Numbered from the stretch's first letter, positions 1-61,871 are shown. The stretch: 61,871 bases of DNA from a virus (IMGVR_UViG_3300024972_000005:1-61871), one strand, 5' to 3'. Notes: generated by a model from the sequence alone, not told the origin. Numbers and translations are program-made.

Positions 1-762
1 TCATAACCAACGAACACACCCTGCACGCCTTTTTGTGCCATCCATGTGCGGCGTAAAGTACGGATTGCAGTCCAGCGCTCGGCTAAACTCATTTTGTGAT
101 GGTAGCCATCCAGCAGATATTTATTGCGCTGCGCATCAACACCGATAACCGCAATCGCGGTGCTATCACTGGTTTTCTTCTTGCTCGAAGCAGGGTCAAC
201 CATGATGTAGATATTGAGCGTTTTTGGCCTGACTTCTGCAAAATACAGATATTCTTTCCTGAACATTGCCTGATCGCCAGCCAGAGGGTTCTGCAGCATT
301 TGGGTGGCAATCGTTGCCGAACCCTGTTTCAGTTTCTTCTCTACCCACGCCTTGACCGTCAGGAACACCGGATTCCCGTCCGGAGTACCGTCATCAGTAG
401 CAGGATAGATACGCGGTATCAATGCCTTGCGGTCAAGTATCGACTGATAGGTGTCACCAAAGCTGTATCGCGTGCCGATGTGCCATGATCGCCCAGGGCT
501 TCCATCTGCCTGCGCTGCACCCAGGTTATCCGATAATTCCCACGCTTCCGTAGTCTTGAACACCTGTTCCGGTGTCGTGACCGATTCGCGCGTCACCACG
601 TCATCATAAACACGCAGTTTAAAGTGGGCTGACGTAGGCTGACCGTCCACCAAGCCCCATGCTTCCAGTGTGGCCTCTTTCGGGTTGGTCTTACGCTTTA
701 CCACTAAGCCGGTATCATCCGACCATCTTGGCGCTTCCGCTTTCGGGCTTTGCCAGAATATG
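1..762. repeat. Terminal overlap, copy A (matches 61110-61871)
   Basis: Manual alignment: 762 bp, 15 substitutions, no indels. Confidence 0.97.
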
Positions 763-1193
763 TCAGAAAACAGGGTTTTTAAATCCTGATTGCCTTCCAG
801 TTCAATCTTGACTTGGCGCAGGAACTTGATAGAAATGCGCCGCGTGTGACTGAATAACCCGATGGTGATTTCAGGATCTTTAATGATTTCCTGAATGCAA
901 CCGGCAAAGGTGATGATGGTGGACTTGTAATGCTCACGCGCCCATAAATCCAAGTAGCCATCTGGGTCGGCTTCCACCTCGCGGCAGCGCAACAATAGCC
1001 ACGGCTTCCATGCGTCCTTGCGATGCAATACCTTGCATAACAGATAAAAGCGGTCATTCGCACACAGCCAACGTCTGCCTGCTACGCCATACTTGCCTTC
1101 AATCCACTTGTAAGCGTTATTGAGCCTGTCTAACGGTAATGCATGAATCGCTTGCCTGTATTTTTCATCTAGGTCTATTTGCGAATCTTGCAT
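1..1193 (-). CDS. terL: Terminase large subunit, N-terminal ATPase part (continues across the junction into 61109-60671; about 543 aa total)
   Basis: Manual translation from ATG at 1193 (MQDSQIDLDEKY...) is open to base 1; Walker A-like WAREHYKST, Walker B-like RVYDDVV; same frame as ORF 60671-61813. Confidence 0.9.
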   Translation of the reverse strand, partial: MQDSQIDLDEKYRQAIHALPLDRLNNAYKWIEGKYGVAGRRWLCANDRFYLLCKVLHRKDAWKPWLLLRCREVEADPDGYLDLWAREHYKSTIITFAGCIQEIIKDPEITIGLFSHTRRISIKFLRQVKIELEGNQDLKTLFSDIFWQSPKAEAPRWSDDTGLVVKRKTNPKEATLEAWGLVDGQPTSAHFKLRVYDDVVTRESVTTPEQVFKTTEAWELSDNLGAAQADGSPGRSWHIGTRYSFGDTYQSILDRKALIPRIYPATDDGTPDGNPVFLTVKAWVEKKLKQGSATIATQMLQNPLAGDQAMFRKEYLYFAEVRPKTLNIYIMVDPASSKKKTSDSTAIAVIGVDAQRNKYLLDGYHHKMSLAERWTAIRTLRRTWMAQKGVQGVFVGY

Positions 1194-1498
1194 ATCAGGT
1201 CTTTTTCCCAATATCCCTGCTTGCCCTCACCGGCATTGGCGCTGATTTTGGCCTTGTACTTGGCATTTTCAATCAGGTTGAGTGTGTCCAGCAGATTGGC
1301 ACGGTACACGCCATCGCTGCCGGTCACATAGGTCATGGTCTTTGGGAATACATCACCAGCCACGTCAGCGCCGGTACTGTCCACCAAAACCACCGTCACA
1401 GTCGCGTCATTAACGTGCGCACCGGTTGTTTCATTGGTGAGGTCTGACAGTTCCAGCACCATATCATTGCCTTTGTATAAAGCTGCTACCTCACTCAT
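1175..1498 (-). CDS. Putative virion structural protein (Ig-like/beta-rich)
   Basis: 107-aa ORF, last gene of fibre cassette, overlaps neighbours. Confidence 0.6.
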   Translation of the reverse strand: MSEVAALYKGNDMVLELSDLTNETTGAHVNDATVTVVLVDSTGADVAGDVFPKTMTYVTGSDGVYRANLLDTLNLIENAKYKAKISANAGEGKQGYWEKDLICKIRK

Positions 1499-2685
1499 GA
1501 TGTTGATTTCCTTGTCGTTGGTGAGCGTGCTTGCAATGCGGCATTAATGCTCGGCGTTCCCTTGATGGCAGGATGCGAGAGAAATTCATCCAAGCCCACT
1601 ACGTTATTTAATGTGATCTCTGTTTTATCCAGGCTAGGCCACAGCATGACTTCCTCATAGCCAATGACGGATTGCAGCAACACGTTGCCGCGCAGCATTT
1701 CAATCGGTGCTTGAGGGCTATAACCGCCTGCAATCGCATGACTAGAACCATGTGCCTCTGCAATCGCGGCGGCGACTGACTTGCCATAAGCGACCGCATC
1801 AGAAGTTGCACTGCATCTACCTACAGATAAATGCACGCCAGCAACAGCGCCAAGCACATCAGCACTACCGGCTGCGACACCTCTGGCACGTACAATGCTC
1901 TTGCCTACGCCTGACGCATCGGATGAACCGATTGCGATGCCGGTGACAGCCTTCACTGCATTACCGGTGGCTACAGCATTCGCCTGCCCACTAGATTGCC
2001 CTGCACCTTGTCGCAAGCTACTGCCAATGGCGGCAACATCAGCGCCAGAGGCAGAAATACCGGTTGCGGCATGAATGGAAGCCGTAGTTGCCTCTGCACT
2101 ACCAGCACCCACCGCTGAACCGGTAGCGGCGCTCTTGGCCTTGCCGACTGCGGCGCTAGTAGAAGTGGATTCAGAAGCGCCAGTTGCATTAAATAGCACA
2201 TGACCGACTGCACCAGCGGTCGATGTGCCTGCGCTAACACCAACGCCATTGAACAGAGCCAGGCCAACCGCCTGCGCGGTGGAAGAACCGGCGCTTTCGC
2301 CTACTGCATTTTCGGTTAGTGCATTACCTTCCGCACTGGCATCTGCAGCACCGGATGCCGTGCCGGTTGCCGCTGCTAAACGTGAGCCGGTAGCATTAAC
2401 CGTTGCAGCGCCAGTAGCAACGCCTGCGCCTTTCGACTGTGATTTGCCTGCAGCAGAGGCCGAGGCCACACCAGAGGCGCTACCAACAGCACGGGATAAT
2501 GAAGCCCCGACAGCGGCGGCGGCAGCAACACCACTACTATTACCTGCGGCCTTGAATAACGCCTTGCCTGTTGCCTGTGCGGTACACGTACCTGCTGCAG
2601 AACCGACCGATTGCGTTAATGCGGCGGCAGCGCTTTGGCTATCCGATAGCGCACCACCGGATAGAGGTGAGAAACCGAGTGCCAT
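1495..2685 (-). CDS. Ala/Gly/Ser-rich repeat protein, putative fibre
   Basis: 396 aa with about 20-aa GxAxGxAxAxAxG periodicity; structural-gene context. Confidence 0.7.
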   Translation of the reverse strand: MALGFSPLSGGALSDSQSAAAALTQSVGSAAGTCTAQATGKALFKAAGNSSGVAAAAAVGASLSRAVGSASGVASASAAGKSQSKGAGVATGAATVNATGSRLAAATGTASGAADASAEGNALTENAVGESAGSSTAQAVGLALFNGVGVSAGTSTAGAVGHVLFNATGASESTSTSAAVGKAKSAATGSAVGAGSAEATTASIHAATGISASGADVAAIGSSLRQGAGQSSGQANAVATGNAVKAVTGIAIGSSDASGVGKSIVRARGVAAGSADVLGAVAGVHLSVGRCSATSDAVAYGKSVAAAIAEAHGSSHAIAGGYSPQAPIEMLRGNVLLQSVIGYEEVMLWPSLDKTEITLNNVVGLDEFLSHPAIKGTPSINAALQARSPTTRKSTS

Positions 2686-2691
2686 GACAGG

Positions 2692-3441
2692 TTACAGATC
2701 AGGAAAAGCGATAATTGGCGGCGTAAAGTTCGCGGTATATCTTGCCACCCCCTTGGTCACACGCACATCATCCACATAGCCAGCCATAGATTCACCTGCG
2801 CTGCCGGTATAAGAACCGCCGACCGCAAAGTGATTGGTGGATGCATCTTCTGTTGCCGTACCGGTATAACTGGAATTAGAACCTTCCTGTACGCCGTTGA
2901 TCCATAGTTTGAACACGCCGCTTTCACGGGTAACGGCTACATGTGTCCAGGCTGCGGACAGATTGGTGGACGACATGATTAAATCACTTGCCCCCATCTT
3001 GTATGAGGTCAGGATCACCCTGTTCGCATTGCCATTCGTTCCTGCCAATATCCCCCATGAATCATTGGAGTTCCAGCCGGTTGAGCCGAAGAATAGCAGG
3101 CGCGGATAAGTTTCGCCGCCGGTCTTGTACACCCAACATTCAACCGTAAAGTCGCCAGTGCCCATCACAAAGTCTGCGGAAGCAGATGCGGTATAGATGC
3201 GGTCTGTTGTGCCATCAACCAACAATGACGAACCGCCGAACTTGTACTGTGCGGTACTGATCTTGGCGTTATCGCCTGCGGTCATGGTCTTGCCGCCGCT
3301 TGAACCGTCTGGGAACGATGTGCTGTTATTGCTTCCGTTCAGGTGCAGCAACAATTTTACATTGCTGAAATACGGGTCAACCGGATAACCGGCGACAATG
3401 CTATTTCGGTATGACCGAGCAGAGTATGCACGGGCAGACAT
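2692..3441 (-). CDS. LamG/concanavalin A-like domain protein, putative receptor-binding fibre tip
   Basis: DPYFSNVKLLLHLNG, GTGDFTVECWVY, WTHVAVTR, GYVDDVRVTKGVARYTANF motifs typical of phage LamG proteins. Confidence 0.85.
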   Translation of the reverse strand: MSARAYSARSYRNSIVAGYPVDPYFSNVKLLLHLNGSNNSTSFPDGSSGGKTMTAGDNAKISTAQYKFGGSSLLVDGTTDRIYTASASADFVMGTGDFTVECWVYKTGGETYPRLLFFGSTGWNSNDSWGILAGTNGNANRVILTSYKMGASDLIMSSTNLSAAWTHVAVTRESGVFKLWINGVQEGSNSSYTGTATEDASTNHFAVGGSYTGSAGESMAGYVDDVRVTKGVARYTANFTPPIIAFPDL

Positions 3442-3773
3442 TACGTCACCTCACTACCGAATGCCGAGAATGAGAGGTTTGCGGTGCTTGCATACACAGT
3501 GATCACATCGCCTGCGCCCAGGGTGATGCCTAGCGTCAGCGGCAAGGAATCATTGCCAGATACCGCCACGTCATACGCAAGGTAATGTTGCGCTGCCAAT
3601 GACGCACCTGCAGGGCGTATCGCAATCCTGAATGCTGCCGGAGTAGATGACTGGTTGCATACGTTGATAGTGCTAACCACGGCCTGCGTATTGGATGGTA
3701 CGGTATAAAGCGATGTGGCAGTGGTCGCCGATGGATTTGACTGACCAAGAACCTTGAGTGTGTTGGTGGTCAT
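3441..3773 (-). CDS. Putative virion structural protein
   Basis: 110-aa beta-rich ORF (TSLYTVPSNTQAVVSTINVCN...LSFSAFGSE) of a common phage fibre-associated type. Confidence 0.65.
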   Translation of the reverse strand: MTTNTLKVLGQSNPSATTATSLYTVPSNTQAVVSTINVCNQSSTPAAFRIAIRPAGASLAAQHYLAYDVAVSGNDSLPLTLGITLGAGDVITVYASTANLSFSAFGSEVT

Positions 3774-3774
3774 A

Positions 3775-4146
3775 TCAAGCCCCCATTAACAAAAATTGTG
3801 CGGCAAAATCTGTTGATGCGATTTGCTTGATCTGTGCCGCTGCCAGATCCAGCCATACCTGCTTAGTGCCAGCCGCAAAACTGACGGCTGCGTTAGCATT
3901 GCTTGAAGCCAGCACGGTGGTTCTGGTTAAAGTATTTGCGCCAGAATAAGTGCCAAGCCCGACTTCCCAATCACCGGTAGGTACGCCGCTACCATCCACG
4001 GCCTGAATCGCGTAATAACAAGTGTCATTGGTAGTACACACGGCAGAAAACGCACGAAAGCCAGTGATTGCACCAGCTAAAGTCAGTGCGCCCGTACCGG
4101 TTGTGGTGCTGGTTTCCTTGACGCGATCGGCAACAATCAATGACAT
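3775..4146 (-). CDS. Putative tail-fibre N-terminal/adaptor protein
   Basis: ADRVKETSTTTGTGALTL...WEVGLGTY...TLTRTTVLASSN motif seen at the start of many phage fibre proteins. Confidence 0.7.
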   Translation of the reverse strand: MSLIVADRVKETSTTTGTGALTLAGAITGFRAFSAVCTTNDTCYYAIQAVDGSGVPTGDWEVGLGTYSGANTLTRTTVLASSNANAAVSFAAGTKQVWLDLAAAQIKQIASTDFAAQFLLMGA

Positions 4147-4169
4147 TTACAGTCCTTTGTGCCGTTGGA

Positions 4170-4598
4170 TTAATCTTCTGTGATCGCGGTAGCAGTCGTA
4201 AGCTGCGGTGTCACACCATTGCCGCATACGATATTCGGCGTGATTGAGCCGGAATAAAGCAACACGCCTGCGCCGGAAGCTGCAACACCAACACCAAAGT
4301 GCGTTGCTGTACCAGAGCCGCCTGTACCTGCAGGGAAACTAATCGTTGCCGCCGGTGATACGCTGTTGTTGGTCACTGTCCAGCCGCCGGTAGTACGTTC
4401 TACTGCAACACGGGCATAATCCGTATATGCAATTTCATTGGTGGTCTGGTCGCCTGCTTCGCCTGGGTCAGAGGTATGCAATGACACATACAGATTGGTC
4501 GCCGGTGATGTGGCATCGTTTTCGGCTAAGTCTGCAATCGCGGTCGCGTTGAAAATCAGCTTCAACATGGAGTTTTCAAACGAGTTGCTTTTACTCAT
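4170..4598 (-). CDS. Putative tail/fibre structural protein
   Basis: LYVSLHTSDPGEAG...EIAYTDYARVAV motif of a widespread phage structural family. Confidence 0.7.
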   Translation of the reverse strand: MSKSNSFENSMLKLIFNATAIADLAENDATSPATNLYVSLHTSDPGEAGDQTTNEIAYTDYARVAVERTTGGWTVTNNSVSPAATISFPAGTGGSGTATHFGVGVAASGAGVLLYSGSITPNIVCGNGVTPQLTTATAITED

Positions 4599-4617
4599 GA
4601 CAGTTCCTTTGGGGCAT

Positions 4618-4642
4618 AAAAAAAGCCCCTCGGAAGGGGCTT
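4618..4642 (-). terminator. Rho-independent terminator after terS
   Basis: GCCCCT-TCCG-AGGGGC stem-loop followed by T7 on minus strand. Confidence 0.75.
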
Positions 4643-4659
4643 GGTAAGTAATGGTGAAT

Positions 4660-5367
4660 CTAGTGCTTTATTGCGGATTGAAATTCATCCCAATCCTTAT
4701 CCATACCTTCAAATGTATGGGTGTGTTGAGTAGCCAGGCCAGTCTGCTTATTCTGGTCTGTTGCAAACCCCCAGATACGTTCCTGCAGTGCTACGGCACG
4801 ATCACCGGTTTCCACCAGTTTTTTCAGGCTGTCGATACGTGCTGCTACGCCAATGGTGCGGTTAAACAGTTCTAAGCGTTTGGACTGCCATGTGCTTTGC
4901 GCTTCTTCACCGCCGGTACTATCATCATCTGGGCTATTGAATACGGTTTCAGCCAGCCTGTTTAACGGCTCTTGGTTTTCGGTAACAGTTTCCAGTTCTT
5001 CCATCATGGTTTCACACAGCTTCATCAGCCTTGTGGAAAAGCCACGGTGATGCATGCGCACATCAACGATTGCTAGTGCATTAATCTCAATGATTTGCTT
5101 GTCAGTTGCCACCTTTTCACTGGCAACCTCACTGGCAACTAACTGTTTGGCAACCAGTGCCTCGGCCTTGGCCTGAATCTTTGCATTAAGGTCACGTTCC
5201 CAACTATGTTCCTTGGCTTTCTTCTGTATGGCGGTATGTGACACGCCATGATGTGATGCAATCTCGCGCACTGATAACAATCCGGCGCGGTAGTCTGCTT
5301 CTATTCGTTCCCAATCAATTTTCTTCTTGGCCTGATCTGACTGAACGCCCGTAGGTAGCTCTTTCAT
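4660..5367 (-). CDS. terS: Terminase small subunit-like protein (N-terminal HTH)
   Basis: IDWERIEADYRAGLLSVREIASHHGVSHTAIQKKAK HTH typical of TerS; located after lysis genes. Confidence 0.7.
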   Translation of the reverse strand: MKELPTGVQSDQAKKKIDWERIEADYRAGLLSVREIASHHGVSHTAIQKKAKEHSWERDLNAKIQAKAEALVAKQLVASEVASEKVATDKQIIEINALAIVDVRMHHRGFSTRLMKLCETMMEELETVTENQEPLNRLAETVFNSPDDDSTGGEEAQSTWQSKRLELFNRTIGVAARIDSLKKLVETGDRAVALQERIWGFATDQNKQTGLATQHTHTFEGMDKDWDEFQSAIKH

Positions 5368-5384
5368 GATGGCACTCCTTTACA

Positions 5385-5669
5385 TTATTTTTTGTTTTGC
5401 GCAGTCCTCATACTTCGCATTTCTTCGCGTATATCACGCAGGATTTCATTCGTGTTATCAATCTTGAACTCGACCGCCGACACCCTGGTGGGTAACTGTG
5501 ACAATATCTGCGTCTGCTTTTCCAGTGCATCTATGCGCAATTCGGTTTTTGTGGTGAAGGATGACACCCACCATACAAAGAAGGCGGTCTGTGCCAATAT
5601 CCCTAACAGGATGGTGATGGGGATATGCCGGTCAATCGACCATTTTTTTTCTTCGGTATCGTATCGCAT
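5385..5669 (-). CDS. Membrane-anchored coiled-coil protein (lysis-associated)
   Basis: One N-terminal TM helix then coiled coil; follows holin-like gene. Confidence 0.55.
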   Translation of the reverse strand: MRYDTEEKKWSIDRHIPITILLGILAQTAFFVWWVSSFTTKTELRIDALEKQTQILSQLPTRVSAVEFKIDNTNEILRDIREEMRSMRTAQNKK

Positions 5670-5681
5670 GGATCACTTCCC

Positions 5682-6281
5682 TTATCTGCTAAATTTGGGG
5701 GCTAAACCACGCGCTGCGAACCACCAGAGAATTACAGTCGTAGTCATGAAAATGGTGGCTTCAACCAGAGCGAGGAACGCCTGCTTGATGAACACCTTGT
5801 CTGTCAGCAGGTCGGGCGAGAAGTTAAACACCTGCCATGAGATATATGCGGTCAATACCGTAAACAGTAATGCCATGTAGCTGGTCAGCACGGGGCGTGT
5901 CATGCCGCGAATGAAGTCAACCAGTATGAACCACTTGCTATTCTTCACCACATCGCCGGTGGCGTAGGTGGCCTTGTCTGCCTCGTATGAGCCAGCCAGG
6001 GCGTTGTAACTTGCTACGCTGATTTCGCGTTCTGCATTCAGTCCTGCCAGAGCCAGTCCGTGCTGCGCTTCCAGCTTCATGATTTCCATATCCTTGTCAC
6101 GCAGGAATAATTCATGCGCATTCTTTTCTTTCAGGATCGCCAAGTCGATTTCGGCCTGCTTTTTAATCTGGTATGCGTCTAGGAACTTCTGCAGCAAGCC
6201 GCCGAAGATGCCGAAGATACCGCCGCCGGTGGCGACTGATAACAGGCTGCCGCCTACTGTTGCTATGCTAGATAAGTCCAT
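5682..6281 (-). CDS. Putative 3-TM holin (GTA-holin-like)
   Basis: Hydrophobic N-terminus, RGMTRPVLT motif, two C-terminal TM helices ending WWFAAR. Confidence 0.65.
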   Translation of the reverse strand: MDLSSIATVGGSLLSVATGGGIFGIFGGLLQKFLDAYQIKKQAEIDLAILKEKNAHELFLRDKDMEIMKLEAQHGLALAGLNAEREISVASYNALAGSYEADKATYATGDVVKNSKWFILVDFIRGMTRPVLTSYMALLFTVLTAYISWQVFNFSPDLLTDKVFIKQAFLALVEATIFMTTTVILWWFAARGLAPKFSR

Positions 6282-6720
6282 TGCGTTTCACCTCTAATTC
6301 AAATGGGCGCTTGTTCATGAGCGCCTCGAATGCGCGTGTCGCCGGTTTAGATACCATGATGCATTTCTGATTATTCATGCGCCCGACCCGATACCCGATT
6401 AACGGGCAGCCAAGTGAGTGTGTGATCATGCCTTTTTCCACGTCACCGGCAAGATTGCCGCTGTGTAGGCGAATGCCGCCGCGCTTCGGAACATTTAATA
6501 TCTCGTAGGTGTAATGGTCGTGCCCATATTTGCGACTTAGGCGCGGTGAGCGCGTCCAGCGCACTTGATAAACACCTTCGGGAATGTATGAAAGATTATT
6601 GCGGTTATCGCGCCAGGGTAATTCAAGTGTATAGGCTTGCCACTTTAGCTCCGGCACGACAATCAAACTCAACGTGCCGTCATCACCGGTAATCTTTGAA
6701 TCAATGACAACACGAATCAT
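6268..6720 (-). CDS. DUF5675-family protein, probable endolysin-position cell-wall enzyme
   Basis: YTLELPWRDN...IPEGVY...VPKRGGIRLHSGN...SLGCPLIG (His/Cys motif); adjacent to holin. Confidence 0.75.
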   Translation of the reverse strand: MIRVVIDSKITGDDGTLSLIVVPELKWQAYTLELPWRDNRNNLSYIPEGVYQVRWTRSPRLSRKYGHDHYTYEILNVPKRGGIRLHSGNLAGDVEKGMITHSLGCPLIGYRVGRMNNQKCIMVSKPATRAFEALMNKRPFELEVKRNGLI

Positions 6721-6722
6721 GT

Positions 6723-7061
6723 TTAGATTTCTGTCCGTTTTGCGCTAGGCTTAACGGAAACGCCCTTGTCAGGATCAACCAGAAATACATTGGCTGGCAA
6801 TACTGTCTTATCGCCTTTCCACCACTGGATCTCGATCATGTTTTCATCTTGCTTTTTAAAGCAACCAATGAGGGATGCGCCATCGGAACGCCTGGCAATC
6901 ACTGCCCACTGATACTGTTCTTGAACCTTTGGTAACGGGCACTCAACATTACTGATCGTGATCGTTACATCATCGTTAAACTTGTAGTGCAGGTATTTAG
7001 GTTCTGCGTGCGCTGCAACCGAAACTACGGACAAGACTAAAGCAAGCAATAACTTCTTCAT
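6723..7061 (-). CDS. Secreted/periplasmic hypothetical protein
   Basis: Start reassigned to MKKLLLALVLSVVSVAAHA, a classic signal peptide. Confidence 0.65.
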   Translation of the reverse strand: MKKLLLALVLSVVSVAAHAEPKYLHYKFNDDVTITISNVECPLPKVQEQYQWAVIARRSDGASLIGCFKKQDENMIEIQWWKGDKTVLPANVFLVDPDKGVSVKPSAKRTEI

Positions 7062-7476
7062 GACAACCCCCTTTGATGTAGTGAGCGGATATGTGCTTTT
7101 CACGCCATCAGCAGCACAGGCTGTAAGCTATCCTCGTCAGGGGCTTGAAGGCGTATCTGCGTGTGATCGGGCGTACCCTTGCAGAATTTGGATGATTTAG
7201 GCAGTATTTTTATGTGATCTGCCAACACAATGCCTCGAAGGGCATAATCACCGCAGTAGCGGATTTGAATATGTGCTGGTTACAGCGTCCAGCGCACGTT
7301 TGGCAATACTTGTCGTGCTGATTGATTAAATTGTGTCGTGGGTGTAAGGCTAACTGATGTGGTTAAAGGGTCGCCAGCCCCATCTACTCGCTGCCAATAG
7401 GCCATCTGCGCGATAAGTCCACTTTCTCACAGTTCTAAGTGTCAAGCGTTTATGTACTATGCACTTATACGGATAA

Positions 7477-7559
7477 TGGCTAAGAGGTAGGACTGTCCAT
7501 CCCTACCAACCTCTTGGTTTTACCCAAGCGCTCTATCTAGTTTTTGAGCTACCCCAACC
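7477..7559 (-). ncRNA. Degenerate tRNA-like cloverleaf (pseudo-tRNA)
   Basis: TA-GCTC...GAGC D arm, CTTGG/CCAAG anticodon-like arm with 6-nt loop, GGTAGG/CCTACC T-like arm, G-U-rich acceptor stem; lacks TTC. Confidence 0.45.
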
Positions 7560-7576
7560 ATCATGCGTATAAAAGC

Positions 7577-7606
7577 AAAAAGCCCACCGGTTAAAGTGGG
7601 CTTTTT
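7577..7606. terminator. Bidirectional terminator-like hairpin
   Basis: AAAAAGCCCAC-CGGTTAAA-GTGGGCTTTTT. Confidence 0.7.
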
Positions 7607-7797
7607 ATGGAACAATTCAACTATCCTTTGCCTGACGGTGCAATTAAGTTGAAGCCGATACCAAAATTTAGAGCGAGCAAAGCCATTAGGTAACTTTGCA
7701 ACTCCTTATTGTTGGTAGTTTAGCAAGACCTTGGCCTCGCGTACTTTATCAGCGCATTATGTTTTTAACATGACTAAAAAATAATTACAACGGTTAT

Positions 7798-8103
7798 TTA
7801 TACCTGCGTCATTGGGAAAATCATTGAATCATCTGGTTCAGGTTGTTGCAGGTCAATTTTCTGCCGACCTTCAATGCCTTGGATATTAATAATCGCATTG
7901 TCCTCAATACGCACCGTTTCCATCGGCAACCATACCTTAGTTTCACCCTTCCAGTTAAATCCAATACTGACACCACCTGCATCATTGTTTTGAATAACCA
8001 GCCCGTCATAATGCAAATAAAGAACATCGTTCTCTTGGCGAAATGGATTGGTGTCCAGGTTCTTACCTTCTACAAACTCGTTAAATGTATGTTCGATACT
8101 CAT
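7798..8103 (-). CDS. Hypothetical protein
   Basis: 101-aa ORF, ATGA overlap with upstream gene. Confidence 0.6.
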   Translation of the reverse strand: MSIEHTFNEFVEGKNLDTNPFRQENDVLYLHYDGLVIQNNDAGGVSIGFNWKGETKVWLPMETVRIEDNAIINIQGIEGRQKIDLQQPEPDDSMIFPMTQV

Positions 8104-8306
8104 AGGTTATTCCTTTTAGCGTCAAGATTAATGACTTTGTTGTCTTTAATGCACTCAAAGCCGCTGTAAACTTTTACATACAAGCCACCTAACTGGTGGC
8201 ACAATTTTTCATCTGCCTTAATTTCATTCACCGCATAAATTAATATCGCTAACATAATAATCATTAAAGCAAGAAAAACTAATACCAAACAGTCCTTATA
8301 TGTCAT
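8100..8306 (-). CDS. Hypothetical membrane protein
   Basis: 68 aa, N-terminal TM segment. Confidence 0.55.
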   Translation of the reverse strand: MTYKDCLVLVFLALMIIMLAILIYAVNEIKADEKLCHQLGGLYVKVYSGFECIKDNKVINLDAKRNNL

Positions 8307-8308
8307 AT

Positions 8309-8782
8309 CTACCTTTCTAGCCGCTTCCGCATTTCACGCCCAGGCTTCAAGTCGCTGCCGGTGATCAGTTTAAGCACGGATTCAATCTGTTTAGGAAAAT
8401 GACCGCCTACCTTTAATTCACGATCGCGGTCTGAATAACGCCCGACACCAGTTCCATTGCAGGCGCGGCACACTACGCGCAATTCACCAGCCATGCGCTC
8501 TTTTGTGCCTTGGCAGGTTGTGCATAATGGGAATAGCCATTCATGCAGGGCTTGCTGCGCGATCTTGATGGAAATGTTTTTGTTCAGGGGCTTGAGTGTC
8601 TTTGCTAATAAAAACACCACGGGCTTATATGCACTTGCATCATTGCCGTATTTGAGCCGCCATAACAAGGTTGATAAGCGATCTGCATAACAAAATGCCG
8701 TGAGTTTATCGACCGCCTTTTCATGATTAGCATCATCCCAATCAAGCGACCTTCGTAATGTATTTGAAAAGGCTTCTCTCAT
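8309..8782 (-). CDS. Putative late-gene antiterminator (Q-like, Zn finger)
   Basis: CTTCQGT...CRACNGTG zinc ribbon; at end of nin-like region upstream of lysis genes. Confidence 0.6.
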   Translation of the reverse strand: MREAFSNTLRRSLDWDDANHEKAVDKLTAFCYADRLSTLLWRLKYGNDASAYKPVVFLLAKTLKPLNKNISIKIAQQALHEWLFPLCTTCQGTKERMAGELRVVCRACNGTGVGRYSDRDRELKVGGHFPKQIESVLKLITGSDLKPGREMRKRLER

Positions 8783-9025
8783 TTAGTCACTCCCGTGAAC
8801 AGTTTTCTTCGGTGCGCTTATATACGCCCAATGTGTAACCTTAGTGCCGCCACAATGACCAGTTCCATCTAAACCAAATTCATCGCCACGGCGCATAGTC
8901 ATACCTAAAAAGCACCCCCTTAATGCTGCATCTATTCCTGGAACACATGGCACAAAACCCCATGCTAAAACAGAGATTCCATAATCAGGTAGCGCTTCAT
9001 TTCTATCTGTCCATTCAATAGCCAT
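8783..9025 (-). CDS. DUF551-like hypothetical protein
   Basis: EWTDRNEALPD...VTHWAY pattern. Confidence 0.55.
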   Translation of the reverse strand: MAIEWTDRNEALPDYGISVLAWGFVPCVPGIDAALRGCFLGMTMRRGDEFGLDGTGHCGGTKVTHWAYISAPKKTVHGSD

Positions 9026-9029
9026 TTAG

Positions 9030-9404
9030 CTACCCCCTGAAAGCAGATACATTATTTTGCAGTTGCCACACCGTTGCCTGCACCGAAGCGCCAATAACCT
9101 GCGCTAGAATTAATGGCGCTTGTTCCTGAATTAATTTGCTCACCATATCTGATGCCATTTGGCGACCATCACTTCCGTATTTAGCATGAAAATCTGGGCT
9201 AGATAATGCTTTCAGTATTTGCGCTTTAAACATATCAGCCAGTTCAGACTTAACTAATTTTGGCAATTCTTCTTGCTCAAATTCCAGCACGCTACGCCTG
9301 ACTAATTCATCCCAACGATCTTCTGGGATTAGTTCAGCAACAATGCCTTTCAGCCTGGCTTTAACTGCATCTTCAAATTTTACTGGTACATTATTAGCGT
9401 CCAT
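9030..9404 (-). CDS. Hypothetical protein
   Basis: 124-aa ORF with GGAG RBS. Confidence 0.6.
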   Translation of the reverse strand: MDANNVPVKFEDAVKARLKGIVAELIPEDRWDELVRRSVLEFEQEELPKLVKSELADMFKAQILKALSSPDFHAKYGSDGRQMASDMVSKLIQEQAPLILAQVIGASVQATVWQLQNNVSAFRG

Positions 9405-9417
9405 GATTTACTCCAAT

Positions 9418-9777
9418 TTAAATTGCCACTGCCCTAGGTTTAGGTTTAGCTGAAATCGGTTTCCAATATGCAACCTTGTAATTCACCGGCTGCCCCTGTT
9501 CATCAATAAACCGCTTTAAATGCGTTGAATAAATCGCCTTGTGTACACGGCTGCAGTAATGTTCTATGCCTTCTGCCAGCACAAAATAGAACCCAACCTT
9601 ACGCGGCGTGTAGTCATTGAACACAATCCAGTCATCTTTGTTGATGTAGTCATTTAACTGCATCTGGTAAAAGCGGCGCAGCATCGCGGCATCCATCTCA
9701 TACACCTTGCGGCAGCGGATAACCGCCAACACGTATGTCAACACCATCAAAACTACAACACTGGTAATTACTAGCAT
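9418..9777 (-). CDS. Hypothetical protein (N-terminal TM, DUF551-like C-terminus)
   Basis: 119 aa, AGGAG RBS. Confidence 0.55.
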   Translation of the reverse strand: MLVITSVVVLMVLTYVLAVIRCRKVYEMDAAMLRRFYQMQLNDYINKDDWIVFNDYTPRKVGFYFVLAEGIEHYCSRVHKAIYSTHLKRFIDEQGQPVNYKVAYWKPISAKPKPRAVAI

Positions 9778-9793
9778 GACCGTTCTCCTTTAT

Positions 9794-10057
9794 CTAGTGT
9801 GTTTTGATCTCATGTTCAATTTCTTTAGCAATGACCGTGCTGGCCTTGACGATATAACTGTTAAACCACCGGCGCACGCTGTAGCTGCGGATCACCGATA
9901 TAACGGTAAATAGCAACCCAATGCTGAATGCCTGACCGCCGGTAACTTGAAAGCCATACATCGGCAAGATGAACATATTTGCGACCCAATTAATCGTGAA
10001 GCCAATGGCAATGTTCACAAGAGTTTCAATGAATGAACCTAGTCTAGTCTGTGACAT
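9794..10057 (-). CDS. Conserved phage membrane protein
   Basis: MSQTRLGSFIETLVNIAIGF...RSYSVRRWFN, two TM helices. Confidence 0.65.
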   Translation of the reverse strand: MSQTRLGSFIETLVNIAIGFTINWVANMFILPMYGFQVTGGQAFSIGLLFTVISVIRSYSVRRWFNSYIVKASTVIAKEIEHEIKTH

Positions 10058-10412
10058 TTTTCACCCCTTCCAGCCATTTCACTGGCCTGTCGTCACCTTC
10101 TTGGTAAGTTTTACTGAATAGGGTGAGCATTCTAAGATTGCAGGCTGCGTGCGCCAGGTGCGGTAATCCGCTTTCTGGATCAAGTTCCTCGCCACGCTGC
10201 CAGGCTGCTAGGTGACGTTGCAGGCAAGCAAATGGAATTGACCAATCTTGACCTTTAGCCCAATTCCAAGCTGCGTACTTACGCTTACCGTATTCCCATA
10301 CTCGCGCTTCATCTTCCAGCGTGCATAACGGAATTAGCGAAAAATCAGGTTTGCCAGTATTGAACCTAGCCCCTGAACCTTTTGCATCGCTGTTTACGTC
10401 ACCGACTGCCAT
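10044..10412 (-). CDS. dATP/dGTP diphosphohydrolase-like (DUF5664) protein
   Basis: GKPDFSLIP...YGKRKYAAWNWAKG...RHL...DPESGLPHLAHAACNL; start reassigned to MAVGD with GGAG RBS. Confidence 0.8.
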   Translation of the reverse strand: MAVGDVNSDAKGSGARFNTGKPDFSLIPLCTLEDEARVWEYGKRKYAAWNWAKGQDWSIPFACLQRHLAAWQRGEELDPESGLPHLAHAACNLRMLTLFSKTYQEGDDRPVKWLEGVKNVTD

Positions 10413-10444
10413 AATTACTCCATTCCAAACAAAATTAGTAAGAT

Positions 10445-10696
10445 TTAGCGCGTAAAAGCATTTGGCAAATCTTTCTCTCGCCACTTTTGACCGATAAAAC
10501 CTTTTGGTTTTGGGCAATAAGTCCATAGCTTTCTAGTTAAGTTGTCACTCCACTCCGAATCCCATTCCTTGCGTTCAGGCCAGTAGATTTCAACGCTGAT
10601 AATGTCGTCATGCCTACTTGTTGAATCTTCTAAAACCACAAGATATGTGCCTGCTCTTTTAGGTGGGTTATTCTCAACATCGAACCATTTAGCCAT
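10445..10696 (-). CDS. DUF551-like hypothetical protein
   Basis: KWFDVENNPPKRAGTYLV pattern. Confidence 0.5.
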   Translation of the reverse strand: MAKWFDVENNPPKRAGTYLVVLEDSTSRHDDIISVEIYWPERKEWDSEWSDNLTRKLWTYCPKPKGFIGQKWREKDLPNAFTR

Positions 10697-10699
10697 TGC

Positions 10700-11134
10700 T
10701 CATTCCATGCCATGTATCAACATTATTGCGTCACGGTGTTCCTGATTCGTGCGCGTACGTATGCCTGTGCGTTTCTTAAATTCATCTGCATTGAGCTTCT
10801 TGCTTGTTGGGCGCACCAGTATTACTTTCACCTGTTCATCTTCAATGCATTGCGCCAGTAATTGACCGGTGGCATGGTTCTGGCCTACCCTCTTACCAAT
10901 ACTGGCAGCGACCTTCATATTCTCTGCAGCGTGCCAGCTTGCTTTCTTGTTGAACCAGCCAGCTTCGATATACACGCGCTTGATCACCTCTTTGTTTGTG
11001 CGGATAAACTTCAAGGTTTCCACGAAGTTTAAGCATGAATATTCAATGCGTTTATTGTGGCAATGCAGAAATGCCACACCGCTTTTATGAATATCAGGGT
11101 CAATGCCGACAATGAGATATTTGCTATCCTGCAT
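10700..11134 (-). CDS. RuvC-like/RNase H-fold Holliday junction resolvase
   Basis: IVGIDPD...VYIE...EHRDA acidic motifs; nin-region position. Confidence 0.65.
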   Translation of the reverse strand: MQDSKYLIVGIDPDIHKSGVAFLHCHNKRIEYSCLNFVETLKFIRTNKEVIKRVYIEAGWFNKKASWHAAENMKVAASIGKRVGQNHATGQLLAQCIEDEQVKVILVRPTSKKLNADEFKKRTGIRTRTNQEHRDAIMLIHGME

Positions 11135-11336
11135 GGTGAACCTCGCTTTTATCAGTGTCCATTTCAATGGTATAAGCAAGATCAAGCAACGCCTTCACAA
11201 TTCTCAAGCGTTGCTTTTTGTTCTTAAAATCGCGCCAATAGGCGGCAGTATTCATATCGCTTTCTATTTCACAATTAACTAATGGCCTATCCTCACCATT
11301 ACTTTTCACCCTGCCAATCTCAATATAAATTTTCAT
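11124..11336 (-). CDS. Hypothetical protein
   Basis: Start MKIYIE overlapping upstream stop (ATGA). Confidence 0.5.
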   Translation of the reverse strand: MKIYIEIGRVKSNGEDRPLVNCEIESDMNTAAYWRDFKNKKQRLRIVKALLDLAYTIEMDTDKSEVHHAG

Positions 11337-11761
11337 GACAGCATCCCCATAGTTGAGCCAATACGCACTTCCTGCTTGCGGCTTTCGCGTCTTTTCCAAT
11401 GAATGTGATCGGCACCATGCACCACCCTGATATGCGGATTAGATGGATGGGTGGTAATCAACGAATTTTCATCTTTCATCAAGTCATCATGAAAATCGCG
11501 CTTGATGGTGATGTACTGCGTTCGCTTTTGGCCTCTTGAATTTAATGTAACGCCGCCTTGTTTTAAATAATCCCTGCGTATCAAAATAGATAATGGCGAA
11601 CATAGCGACTTAATAGACACCTTCAACGCCGCCGCGATTTCTTCCGCTGTGCTTTTGGTGCTGCAAATATCCAGGATTTGATTGAAAAGATTATTACGGG
11701 CGGTTATTTTCAAGTTATGCTCAATAACGCGCTGATGCTGGTCGGCTACACTTAAAGTCAT
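11333..11761 (-). CDS. Winged-HTH protein
   Basis: STAEEIAAALKVSIKSLCSPLSILIRRDYL. Confidence 0.6.
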   Translation of the reverse strand: MTLSVADQHQRVIEHNLKITARNNLFNQILDICSTKSTAEEIAAALKVSIKSLCSPLSILIRRDYLKQGGVTLNSRGQKRTQYITIKRDFHDDLMKDENSLITTHPSNPHIRVVHGADHIHWKRRESRKQEVRIGSTMGMLS

Positions 11762-12081
11762 ATATCCACCTTATATCCAATCTTAGATAACCAGCCAGAG
11801 CGCTGGTAGAGTTCAAAAGTGCGTTTACGCGCCTCGTTAAAAATCGGTAATTCCCATTCTCTCGGCAAGCGATGTGCGTCATAGTATTTATGGCAGGATG
11901 GGCAGGCAGCTACGTGCTGGTCATCTGCCGCCTTAATTCCTTTGCCGTGCCCATGTTCATAATGATTCGAGTGCGCCGGTTCGCAGCCATCCGGCGAGTA
12001 GCCTTGGCATGGCGCTAACCTGAATTGGCATTCGTTCACTTGATGCGCGAGGTTTAGTAGGCGGCGGTTGCGGTAGATCAT
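11758..12081 (-). CDS. Nin-region HNH-like nuclease (DUF1364/DUF968-like)
   Basis: CQFR...C...EPAHSN...HGKGIKA.D...AACPSCHKYYD. Confidence 0.7.
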   Translation of the reverse strand: MIYRNRRLLNLAHQVNECQFRLAPCQGYSPDGCEPAHSNHYEHGHGKGIKAADDQHVAACPSCHKYYDAHRLPREWELPIFNEARKRTFELYQRSGWLSKIGYKVDI

Positions 12082-12542
12082 GCCGCATACCTTTCATCAA
12101 AAGCCCGTGCCGGTTCAGTCCAAACAATATTGTTATTTGCGCCGAAGTGATAAAGCCACTCAATAAAACCGGCAGCTACATACTTGGGAAAATCTCGCGT
12201 CTGCGCACCCAGGGCAACCAAGGTTGTGCCATACAATGACGGCACTAATTCCACGGAATTACGCTTCCAGTAGTCAGCCAGCCGCGGCAAATCATTTTCA
12301 ATGCAATCCAAACGGTATTGCGCAACACATAAGCGCTTCCATGCATCAGCATCAAAAGACCGGTTAAGATGCTTGGCCTGCCTCGCAATATCGCCTAGCA
12401 TGGCGTGATACTTTTCTTCCTGCAGCCTGGTCTTTTCATCGTATTCATCAATGCGAAAACGCCACAACTTCCCGATCTCGCATTTCATAATCAGGTCATA
12501 TAGCCCCTGCTTGTTCTTACCGTTGTAGAAATAGAGTTCCAT
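12078..12542 (-). CDS. ninB: NinB-like recombination protein
   Basis: Q..KYHAMLGDIARQ...DAWKRL...T.DF...FIEWLYHFGA..NIVW. Confidence 0.75.
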   Translation of the reverse strand: MELYFYNGKNKQGLYDLIMKCEIGKLWRFRIDEYDEKTRLQEEKYHAMLGDIARQAKHLNRSFDADAWKRLCVAQYRLDCIENDLPRLADYWKRNSVELVPSLYGTTLVALGAQTRDFPKYVAAGFIEWLYHFGANNNIVWTEPARAFDERYAA

Positions 12543-12796
12543 TAATGCACCACCTTGTCGCAGCATGGCTTACCAGCCTTTGCGGTTGACCATGCAGTAG
12601 CGATTGCCAACGCCTGATTAATCGCACGCGCTTCCTGTACCGTACATTTGTCAGGATCAAGTAACACCAGCGCTTTCATTCCTGTAACCATCATCGCCAC
12701 CTGCTCATTATCAAAACTGCATTTCTCGGCAAGCTGTTCGATCATAAAGGTCAGCAATTCAAGTTTGTTCTGCAAAAGCTCCTGTTGGCTGTTCAT
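12542..12796 (-). CDS. Hypothetical protein
   Basis: Coupled ORF in early operon. Confidence 0.5.
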   Translation of the reverse strand: MNSQQELLQNKLELLTFMIEQLAEKCSFDNEQVAMMVTGMKALVLLDPDKCTVQEARAINQALAIATAWSTAKAGKPCCDKVVH

Positions 12797-13092
12797 GCTG
12801 TCACCTCTTGATAATCCCAATCAAAAGCATCTTTCAAGGCAGAATGTTCTTCATCCGCAAATAGGTAACTGTTGGCTGGTAATGATTCATACTCACCATG
12901 AATGTCATAAAACATGCCATCTATTTCAGTAAAGATATGCCCCTGTATTGGCTCGTACCATGCCACGGCCTGCGGATATAAATCGGCAAGCATCAAGTAA
13001 AGCTGGAAGCATTTACCCTGCGTAAACATCACATCGGCCTGTTTGATGTTTTTTCGCATGGCATTGACTAAATTGACGGGAGTTATTTGCAT
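12793..13092 (-). CDS. Hypothetical protein (Cys/His/Asp motif, possible papain-like fold)
   Basis: FTQGKCFQLY...GHIFTEIDGMFYDIHG. Confidence 0.5.
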   Translation of the reverse strand: MQITPVNLVNAMRKNIKQADVMFTQGKCFQLYLMLADLYPQAVAWYEPIQGHIFTEIDGMFYDIHGEYESLPANSYLFADEEHSALKDAFDWDYQEVTA

Positions 13093-13105
13093 CACAGTGA
13101 TCTCA

Positions 13106-13312
13106 CTAACCGCAGCGTTCCAATTCAAGACGGGCATGAACCTCAATCAAATCTTTATCCATGCCATTCCAGTTCACACGCAGCGGCATCGCTTTGATAT
13201 AGTTCTGCAGCATGACCCTGCGTGATGGTTTGTCTTGTTTGGTGTTGAACTGACCAATCTGACGGATATAAATCAGTTCATCGTTTGTGGTATGCAGATT
13301 TCTATTTTTCAT
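13106..13312 (-). CDS. Hypothetical protein
   Basis: Short ORF in early operon. Confidence 0.5.
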   Translation of the reverse strand: MKNRNLHTTNDELIYIRQIGQFNTKQDKPSRRVMLQNYIKAMPLRVNWNGMDKDLIEVHARLELERCG

Positions 13313-13313
13313 G

Positions 13314-13577
13314 TTATTTCCCCAGGGCATTCATCTGTTTTAAGCGGCGCTCACATTCGCGCCTGCCGTTTACCTGACCACCAAGCAACCGCTTCCACGG
13401 TGTAGCCGTATTAATTTTTGGTTTCTTGGTGCGGTAGTGACCGCCGTGACCGCGCGATTGGTATTGACCTAAGTTTGCAAGCTCGATGTTCTTTAGCGTT
13501 TGCGGCATTGCAGACAGCAGGATTGCGTTCATTGCATTCAAGAATATGTGTGCGCGTTTGAAGGGAGTGGTTTGCAT
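13314..13577 (-). CDS. Hypothetical protein
   Basis: 87 aa, AGGAG RBS. Confidence 0.55.
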   Translation of the reverse strand: MQTTPFKRAHIFLNAMNAILLSAMPQTLKNIELANLGQYQSRGHGGHYRTKKPKINTATPWKRLLGGQVNGRRECERRLKQMNALGK

Positions 13578-13585
13578 GATTGCTC

Positions 13586-13813
13586 CTAGTTGATTGACCA
13601 GTGTTGAAATGAATTAAACTGTTTACGGGTAAGTGTTGCCCTGATCCGGCGGCTGATAGCTTTGGGTAACTGAATACCTGCCCGATTGCATAAGTTGCGT
13701 AATTCGGCACGGGTAATTTTGAAATAACGGCTTGTGCCCAGGGTGGATGCGAATGGATTTGCAGTCAGGTAGCGTTTAATTTCACTAGCTAAATTCATAT
13801 CTTCATTACTCAT
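13586..13813 (-). CDS. Hypothetical protein
   Basis: 75 aa, coupled to upstream gene. Confidence 0.5.
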   Translation of the reverse strand: MSNEDMNLASEIKRYLTANPFASTLGTSRYFKITRAELRNLCNRAGIQLPKAISRRIRATLTRKQFNSFQHWSIN

Positions 13814-13998
13814 TTCGTTCCCTTTCTTTTCATCAAAATTACCGTGGCCTTTGCTTTAATTTCATCCGCAAATTGATCGCCGTATTTTTCACGCCAATAA
13901 TCAATATGCTGATTTCTGGTTGCCCTGCTATTGCTTACCCTGGTGACACATTCAACCGCTTCTTCCACCGTGGGCTGTCTGTACTTACCTTCATTCAA
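13810..13998 (-). CDS. Hypothetical protein
   Basis: 62 aa, TTG start overlapping the restored stop of the upstream gene. Confidence 0.5.
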   Translation of the reverse strand: MNEGKYRQPTVEEAVECVTRVSNSRATRNQHIDYWREKYGDQFADEIKAKATVILMKRKGTK

Positions 13999-14199
13999 AA
14001 TAGCCTGTCCTGCTTAGTGATATAAACCACTCGCCGCGGCTCTTTAACCTTCTCAATCACCCCCCCCCTTCGCCAGTTCGCGCAAAGCAGAACCAGCAAC
14101 ACCGTTTTCAATGCCCATCTGGGTGGCAATGTCTGATGGTCGGTAATATGTTTTAGGTGCTAGATTAATCAACACTGCATCTGAAATAGTTTTAGCCAT
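13995..14199 (-). pseudogene. Small winged-HTH gene frameshifted at a G9 tract (14060-14068)
   Basis: MAKTISDAVL...LRELAKGG stops at 14053; removing one G gives VIEKVKEPRRVVYITKQDRLF* (67 aa) ending in a TTGA overlap with next gene. Confidence 0.6.
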
Positions 14200-14202
14200 T
14201 TT

Positions 14203-15042
14203 TTATGCGCTCTCTTTCTGATCAAGTTTTTTATCTATTGCGGCAATTAATTCAAACTTCGTTTTCCCCATCGTGCCAATGCCAAGTTCTTTCGCTTTTT
14301 CAACAATTAGCGTTTCACTGTTGCGCCAAGCATTGCGCTTATGCGCTTCCGCAAAATTACCTTTGGTCACATTGCTGGCTGCGGCTTCCTGCCTCATTCC
14401 TTCAACCATTTTCAGCACATACGGGAATTTCTTAACCTTTGCGGTTTTAGCTGCATCAACAAATTCATCCACCGTAGCGCCTGCATCCAGCATGGCTATC
14501 AGCAGTGGGTGTGATGGATTTACATCAAGGAAGTTAAGATTTTTAAGCGCTAAACACACATAAGCGGCTTGTGACGGCTCATTACTCTTTCCAGTTTCAT
14601 TACTGTGTGTTAATTCATTTGGTTTATATGGCTCTGGCTCTGGTGAGGTTTCGAGTTGGGTTTCACTTGGGTTATTTTCAGAAAACCCATTGGGTTTTTC
14701 TTGGGTTTCGTTTTTATCCTTCTTGGGTCTGCCACCTTTTGTTCCATTTAACCTAGCGGCTACCATTGCAGGTTTTGCTTCCGCTATTTCTTTATCGGCT
14801 CTTTTTTGCACATAGCCTTGATCGGTAGCATGAAAATACTGACCTAATATGCTGATGACAGACTTGCGTTCATCCTTTGTCATTGCCCTGGCAATCCTGC
14901 AGCAAGCATCTATATCTTCCGGCAATGGGATTTCAGTCGCATAGTAATGATCTAGCAGGCGGTCATACGCACCAAATTCAGCAAGGGATAAATGCCCCGT
15001 GTCACGCTGAATATCGCCTACATAGCGTTTATAAAAATTCAT
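14203..15042 (-). CDS. Replication initiator, DUF1376/YdaU family
   Basis: MNFYKRYVGDIQRDTGHLSLAEFGAYDRLLDHYYATE; lambda O position. Confidence 0.85.
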   Translation of the reverse strand: MNFYKRYVGDIQRDTGHLSLAEFGAYDRLLDHYYATEIPLPEDIDACCRIARAMTKDERKSVISILGQYFHATDQGYVQKRADKEIAEAKPAMVAARLNGTKGGRPKKDKNETQEKPNGFSENNPSETQLETSPEPEPYKPNELTHSNETGKSNEPSQAAYVCLALKNLNFLDVNPSHPLLIAMLDAGATVDEFVDAAKTAKVKKFPYVLKMVEGMRQEAAASNVTKGNFAEAHKRNAWRNSETLIVEKAKELGIGTMGKTKFELIAAIDKKLDQKESA

Positions 15043-15139
15043 ACAAGCCTTGCATCAAGCCAATAAAAGGGTGCTGGCACGTACCGTGGGCTTGAATCAC
15101 GATAACGGGTTGATCGACCCTGCCAGCATTGATAAACAT

Positions 15140-15430
15140 TTATGCAGCCGCTTTCAACATCAGGGCTTCTACATTTTTGCCGGTGAATGGGTCTTTCTTC
15201 CGGCCTACCACCTGCACGCAAACATCAATCATTGAGTTCACCCTGGCTGATACGGTTGAAGTTTCTAAATTGGATAAAAGTGCCAGTTCGCGGCGTGTAT
15301 AAGTGCGGTCAGGCAGCATGACCTTGATGATTTGTTTTTGCTGCTGCTGCAAGGTGTTCGCTTGTTTAAGGTCGCAGAATGCGTCCAGTGAGGTGTCGGC
15401 AATATTAGTGCGCATGATCTGTACCCCCAT
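15140..15430 (-). CDS. Winged-HTH protein
   Basis: YTRRELALLSNLETSTVSARVNSM. Confidence 0.65.
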   Translation of the reverse strand: MGVQIMRTNIADTSLDAFCDLKQANTLQQQQKQIIKVMLPDRTYTRRELALLSNLETSTVSARVNSMIDVCVQVVGRKKDPFTGKNVEALMLKAAA

Positions 15431-15665
15431 CAGCCCCTATTCCTGCCACCGATTTAATTTTTGATTGCTGTAAACTGATTACATAGTCAACACCAAACAA
15501 GGCAATCATGATGGACATTCGCGCAAATTCAGATTTATTCATACCGATTTCACTTGATCTTTTAAGAAGCTCGGTTTCGGTCATTTCATCAATATGGATC
15601 TTTAAATCTCGATCCAACTTGCCATTAGCGCCGGTTGTACCGCCACGAGAAAACAGAGTATTCAT
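15405..15665 (-). CDS. CII-position regulator (ribbon-helix-helix-like)
   Basis: LKIHID...GMNKSEFAR; immediately downstream of cro. Confidence 0.5.
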   Translation of the reverse strand: MNTLFSRGGTTGANGKLDRDLKIHIDEMTETELLKRSSEIGMNKSEFARMSIMIALFGVDYVISLQQSKIKSVAGIGADGGTDHAH

Positions 15666-15699
15666 AGAAACCTCGCATCAAAACAACATAAAAACAGTA

Positions 15700-15927
15700 T
15701 TAAGCGGCTGGCTGCAGTTCGGGCCAGATCGCTTGCCAATCATTAGGTCTAAGATCTTTTCTGGTTACTTCACCATTGGTGATCTTTTCAATAATTACGC
15801 ACTTTTCTGGCGACACTGGACGATTTCCAGTAAGCCACTGATTCACCATACCAATGGAAACACCAACAAGATCAGCAAAACTTGCTTGGGTGATTTTATT
15901 GCTGCATAAATATTCTGATATGTTCAT
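15700..15927 (-). CDS. cro: Cro-like repressor (YdaS/Cro family)
   Basis: ITQASFADLVGVSIGMVNQWLTGNRPVSPEKC...DLRPNDWQAIWPEL; divergent from cI; start reassigned to MNISEY. Confidence 0.85.
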   Translation of the reverse strand: MNISEYLCSNKITQASFADLVGVSIGMVNQWLTGNRPVSPEKCVIIEKITNGEVTRKDLRPNDWQAIWPELQPAA

Positions 15928-15937
15928 AGATGGATAA

Positions 15938-15999
15938 TATAGCAAAGCTATACGTAAATGTAAAGCCATGCTATATATATTTTTTAATAGCATCGCTAT
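15938..15999. promoter_or_regulatory. OR-like operator region, three ATAGC-N3-GCTAT sites and divergent promoters
   Basis: TATAGCAAAGCTATA 15938-15952, AAAGCCATGCTAT 15962-15974, ATAGCATCGCTAT 15987-15999. Confidence 0.8.
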
Positions 16000-16701
16000 A
16001 TGGCTAAAAGTACAAAAAAACCTGTTGAGAGAGAAGTGATGGACTTGGAAGGAAAGGCCTTATCCAAAAGGTTTGAATTGATTAGAAGTCGTGCCGCTTT
16101 TGCAAAACAGCACGGTCTTAATCCAACTATGATTCAGCAGCACCTAACATCAGAACGACCAATATCTCTTGATTACGCAAAAAAATATGCCAACGCTTTT
16201 GAATGCAAGTTAATTGACATTAGCAAAAGGCTTCATGATGAAATTCAAAAAGCCAATTTCTTTATTGACAATGATGTTAATGATGAATTTGCCTTTATTG
16301 ATATGATTGATTTAAAGCTGTCCGCTGGCAGTGGAAAAATTGTTTTATCTCATGATGTAAAACAACAAATATCTTTTCGTTCAGAATTTCTAAAACAATC
16401 TGGGTGCAAACCGGAAAACGCCATTAGCTTCCCTGTGGAGGGAGATTCTATGCGCGATGTTCATATATTAGACGGATCAATCGTTGTTTTAAATAAAGCC
16501 AAACGCGAGCCAGTAAAGCATAAATACTATGCAATATGGATAGATGATAAATATTTAATAAAAGAATTAGTGCAAAGAGATGGTGAGTGGTGGGCAGTTT
16601 CACATAATAGTGACGAAAAAGAAAAATATCCTGACATTCATATAGACCATGAATTTTCAGGAATCATAGGGCAGGCTTTTTGGTGTGGGTTTCAATTGTA
16701 G
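16000..16701 (+). CDS. cI: CI-like repressor with S24 peptidase domain
   Basis: N-terminal HTH; LSAGSG cleavage site, VEGDSM serine and LIKEL lysine motifs. Confidence 0.9.
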   Translation: MAKSTKKPVEREVMDLEGKALSKRFELIRSRAAFAKQHGLNPTMIQQHLTSERPISLDYAKKYANAFECKLIDISKRLHDEIQKANFFIDNDVNDEFAFIDMIDLKLSAGSGKIVLSHDVKQQISFRSEFLKQSGCKPENAISFPVEGDSMRDVHILDGSIVVLNKAKREPVKHKYYAIWIDDKYLIKELVQRDGEWWAVSHNSDEKEKYPDIHIDHEFSGIIGQAFWCGFQL

Positions 16702-16745
16702 ACATTTTACATAAGCTATTAGCAGAAGCCATAAGGGAGATGTAA

Positions 16746-17027
16746 ATGCAAGAAAAACAAAAGAAAATACTTTTAATAGCTGCCGCTGCAATAGCATTAA
16801 GTGGGATATTTGCACCTATGCACGTTAAAAATACAAACCACATTCAATTCGATTGTGGCTACCGCATGATCAATTTCCCAACTGAAAATTGCTCACTACA
16901 GATTGATGACTTTGGGAATGTATATGACCGATCAAAGCGTGCAGAAATAAACGTATCTACATTAGCCATTGAATGGCTTGGTATTATGATTGTTGCAGGC
17001 CTACTATTTATATCAACAAAGGAATAG
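16746..17027 (+). CDS. Two-TM membrane protein downstream of cI
   Basis: Hydrophobic N- and C-termini, GGGAG RBS. Confidence 0.6.
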   Translation: MQEKQKKILLIAAAAIALSGIFAPMHVKNTNHIQFDCGYRMINFPTENCSLQIDDFGNVYDRSKRAEINVSTLAIEWLGIMIVAGLLFISTKE

Positions 17028-17030
17028 GCC

Positions 17031-17249
17031 ATGTCTAATCATGACGAATCTAAAGTTCAAATAGAAGGAACCTTAATTGCTATGGGATTTGTAATGTCCG
17101 CACTCATTAGAACGCACCCATCAAAAGCAAACCTATTACAAGCCCTGCAAGAAATCCTAAAAGGGGAAGGATCACTGTATGGGGAACTCCCCGCAGAAAT
17201 CCAAATCGTAGTTGACCAGCGTTTACATGAGTTGCTTTATCAGAATTAG
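17031..17249 (+). CDS. Hypothetical protein
   Basis: 72 aa, AAGGA RBS; overlaps convergent ORF. Confidence 0.45.
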   Translation: MSNHDESKVQIEGTLIAMGFVMSALIRTHPSKANLLQALQEILKGEGSLYGELPAEIQIVVDQRLHELLYQN

Positions 17250-17487
17250 CAAAAGAAATCTTTGAAAGCGCATTTGTACATACTGCTGCATTGCGCTCCC
17301 TCTCTTGCCTGGCATTTTCAAAATCACTTAACTCTTGAAGTGAATATATTTTATTCTCCACATTACGTGCAAGATTTACCTCTTCCATCGCAGACCTCGC
17401 CAACTGCGCGGCGGTCTTGGCTCCATCTTTCATCTGCCGATCTAATTCAGCCATCTTCTGAGCAAAAGTAATTTTTTCATTTTCCAT
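17107..17487 (-). CDS. Hypothetical protein with C-terminal TM
   Basis: 126 aa, AGGAG RBS; overlaps 17031-17249 on opposite strand. Confidence 0.4.
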   Translation of the reverse strand: MENEKITFAQKMAELDRQMKDGAKTAAQLARSAMEEVNLARNVENKIYSLQELSDFENARQERERNAAVCTNALSKISFANSDKATHVNAGQLRFGFLRGVPHTVILPLLGFLAGLVIGLLLMGAF

Positions 17488-17501
17488 GTTGTTCTCCTAA
17501 C

Positions 17502-17523
17502 GCCCTCAATCGAGGGCTTTTTT
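17502..17523 (+). terminator. Terminator of cI transcript
   Basis: GCCCTC-AATC-GAGGGC followed by T6. Confidence 0.7.
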
Positions 17524-17574
17524 GTGTCTGCAAATACTACGTTTTCATAGTACCTCAAAAATAATCAAAAATAT

Positions 17575-17614
17575 ATAGCAAAGCTATTGACATAGTATAG
17601 CATTGCTATATAAT
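17575..17614 (+). promoter_or_regulatory. PL-like promoter with two OL operators
   Basis: TTGACA 17587-17592, 16-bp spacer, TATAAT 17609-17614; operators ATAGCAAAGCTAT 17575-17587 and ATAGCATTGCTAT 17597-17609. Confidence 0.88.
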
Positions 17615-17636
17615 CACCACATCGAAGCAAGAAACG

Positions 17637-17864
17637 GTGATCGAAATGGACACAAACATCAACAGAATGAAGCGCGAACGAATGACCTGCCGTTGTGCAG
17701 CCTACCCGTTCCCACATCGCATTGATAGCAAAGCCTGCCGCGAACTTTATAACGCTACCCAGGCTGATCAGGAATCTTCTGCACCATTCAATCCTGATAT
17801 GGAATATGCGGTTAGCAGCTTATTCACACCTGACAACTCCCGTCCTGTGAGAAACCCACTATGA
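17637..17864 (+). CDS. Hypothetical early protein (CxC...H...C)
   Basis: First ORF after PL; TCRCAAYPFPHR motif. Confidence 0.55.
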   Translation: MIEMDTNINRMKRERMTCRCAAYPFPHRIDSKACRELYNATQADQESSAPFNPDMEYAVSSLFTPDNSRPVRNPL

Positions 17865-18058
17865 ACAGCCACATTCTACATCGTGACGTAAAAGGCGCTG
17901 GCATCTTGGAAACCATTACGCCGGTCTGTTCCTGCGGTTGGATCGGCATCGGTTACGCCGCACATAACGACTATCAGATCACTAATGTACGTGAGCAGGA
18001 ACAGAAGCATCTGCATACCGTGTCGCTTGATGTTCTGGTTAGAAAGGAATTGTCATGA
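17861..18058 (+). CDS. Hypothetical protein (CSCGW Zn-binding)
   Basis: Coupled ORF. Confidence 0.55.
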   Translation: MNSHILHRDVKGAGILETITPVCSCGWIGIGYAAHNDYQITNVREQEQKHLHTVSLDVLVRKELS

Positions 18059-18294
18059 ATACCAAGGCTGCAAAAACAATTTTAAGTGAAACCTCACTGA
18101 TGGCGGTATGCCTTTCCATTCTGTATTTAAGTGTGCTGGGTGTCATACAGGTGCGTGACGAATATCTGAACATTCAGGCCAAACAGGAAGTGGAGTGGTG
18201 TGAAACCTATTTCAACGAATCAATCGCCCTTGTGCCATGCACTGTACACGGCTACGGCACTAAATCAGCGCGAGTGGATTGGAAACGCAAATGA
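18055..18294 (+). CDS. Hypothetical membrane protein
   Basis: Coupled ORF with TM segment. Confidence 0.5.
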   Translation: MNTKAAKTILSETSLMAVCLSILYLSVLGVIQVRDEYLNIQAKQEVEWCETYFNESIALVPCTVHGYGTKSARVDWKRK

Positions 18295-18601
18295 TCATGG
18301 TCGATTACAAGAATCATCAGCCAGCTAGAAAACTGAATCAACGGAAATACCGGTTTGTGAAGGTGGCGATGGCGGCAGCGGTAACAGTAGTTTTATTCAG
18401 TTTAACTTTAGTGAGGATATATCAATGAATCAGTTTTTCTATGGCTTTCTTAGCGGTGGTTTGACGCTATTGGCCTTCAAGTACGTCATCGGTGTTATTG
18501 ACGATTACCAATACTACAGCACGCTTAAAAACGGCAATCGGCTAGTACATAGCAAATTGCGTGCTTTAAACAATGCTTTGAAAAATAAGTGAGGGCAAAT
18601 C

Positions 18602-19627
18602 ATGGACGACACAAACGCAATGGTTGCAGAAAACAATATGGTTGGAATGCTCAACAAGAGTGAGATTGACCAGCAGATTGCAACGGCACACAAATATCCG
18701 CGCTCTATCAAACGGTTTCGTGATGAAACCCTGCAGATGGTAACGCTTAATGAAAACGTGGCAGCAGAATGCATTTATTCGCTACCGAGGGATGGGAAAA
18801 CGATTGAAGGCGCAAGCGCACGCTTTGCCGAGGTAGTTGCATCAGCGTGGGGCAATAGTCGTGCCGGTGCGCGTGTTATTGATGATCGCGGTGACTTTGT
18901 AACTGCCCAAGGTGTATTTCACGACCTTGAAAAGAATGTGGCAATCACTTATGAAGTACAACGCCGTATTGTTGATAAATTCGGCAAGCGCTATAAGCCA
19001 GATATGATCACCGTCACTGCTAATGCGGCCTGCTCTATTGCACTTCGTAATGCAATCCTGAAAGGTGTACCAAAAGCCTTTTGGTCTGATATGTATGAGG
19101 CCGCACGCAAAACAGTGATGGGTGACTTTGCAACACTTGCTAATCGCCGCGCAAACGCCCTGGCTAAATTCCAGGCTTACGGTGTCACACCAGAACAGAT
19201 ATTTGCAACACTAGATGTGCAAGGCGTTGAGGACATTAGCCTTGAACACATTGCCACACTGGTTGGCATTATGACCGCCATCAAAGACGGTGACACAACG
19301 CCGGAAGAAGCCTTTGGCAGCGCCAAAAAGTCTGATGCCGCCCCTGCCGAAAAACCAGTGCTATCAGACGAGGAATTTCAAAAGCGCCTGAATAGCGAAT
19401 GGAAACCTGTCATTGCATCTGGCAAGAAAACGCCAGCACAGATCATCACCATGATTCATAGCGCAAACAAACTGACAGACGCGCAAATGCAAGCCATTAA
19501 TGCCACTGTTCCAGCAAACAAAGCTGAACAGAAAGCAGAACAAGAACCTGCAGCAGAAGCCGCAAAAAGTGATGTGCAAGATGACTTCGTAGCTGATATG
19601 ACAAAAGCTGAAAGCGAGAATAAATAA
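18602..19627 (+). CDS. Putative single-strand annealing/recombination protein
   Basis: EIDQQIATAHKYPRS...IEGASARFAE..WGN; coupled to YqaJ-like exonuclease. Confidence 0.6.
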   Translation: MDDTNAMVAENNMVGMLNKSEIDQQIATAHKYPRSIKRFRDETLQMVTLNENVAAECIYSLPRDGKTIEGASARFAEVVASAWGNSRAGARVIDDRGDFVTAQGVFHDLEKNVAITYEVQRRIVDKFGKRYKPDMITVTANAACSIALRNAILKGVPKAFWSDMYEAARKTVMGDFATLANRRANALAKFQAYGVTPEQIFATLDVQGVEDISLEHIATLVGIMTAIKDGDTTPEEAFGSAKKSDAAPAEKPVLSDEEFQKRLNSEWKPVIASGKKTPAQIITMIHSANKLTDAQMQAINATVPANKAEQKAEQEPAAEAAKSDVQDDFVADMTKAESENK

Positions 19628-21270
19628 TGATCACCCATGACTTAATTCAAGGCACACCAGAGTGGCATGAACACCGCGAAAAATATGACAATGCCAGCGA
19701 CTTGCCAGCCGCAGCAGGTGTAAGCAAGTATAAAAAACGTGATCAATTACTACAGGAATATGCCATTGGCATCAAACCTGAATTTAATGCTGCAACACAA
19801 GCAAGAATGGCAGATGGACACCGCTTTGAAGCATTGGCTAGACCTATTGCGGCGGCGCTTCTTGGTAAAAATCTTTATCCGGTCATCGGCACAGACGGCA
19901 CTCTTGGCGCTTCATTTGATGGCGTACCGGCAGATGATTCAATAGATTGGGAACATAAATCATTGAATGATGATATTCGTGCCTGCAATTCCGGCGATGA
20001 ACTTGATGAAATGTATAAATTGCAGATGGATCAACAGCTTTTAATTCTTGGTTCTGATACTGCATTATTTAGCGCAACGTCATGGGTGAGATCAATCGAG
20101 CCGACTGAACACCAGTTAATTGAAATCATTGATGGTGTAGAAGTGGTCACTTATTACACGCTACAAGAAGAAAAACACTTGTGGTACACCACCACACCAG
20201 AACGCAAACAGGCCGTGATTGACATTTGGGCGCAGTTTCATCGTGACCTTGATAATTACACACCGCCGGTGATCGCTGAAAAACTGGAAGCCAAAGCAAT
20301 CGAAGGCTTACCTACCCTATTCATTCAGGCCGTTGGCGAGATTACCACCAACAACATGAAAGAGTACGGGCAAGCACTGGCTAAACGTCTGAATGATGTG
20401 CGCCAGATTGTACTGGTGTCTGACCAAGACTTTGTGGACGCTAAAGCCGCAGCTAAACACTTGCGCGATAGCATTGAGCAGGCCAAGCAAGCAAAAGAAG
20501 CCATGCTGTCACAGACTGTTACCGTAGGTGAAGCGGCACGCATGATTGATGCTTGGTGCGAAGATATGCGCGTTACCGCTTTAAAACTTGAAAAAGACGT
20601 AGAGCGTGAGGACTTGGTTAAAAAAACCAAGATGATCACCGAGGCCAAAGGGAAATTCACCGGCATCATTGCGGCACTGGAAGCAGAAACCGCCCCGATT
20701 CGCCTGCAGTTATATTCACCTGATTTTGCAACCGCTATTAAAGGTAAGCGTAACTACGAGAGCATGCAGGGTGCTATCAATGATCTGTTGGCACAGTCAG
20801 AACGTGAAGCCAACAACCTGGCTAAAGACATTCGCACCAAACAAACATGGTTTAAATCACTCGACTGCCAATTCCCTATTTTTGCGGATCTGCAAACGCT
20901 TATTTATAAACCGGCTGACGATTTAAAATTGGCAGTGAATGCGCGTATTGCCGAGCATGAAAAGGCGCTGGCAGAGAATGAGGCCAAGCGTGCGGCGGCG
21001 CTTGCAGAAGCGGCGGTAAAAGCACAGGTTGCTCATGAAGCTGCACACATTGCCAGCGCCGACAAACCGATCCCAGACGGTTATGCTGTGACAAGCGCAG
21101 TTGTGATGGGTATTGACCCTACCGCCGGTGAAGATAAAACGGCTAAAACTTTCGGCAAGCGCCCTACCGCCCAAGCAATTATTAACCTAGTAGCCACCAC
21201 TTATAACGTTGATATTACAACAGCGCAGCGCTGGCTAACACAGTCATTTGCAGAAGCGAAAGCAGCATAA
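19627..21270 (+). CDS. YqaJ/lambda-exonuclease-like nuclease with coiled-coil C-terminus
   Basis: QGTPEWHEHR...ASD...GHRFEALAR...ASFDG...WEHK. Confidence 0.85.
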   Translation: MITHDLIQGTPEWHEHREKYDNASDLPAAAGVSKYKKRDQLLQEYAIGIKPEFNAATQARMADGHRFEALARPIAAALLGKNLYPVIGTDGTLGASFDGVPADDSIDWEHKSLNDDIRACNSGDELDEMYKLQMDQQLLILGSDTALFSATSWVRSIEPTEHQLIEIIDGVEVVTYYTLQEEKHLWYTTTPERKQAVIDIWAQFHRDLDNYTPPVIAEKLEAKAIEGLPTLFIQAVGEITTNNMKEYGQALAKRLNDVRQIVLVSDQDFVDAKAAAKHLRDSIEQAKQAKEAMLSQTVTVGEAARMIDAWCEDMRVTALKLEKDVEREDLVKKTKMITEAKGKFTGIIAALEAETAPIRLQLYSPDFATAIKGKRNYESMQGAINDLLAQSEREANNLAKDIRTKQTWFKSLDCQFPIFADLQTLIYKPADDLKLAVNARIAEHEKALAENEAKRAAALAEAAVKAQVAHEAAHIASADKPIPDGYAVTSAVVMGIDPTAGEDKTAKTFGKRPTAQAIINLVATTYNVDITTAQRWLTQSFAEAKAA

Positions 21271-21272
21271 CC

Positions 21273-21467
21273 ATGTACCGCCTTCTGATCGAGCGTGTCA
21301 GAAATAACCCACTTACAGGGGGCGTGCAATACAAGTGCATTAGTTGCAGGGTATCTAGGCAGACTGATTTTTACACATACCCAAATGAAAAAATGTTTTA
21401 CATGACCGTAAATCAGCCGCACAGAATTGGCACTTACATTAACCCACGCAAGGCACTAGGTGTTTAG
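21273..21467 (+). CDS. Hypothetical protein
   Basis: 64-aa ORF in operon. Confidence 0.4.
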   Translation: MYRLLIERVRNNPLTGGVQYKCISCRVSRQTDFYTYPNEKMFYMTVNQPHRIGTYINPRKALGV

Positions 21468-21494
21468 TTTTTTCATCAAGAAAAGGAGCATCAA

Positions 21495-21782
21495 ATGCAT
21501 CAAATTAATCAAACAATCAGAGCAAATTCTGCACCGGAAAAAGATGACCAGGTGACACTTGAAATGTCTGCATTAAATGAAGAATGCAGGACGCTTTTAG
21601 AACGGCTTGAACGGCTAACAGAAAGATTGTATCCGATACTGCTTAATGTTCCAGTTGCCTTAAAGGAGTGTGAAGAAACCAGTTATTTAGTGCCTCACGC
21701 CGCTGAAATTAAAGACAATAGATTGCTGGTTTCGGCGGCAAGCCAAAAGGTTCTTTACATCTTGGAAAACATACAAATCTAA
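21495..21782 (+). CDS. Hypothetical protein
   Basis: 95 aa, AAGGAG RBS. Confidence 0.6.
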   Translation: MHQINQTIRANSAPEKDDQVTLEMSALNEECRTLLERLERLTERLYPILLNVPVALKECEETSYLVPHAAEIKDNRLLVSAASQKVLYILENIQI

Positions 21783-21899
21783 GTTATGGGCGAAATTCAC
21801 CATCTAGTCGCGCTACGTAAATAGTCGGGCAGGAGCTAGAGCCGTCCATACGGAACAGGGATAGAAAAGTAGCCCACCCATTGAAAAGAAGGAACAAAA

Positions 21900-22493
21900 A
21901 TGAAACTCGCCGCATTTTATGACACAGAAACAACCGGACTGCCATTGTTTTCAGAGCCGTCAGAAGATCCGCGCCAGCCGCACATTGTTCAGTTGGCTGC
22001 AATCTTGGTGGACTTGGATAGCAAAAAGACCGTTCAGTCGATTGACTTGGTTATCAAGCCGCACGGATGGGTAATTACACCAGAGATCACAGAAATACAC
22101 GGCATTACACAAGAGTATGCCATGGACGTTGGTGTAAGTGAGGACGATGCCGCAAGCATTTTAATTGATATGGTTGGCAATCGTTTACGCATAGGCCACA
22201 ACGAACAGTTTGACGCAAGAATCATCCGTATTGCAGCCAAGCGCTACTTCGGCGAAGTAGTGGCTGATACGTGGAAGTCAGGTGAAGCCGAATGTACAGC
22301 CAGGCTATCAACAAAGCTGTGCAATCTGCCACCGACTGAAAAGATGATTGCAGCAAAGAAAAACTTTAATAAAACACCGAACCTTACCGAAGCGTACACG
22401 CATTTCTTTGGTAAGGGATTTGATGACGCACACACGGCGATGGCTGACGTGCTTGCGTGCCGTGATGTTTATTTTGCCGTTAAAGAGGCATAA
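21900..22493 (+). CDS. DEDDh 3'-5' exonuclease (DnaQ-like)
   Basis: YDTETTG, GHNEQFD, AHTAMAD motifs. Confidence 0.9.
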   Translation: MKLAAFYDTETTGLPLFSEPSEDPRQPHIVQLAAILVDLDSKKTVQSIDLVIKPHGWVITPEITEIHGITQEYAMDVGVSEDDAASILIDMVGNRLRIGHNEQFDARIIRIAAKRYFGEVVADTWKSGEAECTARLSTKLCNLPPTEKMIAAKKNFNKTPNLTEAYTHFFGKGFDDAHTAMADVLACRDVYFAVKEA

Positions 22494-22559
22494 AGGTTTA
22501 CGCCATCACAAAGTAGCACAGACGCACCATCAACTTAACCCAGAGAAGGAATATTAAAA

Positions 22560-23174
22560 ATGAAATCATCAGTTAAAGAAATTGAAACAATCATCGGCAC
22601 TGCTATGGGTGACGGGTTCTATGCTGGTCGCATCATGATCGACAATCAAGCCTTTGCCATCATCGTTGCACCAAAGAATGAAGGTGAACACCCAGATACA
22701 CAATGGCATGACAATTACGACAGCATTGAAGGTGCAACATCATACTTTGATGGCTTGGCAAACACTAATGCAATGGTAGAGGCCGGAAGCACCCTGGCTA
22801 AATGGGCGCGTGAATTACGCATCGGCGGTAATGATGACTGGTATCTGCCAAGTCAGGATGAACTGGAAATCATCTATCGTAACCTGAAACCAAATACACG
22901 CGAAAACTCATGCTATGCGCGTTCCGGCATTAATCTATCTTCCATTGAACCTACTCGCCCATACACCGAAAAGTTCCCGTTACAAACGCAAGCGGAGTTA
23001 TTCAAACAAGGTGGTGCAGAAGCGTTTGAAGCCGATTGGTATTGGACTTCAACTCAGCACGCCTCCGACGGTGGTTATGCGTGGGGTCAGTACTTCGACA
23101 TTGGCAGTCAGAACTGCGGCAACAAGGATGGCAGCCTTTGCAGGGCGCGTGCTGTCCGCAGATTGCCAATTTAG
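22560..23174 (+). CDS. DGR target protein 1 (DUF1566/Lcl-like C-type lectin fold)
   Basis: DWYLPSQDEL, WYWTSTQ, YAW, RARAVRR motifs; C-terminal VR1. Confidence 0.92.
   Translation: MKSSVKEIETIIGTAMGDGFYAGRIMIDNQAFAIIVAPKNEGEHPDTQWHDNYDSIEGATSYFDGLANTNAMVEAGSTLAKWARELRIGGNDDWYLPSQDELEIIYRNLKPNTRENSCYARSGINLSSIEPTRPYTEKFPLQTQAELFKQGGAEAFEADWYWTSTQHASDGGYAWGQYFDIGSQNCGNKDGSLCRARAVRRLPI
23055..23162 (+). repeat. DGR variable repeat VR1
   Basis: 108 bp; 19 mismatches to TR, 18 at TR adenines. Confidence 0.95.
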
Positions 23175-23211
23175 TCATTTAACAATTTGTTTTTAACAAC
23201 AGGAGTAATAC

Positions 23212-23673
23212 ATGAAAACAGTCACATTAGAAGCAATTGAAAAAGAACATCAGAAGGTTTCTGAATTAATTGCTCAATTCAAAGCACAGATCACTTCTCA
23301 ATTTGTTTTTCCTGAAACTGAAATTCAACTGGCTCACGGTGAGCATTATGCCGGTGTCATTCTCGGCAAAGATGGCGAATCAAGCTATCACCTTATTCTG
23401 TTGCCGGAAGATAAAGACGGTGGCAAATGGCAAGCCGCTATGGATTGGGCTAAATCAATCGGCGGCGAGTTGCCTACACGCCGCGAACAATCTCTGCTGT
23501 TTGCTAACTTGAAAGAAGAGTTTCAAGAGCAGTGGTACTGGTCTAGCGTCCAGCACGCCTCGTACGATGATTATGCATGGTCTCAGACCTTCAGCCTTGG
23601 CACTCAGGGCTCCAGCGGCAAGGATGGCAACAGTTGCAGGGCGCGTGCTGTCCGCAGATTAGTAATTGAATAA
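23212..23673 (+). CDS. DGR target protein 2 (DUF1566/Lcl-like C-type lectin fold)
   Basis: WQAAMDWA, GELPTRRE, WYWSS, RARAVRR motifs; C-terminal VR2. Confidence 0.92.
   Translation: MKTVTLEAIEKEHQKVSELIAQFKAQITSQFVFPETEIQLAHGEHYAGVILGKDGESSYHLILLPEDKDGGKWQAAMDWAKSIGGELPTRREQSLLFANLKEEFQEQWYWSSVQHASYDDYAWSQTFSLGTQGSSGKDGNSCRARAVRRLVIE
23551..23658 (+). repeat. DGR variable repeat VR2
   Basis: 108 bp; 17 mismatches to TR, all at TR adenines. Confidence 0.96.
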
Positions 23674-23701
23674 TTTAGTTTTTAAGGTTTAGGGAATCGA
23701 C

Positions 23702-24055
23702 ATGGCTATCCATACAGACTTACCAATTTACAAGGCAGCTTACGAGTTGCTAGATAAAAGCACAGATCTTGCCAAAAATATGCCTAGAGATTTTAAGGTG
23801 TCTATTGGTGGTGTAATCCGTGATGAATGTCTGGCAATTCTTGTGCTGGTTTTCCGCGCCAATGTTGCGCAGGATAAATCGAAACACCTTGTATCTTTGA
23901 TAGAGCGCTTACAAGTCGCAGAACTGATGTTGCGCCTATCAAGAGATAAACGACTAATCTCAATAAAGCAGTATGCAGAAGCAATTTTATTGACGGGCAG
24001 CATTGGTAAACAAGCTACTGGATGGCGCAAAGCAACTTTGTCGCCCGTTTCATAA
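23702..24055 (+). CDS. avd: DGR accessory variability determinant (four-helix bundle)
   Basis: 117 aa, LPIYK...MPRDFK.SIG...IGKQATGWRK; canonical position upstream of TR. Confidence 0.9.
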   Translation: MAIHTDLPIYKAAYELLDKSTDLAKNMPRDFKVSIGGVIRDECLAILVLVFRANVAQDKSKHLVSLIERLQVAELMLRLSRDKRLISIKQYAEAILLTGSIGKQATGWRKATLSPVS

Positions 24056-25458
24056 TGGTTACGGCCAATATGACTGAGCGTAATTTTAATCTGGTTTTGC
24101 CGCTAGCTCAAAAGGCTACCGCCATGCGCGAAATAGATACCACTGACAGTAGTCAGGTTCGGTCTGGCGCAGTTTCTAAAATGATAGGTGAAAATCTTCG
24201 TTTTGGTGACGTAGATAGCAAGACAAATAACAGCACGCCTCAAACGATGATTATGCATGGTATCAGAACTTCAACAATGGCAATCAGAACTACAACAACA
24301 AGGATAACAACAATTGCAGGGCGCGTGCTGTCCGCAGACGAAAACAATCACAACAATGTCGATTTCTCTTTTACAGAATTGGCGCAAGCCTATTTTGATT
24401 GCAGAAAACATAAACGCAATACAGCAAGCGCACTTGCGTTTGAGCAAAACTTAGAGCGCAATTTACTGGCGCTTTATGATGAATTATTGGATGGCACATA
24501 TCAGCCAGGCACTTCGATTTGCTTTGTCATTACCAGGCCGAAAGCACGCGAAGTGTGGGCGGCTGATTTCCGTGACCGGATTGTGCATCACCTGTTCTAC
24601 AACAAAATATCACCACGCTTTTACGCATCATTCATCGTAGACAGTTGCGCATGCATACCTGGGCGCGGAACGCTGTATGCGGCAAAACGTCTTGAATCAA
24701 AAGTGCGTAGCATTACCCAGAATTGGAGCGTGCCAGCCTTTTATCTTAAATGTGACTTGGCTAACTTCTTTGTAAGTATTGATAAAGACGTGTTGTTTAC
24801 ACAAATCGCCAAAAAAGTAACCGAGCCTTGGTGGTTGGCTTTAGCAAAGACAATTCTCTATCACGACCCTCGCACCGATTACACCTTCAAAGGCAAGCCG
24901 CAATCCATTGAGTTAGTGCCGGCACATAAACGCTTGACTAACCAGCCTGGAAAGCTAGGTTTGCCTATTGGAAATCTGTCATCACAGTTCTTTGCAAATA
25001 TCTATTTGAATGAGCTTGATCAGCACATTAAACATCGCATCGGCGCGAAATATTACATTCGATACGTTGATGACTTCTTACTGCTGCATCACAGCCCACA
25101 GTGGCTAAACGCAGCGCTTGCAGACATTAATTCATTCTTGCCATCGCGGTTAAATGCGAATCTGAACCCAAGCAAAACAATACTGCAGCCTATTGATCGT
25201 GGCGTTGATTTTGTAGGACAGGTCATCATGCCTTGGCATCGGGTGACGAGAAAACGCACGGTGAATGAAGCGATACGCCGTATCAATATCACGCCGGATA
25301 GCGAGTTGTTTGAGGTTGCAAATAGCTATTTTGGTTTACTTGGTCAGGCATCAAAAAGCCAAAAATCAAGAGCAAGAATCGCAAACGCCCTACGCTGGCG
25401 TGGGCACACAATCAACAAGGCATTATCGAAAACATATAGGAAGGTTGATCATGGCTAA
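24022..25458 (+). CDS. DGR reverse transcriptase (true start uncertain, between 24022 and 24379)
   Basis: FRDRIVHH, LKCDLANFF, GLPIGNLSSQFFANIYL (DGR-type SQ), YIRYVDDF, GVDFVG motifs. Confidence 0.95.
   Translation: MAQSNFVARFIMVTANMTERNFNLVLPLAQKATAMREIDTTDSSQVRSGAVSKMIGENLRFGDVDSKTNNSTPQTMIMHGIRTSTMAIRTTTTRITTIAGRVLSADENNHNNVDFSFTELAQAYFDCRKHKRNTASALAFEQNLERNLLALYDELLDGTYQPGTSICFVITRPKAREVWAADFRDRIVHHLFYNKISPRFYASFIVDSCACIPGRGTLYAAKRLESKVRSITQNWSVPAFYLKCDLANFFVSIDKDVLFTQIAKKVTEPWWLALAKTILYHDPRTDYTFKGKPQSIELVPAHKRLTNQPGKLGLPIGNLSSQFFANIYLNELDQHIKHRIGAKYYIRYVDDFLLLHHSPQWLNAALADINSFLPSRLNANLNPSKTILQPIDRGVDFVGQVIMPWHRVTRKRTVNEAIRRINITPDSELFEVANSYFGLLGQASKSQKSRARIANALRWRGHTINKALSKTYRKVDHG
24231..24338 (+). 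ncRNA. DGR template repeat (TR)
   Basis: 108 bp rich in AAC/AAT (11 AAY codons in VR frame, 39 adenines), between avd and RT. Confidence 0.95.
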
Positions 25459-25527
25459 ACATCGCAACCAAAAAGGCGGCAAACGCCGCAACCGTAAAGA
25501 GATCAGGAAGCAGAAAGGTCATGTTGT

Positions 25528-25842
25528 ATGAGCATCAATATAAATATCGACTACGCGGCAGATGATAGCTGCCAGATTAAATTATGGGCAAAGGGTAATT
25601 ATAAAGCTGATGAATTTCTGGCGGCTTGTGAAGAAGCGTTAAAAGAGTGGGATGACAGAATTTTATCCTTGTCTGGGAAACTTATTAGGCACGCGCACTG
25701 GCGCACTATAAAAGCAGATTCAGAAACAAAAAGTCATGGAGTATCTGATTACATTCGCATTGAATCGAAGCAAGGCAAAGGCGCATATCTTGTTACGGAG
25801 CTTGTTGAATGGCTGCCTCTTTTTACAGAAGAAAGGAAATAG
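25528..25842 (+). CDS. Hypothetical protein
   Basis: 104-aa ORF. Confidence 0.55.
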   Translation: MSININIDYAADDSCQIKLWAKGNYKADEFLAACEEALKEWDDRILSLSGKLIRHAHWRTIKADSETKSHGVSDYIRIESKQGKGAYLVTELVEWLPLFTEERK

Positions 25843-25843
25843 G

Positions 25844-26062
25844 ATGCACGTAGATAAGATTACACCAATTTGCCCACATTGCGATTTTGAATTTGGAGCA
25901 GATGAAATGCTAAATGCAGGTGTTGATTTATATGCTTTAGCGCCAAATGAAGAAGAAGCAGACATTATTTGTCCGTATTGTGACCAAAATTTTGTCGTAA
26001 AGGGTGGATATATTCCAACTTATACAACTGCATTTTCACATGAAGAAATTGAATATAGTTAA
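25844..26062 (+). CDS. Small Zn-ribbon protein
   Basis: CPHC...CPYC; start reassigned to MHVDK. Confidence 0.6.
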   Translation: MHVDKITPICPHCDFEFGADEMLNAGVDLYALAPNEEEADIICPYCDQNFVVKGGYIPTYTTAFSHEEIEYS

Positions 26063-26072
26063 GGATTAACCC

Positions 26073-26513
26073 ATGACTAACGTACAGGAAGCATTAAATA
26101 ATGCACTTTTTACAATTCGGTGTTACAGGACTGAAATTACACTTGATAAGAAAAGACCGAATGACTTAATCGAAGTTGATTTAGTCATATCTAAAATTGA
26201 TGCCGCACTATCCGAGATAGAGAAGTGTGAGCCAGTGGCATACGATAAAAATAAGATTCGTTCAGAAGTAATGAGTAAATCTCCGATACCTTTTGGCGTA
26301 TGCGATGCTATAGATTTGACTATGCAAGCCATGGAACGTTTTATTACATCACCGCAGCCTCGTGAGTGGGTAGGGTTAAGTGAAGAAGATATTCGCGGAT
26401 TAGTAGTAGCTCAAAATAATGCACGATTAATTGAAGATTGCCTTCCAGAAGATTTACAAAAATTAGCAGATGCAATCACCGCCAAACTCAAGCAACTAAA
26501 CACGGAAGGTTAA
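26073..26513 (+). CDS. Hypothetical mosaic phage protein
   Basis: EPVAY and REWVGLSEEDI motifs common in small phage early proteins. Confidence 0.6.
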   Translation: MTNVQEALNNALFTIRCYRTEITLDKKRPNDLIEVDLVISKIDAALSEIEKCEPVAYDKNKIRSEVMSKSPIPFGVCDAIDLTMQAMERFITSPQPREWVGLSEEDIRGLVVAQNNARLIEDCLPEDLQKLADAITAKLKQLNTEG

Positions 26514-26515
26514 TC

Positions 26516-26845
26516 ATGAGATTAATAGATGCAGATGCTTTGTTGGAAGCAATGAGAAAAGAAGATGTGCTAAAAGTATATGAATGTATAAAGTTAGTAA
26601 CCAACGCCCCCACTATTCAGCGTGAAGGACGGGTAAGTGTAGAGGATACGAAGCGATTGAACTGGCTTGAAAACGAAATAGTTAGTGTTGATACGTTTGA
26701 AATGGATGAATCGTTTGGGTGGATTTTTACTCAATATTATTTAGGTGAAAAAGAGCCCAGAGAAATACACCGAAGCTTTTTAGAAGATTTAAGAAAAGCT
26801 ATTGACGAAGCCATGATTCAAGCCGCACCAACAGATACGGAGTAA
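26516..26845 (+). CDS. Hypothetical protein
   Basis: MRLIDADAL...LRKAIDEAM. Confidence 0.6.
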   Translation: MRLIDADALLEAMRKEDVLKVYECIKLVTNAPTIQREGRVSVEDTKRLNWLENEIVSVDTFEMDESFGWIFTQYYLGEKEPREIHRSFLEDLRKAIDEAMIQAAPTDTE

Positions 26846-27576
26846 TGAAGATGATTAAATGTAATGTATGCGGATATGAAGATAACGGAACTGGTGATAG
26901 CGCTCATGCATGTCGTGCGCCAGATAAACACATGAGCGAACAATATAAAAATGCAGTATGTAGAGGTTCATGGGCATTAGGTTCAGCTTGCGGGAAATGT
27001 GAGCGATGCATAGAAACTAATCCGAATAAATCTAAATGCATGAGCGAACAAAATACAGCGTTTGAGAAAATAATATCTAATATGAAATGGGGTAAAAAAT
27101 TAGATATTGACTTGAGAAAAGATGGGGCGGTTTACCCTTACAAATATGACCTCGCTAATATTTTATTTGAATTGTTTCAAGCCGCCACTCTCGAATCAGC
27201 AAAACGTATCGCTGAACTTGAGGGTGAGATTGCGGAATTGAAAAGTAAATGCGAATCGTTAGATATTGAATTTGACCAAAGAGATGATAAAAGGCTTGCA
27301 CAAATTGCCGAACTCCAATCCAATAATAATGATTTGCGTGAGGCTTTGGGAAACGCCCGTATATTAGCCGACGAAATATTAAACGGACAGCAAGCGAGTG
27401 ATGTTTTAGCGATGAGAATTATGAGTGTAGCAGATACCGCCCTAGCCGCAACACCAGCCGAATCACTGGCGAAGCATGATGATGAGGTGATTGAGAAAGT
27501 TATATTTGTTATCAACCAATATTACGACATTAACCATATAAGAGATGATGTGATCCGCGAATTGAAAGGTAAATGA
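26845..27576 (+). CDS. Hypothetical coiled-coil protein with Cys-rich N-terminus
   Basis: 243 aa, coupled ORF. Confidence 0.6.
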   Translation: MKMIKCNVCGYEDNGTGDSAHACRAPDKHMSEQYKNAVCRGSWALGSACGKCERCIETNPNKSKCMSEQNTAFEKIISNMKWGKKLDIDLRKDGAVYPYKYDLANILFELFQAATLESAKRIAELEGEIAELKSKCESLDIEFDQRDDKRLAQIAELQSNNNDLREALGNARILADEILNGQQASDVLAMRIMSVADTALAATPAESLAKHDDEVIEKVIFVINQYYDINHIRDDVIRELKGK

Positions 27577-27577
27577 T

Positions 27578-27811
27578 ATGCACAATATATTTTTAACAAA
27601 TGATGAAGTCGCAGATCTTACGGGCATCAAACGTGGTCACGATGGAAAGACCAAAGTGCAATTGCAGTGCGAACATTTGGCACGCATTGGCGTTCCATAC
27701 CGACCCAATCGTTTGGGTGAACCAAAGGTAAGTCGTGAATATATCAACTATTCAACCAAGCAAGAAATTAAACCTGCAGCAAATTGGCAGCCAGCTATTT
27801 TATCTGCATAA
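27578..27811 (+). CDS. xis: Putative excisionase (DUF4224-like)
   Basis: FLTNDEVADLTG...Q...L...GVPY...GEPKV directly upstream of integrase. Confidence 0.75.
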   Translation: MHNIFLTNDEVADLTGIKRGHDGKTKVQLQCEHLARIGVPYRPNRLGEPKVSREYINYSTKQEIKPAANWQPAILSA

Positions 27812-27826
27812 AAAAAGGATTATATT

Positions 27827-28882
27827 GTGCGGTCTATGGGGCGTGTTCCAACTAAGAACTTAAACCTTCCAAAAGGTATGAGAGCTAGACCGCAAAAATC
27901 TGGCAAGATTTACTATTATCTTGATCTGGGTGGGAAGCCTCGTAAAGAAATTCCATTGGGCGATGATTATGCAATAGCCATAAAGAAATGGGCTGAACTA
28001 AGCGAAAATATACTTCCGGCATCGGCACAGGTTACATTCCGCATGGTATGGGAAAGATATGCAAAAAACAATATGAATGATCTAAGCATATCTACACAAA
28101 AAGACTATATAAAATGTAGTCGTCAGCTACTTAAATTCTTTGACGATCCACCAGCGCCACTTGATTCAATCAGACCTGTTCATATAGTTCAATACCTTGA
28201 GTGGCGTAAAGATGCAAAGGTGCGTGCAAATCATGAGCGCAGATTATTTAATCTATTGTGGAATATGGCGCGATCATGGGATTACACTACGTTAGCCAAC
28301 CCATGCACCGGAATTGATGGGTATATAGAAAAATCGCGTGATGTTTATATAGAGGATGAAATATATAACGCGGTTTATCAGCAGGCAGATTATCCACTTA
28401 AAGATGCGCTTGATTTAGCCTACCTTACCGCACAAAGACCGGCAGACGTAATAAAAATGTCAGAAACAGACATTAAAGAAGGTGTGCTATTTGTTAAGCA
28501 GAACAAGCGTGATGCAAAATTAAGAATTGCCATTAAAGGTGAATTGGAAACTCTGCTCAAGCGCATACAAACACGTAAAGAATTGTTTAAGGTTCGCAGC
28601 CTGGCGTTAATAGTGAGTGAAACAGGCAAGCCTCTGTCGCAACGTGCTATATGGGAAAGATTTGATAAGGCGCGTAAACAAGCTGCTCTAGTCAATCCAA
28701 AGTTAAAACTTGATATTGAAGCCTATCAGATAAGAGATTTGCGTGCCAAGGGCGGAACTGACAAAGCCATTGAAAGTGACGATATGCGTCAGGCACAAAA
28801 ACTACTAGGCCACTCAAGCGTTACTATGACGGAGCGGTATGTAAGGCGTAAACGTGGTGAGAAAGTAGAGCCTACAAAGTGA
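27827..28882 (+). CDS. int: Tyrosine integrase
   Basis: TAQRPAD (R), QNKR (K), RDLRAK, LLGHSS, TERY catalytic motifs. Confidence 0.93.
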   Translation: MRSMGRVPTKNLNLPKGMRARPQKSGKIYYYLDLGGKPRKEIPLGDDYAIAIKKWAELSENILPASAQVTFRMVWERYAKNNMNDLSISTQKDYIKCSRQLLKFFDDPPAPLDSIRPVHIVQYLEWRKDAKVRANHERRLFNLLWNMARSWDYTTLANPCTGIDGYIEKSRDVYIEDEIYNAVYQQADYPLKDALDLAYLTAQRPADVIKMSETDIKEGVLFVKQNKRDAKLRIAIKGELETLLKRIQTRKELFKVRSLALIVSETGKPLSQRAIWERFDKARKQAALVNPKLKLDIEAYQIRDLRAKGGTDKAIESDDMRQAQKLLGHSSVTMTERYVRRKRGEKVEPTK

Positions 28883-28888
28883 TAATTT

Positions 28889-29086
28889 CGCTCCGCAAAA
28901 TAAAATAGTACCGCGCCACTATTGACTTTCAAGCATGGTAAAAATCAATAATTGAGGAGCGGAAATCACCCTGAAAGTGGCGAATTTATTGAATAGTGTA
29001 GATGGATGCTCTATCCACTGAGCTACGGGGGCAGCGCCTTATTTTATGAGGTTGATGATTTATTGATTGCGGAGCGCTCCGCAAAA
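28889..29086. other. Putative attP with tRNA-derived core (29001-29032, minus) and arm-type repeats
   Basis: Minus strand GCCCCCGTAGCTCAGTGGATAGAGCATCC is a tRNA 5' half; CGCTCCGCAAAA at 28889 and 29075; palindrome TTGCGGAGCGCTCCGCAA 29067-29084. Confidence 0.8.
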
Positions 29087-29118
29087 ATGAATAAAACTAA
29101 AAATATTGCGTACCAGAA

Positions 29119-30342
29119 TCATACCGTATAAACCTGCTTTTCGGAAGTTGTTGCCGCTTTAGATCCTGCCAGCCGGTCACGTATTTCCTGTATCGGTAAA
29201 AGCCTGCGCCCCATTTCGCCATAGGTTTTTGAACGCAAGATTACCGTGATTGATTTGCGGTTGCGAAAACCAAAATCGTGCGCCCACCTATCCATTGCAG
29301 CTAATTGATTGAAGGATTCCACCACGATGCCAGGGTGTTCTTTTAACACCATGCCATGATGAATATGCCCTATGTCTATGTAGTGAAATTCTGTTTCACC
29401 ATAGTCTTTTCGGAAATCATTGGTCATCACATGGACTAACTGACTAGGTTTGCATTTATCGGAGTGATGCGTCATGACCAGGGTGTTACCCATGCGGTAA
29501 GCAATAAATACCGTGTCGTTATTAAGCACGTTTACGCGCCCTGTGTGACCGTAGGCCACGCGCAGTAATTCAGCCATCCATATATCATTGGTGCGGCTAT
29601 GGTTGCCTTGGTTGACGATCACATCAACGTTTTGCGCTTTGGTAAGCGCTTTCTCAACAATGAATCGCATGACCCTTGAATAGACTTTAATCATCTTGGG
29701 AAAGCGCGTGTCATAGTCGAGCGCATGACCGCTGGCTTCCGTTGTGCCTGCAAAATTTTCGTAGTGTGTGAAATCGCCAACGTCATTAATGACCATTCGC
29801 TCACACATTGGCAATTCATCAATCAATATCCCGATGGCTGCACATATTTCCGTTTCTGCAATCTTTAAATCGAAGTTTTCGCCAATTTCGGCAGCATGCG
29901 CCAGCATGCCTAAATGGGCATCCCCTATTTCAATCCACGGGATAATGTCATTCTGGTAGTCAAGCGGCGCAGGCAGCACGTTAATTGCTGGCATATCCTG
30001 TATAAAGTGTTCAACGGTTTCCTTAATTAGCTCTAGGTATTTCTGGCTGTCTAACTTGGTTTTAACCCACCCGATCACCGGCTTGCCATCTTTGTACAGG
30101 GTAGAATGACCTGATACCACGTAAGGTTCTGGCACGGTATGTGTCATATCATGATCCGGCGAGAATCCTTGTGTCGCGGCTTTCTTGCGTAACAGTTTCA
30201 TGCTGTTTTGGATCGTCTGCCGTGATACACCTAATTGCCTAGCGGCTTCATGCAGGTTTAACGTTGCATTAATCGCATCAATGTATTCCAGTTGTCTAAT
30301 TGTTGCCCACTCTTTTAACGCTTCGTCTATCTTGGCAGTCAT
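29119..30342 (-). CDS. HTH-fused calcineurin-like metallophosphoesterase
   Basis: GDAHLG, VGDFTH, GNHS, THH, GHIHH motifs; N-terminal HEAARQLGVSRQTI HTH. Confidence 0.85.
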   Translation of the reverse strand: MTAKIDEALKEWATIRQLEYIDAINATLNLHEAARQLGVSRQTIQNSMKLLRKKAATQGFSPDHDMTHTVPEPYVVSGHSTLYKDGKPVIGWVKTKLDSQKYLELIKETVEHFIQDMPAINVLPAPLDYQNDIIPWIEIGDAHLGMLAHAAEIGENFDLKIAETEICAAIGILIDELPMCERMVINDVGDFTHYENFAGTTEASGHALDYDTRFPKMIKVYSRVMRFIVEKALTKAQNVDVIVNQGNHSRTNDIWMAELLRVAYGHTGRVNVLNNDTVFIAYRMGNTLVMTHHSDKCKPSQLVHVMTNDFRKDYGETEFHYIDIGHIHHGMVLKEHPGIVVESFNQLAAMDRWAHDFGFRNRKSITVILRSKTYGEMGRRLLPIQEIRDRLAGSKAATTSEKQVYTV

Positions 30343-30525
30343 AATTACTCCCATGAAAAAGCCCCGTAAAGAGGCCGCTGATTTGTTCGGTGAATAGTGC
30401 CCTATTTATACCCCACATACCGGCGTTAAATTTGCTAGTATGTGGTTTTGAAGTTTGGGTCACTATGGATAAGCTATTTTTAGTAATTGGCTGGATCATA
30501 CTAGGCGGCTTTGCAGTTGCTTCAC

Positions 30526-33500
30526 TTATTCGCCTGTTTCTGTCCTGGCTATAAACAGTTCATTAAAGCGAAGCATTCTGGCGGTGATGCGCTCATTCAG
30601 CATTTTGATTTCTTCCGGCGCTGCATCTACCTTGATTCGGTCTGATCGCATTTTATGAAGCTGACTGATCTCGCGTTGTTCCAAATTAGCGCGGAATACC
30701 AGTGCGGCCTCTGGGTGGCTGGCGCGATACTCTGACGTGTCGATGCCGTCCTTGCGCATCCCCTTCAATTCGGTTTCAGTTTCAAACACGGCTTTCAGGT
30801 TGTCATAAAAACGTGAACTTTGTGATGACTGGCCTTCTGCATCAAGATAAAACCTGCCGACTAGCGGTATTTTGTACACCGGCAAATCCTCGCCCGTTGT
30901 CATGGAAGTCGCGGTCTGTTCCAGCTTCATGTATTCGCGGCCTACGCCACCAGTGAGCTGCCCTATCAGGTAATCAATCTGGTCTGGGGTCGGACTTAAA
31001 GCGCCTGGGGTGTAGTCAGTGCCGCCGGTTGCAGCGTTGATGTAGTAAGACAAAGCCTTGCTAATTGCGCTGGCAGTATCTTTGGCACGGGTATGACCTG
31101 CTGTTGGTTTTTGCGCATTGAAATCCATTTTAGCAATCGGGCGATTAGTCCAGTCCTTGTTTTCTGCCAAGGCCGCAACCGGATCTAGGATGGTCGGCGC
31201 AATCGTCTGCATGGATAAACCAGCATTCCCGATCGGGTTGGTCACGTCTGCCAACATATCAAAGATGTGTACAAAGCGCTTGCTGGTGTCCTTGCCGCCG
31301 GATAGTGCCCATTCAGTCAGAATGCGACCGAAGGCAGGCAGCGCATTGAATCCCAACGGCATGGCAATCGTGATCGCTTTTTTGTTGCCAAGTGGGATAA
31401 TCAGGTTGCGGTCACGCACAAAATCAGGTGGTTCATCATCACCAAAGCCAGCCGCCGCCAACATTAAAGCCTGCATGACACCGAGCAACAGGCCACCGGT
31501 AACAATCGCTTTACCGGCCTTGCTTAATGTCAGTTTCCCATTGTTGTCTGTAAACAGGGTTTCACCGATACGCGCAGTACCTTGTACGGAAGCATTAAAG
31601 AAGGCGTAAAGCGAACCGATTTGCCTGCCCATTTCACCTTTGCGGTTAAAGTTCACGCTGATGTTTTTGGCAAGACTAGCGGCCTGCGCTTTCGCCATGC
31701 CGTTATCAAGCCCGACCTTATAGGCAGACAGGCGCACCGCATTTTCCATTGATTCGTTGTAATCGCTCAACCAGTCAAATATGTATTGCTGGCCTTTCTC
31801 GATCAGGAATTGCTCTGGTTTAGCCAGGATGCCATTAATGCTGACGATCTTGCCTGCAGTCGTCTGCTGCCACCAAGTCGGGTCAAGCGCGTGCCGTAAT
31901 GCCTCGCCGCGCTCTTTTGCGTTGCGGAACATATCACGGTAGCCGGTCTGACCACCTTGCTTTTGGAAGTCCTCAAACAATAATGACCAGTAAGAGTTAG
32001 TTGGCGTGCCGGTCTTGCGCTCACTGCGAATGTCATTGTAGATGCCAATCAAGGCCAATGGCGTATTTTTTAATACGTCCACTTGCTTGCCGCTTAGAGG
32101 GGTGGAACTAAGGTTCAGCAATGAACCCTGTACGTCACGCAGAATATTGATCACACCGAAGAACGGGTTGTACTGCGTGTTAATGCTTGAGAAATAACGG
32201 GTAATTCTGGCTGACGTGCCAAGCAGTTCACCGATCTGGTCTTGATCTAGGTTCTTGATTGCCGCTGCAGAACGCATCGCACGTTCATCGTGTGTATTGA
32301 ACTCAACAAAGTGTTCTTCAATCTTGCCATTGGCGTTGACGATACGTGCCACTACAACATTATCGCGGCTCTTGTAGCTCGGATCTGGCACGTCCATTAC
32401 CAAGTCCTGACCTTTGACCACATTCAGCGTATAGCCTGCGCCATTCCACTGAATGAACTTGTTGGCCTCGACAGGATTTGTGAAGGGCTGCACCAGAGAA
32501 CCGTTGTACAGCACTTCGTAACTATTTTTACCGGCAACCACGGTGCGCATTGTCGGCACAACATCGACTTTCCAAAAGTCTTTATTCGGGTTAAGTGTCG
32601 CTAAACCCACCAGCGCGGTCGATACGCGGTTTTTTTCACCGCGGATGATGTTACGCTCCACCTGCTGCGCGATGTTCGCCAGAACGTCCACCACGGCACG
32701 ATTAGAGCCGGTTGCGCGTTTGGAAGCATTGCCTTTTACGCTAAAGCCTTGGCCTGAACCGTTGCCGAAGCCATTATCCATATCTTCACGCATCAATGGT
32801 ACATAGTGCTGATACGCACCTTCCCAGGCTGCAATCGTTTCCGGTGTTTCAAGTCCGTAGCTAATCAGGCGTTGACGTGAATTTTTAAGAATCGCGTCCA
32901 CTTTTGCGGCTAGTGCCTGATAATTGGCTGACTGCACCGGTGTCAGGTTCGCAAGATAGTCGCGTGCGTCCTGTGTTGTCATACCAGAACCGCCGTCCTG
33001 CATTGCCGGATTAATCTTGGCGATTTGAATATTGCGTTCTTCGGCATGACGTGCCCACAAGTATTCTTCAAAGTCAGCCATATCCACTTTACGCGCCTGC
33101 ATGGATTTCATCAGCGGCTCTAACTCATGCTTAATGAAGTCCTTGGTACGTGTTGCGGTACGTCCGGTATAGAGTTCTTCCTGCAGGTATGGATTCCACT
33201 TGTCATCAATACTGTTACCGGCCTTCTGAATGCCCTGTATGACGCGCTTCAAGTCCACGAACTTGTTTTGCAGCATATAGATGACGTTATCCAGTTTGCT
33301 TTTATCTGGGTTTTGCCATTGCTGGTTCGGTGTATTGGATTGAACTACGGGTGAAAGGCGCGGTGTTGGTTTTGAATAAGCAGAACCAATGGTGTAATGC
33401 GTCACTTTGCTAGGTGATTTCAGGCTATCCAGTGCGCGAGTAACCAAAACTCTGACTTCACCATCTGATACTGTCAGGTTCATGCCTAATCTGCGTAAGA

Positions 33501-36500
33501 AATTGCGCACGAAAGCGACCAGCTTATCCATAACACTTGCTTTAATGCCATTGCCGCCCATATCTGCCAAGGATTCTTCTACACTGCCGACCAGTGACAA
33601 ATCTTTATGTGTAGCACGTAAAGCGTCTGCCTGCTGTTTAATATCCTTATTGCTTAGATAGATACCCATTAAGGTCGCATCAATCTCTTTGCCGAATACA
33701 CGGCGCAACCCTTCATGGGTAGATTCATGAAGCATGGTAAACAGGGCATGATTTGTATTGATGATATTGTTGCGGAACAGGTAAATCTCGCCGTTATGCC
33801 ATGCGCCTGCAGCGTCATAGGCTTTGTCACGCTTAATGTCAGCAACTAATTCAGCCGGTGCTTTGGTGTAATCTTCCAGCACATGAGTTAATGGCAGGCC
33901 ACGTAAGGCTTGATTGACGTTAGCAACGACTGCATTCAGGTCACGAATATCAATGTTTTTTGATTTTTGTGAGAACTTGGATTGTGGACGGCTAAATAAT
34001 GGCAAGCCTTCCAGTGCTTTAGCGCGTAGTTCAGGGGTGATGGTGAAGCCTAGCTGATTACTTTCCTCACTTGGAGTAACACTTTCATCTATGCTTTCAC
34101 CATAGTCATTGACACCAGAGATTGCGCCAATATCAACTTTCTCAACCTTGCCGCCGCCGATTTTTTTCAGTACGTCATTGGCTACCTGTGGCACGATTTG
34201 GTCATAAAATACACGCATACCATGACCGCCTACGGCTAACTGCTCACCTCTTAATTCAGCAACACCGATATAGCCATCAGCATTCACTTTATCAACTAAC
34301 TGTTTAGCTGCCTCTTTCCCAATTATGTCGTCCAGTTCAGATAAGTCATTAAACCCTTTAACCATGATAGGCTCTAGTGAATCTGCACTTTGGTAGCCTT
34401 CTAATACATATCTTGTTTTAATGTCTTTATTAAAGCCAGGGGTCTTAGCAGGCTCATTAAGGTTTAGATAGCCGATTACTTTGCTTAAATCATACAGATC
34501 AGCCGCTTGTTGACCATTGATTAAAGCAACCTTATCAAAGCCATTTTCAGCCGCATAGCGCACCATGCGTTTCAGTGCGAGTGATACCCATGATTTTGTT
34601 TCGGTAACGAACGGGGCTGGCGGTATTACGCCTACCTTTTCTGTTGATTGATAATATAAAAGGTCTGAAACTTGTTGCTGCGTTAATTTCCTATGTGGAA
34701 TTAGTTTTAGCTTTTCAAAATCATCACGTTCAGCTTTTGACAAGCTATCTGTTTTAAACCCTTTTTTCTTACCCTCTTGCCCCCAATCAGATTGAATTTC
34801 ATTGATGAATAGAACCTTATTGCCGTCAGCATCGATGCGCTCGTCAAATCTTACGTGTGCAAGAATATTAGGCTGGTCAAAATGAGATGAACGGTATTTA
34901 TTACCTTTAGATACTCGGTTATTGAGCACGCCGTTAAGCTCGCGCGCATTGTCACTAATTTGACGTTGTAATTCCTGACGTTGCGCATCGGTAGCAGCGT
35001 CATCATATTGATTAGCTAAGTCAGTGCCGCGATCACGCAGTTCTTGAATGTAACCATCTAAGCCACTTTGCGCTTCTGAACCGTCTGGCAAAGTCAGCAA
35101 CAACTCTTTATAGTTCTCGCCGCCTGCTACTGTGTATTTGCCATATTTAGTTGATGTTAAAGATTCATACTCACCCTCTAAGCTCATAAAGTCTTTTTGT
35201 AATGATTCTGGTAAATCATCCAATTCAACATCATCGCCATTTTTGTCAATTAATGATTTCTCACCGCTTAAATCAGTGGCAAATGTATATCCAGCATCTT
35301 TTAGATTTTTTAGTGCAATACTGTTATCAAAACTACCAAGCATAGTTTCCGTAACCTGCACGCCATTCGCATCTAGGTATTGCTGAATGTCAGCCTTGCT
35401 TACCTTGCCTTGCTGCAGGTCTAACCAATCGGTTAAGCCTGACCATTGCAATTCGGCCTGTTTAACATTCATCTTACCGGCGTTAGCGATCAGCCAGCTC
35501 TTCCATTGACCGGCTGGCATAGCGTCTTGTTTGGCCTGTGGGATAGCTATAGCCAGGGCAGAATAGAATGTTGGTGCTGATGGACGGCTGTACAGAATAT
35601 CGTTGTTTTGAGTATCAAAATCACCGTTATTACCAACGGCTGACTTCACTTGATTTGGATATAGGGCAACGACTTCACTGGTTTCGTCATTGAACTGCAG
35701 GACTACGCCATCGTAACCTTCGGCTTTTAGGCGCTCGGTAAAGGCTTTAATATCCGCTTTGGAATATTTCTGTAGCTTCTGCTTGTCTTGGATTGTTGCA
35801 TAGAACGGGTTATGAATAGCCGCATATACCGGCATGATGTTAGGCGCAGCGTCACCGGCCTTTAGATTGGAATAACTTTGTGCAAGTAATGGGTCATCGG
35901 TTAGATAAACCCCGTCACCTAGCCAACCGTGATCTTTCCTTTGCGCGTGTTCAAAATCAAAGGTGCTGAAATCGGATGCTGTTCCGTGTAGGAAGATTTT
36001 TGGTCGTCCTTGGTCGTCAAGTCCGTAGGGTTGTCCGGCAGGTCTTGCAGTAGTTGCGCGAAGTCCTCTTGCGTTTTCGCCGCCTGCAGCCGGTCTTTCC
36101 AATGCTTGATCTCGAAAACCATTGAACCACTCCCAGAAATTAGCAATGCCTTCTTTTGTGGAGTATATCGGTTTGTTATTGGCATTTAAAGAGGATTGAT
36201 TGTTTTTAAAGCCATCACCACGGCTGTAAAGTGACGTGCTTTTGTCGGTTTCTTTGGTTTGCAAAGCTGAAACAAATTTATCCAGCGCCGCATTAATGGC
36301 CTTGCGTTCTTCGCCTCTTGGGAATGGGAACTTCACGCCCCAAGGTGTCAATATTCCAGCGCCTTCCCTGCCATAATTCAGGAATGGACTTTTGCCGCCG
36401 GTCGCCGCAACTTTATCTTCAACGTAGCCTTGGAAAGCACGCGCAGCCATTTCATGCGGTGTAGTCCAGTAATCCGTGCCGCGGCCTTGATCCAGTTCCT

Positions 36501-39500
36501 TTGCATTCAGGGCAAAATCAGAAGGCACATATTTAACCTTTTCACTGCCTTGCTGTGCATCTGCAAGCATTTTCAGGCGACCGCTATAACGTGACATTGT
36601 GCCGCGCAAGTAGTCCAGTGTGCCGTGATTATTCTGTGAATCAAACCCGTTTCTGCCGCGCACCGCTTTGTAGATGGCGCTGATTTTTTCCAGCGCATCA
36701 TTAGTGTGGCGGCCTGATGGCAACTGCCATTTACGGGTGCGTTTTTTACCGTCATCAATGGCGCGATATTCAGCGTCCAAGCTTTGACCATCAAGCAACT
36801 GTTTAGCAATCGTATCGAACTCGGCTAACTGTTCAGCAGTCGCCGGTTTATTGTTGCGCTTGTAGTATTTAGGGTCTTTCTGTGCAGATAAATCATTTCT
36901 GATACTATCCAGCTTGGAAGCTAAATCCTCTTTTGCAGTAGCTACAAACTTATCGGCCTGCTGTGTATCTTCCACATAGGTCGTTGCCTTACGGAACATG
37001 GTTTCCATCAGGTCTTTATAGGCGGCACGCACTTCATCACGCACATTGGATTTGTAGCTAAAACCGCTACTGACCATATCATCTTCCGCGTCCTTAACCT
37101 TGAGTGAGCGAGTGCCGTCACTGTCGGTTATCCATTCGCTTGAGGCTTTGCCATCCTGACGGCCTAAGTAATGGTCTAGGGCATGGAAAAACTCATGCGC
37201 AAGCGAACCTGCCCCGTTCATTTTTGTCAGGTTGATGACGGATTTATGGCGTTCATAGTGCGCTTTTGCAGATGACAAGCCTTGACCACGCGCACCGAAT
37301 GCCAGTGCCAGATCGCCATTCAGCGTCAAGGATTTCGGTGGCAGGTTCAATACTTCTGCCAGATCCAGTAAGCCATCATAGGCTGCATTCATGACTTGTT
37401 GGCGCTCGATCTGATTGTTCCAGTTACCAAATTCAACGCCACGGAAGCCAAAAGTGTCCATAAAATCTTGGCTTTGTACGTCATCGCTTCTGCGTTCCAC
37501 GCCGATACGGTTAGTGTCGTCCGGTGTAGGCAGATCAACTTCGCCAAATGTTGTATTGGTTTCAAGGATTTCTGCGGCGTGTTCGCCCATGTAGGTTAAG
37601 GCTTCAACGCGGCTGTCAAATTCTTTATCTACAATCTTGACGCGCTTACGGTCATTAATGCTGCGGTAAATCTCAAAACCATAAGTGCCATCAGCACGTT
37701 GCGCGGTAGCTACTACTCTATGTTTTGCACCTACCACCAATGCCGGTAATTCAGCTATTGCGGCCTCTTTTGATGCAAAGCCTTTGCCAATTTCTCTTGG
37801 ATGACCAAAGCGATTCTTATCGCGTGAATCGTAGATCGACCAAGTGCCTGCATCCTTCTTATCAGTAGCAATTGCAATCTCAACAATGTTGTAACGCTTC
37901 GCCCATGTTGGCACGTCTGGGTTTCTGTTAGTACGTTTTGCTTTCGTGCCGGTTGATACAGCGGTGTCTTTGCGTGCGCCGCCGATTTTCTCACCTAAGT
38001 CTTGGATATTCTCGGCTGGCTTAGTTTCAGGTTTAGGCTGTTCGGCTGGTGATTCCAGTCTAATTGCAGGCTGCGTATCGTCATCGGCATTATCATCTTC
38101 AATTTCACCGTCAATCAGTTCTTGAATCGCCTCATTCGCCGCATCATCGTCCATATCCATGTAGTAGTAATCTTCTACTGCTTCATCAATCTGTGCTTCG
38201 GTGACACCGGCTTTAATAGCCTTGGTAATCAGGTCACGGTCTAAACGGTCATGCTTGTTTGCAATCGCCATTTCTGGGTGATCTGCTGCGTTATTTGCCA
38301 TGAAGAAGCCATAGCTGAACCCTTCCGGTGTCGCGCTACGTGCATTCTTGGTTGCCAGGCTTTTGCCGCCGTACTGCGTATGCATCTTAGAACCTTCGGT
38401 TGGTTCTACTGGTGCGACCGGCAAATCAGCATTGAATCTGCCCCATAACAGGGTCTTCTTGGTATATGGATCGCCCAGGTGATTCGGGTCGAATGACAAG
38501 CGCCATGGTGGTAAGCTGCCAAGTTTCTCGATACGGCCTACCGGATTTTCAATAGCCCATACGGACGGTTTGAAATGCTCAATGGTCGCCAGCGTCATGT
38601 GAACTAACTGAACCGATTGCGCGGTTCTGCCGTCTGCGTCTTTGGCAGCAAAGTGACGCGCACCACTGGAAGCAAAGTCTGTACATGGGGTCGCTGCTAG
38701 AATGGCGTATATGTCATTACCTTCAAAGCCGCCGAAATAGTCATTGAATAACTGGCTTGAGAAATTATTAATGTCATTGATGTTGATGGTTTCACCGTCA
38801 ATTTCATCCATGATCTCGTCTTGAATATCAAAGCGATATACTTGATAGCCTGCTTCTTCCCAAGGCTTAGACCATGAGCCGGTCAAGTCAAACAGGGATA
38901 GCACGACCTTTTGATTGTTTGCGCTGCGTGTTTTGCCGTTTTCGTACTGACCTGCAGCGTGTTCTTTCCACTCTGCAATTTTGGCCTTGGCCTGCTCTAC
39001 CGTCATCCAGCCATGATCTTTATGGTAAACCTTGGCTTTATCCTGCAGGCGTACAATCTCGTTTTTTGCTGGCTGATCAAACAGGTGATGAACTTGGAAA
39101 TCATCTTCCAGCATGGCCTGCTGGTAATCATCAAACTCGCTGACAATCTTTTTGAGTTCTTTGTCATCAACGCCAGTTTCTTCTGCCGGTATTTCTGTTT
39201 GTGGCGCTGAAAATAGATCCTGTGCGCCAGCCGCCGCCGCTTGATCGGCTTCGCTGTTGCTACCAGTTAAATTGAATGTGTCTTGATTATCTGTGCCGGA
39301 ATTGCGCTTCGCGTCTTTTGCGCGTTCTGCATCGGCTATGGCTTGCTTGGCGGCAGTGCTGTCGCCTAAGAGGTCTTGACTGGTTTCGCTTCCTTGGTCT
39401 TCATTGCTTGCGCCATCTTGCTGTGCGCGTCTGCTGTCATTTTCAGTGCCGCTGCCTTCAGTATCTTGTCCTGCCTTTCCTGCGGTAACTTGGCTAGTTC

Positions 39501-42396
39501 CTGCATTACCTGTTTCATCTTCAAACTCCTCTTTTAACATACGCAGTAATGCGCGTTCAATTTCTGGCTGTGGTTGTCCTTTCATAGATTCAGCCAGTGA
39601 AGCGTCAATTTCTGCAAGCGCTTCTGCACCATACTTAGCGGTGGCTTGTGTCACCAGTTCATCTAGCAATGCCTGTTCGTCATCGCTCAATTCGCTGATA
39701 GCATTAGCATATTCCTCATATTTCTTTTGCGCCAGTGTTTCCTGTGCTTCTGCGGTCAATACGTCAACGCCTGACATAGCATCAGCAATCGCATTGCCTA
39801 AATCCGCTACGCTTTCACCTACCGGATAACCCTGCTCTTTAAGCAGTTCGCGCATAGTGTCAGCGTCTAAGCCGTTTTTATTGAAACTGCGCTTAATACC
39901 AGCGCCATGCTGTTTCATATCGGCAGGATTAATACCAAATTCAGCTTTGGCTTTATCAGCATTCAGGCCACCTAGTTTAGCAATTGCCTGCATTAAGCCG
40001 TCTTTGGTGGTGTCCAGCTTCATGCGTTCTTCCAGCATGGCTTTGGCTAGTTTGCTTTTCTTATCTTTTGCTGCTAACTGTTCTGGTGTACTTGCAGCCT
40101 GGTCATGTAATTGCATCAGTACTTCGCTGAATGCTTTGTTCTTTTTACCGAGTAAATTAGCAAAGTTCTTGAACTGTTTAGGCGATACTTTCTTGCCTGC
40201 CATAAAATCTTTAGCGGCTTTCAGTGCCGGATCAAAACTTGGGTGCTTGTCGGCTGTAGCGCGTAGTTTAGTGAGTTGCTCGACTAATGGGCGTACTGTG
40301 TCGGTAGGTTGTACAGATTCGTTTACCGGTGTGATAGCAGGTAATAAATTATTGCTCTGCGCATAGTTACGCGCCTTGCTACCCTCTTCGTTCAACTCTT
40401 GCAAGTGTTGAAGAATTGGCACAGCTTCGTATTTCTCTGGATTTACTTTGTCCGCTACCGATTTTTGGAAAGTTTCCATGATCGTTTCGCCCGTTGCTTT
40501 ATCACGGATAACCCAACTTGAATCACGGCTTAGACTATTTGTTTTTCCGCTATCTGTATCAGACGCAACATAATTCTGTACACCATTTGCAGTTTCATCG
40601 ACACGTTCTGGCAATGTGGCTGTGGTATCGACATTGGTTGCACTTGTAACACGCTCAAATCCATTTTCAGTTTTAACATACGGCACACCGCCAACATCGA
40701 CCTGTTCACCGACTGCTACCTTAGTCATATCAACATCATTGCTTGTGGCGCTGACAGTTTCTAATGGCTTAGTTGGATCACCGTTTTTCAGCCAATCTTT
40801 AAAGGCTGGTGTTGTCAGTTCAGTAACAGACTTGCCGCCATTCCAATCATCGGCATAGTTTGTCTTGTAGATTGCTATGGCTTCATCTGCGGTTTCTGCA
40901 CCTAAAATAGCTTTGTGTTCATCAAAGCTGCCGTCTTTCTTGGTCTGGTTAATGACGAATACTTTGCCGCTTGCAGGTTTGTCACCGACAAAAACATCAA
41001 GGTTATCGCCGTCATTGCCTTTGGTGCGCTTGATATAACCATAGTGATGTTGCAGCGTATTGCTCCACGGCTTGCCATCTTCGTCCGTGCCGCTACGGGT
41101 AGAACCCTGTGGGTTCTCAACGGTAATATTGAGGCCGTCATATTTGATATGGCCTTTTTTGTAGTTACCGGCTGCAGCCTGCGCTTCTGTAGGCTGTGGC
41201 AGATCATTAAGCGGTGAGGTTGCTGCCTGTTGTGCCAGTTCATCAATGCGCTGTTTTTCTGCCGCCTGTTCCGGCGCAATGGTGGGCGCTGGTGCGTCCA
41301 TCGGCGCATTGGCCTGGGCTTGCTGTGCCTCGACTGCATTTAGTGAATCAACGATATTAGGCTTGGCTTCGGTTGTAACGTCAGGCGTTACAGGTTGTGG
41401 AGTGAGGCCAACGGCTTGCGCAATAGTAGCTGCGGAAGTCAGTGAACCTTCTGGGGCTGGTGGCGCTGGTGGTGGCGTGACTTGGGTATCATCTTTGCCG
41501 CCAAAATGGTTAAGGGCGTTTGCGCCGCCGCCCATTAAGCCGCCGGATAATGCGCCCATTGCTGCTGCATTGCCTACGCCTTCGCCAATCGGTTTATCCA
41601 GTGACAGATTAAGCGCCGCTTGTTCCTGTGCAGACTGTGGCATTTCTTCCAGCACGCCTTCACTAACAACACCACCTACAATCGCTTTCGGTAGGCTGGT
41701 TGCCATCTGTGCCGGAGTAAGTTTCCCTTGTGCCAGCATGGTATCAATATCTGCAATGCCAAGTTTCTGCGCAATACTGCCACTTGCCGCACTGATTGCA
41801 CCGGTCAACAATCCGCTACCGGCCTGAATCGCCGCCTGCTTGCCTGTCAGCAATCCGTCATTTGTTTCTTGGCGTAACTGTTCTGCATTTTGGCCTGCGG
41901 TTACAACACCTTCACCGGCTGCACCGGCAATTACTGGCGCAAGTTTTGGCGCTACGGTAAGTAATCCACGCGCACCAACACCACCCAATCCCATGACCGG
42001 CAATGATTCTGCGGTGGTCTGTGCAATGGTGGACGGATTTTGTAGCGCCGCCTTGATCGTATTAACAAAGCCATCAGCCTCTTGCACTTTCTGGTTTGCA
42101 AGTTTCTGTTCTGGGCTGTAATAGTCACTGATAATGGCCTTGGCTTGCTTGGGCTTAAAGCCTGCGCTTTCTGCCAGTTTACCGGCATGACCACCAGTAA
42201 CAAGGTCAGCAATACCTACCATTGTTTCCGGCACGCCAATAGCGCCTTTCAATAACGAAATACCTGTATCACCCAATGCCCTACGAATTGTGCTTGATTC
42301 TGGCTGCGCTTTATTGCCTGGCTCACTGGTGTCAAATGGGTCAACAATATTGCTTGCTGTATCGGCGCTATCGAATGGGTCAATGATTTCATTCAT
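30526..42396 (-). CDS. Giant polyvalent (DarB-like) internal virion/ejection protein
   Basis: 3956 aa; pyrophosphatase-like (DGDNLDVF), C5-MTase-like (PC, ENP), LPD5/LPD1-like (GEKIGGARKD, FGFRGVEFGNW, HEFFH), ART-like (HGT...GYDGV), HESTH zincin, LPD38-like C-terminus. Confidence 0.88.
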   Translation of the reverse strand: MNEIIDPFDSADTASNIVDPFDTSEPGNKAQPESSTIRRALGDTGISLLKGAIGVPETMVGIADLVTGGHAGKLAESAGFKPKQAKAIISDYYSPEQKLANQKVQEADGFVNTIKAALQNPSTIAQTTAESLPVMGLGGVGARGLLTVAPKLAPVIAGAAGEGVVTAGQNAEQLRQETNDGLLTGKQAAIQAGSGLLTGAISAASGSIAQKLGIADIDTMLAQGKLTPAQMATSLPKAIVGGVVSEGVLEEMPQSAQEQAALNLSLDKPIGEGVGNAAAMGALSGGLMGGGANALNHFGGKDDTQVTPPPAPPAPEGSLTSAATIAQAVGLTPQPVTPDVTTEAKPNIVDSLNAVEAQQAQANAPMDAPAPTIAPEQAAEKQRIDELAQQAATSPLNDLPQPTEAQAAAGNYKKGHIKYDGLNITVENPQGSTRSGTDEDGKPWSNTLQHHYGYIKRTKGNDGDNLDVFVGDKPASGKVFVINQTKKDGSFDEHKAILGAETADEAIAIYKTNYADDWNGGKSVTELTTPAFKDWLKNGDPTKPLETVSATSNDVDMTKVAVGEQVDVGGVPYVKTENGFERVTSATNVDTTATLPERVDETANGVQNYVASDTDSGKTNSLSRDSSWVIRDKATGETIMETFQKSVADKVNPEKYEAVPILQHLQELNEEGSKARNYAQSNNLLPAITPVNESVQPTDTVRPLVEQLTKLRATADKHPSFDPALKAAKDFMAGKKVSPKQFKNFANLLGKKNKAFSEVLMQLHDQAASTPEQLAAKDKKSKLAKAMLEERMKLDTTKDGLMQAIAKLGGLNADKAKAEFGINPADMKQHGAGIKRSFNKNGLDADTMRELLKEQGYPVGESVADLGNAIADAMSGVDVLTAEAQETLAQKKYEEYANAISELSDDEQALLDELVTQATAKYGAEALAEIDASLAESMKGQPQPEIERALLRMLKEEFEDETGNAGTSQVTAGKAGQDTEGSGTENDSRRAQQDGASNEDQGSETSQDLLGDSTAAKQAIADAERAKDAKRNSGTDNQDTFNLTGSNSEADQAAAAGAQDLFSAPQTEIPAEETGVDDKELKKIVSEFDDYQQAMLEDDFQVHHLFDQPAKNEIVRLQDKAKVYHKDHGWMTVEQAKAKIAEWKEHAAGQYENGKTRSANNQKVVLSLFDLTGSWSKPWEEAGYQVYRFDIQDEIMDEIDGETININDINNFSSQLFNDYFGGFEGNDIYAILAATPCTDFASSGARHFAAKDADGRTAQSVQLVHMTLATIEHFKPSVWAIENPVGRIEKLGSLPPWRLSFDPNHLGDPYTKKTLLWGRFNADLPVAPVEPTEGSKMHTQYGGKSLATKNARSATPEGFSYGFFMANNAADHPEMAIANKHDRLDRDLITKAIKAGVTEAQIDEAVEDYYYMDMDDDAANEAIQELIDGEIEDDNADDDTQPAIRLESPAEQPKPETKPAENIQDLGEKIGGARKDTAVSTGTKAKRTNRNPDVPTWAKRYNIVEIAIATDKKDAGTWSIYDSRDKNRFGHPREIGKGFASKEAAIAELPALVVGAKHRVVATAQRADGTYGFEIYRSINDRKRVKIVDKEFDSRVEALTYMGEHAAEILETNTTFGEVDLPTPDDTNRIGVERRSDDVQSQDFMDTFGFRGVEFGNWNNQIERQQVMNAAYDGLLDLAEVLNLPPKSLTLNGDLALAFGARGQGLSSAKAHYERHKSVINLTKMNGAGSLAHEFFHALDHYLGRQDGKASSEWITDSDGTRSLKVKDAEDDMVSSGFSYKSNVRDEVRAAYKDLMETMFRKATTYVEDTQQADKFVATAKEDLASKLDSIRNDLSAQKDPKYYKRNNKPATAEQLAEFDTIAKQLLDGQSLDAEYRAIDDGKKRTRKWQLPSGRHTNDALEKISAIYKAVRGRNGFDSQNNHGTLDYLRGTMSRYSGRLKMLADAQQGSEKVKYVPSDFALNAKELDQGRGTDYWTTPHEMAARAFQGYVEDKVAATGGKSPFLNYGREGAGILTPWGVKFPFPRGEERKAINAALDKFVSALQTKETDKSTSLYSRGDGFKNNQSSLNANNKPIYSTKEGIANFWEWFNGFRDQALERPAAGGENARGLRATTARPAGQPYGLDDQGRPKIFLHGTASDFSTFDFEHAQRKDHGWLGDGVYLTDDPLLAQSYSNLKAGDAAPNIMPVYAAIHNPFYATIQDKQKLQKYSKADIKAFTERLKAEGYDGVVLQFNDETSEVVALYPNQVKSAVGNNGDFDTQNNDILYSRPSAPTFYSALAIAIPQAKQDAMPAGQWKSWLIANAGKMNVKQAELQWSGLTDWLDLQQGKVSKADIQQYLDANGVQVTETMLGSFDNSIALKNLKDAGYTFATDLSGEKSLIDKNGDDVELDDLPESLQKDFMSLEGEYESLTSTKYGKYTVAGGENYKELLLTLPDGSEAQSGLDGYIQELRDRGTDLANQYDDAATDAQRQELQRQISDNARELNGVLNNRVSKGNKYRSSHFDQPNILAHVRFDERIDADGNKVLFINEIQSDWGQEGKKKGFKTDSLSKAERDDFEKLKLIPHRKLTQQQVSDLLYYQSTEKVGVIPPAPFVTETKSWVSLALKRMVRYAAENGFDKVALINGQQAADLYDLSKVIGYLNLNEPAKTPGFNKDIKTRYVLEGYQSADSLEPIMVKGFNDLSELDDIIGKEAAKQLVDKVNADGYIGVAELRGEQLAVGGHGMRVFYDQIVPQVANDVLKKIGGGKVEKVDIGAISGVNDYGESIDESVTPSEESNQLGFTITPELRAKALEGLPLFSRPQSKFSQKSKNIDIRDLNAVVANVNQALRGLPLTHVLEDYTKAPAELVADIKRDKAYDAAGAWHNGEIYLFRNNIINTNHALFTMLHESTHEGLRRVFGKEIDATLMGIYLSNKDIKQQADALRATHKDLSLVGSVEESLADMGGNGIKASVMDKLVAFVRNFLRRLGMNLTVSDGEVRVLVTRALDSLKSPSKVTHYTIGSAYSKPTPRLSPVVQSNTPNQQWQNPDKSKLDNVIYMLQNKFVDLKRVIQGIQKAGNSIDDKWNPYLQEELYTGRTATRTKDFIKHELEPLMKSMQARKVDMADFEEYLWARHAEERNIQIAKINPAMQDGGSGMTTQDARDYLANLTPVQSANYQALAAKVDAILKNSRQRLISYGLETPETIAAWEGAYQHYVPLMREDMDNGFGNGSGQGFSVKGNASKRATGSNRAVVDVLANIAQQVERNIIRGEKNRVSTALVGLATLNPNKDFWKVDVVPTMRTVVAGKNSYEVLYNGSLVQPFTNPVEANKFIQWNGAGYTLNVVKGQDLVMDVPDPSYKSRDNVVVARIVNANGKIEEHFVEFNTHDERAMRSAAAIKNLDQDQIGELLGTSARITRYFSSINTQYNPFFGVINILRDVQGSLLNLSSTPLSGKQVDVLKNTPLALIGIYNDIRSERKTGTPTNSYWSLLFEDFQKQGGQTGYRDMFRNAKERGEALRHALDPTWWQQTTAGKIVSINGILAKPEQFLIEKGQQYIFDWLSDYNESMENAVRLSAYKVGLDNGMAKAQAASLAKNISVNFNRKGEMGRQIGSLYAFFNASVQGTARIGETLFTDNNGKLTLSKAGKAIVTGGLLLGVMQALMLAAAGFGDDEPPDFVRDRNLIIPLGNKKAITIAMPLGFNALPAFGRILTEWALSGGKDTSKRFVHIFDMLADVTNPIGNAGLSMQTIAPTILDPVAALAENKDWTNRPIAKMDFNAQKPTAGHTRAKDTASAISKALSYYINAATGGTDYTPGALSPTPDQIDYLIGQLTGGVGREYMKLEQTATSMTTGEDLPVYKIPLVGRFYLDAEGQSSQSSRFYDNLKAVFETETELKGMRKDGIDTSEYRASHPEAALVFRANLEQREISQLHKMRSDRIKVDAAPEEIKMLNERITARMLRFNELFIARTETGE

Positions 42397-42399
42397 GGC

Positions 42400-44073
42400 T
42401 TAGTTTCCGTATTTTTTAGTATAGAACTGTGTTAATTCGGCATCGGTTGCGTTTGGATTAGCGGCTCTGGCCTTTACCATAAATTGATTCAATGATGGCT
42501 TCGCTGCCGCATTTGGATTAGCGCCTTTCGGATAGCGATAATCCTTGATGCTAGGGTCGTACACGTAAGACGGCACTTTCTGCATCTGGCCTGAATCCTC
42601 GTTGTACACTTCCCCACCCTGCACTACGATTTCCTTGTTATCCTTGCTAGTGAATAGCGGCGCTAACTGCTCCCTGCGTTTAGGGTCTGTTTTAGGATTC
42701 ATGTACTCTTGCAGCAACGCCGTCTTGACCGCTTCATCTGCATTGTTGATGCTTGCTACATCACGGCTTGCATTGGCAGCAATGCCGGTCTGTGCAATAT
42801 CGGTTTCGGATGCCAGTTTCGGTTTCAGCAAATCAAGCTGATTCAGTTCACGGTTATTCATTGGTGAAGTCGGGGTCTTATCCAGGGCAGAATCTTTCGC
42901 CGCCTGATTCGCAATAAAATCCTGAATGCCTTTGTCGCCGCCATTACGCAGATCGGCATATGAAGTGCTGTCACCACGCTGGACTTCCACCACATCGCCC
43001 TGCTGACGTGCCGCAATTACGGCTTGGCCTTCCGGTGCGTTGTAGAAATCATTGATTAGTGCCCAACGCTTATTGAACTGCTCTTGAGTTTCCACCGGCA
43101 CAACGGCTGAACCGTCCACATTGGCAGGATTTCCATTTTGAAAGTCCATGCCCTGTGTCTGGTTGACCGGCTGCACGTAGCTTGGTACTGGCGCATGGTT
43201 GACGTTTGTGAGATCAATGCCGGTACGCGCCTTGTATGCTGCATAAGGGTCTGCGCCAACATCAGCCTGCGGCTGTGCCTGTACAGATGGCTGTGCCTGT
43301 GTTGCAGGATTCGCGGCAGTCTTACCGGCTTTGGGCGGTTTGGCTGGTTTTGGCACGCTGGTGCTGGTAGCGGCTGGTTTGGCCTGTACATTCTGCGCAA
43401 TGGTAGGTTTGGTATCTGCAGGCGCGGCTGCGGCTGTTTTGATAGCACCTGTCGCCGGTTTTGCGCTGGCTGGTTCTGGTTTAGCTGCGGCTGTTGGCGC
43501 TGGTGCGGCACTGGCTGCAGGTGTCCAGCCTAATGATGCTTGCAGTCCTGACTTAATGGATTGTGCAAGAGGCGCAACAATAGGCGGCGGTGACAATTCT
43601 TTTGCCTTATCAACCACTGCATCTGTCATGCCATATTCGTTTGGTCGTTGCATCCCTAGTGACGCGGCAATCGTATTAGCACCGGCATCCAATACTGGTG
43701 CAACGTATTTTGCGGCATTCACACCGGCTCTTTGCATCACATTAACCGGCGCATAAGCTGCGATCGTTTTTGCCACGGGCGAGTTAATCACGTCCGATGC
43801 AGACACGTCAGGCAATGCATTTGGCTGCTGATTCAGTAGCGGCTGTACATTCACGTCCGGCATGCTGACGTTAGGCACGTTCATCGGTGGCGCGTAGTTG
43901 GTTTTCTGAAAGCCTGCAGGCTGTGCCGGTGCTTTGGATGGCGTCTGCGGAATCGGCAACGTAGCACGCACCGGCGAACGGTTCACCGGCTGCGGTTTAG
44001 GCATCACATAGTCAGCAATAGACTTTGCATTGGGGTCGTTTTTAGGTTCTTGCAGGTAATTAAGTTGTGCCAT
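42400..44073 (-). CDS. Pro/Ala/Gln-rich putative ejection protein
   Basis: 557 aa low complexity, immediately upstream of giant protein. Confidence 0.65.
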   Translation of the reverse strand: MAQLNYLQEPKNDPNAKSIADYVMPKPQPVNRSPVRATLPIPQTPSKAPAQPAGFQKTNYAPPMNVPNVSMPDVNVQPLLNQQPNALPDVSASDVINSPVAKTIAAYAPVNVMQRAGVNAAKYVAPVLDAGANTIAASLGMQRPNEYGMTDAVVDKAKELSPPPIVAPLAQSIKSGLQASLGWTPAASAAPAPTAAAKPEPASAKPATGAIKTAAAAPADTKPTIAQNVQAKPAATSTSVPKPAKPPKAGKTAANPATQAQPSVQAQPQADVGADPYAAYKARTGIDLTNVNHAPVPSYVQPVNQTQGMDFQNGNPANVDGSAVVPVETQEQFNKRWALINDFYNAPEGQAVIAARQQGDVVEVQRGDSTSYADLRNGGDKGIQDFIANQAAKDSALDKTPTSPMNNRELNQLDLLKPKLASETDIAQTGIAANASRDVASINNADEAVKTALLQEYMNPKTDPKRREQLAPLFTSKDNKEIVVQGGEVYNEDSGQMQKVPSYVYDPSIKDYRYPKGANPNAAAKPSLNQFMVKARAANPNATDAELTQFYTKKYGN

Positions 44074-44085
44074 GATAGTGTCCTA

Positions 44086-46005
44086 TTAAGCCGTGTGACG
44101 ATATTCGTGTTGTTCAGAAAACGAAGTGCTGTTTGAAGTCGTTTCGCTGGTGTTATTCGCTTCGGAACTACTGATAGAAGCGCCCTCGCTGTATGAGGTA
44201 GAGCCAGAAAGATTGACTGCAGACAGGGCAGAAGCGGCAAGCTGTGCTGATACTTGTGCGCCAGAGGTCATGCTTGCAATCAGTAATTCGACTGCCTTCA
44301 TGAGTTTATTCACGTTGGCCTGTGCTGCTGCAACCTGCACCTGTGCTTCACCTAACACATACTGCACATCAGAGCGGTAAATATCGGCCTCGGCAGATGC
44401 GCGTGCGCTTTCGGAAGATGCAATGGAAGCGAATACACGACCTTCGGTGTCGAAGTTATTATTCAGTGAAGCCAGGCGTGAAGATTCGGCAGTGACCAGT
44501 TTTTCATAGGCGCTGACGCGGCTCTCGAATAATTTAAGTGGGATTTCCTGCTGTGTTTTGACCTGTGCTTCATGCTCTGCCACTCGCGCACCGGTCAAGG
44601 CCGCATAGCCATCCACCTGTGATTTGTAGGCATCGGCCTGCACCTTGAATACCTCGGCCTTGCTGACCTGCGCTTTAACCTGTGTTGCAAAACCTTCATA
44701 CTCGGTCGCTTTCGCACGCACCAGTTCGCCATAGGCTTGGATTTGCGCAGCAAACTGCTCAATGTAATTGCGGTTAATGCCAGATTTTGCTGTGGCGGCA
44801 TCGACTTGGGCTTTATAAATCTCGATGTTAGCGAGTACGCCCTGCAGCGTGGCCTTGTACTGTTCCACTTGCTGCAAATTGAGTTCACCAATCAGCTTTT
44901 GGCCTTCCAGTTCGGCCTTGTAAATCTCAAGTTTGCTTAGTTCGGCATCAATGCGCTGTTTCCATACCTGCGCTTTAATGGAAAATGCCTGGGTCTTGGC
45001 GTTGTAACCGGAAACGGTGGCTTGAAAGAGGTCGATACCGGCGCGTAATGTCGCGTAGGCGACTTCGTAGGCGCGTTGTGCGACTTGGTTAGCGTATGTC
45101 AGTAATTGGCCTTCAAGCTGTACCCCTGTTGTCACCGCAAAATGCCTGTTTTGTTGTTCCAAGTCTGCTTGTTTAAGCATGACCTCACGGGAAAGTCCAC
45201 TGTCTTTGTTCGCTGCGTCTTGCATTGCAAGTTGAATCGCGGTCTGCATTGCGCCTTGGGGTACGGCAAAGCCACGGCCTGCCATATTGCTGCGAATCGT
45301 GTCGATGGCGCGGCTTGCACTCAAGTCCTCGCGCTCACGACCTCGATCCCAAATGGCTTGTTCTACGGCAGGGTCTAAGCCGGTTGCCGCGCCGTTCACC
45401 CACTCGGATAAAAAGGCTTTCAGGCCATCCAGTAACGTGCTGGAATATGCTGGTTCAACAAATGTAAATGTGCCGCTTGGTGGGCTGGCTAGATCATCCA
45501 GCGTGTCATTAAAGTCTGTAATGGTGAGGTTCGGTGCGTCCGGCAAATTAATGGCAAAAGCGCTCGGTACAGATGGCAGGGTAATGGTTGGCGCGTCCGG
45601 CATCAGGATCACATCAAGTTCCGGCGTGTTAGGCAGGGTTGCACTTAATGCGGTTGGCGGTGCGATATTCAGGTCAATATCCGGCAATGCCGCTGTGAAT
45701 AACGGGGCATCAGGAATGGTCAGTGCGCCCACATCGGTCAGTGTCGGTTCTGATGGCGCTGCCGGAAAGTCCGTATTGAGATCGGGGGCAACCGGCGCAG
45801 CCGGTAATGTGACAGGTGTGATTGATCTTGATACCGGCAACACGTCCACGCTAATATCAGGAATATCCAGTAGTTGATTACCGGCATTTTCGATTTCACC
45901 CAGAAAACCAGTAGCCTCGCTGTAAGAGTTGGAAGCGTAATCCTGCGCCCTTGCCCACCCTTCCTGTACCAAGCTGTTTGCATCACCTGTTAATCCGATT
46001 GGCAT
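44086..46005 (-). CDS. Putative virion/ejection protein (Pro-rich N-terminus, long coiled coil)
   Basis: About 639 aa from MPIGL with GGAG RBS. Confidence 0.7.
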   Translation of the reverse strand: MPIGLTGDANSLVQEGWARAQDYASNSYSEATGFLGEIENAGNQLLDIPDISVDVLPVSRSITPVTLPAAPVAPDLNTDFPAAPSEPTLTDVGALTIPDAPLFTAALPDIDLNIAPPTALSATLPNTPELDVILMPDAPTITLPSVPSAFAINLPDAPNLTITDFNDTLDDLASPPSGTFTFVEPAYSSTLLDGLKAFLSEWVNGAATGLDPAVEQAIWDRGREREDLSASRAIDTIRSNMAGRGFAVPQGAMQTAIQLAMQDAANKDSGLSREVMLKQADLEQQNRHFAVTTGVQLEGQLLTYANQVAQRAYEVAYATLRAGIDLFQATVSGYNAKTQAFSIKAQVWKQRIDAELSKLEIYKAELEGQKLIGELNLQQVEQYKATLQGVLANIEIYKAQVDAATAKSGINRNYIEQFAAQIQAYGELVRAKATEYEGFATQVKAQVSKAEVFKVQADAYKSQVDGYAALTGARVAEHEAQVKTQQEIPLKLFESRVSAYEKLVTAESSRLASLNNNFDTEGRVFASIASSESARASAEADIYRSDVQYVLGEAQVQVAAAQANVNKLMKAVELLIASMTSGAQVSAQLAASALSAVNLSGSTSYSEGASISSSEANNTSETTSNSTSFSEQHEYRHTA

Positions 46006-46027
46006 TTGCTGCTCCTTCAATGGACGT

Positions 46028-46050
46028 AAAAAAACCGCCGATTGGCGGTT
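46028..46050 (-). terminator. Rho-independent terminator
   Basis: AACCGCC-AATC-GGCGG followed by T7. Confidence 0.7.
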
Positions 46051-46056
46051 GTGGTT

Positions 46057-47349
46057 TTAATATTCGATTTCCAGTTTTCTTTTACTGGAAATGTAGTTGA
46101 TACAGTTTGCTTTGCTTTGCTGATGCCCAGGTAATTGCTTCAACGCAACCAGACCGTCATCAAATGACCATTTCACCGCCTCACTGATGTTTGTGGTAAC
46201 AAGGCGAGATCCGACTATGTAATCGGTTTCTGCTGACATTTTGGTGGCGGTGAAGGTTTCAATCTCGACCAGACCGCCCTGCTGCGTCCACAATGATGTA
46301 CCTTCGCTGGCAGGAAATGAATTTACCACCAGCGCAGTCGCGCCATCCGCGCTTACATCGGAAGCGTAGGCATCAATGCCCAGGCTAATCTGCCGTGATT
46401 CATCGGGCGACCAAAGGTAAGCGTGTCGATGCGGTGCGAAAAATCCGGCATAACCGACCACAATACCGTTATCCGATGCGGCATAAGGCACATGCAGGTC
46501 ATTGCCGATTTCAGACAGGAACGGCATCAGCTTCAAGCTGTTGTCGGTATATCTGAAACTGGTGGTTTGCAGCGTGAAATGCATATTGTTTGCACGTCCA
46601 ACGATGTGCTTGCCATTTCTTGAGATGCCAGAGCCGAGGATAGGATCACCAAAACCGCCCCTGCCACCCAATCCAACCATGCCGGTTTCTTCCGTCCACC
46701 TGAATGCACGTTGATAAGAACCCACGCCGGTGATGTTTTCCTGGCTGCTGCCGGTGATAACCGTTCCATCTTCTGAAATGCCGGTTGCATAGCTGATTTC
46801 AGCGCCGAAATCTATCTGGTCATCAGACAGTGCCCCAAGGTCTTGCATCCCCGTTTCTTTAGTCCACCTGAATGCATGGGTGGTATTTTCACCGGCAACA
46901 AACACATTGCATGAACCTACCACCACCCTGCCATCCTGCGATACGCCAAACGCCTCGCTGCCAAATTCGGCATTGTCACTGGCGCTGCCGCTAATAAACC
47001 CTAAATTAATCGGTTCTTCATCTTCAAGCCACAATGTTGCATGGTTCACACCGTCAATAATCGTGTAACCAGCAATCGCCAGTCGGGAGCTTTCATAATT
47101 AAATTCAAGTTTATTGGCTAACACTACTGGATTGCCGACCGGCACTAATATCCTGACTTCATCCTGTCCAAATATTGATGATACGATGATGCGCACGCCG
47201 TTCTGCAGGTCTTTCGTCCAGCTTAGTTGCTTGATGCCGCCATAGCGCATGATGTTCTTCATTTCTCCCAGGATCTTGCGGCCTTGCCCGATATACGGGT
47301 CGGCTTCCCTGCCGGATAGCCTGCGCCTGATTACGCCGTTCTCTTTCAT
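46057..47349 (-). CDS. HAF-repeat beta-propeller protein, putative tail spike/receptor-binding protein
   Basis: HAFRWTKETGMQDLG, RAFRWTEETGMVGLG, A.GVS.DG..VVG repeats after a phage-type N-terminal segment. Confidence 0.8.
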   Translation of the reverse strand: MKENGVIRRRLSGREADPYIGQGRKILGEMKNIMRYGGIKQLSWTKDLQNGVRIIVSSIFGQDEVRILVPVGNPVVLANKLEFNYESSRLAIAGYTIIDGVNHATLWLEDEEPINLGFISGSASDNAEFGSEAFGVSQDGRVVVGSCNVFVAGENTTHAFRWTKETGMQDLGALSDDQIDFGAEISYATGISEDGTVITGSSQENITGVGSYQRAFRWTEETGMVGLGGRGGFGDPILGSGISRNGKHIVGRANNMHFTLQTTSFRYTDNSLKLMPFLSEIGNDLHVPYAASDNGIVVGYAGFFAPHRHAYLWSPDESRQISLGIDAYASDVSADGATALVVNSFPASEGTSLWTQQGGLVEIETFTATKMSAETDYIVGSRLVTTNISEAVKWSFDDGLVALKQLPGHQQSKANCINYISSKRKLEIEY

Positions 47350-48497
47350 AGTCTGCGGCTTAAATTAATTGGCTCTGTAGAAATGCTGTTCAGTTCAAAA
47401 TCAGTGCCTACACCTTCAACACCGATCTGCCAGTGCCTTGATTTAAGGCCACGCCCTAGTTTCAGGCGGTTGTTATAGATGCCATCCTTGCCGGTGGCAT
47501 CCAGTTCATACACGTACTGTTCATCGTCATCCAGCGTGATGGTGACGATCAGATTGCCATTGCTGCGATAATTGAAATAAAGTTCATGCACCCGTTTAAG
47601 CTGCTCACTCTCAAAATCAAAAATGCCCAGGGTGACGTTGCTGGTAATGTCTGCGGCATCGTCAAGCGTGCCGGTCAGTGCATAAATGCCGCCATCGCCT
47701 GCAGCTAATGCCACGCCGTTAAACATGGTCATGGAATTGAAATTAAAGTTGGAGTAACTGGTCAATCCTACGGTATTGGTATTCAGCGTATAAATATTGT
47801 AGGTATCGTTATCGGTGCTGGCGTAACCATTGGCGAGTAATTGCAAGGATGGCAGGCTGATAGTAGCCGTGCCTAAAATGTTGGCTGCGCCGTCTGTGGC
47901 GAGTGTGAAACTTGGTAAACTGAATGCGCTTGTGCCGTCTGCGCCGTTTTCGCCATTGGCTGTGATGCCGTATTTGGCTAAATTGCGTGTCAGTGATCCG
48001 CTAGTGCCGCCGCTGCCTTCTGCAACAATGACCAGTGCGCCGGTGCGTATATTGGCGCTGCCTAAGTTTTCGGTACTGGAAAATGCGGATAACAGTAACG
48101 CAGGAATCTGGCGATTGAACGTGCCGTTTGTGCCGGTCAGTCCTGCACCGCTTACACTTAATTTTGGCAGCGAGAATGCCGCGAATGAATCAGAAAATGC
48201 GCTTACACGGAATACCGGCAAGCGGATGCTGGCATTGCCAGATACTTCATTAACGCCACTTGCCAGCAGTGTGTAAACTGGCAGATCCTTTTCGATGTGC
48301 GTGCCGTCAGTGTTCGTGCCGCCGACACCGGTGGCTGAAACAGTGAATGCAGGCAGTTCTGCATGATAGTCTGTGGCCTCAAGTGATAATGCTGGCAGCA
48401 CTATGCTGGCTGTACCATCCCCTGCAATCGGGGTGTTTGGGGCAGAAATCCCGACTAATAGCTTTGGTAATATGAGAACTGCCACACCGTTTGACAT
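47346..48497 (-). CDS. Virion structural protein (tail)
   Basis: 383 aa with repeated LP motifs; C-terminal KLGRGLKSRHWQI. Confidence 0.65.
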   Translation of the reverse strand: MSNGVAVLILPKLLVGISAPNTPIAGDGTASIVLPALSLEATDYHAELPAFTVSATGVGGTNTDGTHIEKDLPVYTLLASGVNEVSGNASIRLPVFRVSAFSDSFAAFSLPKLSVSGAGLTGTNGTFNRQIPALLLSAFSSTENLGSANIRTGALVIVAEGSGGTSGSLTRNLAKYGITANGENGADGTSAFSLPSFTLATDGAANILGTATISLPSLQLLANGYASTDNDTYNIYTLNTNTVGLTSYSNFNFNSMTMFNGVALAAGDGGIYALTGTLDDAADITSNVTLGIFDFESEQLKRVHELYFNYRSNGNLIVTITLDDDEQYVYELDATGKDGIYNNRLKLGRGLKSRHWQIGVEGVGTDFELNSISTEPINLSRRL

Positions 48498-48563
48498 AAA
48501 TCACTCCACTGTAGTTAAACCGGCAGGCGCATGACGCGCCCACCTACTGCATGAACTGCTTTA

Positions 48564-49340
48564 TTAACTTGCTGGCAGGGTGACAGCAAAGCCGCTGATG
48601 GTCTGGGTAGCTGTCGCTGCGATCGCGGTTGAAGTCAGGTTCAGGTCAGAACCACTGGTGCTGATAGACATATCCAGTCGCACCTGGCTATCGGTAGAAT
48701 CTGCCGCACCTGAATCAGCCACCGCACCGACAAAACGCGCCCATCCTGCCGTACCGCCTGCCACTGCAACGCCTGACCATGTTTGTGCGTCATCCTTGCT
48801 CAATACGCCAGAGGCCGATGCGCCAAATTTAAGGCCATTGACCGGTGTGACACCGCTTGCCATATCGGTATCAGAGCCGGTAATGGTGGTGAATGAGGCC
48901 ACAACCGCCAAGCCGTTCGCTTCTGCGCCTGCGCCGCGTGCTGCAGTAATGGTAATCACGCCGCTGCCGCCGGTTGATGCTTTGTATTTTGGACTGGTTG
49001 AAGCCTTGTTGATGGCGGCAATCACATCAAGCGCGGTCTGTGCCAGTGATGTGTTGAACGGAACTGCAGCCGGAAGAATATCCACACCGTCCACGGTAAT
49101 GGTATCGACCGAGCCGGAAGATCCGGTTGAAAGGGTGACTGAACCGGTTGCCAACACCTCTGCGGTATGTGCGCCGCTGTTGTTGGTGTAGGTGCAAAGC
49201 AATGTGCCGGATGGTGCGGTTTCAGGGTTTGCAGGCTGTGCGCCTGAATAAACCATCAATTTACCACCTTGCAAGGCGTGTTTTAGTGAGCCTTGTTCGT
49301 TGACGTAATTGCGGAGTGCATTGGATAAACGTACTGTCAT
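48564..49340 (-). CDS. Virion structural protein
   Basis: RLSNALRN...VYSGAQPANPE...GTAGWARF...RLD motif. Confidence 0.7.
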   Translation of the reverse strand: MTVRLSNALRNYVNEQGSLKHALQGGKLMVYSGAQPANPETAPSGTLLCTYTNNSGAHTAEVLATGSVTLSTGSSGSVDTITVDGVDILPAAVPFNTSLAQTALDVIAAINKASTSPKYKASTGGSGVITITAARGAGAEANGLAVVASFTTITGSDTDMASGVTPVNGLKFGASASGVLSKDDAQTWSGVAVAGGTAGWARFVGAVADSGAADSTDSQVRLDMSISTSGSDLNLTSTAIAATATQTISGFAVTLPAS

Positions 49341-49358
49341 GATCGTTTCCTTAAAATG

Positions 49359-49413
49359 AAAAAACCGCCGAACGGCGGTGGTATAGACGAAAAAAAACCG
49401 CCCGAAGGCGGTT
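49359..49413 (-). terminator. Two tandem terminator hairpins
   Basis: CCGCC-TTCG-GGCGG plus T-tract, then CCGCCG-TT-CGGCGG plus T-tract. Confidence 0.7.
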
Positions 49414-49429
49414 GCTGGAACTGGTGGTG

Positions 49430-50611
49430 CTAACTGCGTAAAACTGTAATGTACTGGTCAATGCCGTTGACAGTGCGGAACAATGCCGCGCCTTCGTTGG
49501 CCTTGCCTATAGCATAGCGGTCTAAGGTCAAATCAATGGTCGCGCCGCCACTCATGCCAACCACAATACCGGCGTGAGAAGTCCATACCGGCACACTTTG
49601 TTTGTCTAACTTTTCCAAGCCTTTAACTTGATTGCTGGCAACATAAGTCAATGTGCCCTTCACTACCCCAACACCAGCCACCTCGATTAATTGCGTTACG
49701 TCAGGCTGTGTGCCTGCAAGGAAGTATGTGTTGGATTCCGTTCCGATGAACATGCCATCTTTGACCGGTGCAATCATGGTGATCGTTTTGATAAATCCTA
49801 AATAATCACGCAAATCAAACAACTCGTAACCGAACGGTTTTGAATAAAAAAGCCACTGACCTTGCGCCACATACATGCGGCCTTGGAAATAACATACCAA
49901 CTGACCGGCTGGCGCAGGCTGGCAGAATTGCGTGTCTAGCGGCGTGCGTAAAATACCGCCATTGTAATGAGCGCTGGTGGTTGCATTGTCTAATACCAAC
50001 GCACGATACAACACCTCGCCATTTGCTTGTGTCAGGTAGATGACCTTGTGGGTCACTGTCGGGTCAGGCGACACCGGTATGTCACTGAATGTGATCGCGC
50101 CTGTTGTAATCTCGATTTTGTCAGCGATTCCCGTACCTGATTCCTGACCATCTTCGCGTAAATAGGTTAAAGCATACTGATACTTACCGCTGTGCATATC
50201 GCCATACGATGCGGTAGCCAACGGCTGAAACACCGGCGGCACAATGCCCCATGTACGATTGCCGTTACTGGTATAAATGCCGGTCTGGGCACTATTGCTG
50301 TAATATACCTTGCCGTCAACCTCACTGTAACTCATGACAAGGCCACTGCTTAAATCGCTGCGTACCGTCACGCTACTGGCTAAATCGCTATTTAATCGTT
50401 TCAGGTTCGCGCCCTGCACATACAGGCAAATATCGCCATGCGCCCATAGGGAATGCACGGCTGCGGTGATTTTCTTTACATAACCATCACGGCTTAACAG
50501 TTTGCCGCTGTTATCAAGATTAACATTGGATGCCACTGCCAAATCGCCAGCCGCAAAGCGTTCTGCGCTTACATTGTTGCGCAAGCCTTGGAATGCTTTG
50601 AAGTTAGCCAT
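49430..50611 (-). CDS. Putative tail nozzle/stabilisation protein
   Basis: 393 aa beta-rich, FQGLRN...ASNVNLDNSGKL.SRDGY start; follows adaptor gene. Confidence 0.6.
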   Translation of the reverse strand: MANFKAFQGLRNNVSAERFAAGDLAVASNVNLDNSGKLLSRDGYVKKITAAVHSLWAHGDICLYVQGANLKRLNSDLASSVTVRSDLSSGLVMSYSEVDGKVYYSNSAQTGIYTSNGNRTWGIVPPVFQPLATASYGDMHSGKYQYALTYLREDGQESGTGIADKIEITTGAITFSDIPVSPDPTVTHKVIYLTQANGEVLYRALVLDNATTSAHYNGGILRTPLDTQFCQPAPAGQLVCYFQGRMYVAQGQWLFYSKPFGYELFDLRDYLGFIKTITMIAPVKDGMFIGTESNTYFLAGTQPDVTQLIEVAGVGVVKGTLTYVASNQVKGLEKLDKQSVPVWTSHAGIVVGMSGGATIDLTLDRYAIGKANEGAALFRTVNGIDQYITVLRS

Positions 50612-50728
50612 AGTATTTAATCACCAGGGTAGTGAAGTAATAAACAATATAAATCCAAGCGAAAAAACTATATGCCGTTAAGAACTTAATATCTAAAGGC
50701 ATATCTTTAAAGTAGAATTTTGTGTTCA

Positions 50729-51391
50729 TTAATACACCCCGTTAAAATCATCGCCCATCTGTTCGCGTGCAATCCATTCTTCATCTACGGCAGAACTGCG
50801 TTTGCCAAAGATTGATTCAAACAGGTCATAGTTTTCCTTGGCCTTCTTTTCATCTTTGGTTTCGGTGTCCTGCTTCATGTAAGCACGGTGCATGATCCAG
50901 TAGCGTAAGTTACAGTGATAGCGTGCATTAATTTCAGGGGTGTCATCCATTGCCTTCATATCAACCAAAGGCATGCGTATCACGGTCATTTTTAACGTGT
51001 CGTTGACGATTGGATTTCGATATAACCGTATTTTTCCGGTTTCATAGTCGGTGATAAACAGTTCCGGTGTACCGGTTTCCGTTTCCCATCCAACAATAGA
51101 ACGATCCATATCTCGCATCTGGGCGCGACCCAGAGGCATATCATCCAGTGCTAACTTGGCGCGGCGAATGAAAACGACACGGCTATCCAGTGTTAATACC
51201 GGATTACCGGCAGTCACGGCAATCTGTGTAACTGCCGCTGTAGTTGAATCAATAATCAAACGTGCGCGAATACTGGCTTCATTTTCTGCATCTACCGCGT
51301 ACTCGATCAGTTCTTCGTCAGACCATAACTTCTTGCCTGCCGCATCATCCAGTTCATTCCGCACCAGTGCCAGCAATTCGCGCAAGGTCAT
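50729..51391 (-). CDS. Head-tail adaptor protein
   Basis: MTLRELLALVRNELDD...LWSDEEL...RAYMKQDTET. Confidence 0.75.
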   Translation of the reverse strand: MTLRELLALVRNELDDAAGKKLWSDEELIEYAVDAENEASIRARLIIDSTTAAVTQIAVTAGNPVLTLDSRVVFIRRAKLALDDMPLGRAQMRDMDRSIVGWETETGTPELFITDYETGKIRLYRNPIVNDTLKMTVIRMPLVDMKAMDDTPEINARYHCNLRYWIMHRAYMKQDTETKDEKKAKENYDLFESIFGKRSSAVDEEWIAREQMGDDFNGVY

Positions 51392-51393
51392 GA

Positions 51394-51825
51394 TTATTTA
51401 CCACCCAATGCAGCCAGGTCATCTTCGCTGTTTACGCCGGTTTTTTCCGCATCAGGATTACCGCCATCAGCATCGCCTTTAAAATTGCCTGCCGCATCTA
51501 TACTGCCGGAAGTCAGCGCGTTTGGGTCTGCATTACCAACGTCAGTAGTGGGTGATACTTCAGCGACTTTGACTTTAACCAGATTGCCTTCGGTATCGAC
51601 TTGCTGGCCTTCTGCGTTGAACAGCTTGCCGTCCTGCTCAAACTTAGCGCCGTTGCCGCCGAATACGTCATAGAATTTTTTGCTGCGGTCTAAGGTCACT
51701 GCACCTTTTGCCGGTTTTGTGTTCACTAAACCGGTTTGGCTGGCTGGTGCTGCCGCCTTATCTACTTTTGCTACCGGCGCTGCCTTGTCTGCTTTTGGTG
51801 CTTGACTACGATTATTGCTTGCCAT
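51394..51825 (-). CDS. Hypothetical head-associated protein
   Basis: LDRSKKF.DVFG...FEQDGKLFNAEG; start reassigned to MASNN. Confidence 0.6.
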   Translation of the reverse strand: MASNNRSQAPKADKAAPVAKVDKAAAPASQTGLVNTKPAKGAVTLDRSKKFYDVFGGNGAKFEQDGKLFNAEGQQVDTEGNLVKVKVAEVSPTTDVGNADPNALTSGSIDAAGNFKGDADGGNPDAEKTGVNSEDDLAALGGK

Positions 51826-51870
51826 GATGTTGTTTACTCCATGTGATTGAAAAGTTAGCATTGCTGGCGA

Positions 51871-52053
51871 TTAGTCGCTTTTTTCGCACTTATCGCTTTG
51901 TGTGCTGGATTTGATGCTGCCACCGTTGTCATACCCTTGGTCGAGATTGCTGCCGTAGGTATCAGTGACACCGGTATTCACGCCACGATCCGGCATTGGT
52001 TTGCTGTCACCTTGTACAACGCCAGTGCCGTCTGGTCTTGGATAGTTTTTCAT
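51871..52053 (-). CDS. Hypothetical protein
   Basis: 60 aa, AGGAG RBS. Confidence 0.5.
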   Translation of the reverse strand: MKNYPRPDGTGVVQGDSKPMPDRGVNTGVTDTYGSNLDQGYDNGGSIKSSTQSDKCEKSD

Positions 52054-52087
52054 GCTGATTGCTCCTGATTAATTAAAGTAGTGCTGC

Positions 52088-52297
52088 TTAACGCTCCCAA
52101 CCTTCTGGGCGACCTACAAAGCCGCCTTCTTTTTCAGGCCGGAATAAACCAAGCCCAAATGGATTGTCTTGCACGGCTGGCACGTCTTTGATGTAGCCGT
52201 TTTCAAGGTCTGACTTGCCTGCGCCACCTAGCGAACCATTTGTGCCGCCGGTAATGCCTGCATCAGACTGTTTCAATGTGTCGTTATCGTTTTTCAT
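52088..52297 (-). CDS. Hypothetical protein
   Basis: 69 aa, ATGA overlap. Confidence 0.5.
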   Translation of the reverse strand: MKNDNDTLKQSDAGITGGTNGSLGGAGKSDLENGYIKDVPAVQDNPFGLGLFRPEKEGGFVGRPEGWER

Positions 52298-53829
52298 GCG
52301 AGTATTCCTTCAAGGTTATAAAAAGCCTGTATTACACGTTCAGCGCTGATATTAGCCTGGCACAAAGCCACGCCGGACGATCCATATTGCGTACAGGTAT
52401 CAAACGAGTAGTGCATCTGGTGGCATGGGTAACATGGCGTGTGTTCAGGCTCTAGCGCAATCGTGTTTTCCCAATCACGGGTCAGGTTATGCTCGGAACT
52501 GTGCGATAACAGTACGATCTTGGCAGTCAATTCAAACGCCACTGCATTAAGTAAACCGGTTTCAGAACCGATCACCATATCCGCTACCTGCGCAAAGGCC
52601 ATAGATTGCCGCATTGTCCATGCACCGGCACGCTGCACTACTCTGGTTTCACCTTCCCACCCTTGCTGCAGCATGCTTTCATCTGCACCGCCTACCAGTA
52701 CCACTTTTAGTTTGGGGTCAGATAGCAACAACTTAGCAATCACGTCATCCATCCACGGATAAACTTTGTGTACGGCAGAACCGGATAATGACCACAACAC
52801 GGTATATCCATCCAGCACTTCATACTGCTTTTTCGCCCAGGCTTTTTCATCATCGGATGGGTAAAATAACTGCATGTATGCGGTGTATTTAATATCCGCT
52901 ATGTCATGCTGGAACTCTAGGTAATTGTGGTTCAAATACTTGTGGCGCATTTCCTGCGACCAGTTATAAGGCGTGCTATTTGGCAAGGCCAGCAAGCTAC
53001 GCTCTACCGATTCAGACAGGTTTACGAACTTGTCATACTTCTTGGCAAGGTGCGCCCAGAATTGGCCTAATTCATGGTTCGGTACTTGGTCGTCACCCTG
53101 CACCACGAACTTATCAATATGCGGATCATGCTTGGTCACTTCATAGCCTTGCTTGCCGGTATAGAACGTGACGTGATAGCCTAGCCGTTTCAGTCCGGCA
53201 ATCACACTGGATGCTTGGATTGCGTCACCATAAGCGCCGTACCTGCAAACTGCGGCCTGTGGTTTAGCCCGTGTTTTTAATACATTTAGCTTACTAAAGT
53301 CGCCTTTTCCTGTGCCGCTTTTCCTGTAAACCTGAAAAAAGCTGTATTCATTACCGGCATTGCGTTCTTCATTGACTAATAACGACCAGTTGCCTGTAAG
53401 TTTTAGCATAGCCTTTTTAATATCTTCCGGCACAAAGTCATTTTTATGATCTGGATTAGCGCCAGGCTGTCCGATATTCGGGTAATACTCTTTATGCGGC
53501 AGGTACAGGATTAAATGCCCGTCCTGCTTGATGACGCGCCACCATTCTTTCAGTGCCGCCTCGTAATCTGTAATATGCTCTAACAGATGGCTTGAAAACA
53601 CGAAGTCCATGCTGTTATCAGCAAAAATGCTTAAATCCTCGCAGGTATCGACCATTACATCGACACCTTGATTGCCCCAATGATGCCCGTTATCGACACC
53701 AATAAAATGAGGGAAAGTCTTGAATAGACCGCAACCTAAATCTAGGCCGCGACCTGCGGTGTATTCAACAATATCCCACTTAACCTTTGCTGCTTCATTA
53801 CCTTGTGGTGCGTTAATATCCCAGACCAT
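52294..53829 (-). CDS. SAM methyltransferase fused to GT9 (heptosyltransferase-like) glycosyltransferase
   Basis: GLDLGCG, DFVFSSHLLEH, EWWRVIK..G; then RYGAYGDAIQASS, HKVYPW, ADMVIGSETGLLNAV, CYPC. Confidence 0.85.
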   Translation of the reverse strand: MVWDINAPQGNEAAKVKWDIVEYTAGRGLDLGCGLFKTFPHFIGVDNGHHWGNQGVDVMVDTCEDLSIFADNSMDFVFSSHLLEHITDYEAALKEWWRVIKQDGHLILYLPHKEYYPNIGQPGANPDHKNDFVPEDIKKAMLKLTGNWSLLVNEERNAGNEYSFFQVYRKSGTGKGDFSKLNVLKTRAKPQAAVCRYGAYGDAIQASSVIAGLKRLGYHVTFYTGKQGYEVTKHDPHIDKFVVQGDDQVPNHELGQFWAHLAKKYDKFVNLSESVERSLLALPNSTPYNWSQEMRHKYLNHNYLEFQHDIADIKYTAYMQLFYPSDDEKAWAKKQYEVLDGYTVLWSLSGSAVHKVYPWMDDVIAKLLLSDPKLKVVLVGGADESMLQQGWEGETRVVQRAGAWTMRQSMAFAQVADMVIGSETGLLNAVAFELTAKIVLLSHSSEHNLTRDWENTIALEPEHTPCYPCHQMHYSFDTCTQYGSSGVALCQANISAERVIQAFYNLEGILA

Positions 53830-53887
53830 AATAGTTCCTAAAAGAAAGGGCGACACATTGCCGCCCCTTCGTTTAACTATGTCAGCG

Positions 53888-54271
53888 TTAAGCTGTCAAG
53901 TCTGAACCTGGCACAACGTAAGTTTCTACTGCCACTGATAAGGCAATAGATGCGTCAGTACCATGTGCCACCCAGAACTGATCACCTTGCGCCAAGGTAA
54001 TATTCAGCGCATTGTTTTTAGGTGTAATGGCTGCAGAAGTGATTGCAGACAAGGTTGCAGTTGCGGTTGCTGTGCCACTCTTAGTGTACAAAAGCGGTTG
54101 TGTCGCTGATGTACTAGCGATATTCACGCCCAAAGTAACGGATTTAAGTTTTTGTGCGGTAAATGCCGCAAACTTTTGAGAAACGCCATTTGCGCCTGCT
54201 GGTGTACCGGATGAATAAACAACCGGTACTTGGTAGGCTGGATGGTCGTAGGCTTTGTTTTTTACTGTCAT
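53888..54271 (-). CDS. Putative capsid decoration/minor head protein
   Basis: 127 aa beta-rich directly after capsid gene. Confidence 0.6.
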   Translation of the reverse strand: MTVKNKAYDHPAYQVPVVYSSGTPAGANGVSQKFAAFTAQKLKSVTLGVNIASTSATQPLLYTKSGTATATATLSAITSAAITPKNNALNITLAQGDQFWVAHGTDASIALSVAVETYVVPGSDLTA

Positions 54272-54349
54272 TTCAGTTTCCTTTACCCCGTTAGCCTCTC
54301 TAACAGGGTTTTATTTGGCAGCGCGAGTAGGCGCGATAAGCCAAGAATG

Positions 54350-54371
54350 AAAAAACCGCCCGAAGGCGGTT
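54350..54371 (-). terminator. Terminator after major capsid gene
   Basis: CCGCC-TTCG-GGCGG followed by T6. Confidence 0.75.
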
Positions 54372-54376
54372 ATTTG

Positions 54377-55324
54377 TTAGGTTGCTGAACCCCATTTCAC
54401 GATACGGGCTTGTGCTGCCAGGGTATGCACCAGACCGAAGCCGCCAAGGTAGTACCATGCAACACCTTTTGAGCGACCGTAATCACTTGGGATCTTGCCG
54501 CGGATTTCTTCCGGCACGGCAATGCCTTCTGCCACGGTATCTTCACCGAAGAAGTAAGCCCAATTTGATTTGCCGTTTGCCCAAGTTTCCTTGGCAACGT
54601 TGGTTTGCTCAACAAAGCGCACGCCTTCATAGCGACCAATTTCACCGTTCATGATCATGGTGAAACCTGTTTCCACGTACTGATGCACGGCTTCCAAGTC
54701 ATTTTTCAGTTTGCGGAAAGTGGATGGATGACCTAGCGCAAAGTAGTCATCGTTTTGGTATGGTGGAATGTTGCGTTCCTTCATAACGTCCACGATGGCC
54801 TTGATATGGTCTTTACCCATTGCCACGTTGTTGGTTGCTGGCGGTGTGCCGTCTGTTGCCAATGTCACGGCATCGGTTGCTGTACCTGCTGATGGTGTAA
54901 CTACCAGCGGTGTCAGTGCAAACTGCGCAGAAGCGGCAGCATCAAATGCTTTTTTAGCATCGTTTTTCAGCACTTTGTTGATGACTTCTTTCACCGGATG
55001 CTCTGACAAATCATCCAATTTTCCGGTGTAAGGCACGCTATTACCGTACTCGGTAATAGTCAGCTCACCCTGGGTGATGGTGAAGTTAGTTTCAGGCATT
55101 ACATCGGTTTCAGCCAATGCGCCACCTTGAGTAGCTACATCGCTGTACACGTTCCAATGGAACTTGTCGCCTTTGCCTTTGCCTTGTTGAGTTGCGTCTT
55201 TTGCATCGCAAAATTGACGGAATTTCACCATTGGCTGTACGGCATTGCGCAAAACCTTTGATAAATTGAGTGAGTACATATAACCGCCTAGGCTGTTAGT
55301 ACCCCATACTTGTTGACCTGCCAT
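54377..55324 (-). CDS. Major capsid protein (N4-gp56-like HK97 fold)
   Basis: LTITEYGNSV, GEIGRYEGVRFVE, DYGRSKGVAWY motifs; after scaffold. Confidence 0.9.
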   Translation of the reverse strand: MAGQQVWGTNSLGGYMYSLNLSKVLRNAVQPMVKFRQFCDAKDATQQGKGKGDKFHWNVYSDVATQGGALAETDVMPETNFTITQGELTITEYGNSVPYTGKLDDLSEHPVKEVINKVLKNDAKKAFDAAASAQFALTPLVVTPSAGTATDAVTLATDGTPPATNNVAMGKDHIKAIVDVMKERNIPPYQNDDYFALGHPSTFRKLKNDLEAVHQYVETGFTMIMNGEIGRYEGVRFVEQTNVAKETWANGKSNWAYFFGEDTVAEGIAVPEEIRGKIPSDYGRSKGVAWYYLGGFGLVHTLAAQARIVKWGSAT

Positions 55325-55349
55325 GATTAATACTCCTTATTGATCTTGT

Positions 55350-56303
55350 TTAAACGGGTAAGCCACGCGCTTGCCGCATTTCACGAATCGTGTCTGATGC
55401 GTTTTCTGCGCCATCTGTGGCTGGTTCAGGAACGTTTGTTTTCTGGCTGGCGGCCTGCACATGATCAAGTTCAGCTTTACGGGCTGCCTTGTCATTGCTT
55501 GTTACCGTTACGCCCTTGGCTTTAAGCCATTCGCGTGTGGTATCGCCTGCATAGGTCAAGGCTTCATCCAGCGGTTTACCGTCACGCAATGCTTGTGCGC
55601 GATAGGTATCTGCCATCTGAACCAAGAACGGATCAGCCACTACGTCCTGGTAATCGGTGATAAAAGCCTGCATTGCCACGTCATCCTGCATTTTCTGACG
55701 CGCACGCTCGGCTACTTGGTCAATGTCGAGTTCTGGTTGTGGAATAGCCGGTTGACGTTCCCCCAATAACTTCTTCACTGCCGCTCTGGTTTTTTCTTCA
55801 TCGCCTTCGTACAAGGCACTGACTAACTCATTCGCCTGATCGTCCAATGTGGTGGATGGATCGGCTTTTGGGTTATTAGGACTTGCACTTAACGCTTCTT
55901 CTCGCTGGCGTAACTCTGCTTCCTGCCGGTCAAGTTCTGCGGTTCTTCGGGCGGCTTCATCCAGCCGTTTTGAGGCGGCTGCGTCTTTTTGATGGACACG
56001 TAGCGCCTCTGCCGCTGGCATAAGCTGCTCTTGTCCGTCAATCTTGGTGCGCACCTGATAATTGGCGAGTTCTTCCTCGGTCAATACGTGCGGTGCGTTA
56101 TTCGGTACGGCAGGCGTTGGTGCTGCCTCCGCTTGTGGTTCTGGCTCGGCTAGACCTTGCTCCACTAGCTCTGCTTGGATGACTTCATGGTTGTTGTTTG
56201 CGAGTTGTTCAATGAAGTCATAACGTGGATTTGGCGAAGCCTGAACCCCTGTATCTGTTTCTTGATCCAACACGCCCGTCTGGGTAGCGTTATCTTTAGG
56301 CAT
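55350..56303 (-). CDS. Capsid scaffolding protein
   Basis: Acidic, helical, KIDGQEQ motif, ends IREMRQARG; between portal and capsid. Confidence 0.75.
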   Translation of the reverse strand: MPKDNATQTGVLDQETDTGVQASPNPRYDFIEQLANNNHEVIQAELVEQGLAEPEPQAEAAPTPAVPNNAPHVLTEEELANYQVRTKIDGQEQLMPAAEALRVHQKDAAASKRLDEAARRTAELDRQEAELRQREEALSASPNNPKADPSTTLDDQANELVSALYEGDEEKTRAAVKKLLGERQPAIPQPELDIDQVAERARQKMQDDVAMQAFITDYQDVVADPFLVQMADTYRAQALRDGKPLDEALTYAGDTTREWLKAKGVTVTSNDKAARKAELDHVQAASQKTNVPEPATDGAENASDTIREMRQARGLPV

Positions 56304-56316
56304 TTGTTTGCTCCAT

Positions 56317-56340
56317 AAAAAAAGCCGCACTAGGCGGCTT
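56317..56340 (-). terminator. Terminator-like hairpin upstream of scaffold gene
   Basis: GCCGC-CTAGT-GCGGC followed by T7. Confidence 0.6.
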
Positions 56341-56366
56341 GGTTACAACGTAACGAAAGGCTACGT

Positions 56367-56654
56367 TTAGTCTTGTGTGTCCATCAGTTCTAACTGCACT
56401 TCGCTGGCCTTACCGACCTCAAAGGCTTCCCTGATCCATATTTCAAAGTTTTCTGAACGGGCGATGATGCTTTGCAAGGCTCTGATACGATCCGTCTGTG
56501 ACGCATCTATCGCTTTCAACTCGTTAATCGCATCTATGGCATCCATTTCGGCGCGGCCTAACAGATACATGCCAAGGTCAGAGCGCATAAAGGCTTCGGC
56601 ATCCAAGCCCAGGCCAATCTTCTTCTGCAGTTCGTTCAAGTCATGTTGCGGCAT
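56367..56654 (-). CDS. Conserved small protein downstream of portal
   Basis: 95 aa helical, coupled to portal. Confidence 0.6.
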   Translation of the reverse strand: MPQHDLNELQKKIGLGLDAEAFMRSDLGMYLLGRAEMDAIDAINELKAIDASQTDRIRALQSIIARSENFEIWIREAFEVGKASEVQLELMDTQD

Positions 56655-59497
56655 TATCTGCGCCCCGTTTCTTTTGCGTCATTCGGCTCTTGTGTCAGCG
56701 CGTCATGCAGTGACCGGCTTGCCGGTGTTGATAAGGCTTCCTGAAATTTCTGCTGCATTGGCTTGTCCGGTTCACGGGCTTTGCTCGGCTTGCGCATTTC
56801 CTCTGCCTGCTTTCTTTGTTCTTCCGCGTTGGCTTTTGCGCCGGTAAACAGTTCATGCAAGCTATCCTTAATCCCCTGCACAATGCCGCCGTCTGCGAAT
56901 TGCTGCGTACCTGCCACTTCCGGCGCTGCCTGACCGCCCTGCATCTGTCTTAATAGCAGGCCAAGTTCATTCAACTGGTTCAAGGTGTCCTCGCCTAGCA
57001 AGGCCATCGCTTCCACATTCAGCACGCCTTCATTTGCGGTTGCCATGATTGGCACGTTATCAGCGGTGGTGGTCGGGCTTACGCCGCGTACTGCACCGCC
57101 GTTGGCCTTGTTCTGCAATGGGCTGGCATATTGCTGTTCTTGCTGCAGGTGTAACTGCTCTGCAAAGGTGTTGGCATATTCAGGACTGCTGAACTTGCCT
57201 AAATGCTGACCGGTACTGACATACTGCTGAATTGCCGCATCATTATCGAGAATGCCGCTGCCATCGCTGGCTACGGTTGGAATCAGAACTTCATACTGAC
57301 CATCGTTGAAGCTCATGCTGCGCACGGTGCTGATAGAACCGTCTGGGTTGTTCACGATCGGGCGGTTATTCAGGTCGATATTGCCAGGCTCTACAATGCC
57401 GCCATCAGCTAACGCCTGCACACCATCTGCTGCCGGTGTTTCAATGCCGGTCATCGGACTGGCTGGCACGGCTGGCTGTAGTGGTGACGTGTTCTGGTTG
57501 ATATTAGGCATTGGTGTGCCCGTAGCGTTTGCAGGCACGTCTGTGGCCTGCACGCCATCACCGGCAAGCGGTTTCCAGCCAGCGCCTTTAAGCACTTCAT
57601 CAGCTACCGGTGCAACGGCTGGCGTTGCTGCCACAATCTGACCGGTCTGCATGGCGCTGTACTGTGTTTCCACGTTCTTGCTGACTTTCTGTGACTTGAT
57701 ATAGTCGGCTTCTGCCAGTAGTTTTGCCACGGTTGCATCACGCACTGCCGGATCAAGTTTCGCATCGAGTGCGGCCTGTAATTCCTGCAGTTTTTGTTCT
57801 AATTCAGCCACGCGAGGGTCGCCATCAGCCATATTGAAGAAGCGTGCGCCATCCTTGTAGCCCAATTTACCGAAGATTTCTTTGGTGATTTCTTCAATGT
57901 TTACGCGATTTCCGATACCAGACATCACAATTTCAGCCAAGGTTTTCATCCCCATCGTAAAGCGCTCGAACTGCGCCTGCGGATTGGTTGAACCGACACC
58001 TACATTGACGCGCACCAGCATATTGCGCTCTAGCAATTCATCGGTAATATCAGAAATGCCGTATTTTTCTAACAGTTTCGCTTTCGTACCGGCAAAAATC
58101 AGGATGGTCTGGTCGGTTTCATACTTCTGTTCCAGCATGACTAGCTGCGTGATGACCTTTTCTGCCCAAGTTTCCACAAAAGTGCGTAATTGATACTCGC
58201 TGATCTCGTTGGCGTTCTCGCTTAACAGTGTCATGCCGCCCACGGTTTCATTCAGCTTGCGGTTGGATTGCACGCTTGAACCGTTAAATGCACCGGCTAG
58301 ATCATCAAAATCAAGATTCAGGCGGTCTTGTTCCTGATAACTGGATGAAGTCACGTCCGGCGTGTCCAATACCTTCACATCACCCACGTCATTCATGAGC
58401 GTGACGGACGAAGGCACGTTACGGGTCAAGCTGCGAATATCGACCTGCGCATTACGCTTGGCAAAGTAACGCTTATTCATGGCGAACTTGACGTTATCAA
58501 TGCGCTGGTTGGCGATTTCGTTAATTTCCACCTGCAAATCGTGTACCAATTCCACCGGTGCGCTGGTATAAGCCTTATGTGATTCAATCAGGGCACTGCC
58601 AAGCGCGAATGGGCGTTTACCGTGCCAATATTGGTCTTTCAGCGGCGCAGGAGTGCTTAAAACGTGTTCTGTACCTAACGTGTAGTACATATGATCCACG
58701 CCATCGACTTCAATCACGTTGAAATGCACCCAGATAATCTTGTATTCACTCACATCAGTGTTGTTGTCAGTCGGGTCGGTGCGATTACTACCCTGGCGCG
58801 TCTGTCTGATACTGTCATTGCTTTGTTTGTTGGCAGAGGTAATCTCACCATCTTTTAATGGCTTCCATTTTGGCGCACCGGTCTTGGCATCCACTGTTTT
58901 CATCCGTGCTTTCACGTCTTTGAAATACATTGGAATTAGCCACACCAGATATGGACTGCTGTTGATGGGGTCTGTCCAGTCAGAAGCAGGGTCAAAACGG
59001 AAGTTCTCGATCGGAATCAGGTCGATACAAGGCTGGTCTATTTCTTTCTTCGCGTCATATTTCCAGTATTGGTGTGAAATCACCACACCGGAAGTCATCG
59101 CGTCCTGATATGCACCGATTACAATCTGAAACCACGGGATAGTCTTGGTTAAACGATACTGCACCAGTTCTGCCACAATCTCGGAACTGGCTAAGTGTTT
59201 CGGGTCTGCATCATTCTCTGCGGTGATTGATACCACGTCCTCATTGGAAAAGAATGCGGCAGCGGCAATCGCTTCATTCTTACGCACCATCGTCCGTGTT
59301 TTAGGACGGAATAGCTTGCTGCGGCCTTTGTACGAATCTGAATGATATTTTGAATTGGCTGGATGCTTACCCTGCACCTGACGCAAGTTGGCCTCTACCT
59401 GACTGCGTATGTTGCTGTCAAAGTAGCTGGTAGAACCATCATAGGCATCCCTTGCACGTTTCAGCCAAATATCCTGTGTTATATCTTGTTCAGCCAT
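56654..59497 (-). CDS. Portal protein with long C-terminal extension
   Basis: RSKLFRPKTR, IPIENFRFDP, NEIANQRIDNV, NETVGGM motifs; about 947 aa. Confidence 0.88.
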   Translation of the reverse strand: MAEQDITQDIWLKRARDAYDGSTSYFDSNIRSQVEANLRQVQGKHPANSKYHSDSYKGRSKLFRPKTRTMVRKNEAIAAAAFFSNEDVVSITAENDADPKHLASSEIVAELVQYRLTKTIPWFQIVIGAYQDAMTSGVVISHQYWKYDAKKEIDQPCIDLIPIENFRFDPASDWTDPINSSPYLVWLIPMYFKDVKARMKTVDAKTGAPKWKPLKDGEITSANKQSNDSIRQTRQGSNRTDPTDNNTDVSEYKIIWVHFNVIEVDGVDHMYYTLGTEHVLSTPAPLKDQYWHGKRPFALGSALIESHKAYTSAPVELVHDLQVEINEIANQRIDNVKFAMNKRYFAKRNAQVDIRSLTRNVPSSVTLMNDVGDVKVLDTPDVTSSSYQEQDRLNLDFDDLAGAFNGSSVQSNRKLNETVGGMTLLSENANEISEYQLRTFVETWAEKVITQLVMLEQKYETDQTILIFAGTKAKLLEKYGISDITDELLERNMLVRVNVGVGSTNPQAQFERFTMGMKTLAEIVMSGIGNRVNIEEITKEIFGKLGYKDGARFFNMADGDPRVAELEQKLQELQAALDAKLDPAVRDATVAKLLAEADYIKSQKVSKNVETQYSAMQTGQIVAATPAVAPVADEVLKGAGWKPLAGDGVQATDVPANATGTPMPNINQNTSPLQPAVPASPMTGIETPAADGVQALADGGIVEPGNIDLNNRPIVNNPDGSISTVRSMSFNDGQYEVLIPTVASDGSGILDNDAAIQQYVSTGQHLGKFSSPEYANTFAEQLHLQQEQQYASPLQNKANGGAVRGVSPTTTADNVPIMATANEGVLNVEAMALLGEDTLNQLNELGLLLRQMQGGQAAPEVAGTQQFADGGIVQGIKDSLHELFTGAKANAEEQRKQAEEMRKPSKAREPDKPMQQKFQEALSTPASRSLHDALTQEPNDAKETGRR

Positions 59498-59498
59498 T

Positions 59499-59861
59499 TT
59501 ATTTATCCGCGATATGATTGCCAAAGTTGTCGGTGTTCAATGCTTCGTACTGCGCTTGATTAAAGCGTCCACGGCTCATGCGATAGCGTTCAAGCAATTC
59601 GCCACCGGCCTGCATGATTTTCTTGTTCCATCCATCTTCAACCACGTCCTTGACCTTCATCAGAAAGCCCCATTTGCCTGACAGGTTCAGGTTGTAGATA
59701 TGCACCACGCCGCCATTCAGGTCGCAGTTGCACGCCCATTGATGGTCTGGGTATATGCCTGCAAGATATTCAGCCACGGTCTTGGCAATCTCGTTTTCAC
59801 GCATTACCTGCATGGCGCTGTCTGCCGCATGTAGGTCTGTGCTTAAAATTATGTCGGTCAT
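59499..59861 (-). CDS. Conserved hypothetical protein upstream of portal
   Basis: YPDHQWA...AGGELLERYRMSRG. Confidence 0.7.
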   Translation of the reverse strand: MTDIILSTDLHAADSAMQVMRENEIAKTVAEYLAGIYPDHQWACNCDLNGGVVHIYNLNLSGKWGFLMKVKDVVEDGWNKKIMQAGGELLERYRMSRGRFNQAQYEALNTDNFGNHIADK

Positions 59862-59864
59862 GCT

Positions 59865-60005
59865 TTAATCCTCGTCAGGCTCGGTTTCAGTGCGCAGCAG
59901 GTCTTGCTTTTGCTGATCGCTCAACCACATATATTCTTGTCTGCTGTAATACTGGCGAATGCACTCCGGCAAAGCCTCGTACTCGTCATTCGTTGATAGG
60001 GGCAT
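59865..60005 (-). CDS. Small hypothetical protein
   Basis: YEALPECIRQYYSRQEYMWLSD; start reassigned to MPLST. Confidence 0.45.
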   Translation of the reverse strand: MPLSTNDEYEALPECIRQYYSRQEYMWLSDQQKQDLLRTETEPDED

Positions 60006-60299
60006 TGATCGGCTGTTGTGACGGTTGACGGCGAGTGCCAGGCTCATAGAACACGCGACCATTACCGAATACATAATCAATCTTCACTTCCGGTGTCGGG
60101 TCGGCTTGCTTTACTTCTGCACTCCATAAACGGGTGCGATGTACGGGTGCTTGTGCCATGATTTATTTCCAGTTGCGTAGCAGTTCAGTTAATGGTTTCG
60201 TTGCCAATAAACGTTTCACGTCACGCACAATGAGTTGTTGGTGAACGCGCTTATCAAGTATTAATAGGCTTGGATTAGTCATTGCGTTTCCTTCGGGCA

Positions 60300-60327
60300 T
60301 AAAAAAGCCCACCGGTTAAAGTGGGCT
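60300..60327 (-). terminator. Terminator hairpin identical to 7577-7602
   Basis: AGCCCAC-TTTAACCG-GTGGGC followed by T6. Confidence 0.7.
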
Positions 60328-60335
60328 ATAAAATT

Positions 60336-60444
60336 TAGTGCGCCGGTACTGATCTCCGGCATAACCGCGCCCCGTAAAAGTCCGGTCAAACATAACCTAT
60401 CGGTTCATTGGGGTTCTGTGCGTATCAGCCTACGCATTGCACTA
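60336..60444 (-). ncRNA. Candidate structured RNA with kissing loops
   Basis: Closing stem TAGTGC/GCACTA; hairpins TGCGTA-GGCTGA-TACGCA and GCCGG-AGATCAGTA-CCGGC with complementary loops. Confidence 0.5.
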
Positions 60445-60448
60445 CAAA

Positions 60449-60661
60449 CTATTTTCCGGCTTCCATTAGCTGCGCCTTGAGTTTTTCCATCAACCAAAGC
60501 ACATCGCCGCCGTCACCCATCGTAGAACTAAAGTAAAATTCACCCTCTTTGTCATAACCAATGATGACAAAGCGATCTAACTTACCTTTGGTATTTTCAA
60601 GTACGGTGTCAGGGTCTAGGTCTAGTCTGGTCGTGCCTCTGAACTGGATAACATTGCTCAT
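60449..60661 (-). CDS. Conserved hypothetical protein
   Basis: 70 aa after terL; IIGYDKEGEFYFSS...VLWLME. Confidence 0.65.
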   Translation of the reverse strand: MSNVIQFRGTTRLDLDPDTVLENTKGKLDRFVIIGYDKEGEFYFSSTMGDGGDVLWLMEKLKAQLMEAGK

Positions 60662-60670
60662 TAATATCCT

Positions 60671-61871
60671 TTACATACCATCCGCATAAGTGTCCGGCTC
60701 TAAGTCTTTTTCATCGACCAATATTGGCGCTCTGGCTTCCATATCGTAGATACGGCTGGCGGCATCCAGCAAATCATCGTGCAACACGAACGGATAAGCT
60801 AGGAACTGCTGCACAAAGTTCAATGTCAGGTTGTACACCTTGCCGGTATGGTCACAACGTCTGATCGGTTGCAATATCAGGTAGCCATTGCCCTCTTTCT
60901 TGAACTTGGCCTGCGTTGCCGTCAGTTCTTTGGTCTGTGCAATCAGGAAGAAGCGACCGTTGCGGCAATCTGGTTCTAAACGCTGAATGCGGTCATACTT
61001 GGCATTCGCGCCATCGTTTGTCCAGGCCAATTCTTTAATGGTGAAGGCATCCTGATCAATTTCCATCTGGCCTTCAAAATACTCAAGGTCGCTGCGCATA
61101 CCGTAGCGCTCATAACCAACGAACACACCCTGCACGCCTTTTTGTGCCATCCATGTGCGGCGTAAAGTACGGATTGCAGTCCAGCGCTCGGCTAAACTCA
61201 TTTTGTGGTGGTAGCCATCCAGCAGATATTTATTGCGCTGCGCATCAACACCGATAACCGCAATCGCGGTGCTATCACTGGTTTTCTTCTTGCTGGAAGC
61301 AGGATCAACCATGATGTAGATATTGAGCGTTTTTGGCCTGACTTCGGCAAAATACAGGTATTCTTTCCTGAACATTGCCTGATCGCCAGCCAGAGGGTTC
61401 TGCAGCATTTGGGTGGCAATCGTTGCCGAACCCTGTTTCAGTTTCTTCTCTACCCACGCCTTGACCGTCAGGAATACCGGATTCCCGTCCGGCGTGCCGT
61501 CATCGGTAGCAGGATAGATACGCGGTATCAATGCCTTGCGGTCTAGTATCGACTGATAGGTGTCACCGAAGCTGTATCGCGTGCCGATGTGCCATGATCG
61601 CCCAGGGCTTCCATCTGCCTGCGCTGCACCCAGGTTATCCGACAATTCCCACGCTTCCGTAGTCTTGAACACCTGTTCCGGTGTCGTGACTGATTCGCGC
61701 GTCACCACGTCATCATAAACACGCAGTTTAAAGTGGGCTGACGTAGGCTGACCGTCCACCAAGCCCCATGCTTCCAGTGTGGCCTCTTTGGGGTTGGTCT
61801 TACGCTTTACCACTAAACCGGTATCATCCGACCATCTTGGCGCTTCCGCTTTCGGGCTTTGCCAGAATATG
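60671..61871 (-). CDS. terL: Terminase large subunit, C-terminal part (RNase H-like nuclease)
   Basis: VYDDVV, IGTRY, IMVDPASS..SDST, HDDLLDA motifs; frame continues to contig end. Confidence 0.92.
   Translation of the reverse strand, partial: IFWQSPKAEAPRWSDDTGLVVKRKTNPKEATLEAWGLVDGQPTSAHFKLRVYDDVVTRESVTTPEQVFKTTEAWELSDNLGAAQADGSPGRSWHIGTRYSFGDTYQSILDRKALIPRIYPATDDGTPDGNPVFLTVKAWVEKKLKQGSATIATQMLQNPLAGDQAMFRKEYLYFAEVRPKTLNIYIMVDPASSKKKTSDSTAIAVIGVDAQRNKYLLDGYHHKMSLAERWTAIRTLRRTWMAQKGVQGVFVGYERYGMRSDLEYFEGQMEIDQDAFTIKELAWTNDGANAKYDRIQRLEPDCRNGRFFLIAQTKELTATQAKFKKEGNGYLILQPIRRCDHTGKVYNLTLNFVQQFLAYPFVLHDDLLDAASRIYDMEARAPILVDEKDLEPDTYADGM
61110..61871. repeat. Terminal overlap, copy B (matches 1-762)
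   Basis: Manual alignment. Confidence 0.97.

Follow-up and report, generated by a model that had tools for sequence, protein, structure and literature searches.

Phage DGRs are almost by default read as host-range devices of the tail fibre, and the function of most DGR targets is not known. The locus described here raises the question of what a DGR does when its two small targets lie among the early genes of a temperate phage. The phage is represented by IMGVR_UViG_3300024972_000005:1-61871, which is the entire virus record (61,871 nt) and is referred to below as the window. The ~61 kb genome originates from freshwater sediment, and the relatives of its two target proteins suggest a betaproteobacterial host. 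No tRNA gene was found in the window. The cassette and its 5′ neighbour consist of the following features.

21900-22493, + strand: DnaQ/RNase_T-like exonuclease gene, immediately 5′ of the cassette (PF00929, 2.2e-14; phrog_192, 1.2e-36)
22560-23174, + strand: target 1 (T1), 204 aa, a stand-alone protein with a predicted Lcl_C/DUF1566 C-type-lectin fold
23055-23162, + strand: VR1, corresponding to T1 residues 166-201
23212-23673, + strand: target 2 (T2), 153 aa, an N-terminal helix (residues 6-26) followed by a predicted lectin-fold domain
23551-23658, + strand: VR2, corresponding to T2 residues 114-149
23702-24055, + strand: avd, 117 aa, pI 9.7 (bAvd PF22296, 4e-13; phrog_3206, 1.7e-30)
24039-24230, + strand: RT-15 RNA (Rfam RF03018), structured, 192 nt, ending one base before TR
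24231-24338, + strand: template repeat (TR), 108 nt, aligning without gaps to VR1 and VR2
24361-25458, + strand: DGR reverse transcriptase (RT), span supported by homology (RVT_1, 1.5e-15; phrog_1423, 7e-115)

An initial reading of the sequence alone (the sequence-only reading) had described one TR serving two VRs beside avd and an SQ-motif RT, and both parts of this description were confirmed. In the ungapped alignments, VR1 differs from TR at 19 positions, 18 of which are TR adenines, and VR2 differs at 17 positions, all of them TR adenines (17/17). The sole non-adenine mismatch of VR1 is a T>G change (TR 24261 / VR1 23085). Both VRs are in frame and occupy the 3′ ends of their ORFs. Adenine accounts for 39 of the 108 nt of TR (36%), and its 11 AAY codons correspond to 15^11, or ~8.6e12, combinations, in agreement with the earlier figure of around 10^13 variants per target. 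Across all 61,871 nt of the record, no repeat copies beyond TR, VR1 and VR2 were found; therefore, no other gene carries a VR.

All three repeats end in the same G+C-rich stretch, GGGCGCGTGCTGTCCGCAGA, and the homology between TR and the VRs stops right after it. The repeat alignment revealed no IMH/IMH* difference between the VR and TR ends. No hairpin was found 3′ of the VRs, where the flanks folded no better than shuffled sequences (z = −0.37 and +0.48). Without an IMH/IMH* difference or a hairpin, one-directional homing lacks an explanation in the model proposed below.

The avd product scored 50.2 bits against bAvd PF22296 (cut-off 40), and phrog_3206 is annotated as 'Avd protein of DGR'. 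The RT contains IGNLSSQ at residue 203 and YVDD at residue 235; the [I/L]GxxxSQ motif is the defining mark of a DGR-type RT. Its ORF is open from 24022, through TR, with candidate starts at GTG 24325 and TTG 24379, and no well-placed in-frame ATG was found for it 3′ of TR. The RT-15 match is full length (158.9 bits, cut-off 82, E = 2e-39); no literature linking RT-15 with DGRs was found. The cassette is bordered by the DnaQ-like exonuclease gene on one side and a small basic ORF on the other. Taken together, Avd, RT-15 RNA, TR, the SQ-motif RT and two VRs constitute a canonical DGR.

This DGR has been active in nature, according to contigs of other samples (X2, X4 and X6) rather than raw reads. 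Across the cassette, the long contigs of these samples differ from the window inside the VRs only; all differences fall at TR-adenine positions, with one exception that restores the template base, and avd, RT-15, TR and RT are identical. Record 2 of X2 has 20 differences (19 in VR1 and one in VR2), record 9 of X4 has 19, all in VR1, and records 18, 19 and 20 of X6 have 19, 1 and 0, respectively. Within X4, two alternative 157-nt VR2 contigs show 1 and 22 differences. Among the sites listed, 25 of the 26 variable sites of both VRs are at TR adenines (between samples, 18/19 for VR1 and 7/7 for VR2), so the adenine-restricted polymorphism that had been proposed as a check is present at the level of contigs. 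The protein P0122 equals T2 with 12 substitutions, all inside the VR.

These data bear on the explanation that the cassette is a decaying relic whose VR/TR differences are old. The non-adenine mismatch in VR1 and the absence of a hairpin or IMH* signature could be taken in its favour. However, that mismatch is private to the window, the template base being present in X2, X4 and X6. Apart from the template-restoring exception, the VRs differ only at TR-adenine positions between otherwise identical contigs, across as well as within samples, and all cassette ORFs are intact with the RT motifs present. A relic is thus extremely improbable.

Other observations were made on the metagenome contigs. 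The X7 contig also differs from the window, at positions that are uncertain, and an exact 38-nt pattern from T2 gave no match in the metagenome contigs, a collection that may lack records very close to the window. One X6 contig joins 22504 to 25448 and thereby omits 2943 nt comprising the entire cassette. Together with a higher summed contig depth of the flanks, this joint hints at a cassette-less variant; the joint has only ~30 nt on its far side, and contig depth is an unfair measure.

Sequence and structure comparisons predict a lectin fold for both targets, as had been proposed. T1 matched PF07603 at 3.8e-11 (43.8 bits, above the Pfam gathering cut-off of 34.9); the T2 match of 4.3e-5 (24.2 bits) is below this cut-off, and PF07603 is carried by many T2 relatives. 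The AF2 models had pLDDT values of 79.9 for T1 and 91.6 for T2. The best PDB match of T1 was 8q4e, the Lcl C-terminal domain (E = 7e-4), which was also matched by the T2 profile (E = 2.7e-4) and by the T2 model in Foldseek (E = 9e-5, TM 0.61 on target, 107 columns). This Legionella domain is the only solved relative of the targets by sequence profile and the best structural match to both, at a sequence identity of 17-23%. Legionella Lcl differs from T1 and T2 in being a secreted, non-diversified adhesin of the collagen-like type. T1 contains a conserved insertion of ~45 aa (residues ~105-150), and an AGGA Shine-Dalgarno-like stretch lies upstream of its gene. Relatives were found in 1135 related clusters for T1 and 1853 for T2.

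Both proteins are small and acidic. The sizes of 204 and 153 aa and the absence of a signal peptide or TM segment, as initially described, were corroborated: no hydrophobic stretch was detected, the highest 19-residue Kyte-Doolittle mean being 1.04 in T1 and 0.60 in T2. Family searches and the AF2 models revealed no effector domain in either target.

The position of the cassette was evaluated against the surrounding regulatory and recombination features, listed below.

15939-15951 and 15987-15999: operator cores just upstream of the cI-like gene
16000-16701, + strand: cI-like repressor gene (phrog_4 transcriptional repressor, 2.9e-28; phrog_6201 CI-like repressor)
17502-17517: terminator-like hairpin, 5′ of the PL-like promoter
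17575-17587 and 17597-17609: operator cores flanking and overlapping the PL-like promoter
17587-17614, + strand: PL-like early-left promoter, TTGACA-16-TATAAT, 12/12 consensus
27578-27811, + strand: xis (DUF4224, 7e-7; excisionase PHROGs)
27827-28882, + strand: int, tyrosine integrase (Phage_integrase, 1.6e-19), at the distal end of the early-left array

The operator core ATAGC-N3-GCTAT occurs exactly four times in the genome, at 15939, 15987, 17575 and 17597, that is, only upstream of the cI-like gene and at the PL-like promoter, which is the only perfect consensus site within 15000-29200. Every gene from 17637 to int is on the + strand. The T1 and T2 genes lie ~5 kb downstream of the operator-flanked promoter, on the strand that continues to xis and int. 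Between 19008 and 26073, the + strand lacks promoter-like sites in the consensus scan; in the terminator scan, no + strand candidate between 18875 and 29028 has a stem of more than 6 pairs. The arrangement supports placing the cassette within a putative repressor-controlled early-left (PL-like) operon. This is where the sequence-only reading had put it, downstream of a repressor-controlled PL and between a DnaQ-like exonuclease and xis/int, and family matches were obtained on both sides.

The predicted operon also bears on the explanation that T1 and T2 serve the lysogen, where the prophage would express them as hypervariable proteins that sense or neutralise incoming phages inside the cell, for defence or superinfection exclusion. 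This would parallel the cytoplasmic DGR targets suggested for cellular conflict systems. Two reports propose DGR-diversified lectins as cytoplasmic sensors in bacteria (10.1101/2023.09.22.558884; PMC10053308), and the members of this family are found mostly as prophages in bacterial genomes. However, the operator-controlled promoter ahead of the cassette should be shut in a lysogen, the stretch without + strand promoter-like sites covers the cassette, and the targets lack an effector domain. We consider a role in the lysogen improbable.

A more substantial alternative is that T1 and T2 are accessory virion parts, either receptor-binding or adhesion tips or decoration, which dock on fibres or capsids, so that, as in BPP-1, the effect of the DGR would be a broader host range or broader environmental adhesion, and the early-operon position would be incidental. 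The virion-related genes considered in this context were the following.

2692-3441: Laminin_G_3 lectin-domain gene
3441-3773: tail-fibre N-terminus gene
4170-4598: head-protein PHROG match
46057-47349: no family match

The fibre genes had been said to lack a VR. The lack of a VR stands, with only three repeat copies in the record, while the assignment as fibre genes does not hold for 4170-4598, which matches a head-protein PHROG, or for 46057-47349. The window nevertheless has split fibre-like genes (3441-3773 and 2692-3441), which is compatible with a virion role of the targets. The nearest fold relatives of T1 and T2 are adhesin and fibre tips, and in the available part of one study (10.1101/2024.11.15.621889) small prophage-encoded targets are taken as tail-fibre receptor binders. 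According to the AF2 models, T1 lacks an N-terminal fibre-joining domain and T2 has one 21-residue helix only. A weak resemblance of this helix to the collectin neck, which trimerises, means that T2 could trimerise and attach to a fibre. On the other hand, the targets of many relatives align from T2 residue ~39 only, which indicates that they are anchor-less, bare lectin domains of ~110-125 aa with no docking part.

Comparison with related phages argues further against a virion role. A sister phage without the cassette has a portal protein 89% identical and a major head protein 94-100% identical to those of the window. Conversely, all four cassette-bearing cultured phages (4/4) lack a homologue of the window's portal or capsid. 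These gene-content comparisons give good support to the earlier claim that the targets are distinct from the tail fibre of the phage, and the cassette appears to be a self-contained accessory module uncoupled from the virion gene set. T1 and T2 are neither encoded with the tail gene set nor dependent on it, as an Mtd-type target is. In every relative examined, the target genes lie in the repressor-controlled early-left operon. Docking on virions thus seems possible but rather unlikely. In the sister phage, the slot of the cassette is occupied by a Lar-family restriction-alleviation gene; a general association with Lar was not supported, Lar-like genes being detected by BLAST in only 2 further loci of 105. 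One relative without a T2-like or RT match (G002) was left uncounted, as its contig ends within the relevant slot.

The sequence-only reading had implied that such a cassette is rare and had suggested that its two targets may form a heteromer; the survey of homologous cassettes that it had recommended overturned the first suggestion and weakened the second. The 78 bacterial loci examined include 62 with an RT and 69 with at least two target-like frames. An integrase homologue is present in 20 of the 78, always downstream and on the same strand. Two to four targets occur in 58 of the 62 RT-bearing betaproteobacterial prophage loci, and 58/62 RT-bearing loci have at least two adenine-biased VRs, with 1673 of 1715 VR mismatches in RT-bearing loci at TR adenines. 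The lineage is also present in 6 complete viral contigs, with cassette genes in 10 of 11 viral-contig loci. Four cultured phages (vB_Sb_QDWS, Magia, Cruim01 and vB_E192a) have a matching layout on one strand, in which targets, avd, RT-15, TR and RT are followed by int. RT-15 adjoins TR in 9/9 related loci, and the RT of the window is 65-89% identical to the RTs of other cassettes with TR and VR. These comparisons place the cassette in a large lineage whose members as a rule have several small targets. Since relatives pair T2 with T2 or T1 with T1, or have 3-4 targets, an obligate T1:T2 heteromer is disfavoured. A complex prediction for T1 and T2 scored 0.00 (mark 0.32); made without controls, it weighs neither way on a heteromer.

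The window shares with the BPP-1 DGR (mtd-avd-TR-brt) the order of a target with a C-terminal VR, avd, TR and RT, as well as adenine-specific mutagenesis, an AAY-rich template and a lectin-fold variable domain. BPP-1 has one target, Mtd, a trimeric protein of 381 aa that forms the tail-fibre tip and is encoded among structural genes (described in part in PMC5758913). Unlike BPP-1, the window encodes its two targets as small stand-alone proteins within the early-left operon; it has a 192-nt RT-15 structure 5′ of TR and lacks a detectable hairpin 3′ of its VRs. The Legionella pneumophila DGR and the category 'd' targets (DUF1566, CLec2 VR), in the accessible part of Wu et al. 2018 (PMC5758913), share with the window the target domain PF07603, formerly DUF1566. 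The Legionella target LdtA is a surface lipoprotein with an export signal, whereas T1 and T2 are early phage gene products without a signal. Gene position within phages is not discussed in that part of the survey.

A homologous cassette (RT 66% and Avd 64% identical to the window) is carried by Burkholderia phage Magia (MT701587); it contains RT-15 RNA and a number of short targets with a lectin fold, with recombination genes on one side and int on the other. Unlike the window, Magia has three T2-type targets and, as noted above, an unrelated portal and capsid. Its announcement (PMC7883833), as far as accessible, describes a myophage, names genes 47 and 57 as targets and suggests adaptation or host range, and that portion is silent on the early-operon position. 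We found that Magia gene 46 also has a VR, with 11/11 mismatches at A. In this phage, a third target heads the annotated same-strand genes beyond the immunity repressor. Neither the vB_E192a paper (PMC12860723) nor the Cruim01 paper (10.1101/2024.05.07.591244) mentions a DGR or reverse transcriptase, and no virion proteomics was found in the papers on the relatives. No paper on early-operon or non-structural DGR targets of phages was found in the literature searched; supplementary tables of surveys, including those of Wu et al., may list this lineage.

We consider it somewhat better than even (roughly 55%) that this active canonical DGR in an early operon makes soluble, hypervariable, non-virion binders that work inside the infected cell. 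In this model, Avd, the TR RNA with its structured RT-15 leader and the SQ-motif RT produce copies of the 108-nt template that carry errors at adenines, and these copies are transferred to the 3′ ends of the two paralogous target genes. Each product is essentially a single Lcl_C/DUF1566 C-type-lectin-fold domain with a randomised C-terminal binding face. T1 and T2 would be made early after infection or induction and would not become virion parts; they may act on molecules of the host or of rival elements that differ from strain to strain, and selection among phage lineages would then pick the useful variants. The closest conceptual parallel is provided by the conflict-system targets of Thiohalocapsa PB-PSB1, which, in the available portion of the source (10.1101/2023.09.22.558884), are DGR-diversified lectins predicted to be cytoplasmic and to bind foreign molecules. 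Those targets belong to large cellular proteins that also contain signalling domains (STAND NTPase or others), whereas the targets in the window are phage-encoded and comprise the binding domain alone.

A cytoplasmic location is suggested only by the place of the genes and the absence of export signals, a feature shared by virion proteins. Several observations run against an intracellular site of action. The nearest solved folds, the C-terminal domains of Legionella Lcl and Bdellovibrio Bd2740, are extracellular adhesin tips, and in other phages this domain is found at the end of fibre-like proteins (Peptidase_S74 and collagen-repeat proteins). In the accessible parts of two sources (PMC8144416; 10.1101/2023.09.22.558884), function-tested DGR targets all bind something outside the cell, which likewise counts against it. 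Action outside the cell could also be achieved if T1 and T2 were soluble lectins freed at lysis, masking receptors on debris or neighbouring cells or binding matrix polysaccharide. The Lcl_C fold is a carbohydrate-binding adhesin domain, and for proteins without an export signal lysis would be the only way out. However, no precedent was found in the literature searched, such a role does not need early expression, and no observation favours it in particular, which makes release at lysis very unlikely.

Returning to intracellular binders, a more specific and tentative extension, which we regard as possible though not probable, is that the early-operon DGR serves temperate phages of Betaproteobacteria and some Gammaproteobacteria as an evolvable counter-immunity kit. 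Two to four free lectin-fold proteins, with binding faces under continued randomisation and made once the phage genome is expressed, would bind and block strain-variable proteins of host defence or of rival elements, and the invariant insertion of ~45 residues in T1 might be a constant face that recruits a fixed partner. If true, such a kit would be the phage counterpart of an antibody repertoire.

The lineage fits poorly with the tail-fibre reading of phage DGRs: two to four minimal hypervariable binders are encoded among early genes, independently of virion architecture, which suggests that phages use targeted hypermutation beyond tail fibres. If the binders are intracellular, phages would be using targeted hypermutation for counter-defence or for taking over the host, and the targets would represent natural disulfide-free scaffolds of 110-200 residues selected for intracellular targets. 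Culturable phages bearing the cassette make this role directly testable.

Realignment of the repeats reproduced exactly the coordinates and mismatch counts on which the sequence-only reading had based a diversity-generating retroelement (DGR) with two targets. The template repeat (TR, 24231-24338; 39 adenines per 108 nt, 11 AAY codons) aligned without gaps to two variable repeats, VR1 (23055-23162; 19 mismatches, 18 at TR adenines) and VR2 (23551-23658; 17 mismatches, 17/17 at TR adenines). VR1 and VR2 lie in frame at the ends of the 204-aa and 153-aa ORFs of targets T1 and T2, respectively, and a search of the whole window revealed no fourth repeat copy. The other cassette components are:

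23702-24055, + strand, avd, bAvd-family protein
24039-24230, + strand, RT-15 RNA (Rfam RF03018), full-length match, 158.9 bits against a cut-off of 82
24361-25458, + strand, reverse transcriptase (RT) region with an RVT_1 match, phrog_1423 (7e-115), and IGNLSSQ and YVDD motifs

The bAvd family match and the IGNLSSQ motif agree with the avd gene and SQ-motif RT proposed beside the repeats; with the TR/VR pairs, avd, RT and RT-15 all present, the two-target DGR is real. The RT reading frame has no stop from 24022 through the TR; 24361-25458 is the homology-supported region, and the start codon is ambiguous. RT-15 ends one base ahead of the TR in the window and abuts it in 9/9 related loci searched (L004-L008, L010, L012, L016, L017), a placement suggesting that template RNAs of this DGR lineage carry RT-15 as their structured 5' leader. 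Our literature search found no paper connecting RT-15 with DGRs. Of candidate determinants of one-way homing, no hairpin was found 3' of VR1 or VR2, and the aligned repeats showed no difference between TR-end and VR-end sequence. The diversification mechanism of the cassette is the standard one.

CheckV completeness of the entire 61,871-nt IMG/VR virus record was 95%. Positions 1-762 and 61110-61871 are repeats with 98% identity, and the large terminase gene reads through from one end of the record into the other; the genome is therefore closed, at ~61.1 kb, although the record is labelled 'linear'. The 2% mismatch between the terminal repeats suggests that two strains were merged in assembly.

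Parts of the cassette were present in 22 public sequencing runs, mainly freshwater-sediment metagenomes from one year, which may all belong to one sampling campaign. Adenine-restricted VR polymorphism was sought in Logan contigs (not reads) of four runs, X2, X4, X6 and X7, aligned to 22000-26000. Contig X2 record 2 (23024-25519) carried 20 differences from the window, 19 in VR1 and one in VR2; X4 record 9 (22000-23536) carried 19, every one in VR1; X6 records 18, 19 and 20 carried 19, 1 and 0, respectively. All differences in the long contigs of X2, X4 and X6 were accounted for, and their avd, RT-15, TR and RT were identical to the window. X4 also yielded two alternative 157-nt VR2 contigs, with 1 versus 22 differences, and contig breaks tended to fall at VR edges. 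Among the sites listed, 25/26 variable VR positions were at TR adenines, as anticipated from the sequence-only reading. The exception is 23085, where other samples carry the template T, so the window's sole non-adenine mismatch is private to it. The X7 contig (46 differences in 1119 nt) represents a more distant relative, and 13 listed differences at 22031-22463 trace to diverged relatives whose contigs occur in X6 and X7. Protein cluster P0122, which is T2 with 12 substitutions, all in residues 118-140 and none outside, is independent protein-level support for VR diversification. Judged from these assembled sequences, the DGR is real and active; that the cassette is a relic has almost no credibility.

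The upstream region carries the following control elements:

16000-16701, + strand, cI-like repressor gene, first in gene order
17502-17517, + strand, terminator-like hairpin between the cI-like gene and the promoter
17587-17614, + strand, sigma-70 promoter with perfect consensus

The promoter is followed on the + strand by small ORFs, a phrog_3657 protein, a RecE-like exonuclease and a DnaQ-like exonuclease, then by T1, T2, avd, RT-15/TR, RT, six small ORFs, xis and int. The whole genome contains just four copies of the operator-like core ATAGC-N3-GCTAT, two upstream of cI and two bracketing the -35 and -10 elements at 17587-17614. This promoter/operator arrangement is the same as that of lambda PL, and the cassette lies ~5 kb into the operon. 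The cores common to the two regions uphold the proposed early (PL) location, and we infer early expression of the cassette. Set beside this repressor-controlled position, a role of the targets as a lysogen-side sensor is improbable. One X6 contig joins 22504 to 25448, omitting exactly T1 through RT, with ~30 nt on the far side, and puts the DnaQ-like gene beside a small basic ORF at ~25455; if real, this join marks the cassette borders as those of an insertion module.

Elsewhere in the genome, the structural gene block includes a gene (52294-53856, - strand) for a 520-aa protein that is methyltransferase-like over one stretch, and an SbcD-like DNA repair exonuclease (29119-30354, - strand) adjoins the integrase end. 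The region 30526-42396 (- strand) encodes a 3956-aa 'polyvalent' protein with InPase, LPD1, ART-PolyVal and LPD38 domains and PHROG matches to DarB-like antirestriction and DNA methyltransferase families. Such a multi-enzyme protein is probably injected and serves counter-defence, a function in which the phage would thus already invest heavily. At 2692-3773 (- strand), a tail-fibre N-terminus is encoded by a 110-aa ORF, and the next ORF encodes a 249-aa Laminin_G_3 (ConA-like lectin) protein; the pair separates the small terminase gene from the large one, an odd location for fibre parts.

Scanning viral contigs with T1 returned 11 loci, and scanning species-representative genomes with a T2 alignment returned 78, almost all of them from Betaproteobacteria (Paraburkholderia, Massilia, Janthinobacterium, Cupriavidus, Rhodocyclales, Gallionella, Methylophilus and others). 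Of the 78 bacterial-genome loci, an RT follows on the same strand in 62, at least two target-like frames occur in 69, and a homologue of the window integrase was seen in 20, always downstream on the same strand. The multi-target layout recurs: 58 of the 62 RT-bearing loci have at least two adenine-biased VRs per TR (41 two, 16 three, one four), and 1673/1715 mismatches across the 62 fall at TR adenines. A single target-like frame was found in 9/78 loci, two of these nine being cut by contig ends; avd and RT were absent nearby in six single-frame loci with full flanks and in the short L096. The same layout occurs in four cultured phages, Shewanella vB_Sb_QDWS and Burkholderia Magia, Burkholderia vB_E192a and Pseudomonas Cruim01, and tblastn found a T2-like protein in only 9/50,697 phage records. 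The DGRs of vB_Sb_QDWS, Cruim01 and vB_E192a are complete and two-target but not annotated as such, their RTs appearing under the names retron-type or RNA-directed DNA polymerase; the vB_E192a and Cruim01 papers make no mention of a DGR. In Magia, whose record and announcement already name genes 47 and 57 as targets, gene 46 (7830-8294, annotated hypothetical) carries a third VR at 8184-8274 with 11/11 mismatches at TR adenines.

The suggestion of a T1:T2 heteromer fared less well. Target pairs in relatives are T1+T2, T2+T2 or T1+T1, and the N-terminal helix is missing from many T2-type paralogues. At several loci a third target lies 3-8 kb upstream; in Magia this third target is the first annotated same-strand gene past the immunity repressor. 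An obligate heteromer is disfavoured by these comparisons.

The sister phage G001 lacks the cassette. It is 90% identical to the window in DnaQ, 85% in the SbcD-like protein, 90% in the giant protein, 89% in the portal and 94-100% in the major head protein, with 78-85% nucleotide identity across most of 42400-61871. No T2-like or RT sequence was found anywhere in G001, whose contig is continuous across the slot; the same queries do recover the window's own copies. The slot is occupied by three small ORFs, including one for a Lar-family restriction-alleviation protein (L098 9069-9317; 39.2 bits versus a cut-off of 28.6). Another protein, P0112, has a Lar-like zinc ribbon (28.5 bits, cut-off 28.6) in frame with a T1 homologue that retains its own MKSS start. 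The G001 major head gene (C1:53971-55827) aligns to that of the window as two segments (residues 1-97 and 97-315) ~900 nt apart, a gap that could be an intron, intein or homing-endonuclease insertion. Conversely, no homologues of the window portal or major head protein were found at E <= 0.001 in the four cassette-bearing cultured phages, of which Magia is a myophage according to its announcement (PMC7883833). Since G001 shares virion genes without the cassette and the cultured phages show the reverse, the cassette, on this comparative evidence, moves irrespective of virion architecture, and this virion can do without it. An essential receptor-binding role is thus very unlikely, in line with the earlier view that the targets are not a tail fibre. 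An accessory virion adhesin, as an optional add-on, is a doubtful but live alternative.

T1 scores above the Pfam cut-off for Lcl_C (PF07603, formerly DUF1566); T2 alone is below it, and the T2 family profile matches the Lcl C-terminal domain. AlphaFold models (pLDDT 79.9 for T1, 91.6 for T2) both matched best the Legionella Lcl C-terminal domain (PDB 8q4e), followed by the Bdellovibrio Bd2740 C-terminal domain and animal C-type lectin-like domains. T2 is modelled as a single helix (residues 6-26) plus the lectin domain, and T1 as a lectin domain with an insertion (~residues 105-150) of low model confidence and strong conservation across 51 relatives. The two are alignable only across the last 67 residues (48% identity), and both are acidic. 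Neither the sequences nor the family alignments contain a hydrophobic segment or conserved cysteine pair; the scaffold is conserved and the hypervariable columns are exactly the VR-encoded positions. That the targets act as lectins released at lysis is very unlikely.

Short DUF1566-only targets are already catalogued as category 'd' (14% of DGRs, half short; Wu et al. 2018, PMC5758913), and viral targets have been classed as 'structural' or 'unknown' (Roux et al. 2021, PMC8144416). The Magia announcement places its targets in 'relatively short reading frames' 47 and 57 (PMC7883833), paired targets are described in gut phages (PMC10743442, PMC11792537), and a cytoplasmic location has been suggested for DGR targets in cellular conflict systems (10.1101/2023.09.22.558884, PMC10053308). 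Our search, which lay outside the surveys' supplementary tables, found no paper on an early-operon position, virion uncoupling or a non-structural role of phage DGR targets.

Dual targets and an early-operon, non-tail-fibre location are supported across a large lineage. In lambdoid genomes the same region is the usual site of anti-restriction and anti-RecBCD genes. Because of the early repressor-controlled position, minimal architecture and absent export signals, together with the many paralogues, modular presence or absence of the cassette and character of the lambdoid region, T1 and T2 would be soluble binders made early inside the cell. We give a probability of roughly 0.55 to non-virion early binders acting inside the infected cell, a plausible 'cytoplasmic binder' reading; that they may serve specifically as counter-defence proteins is a more tentative proposal.
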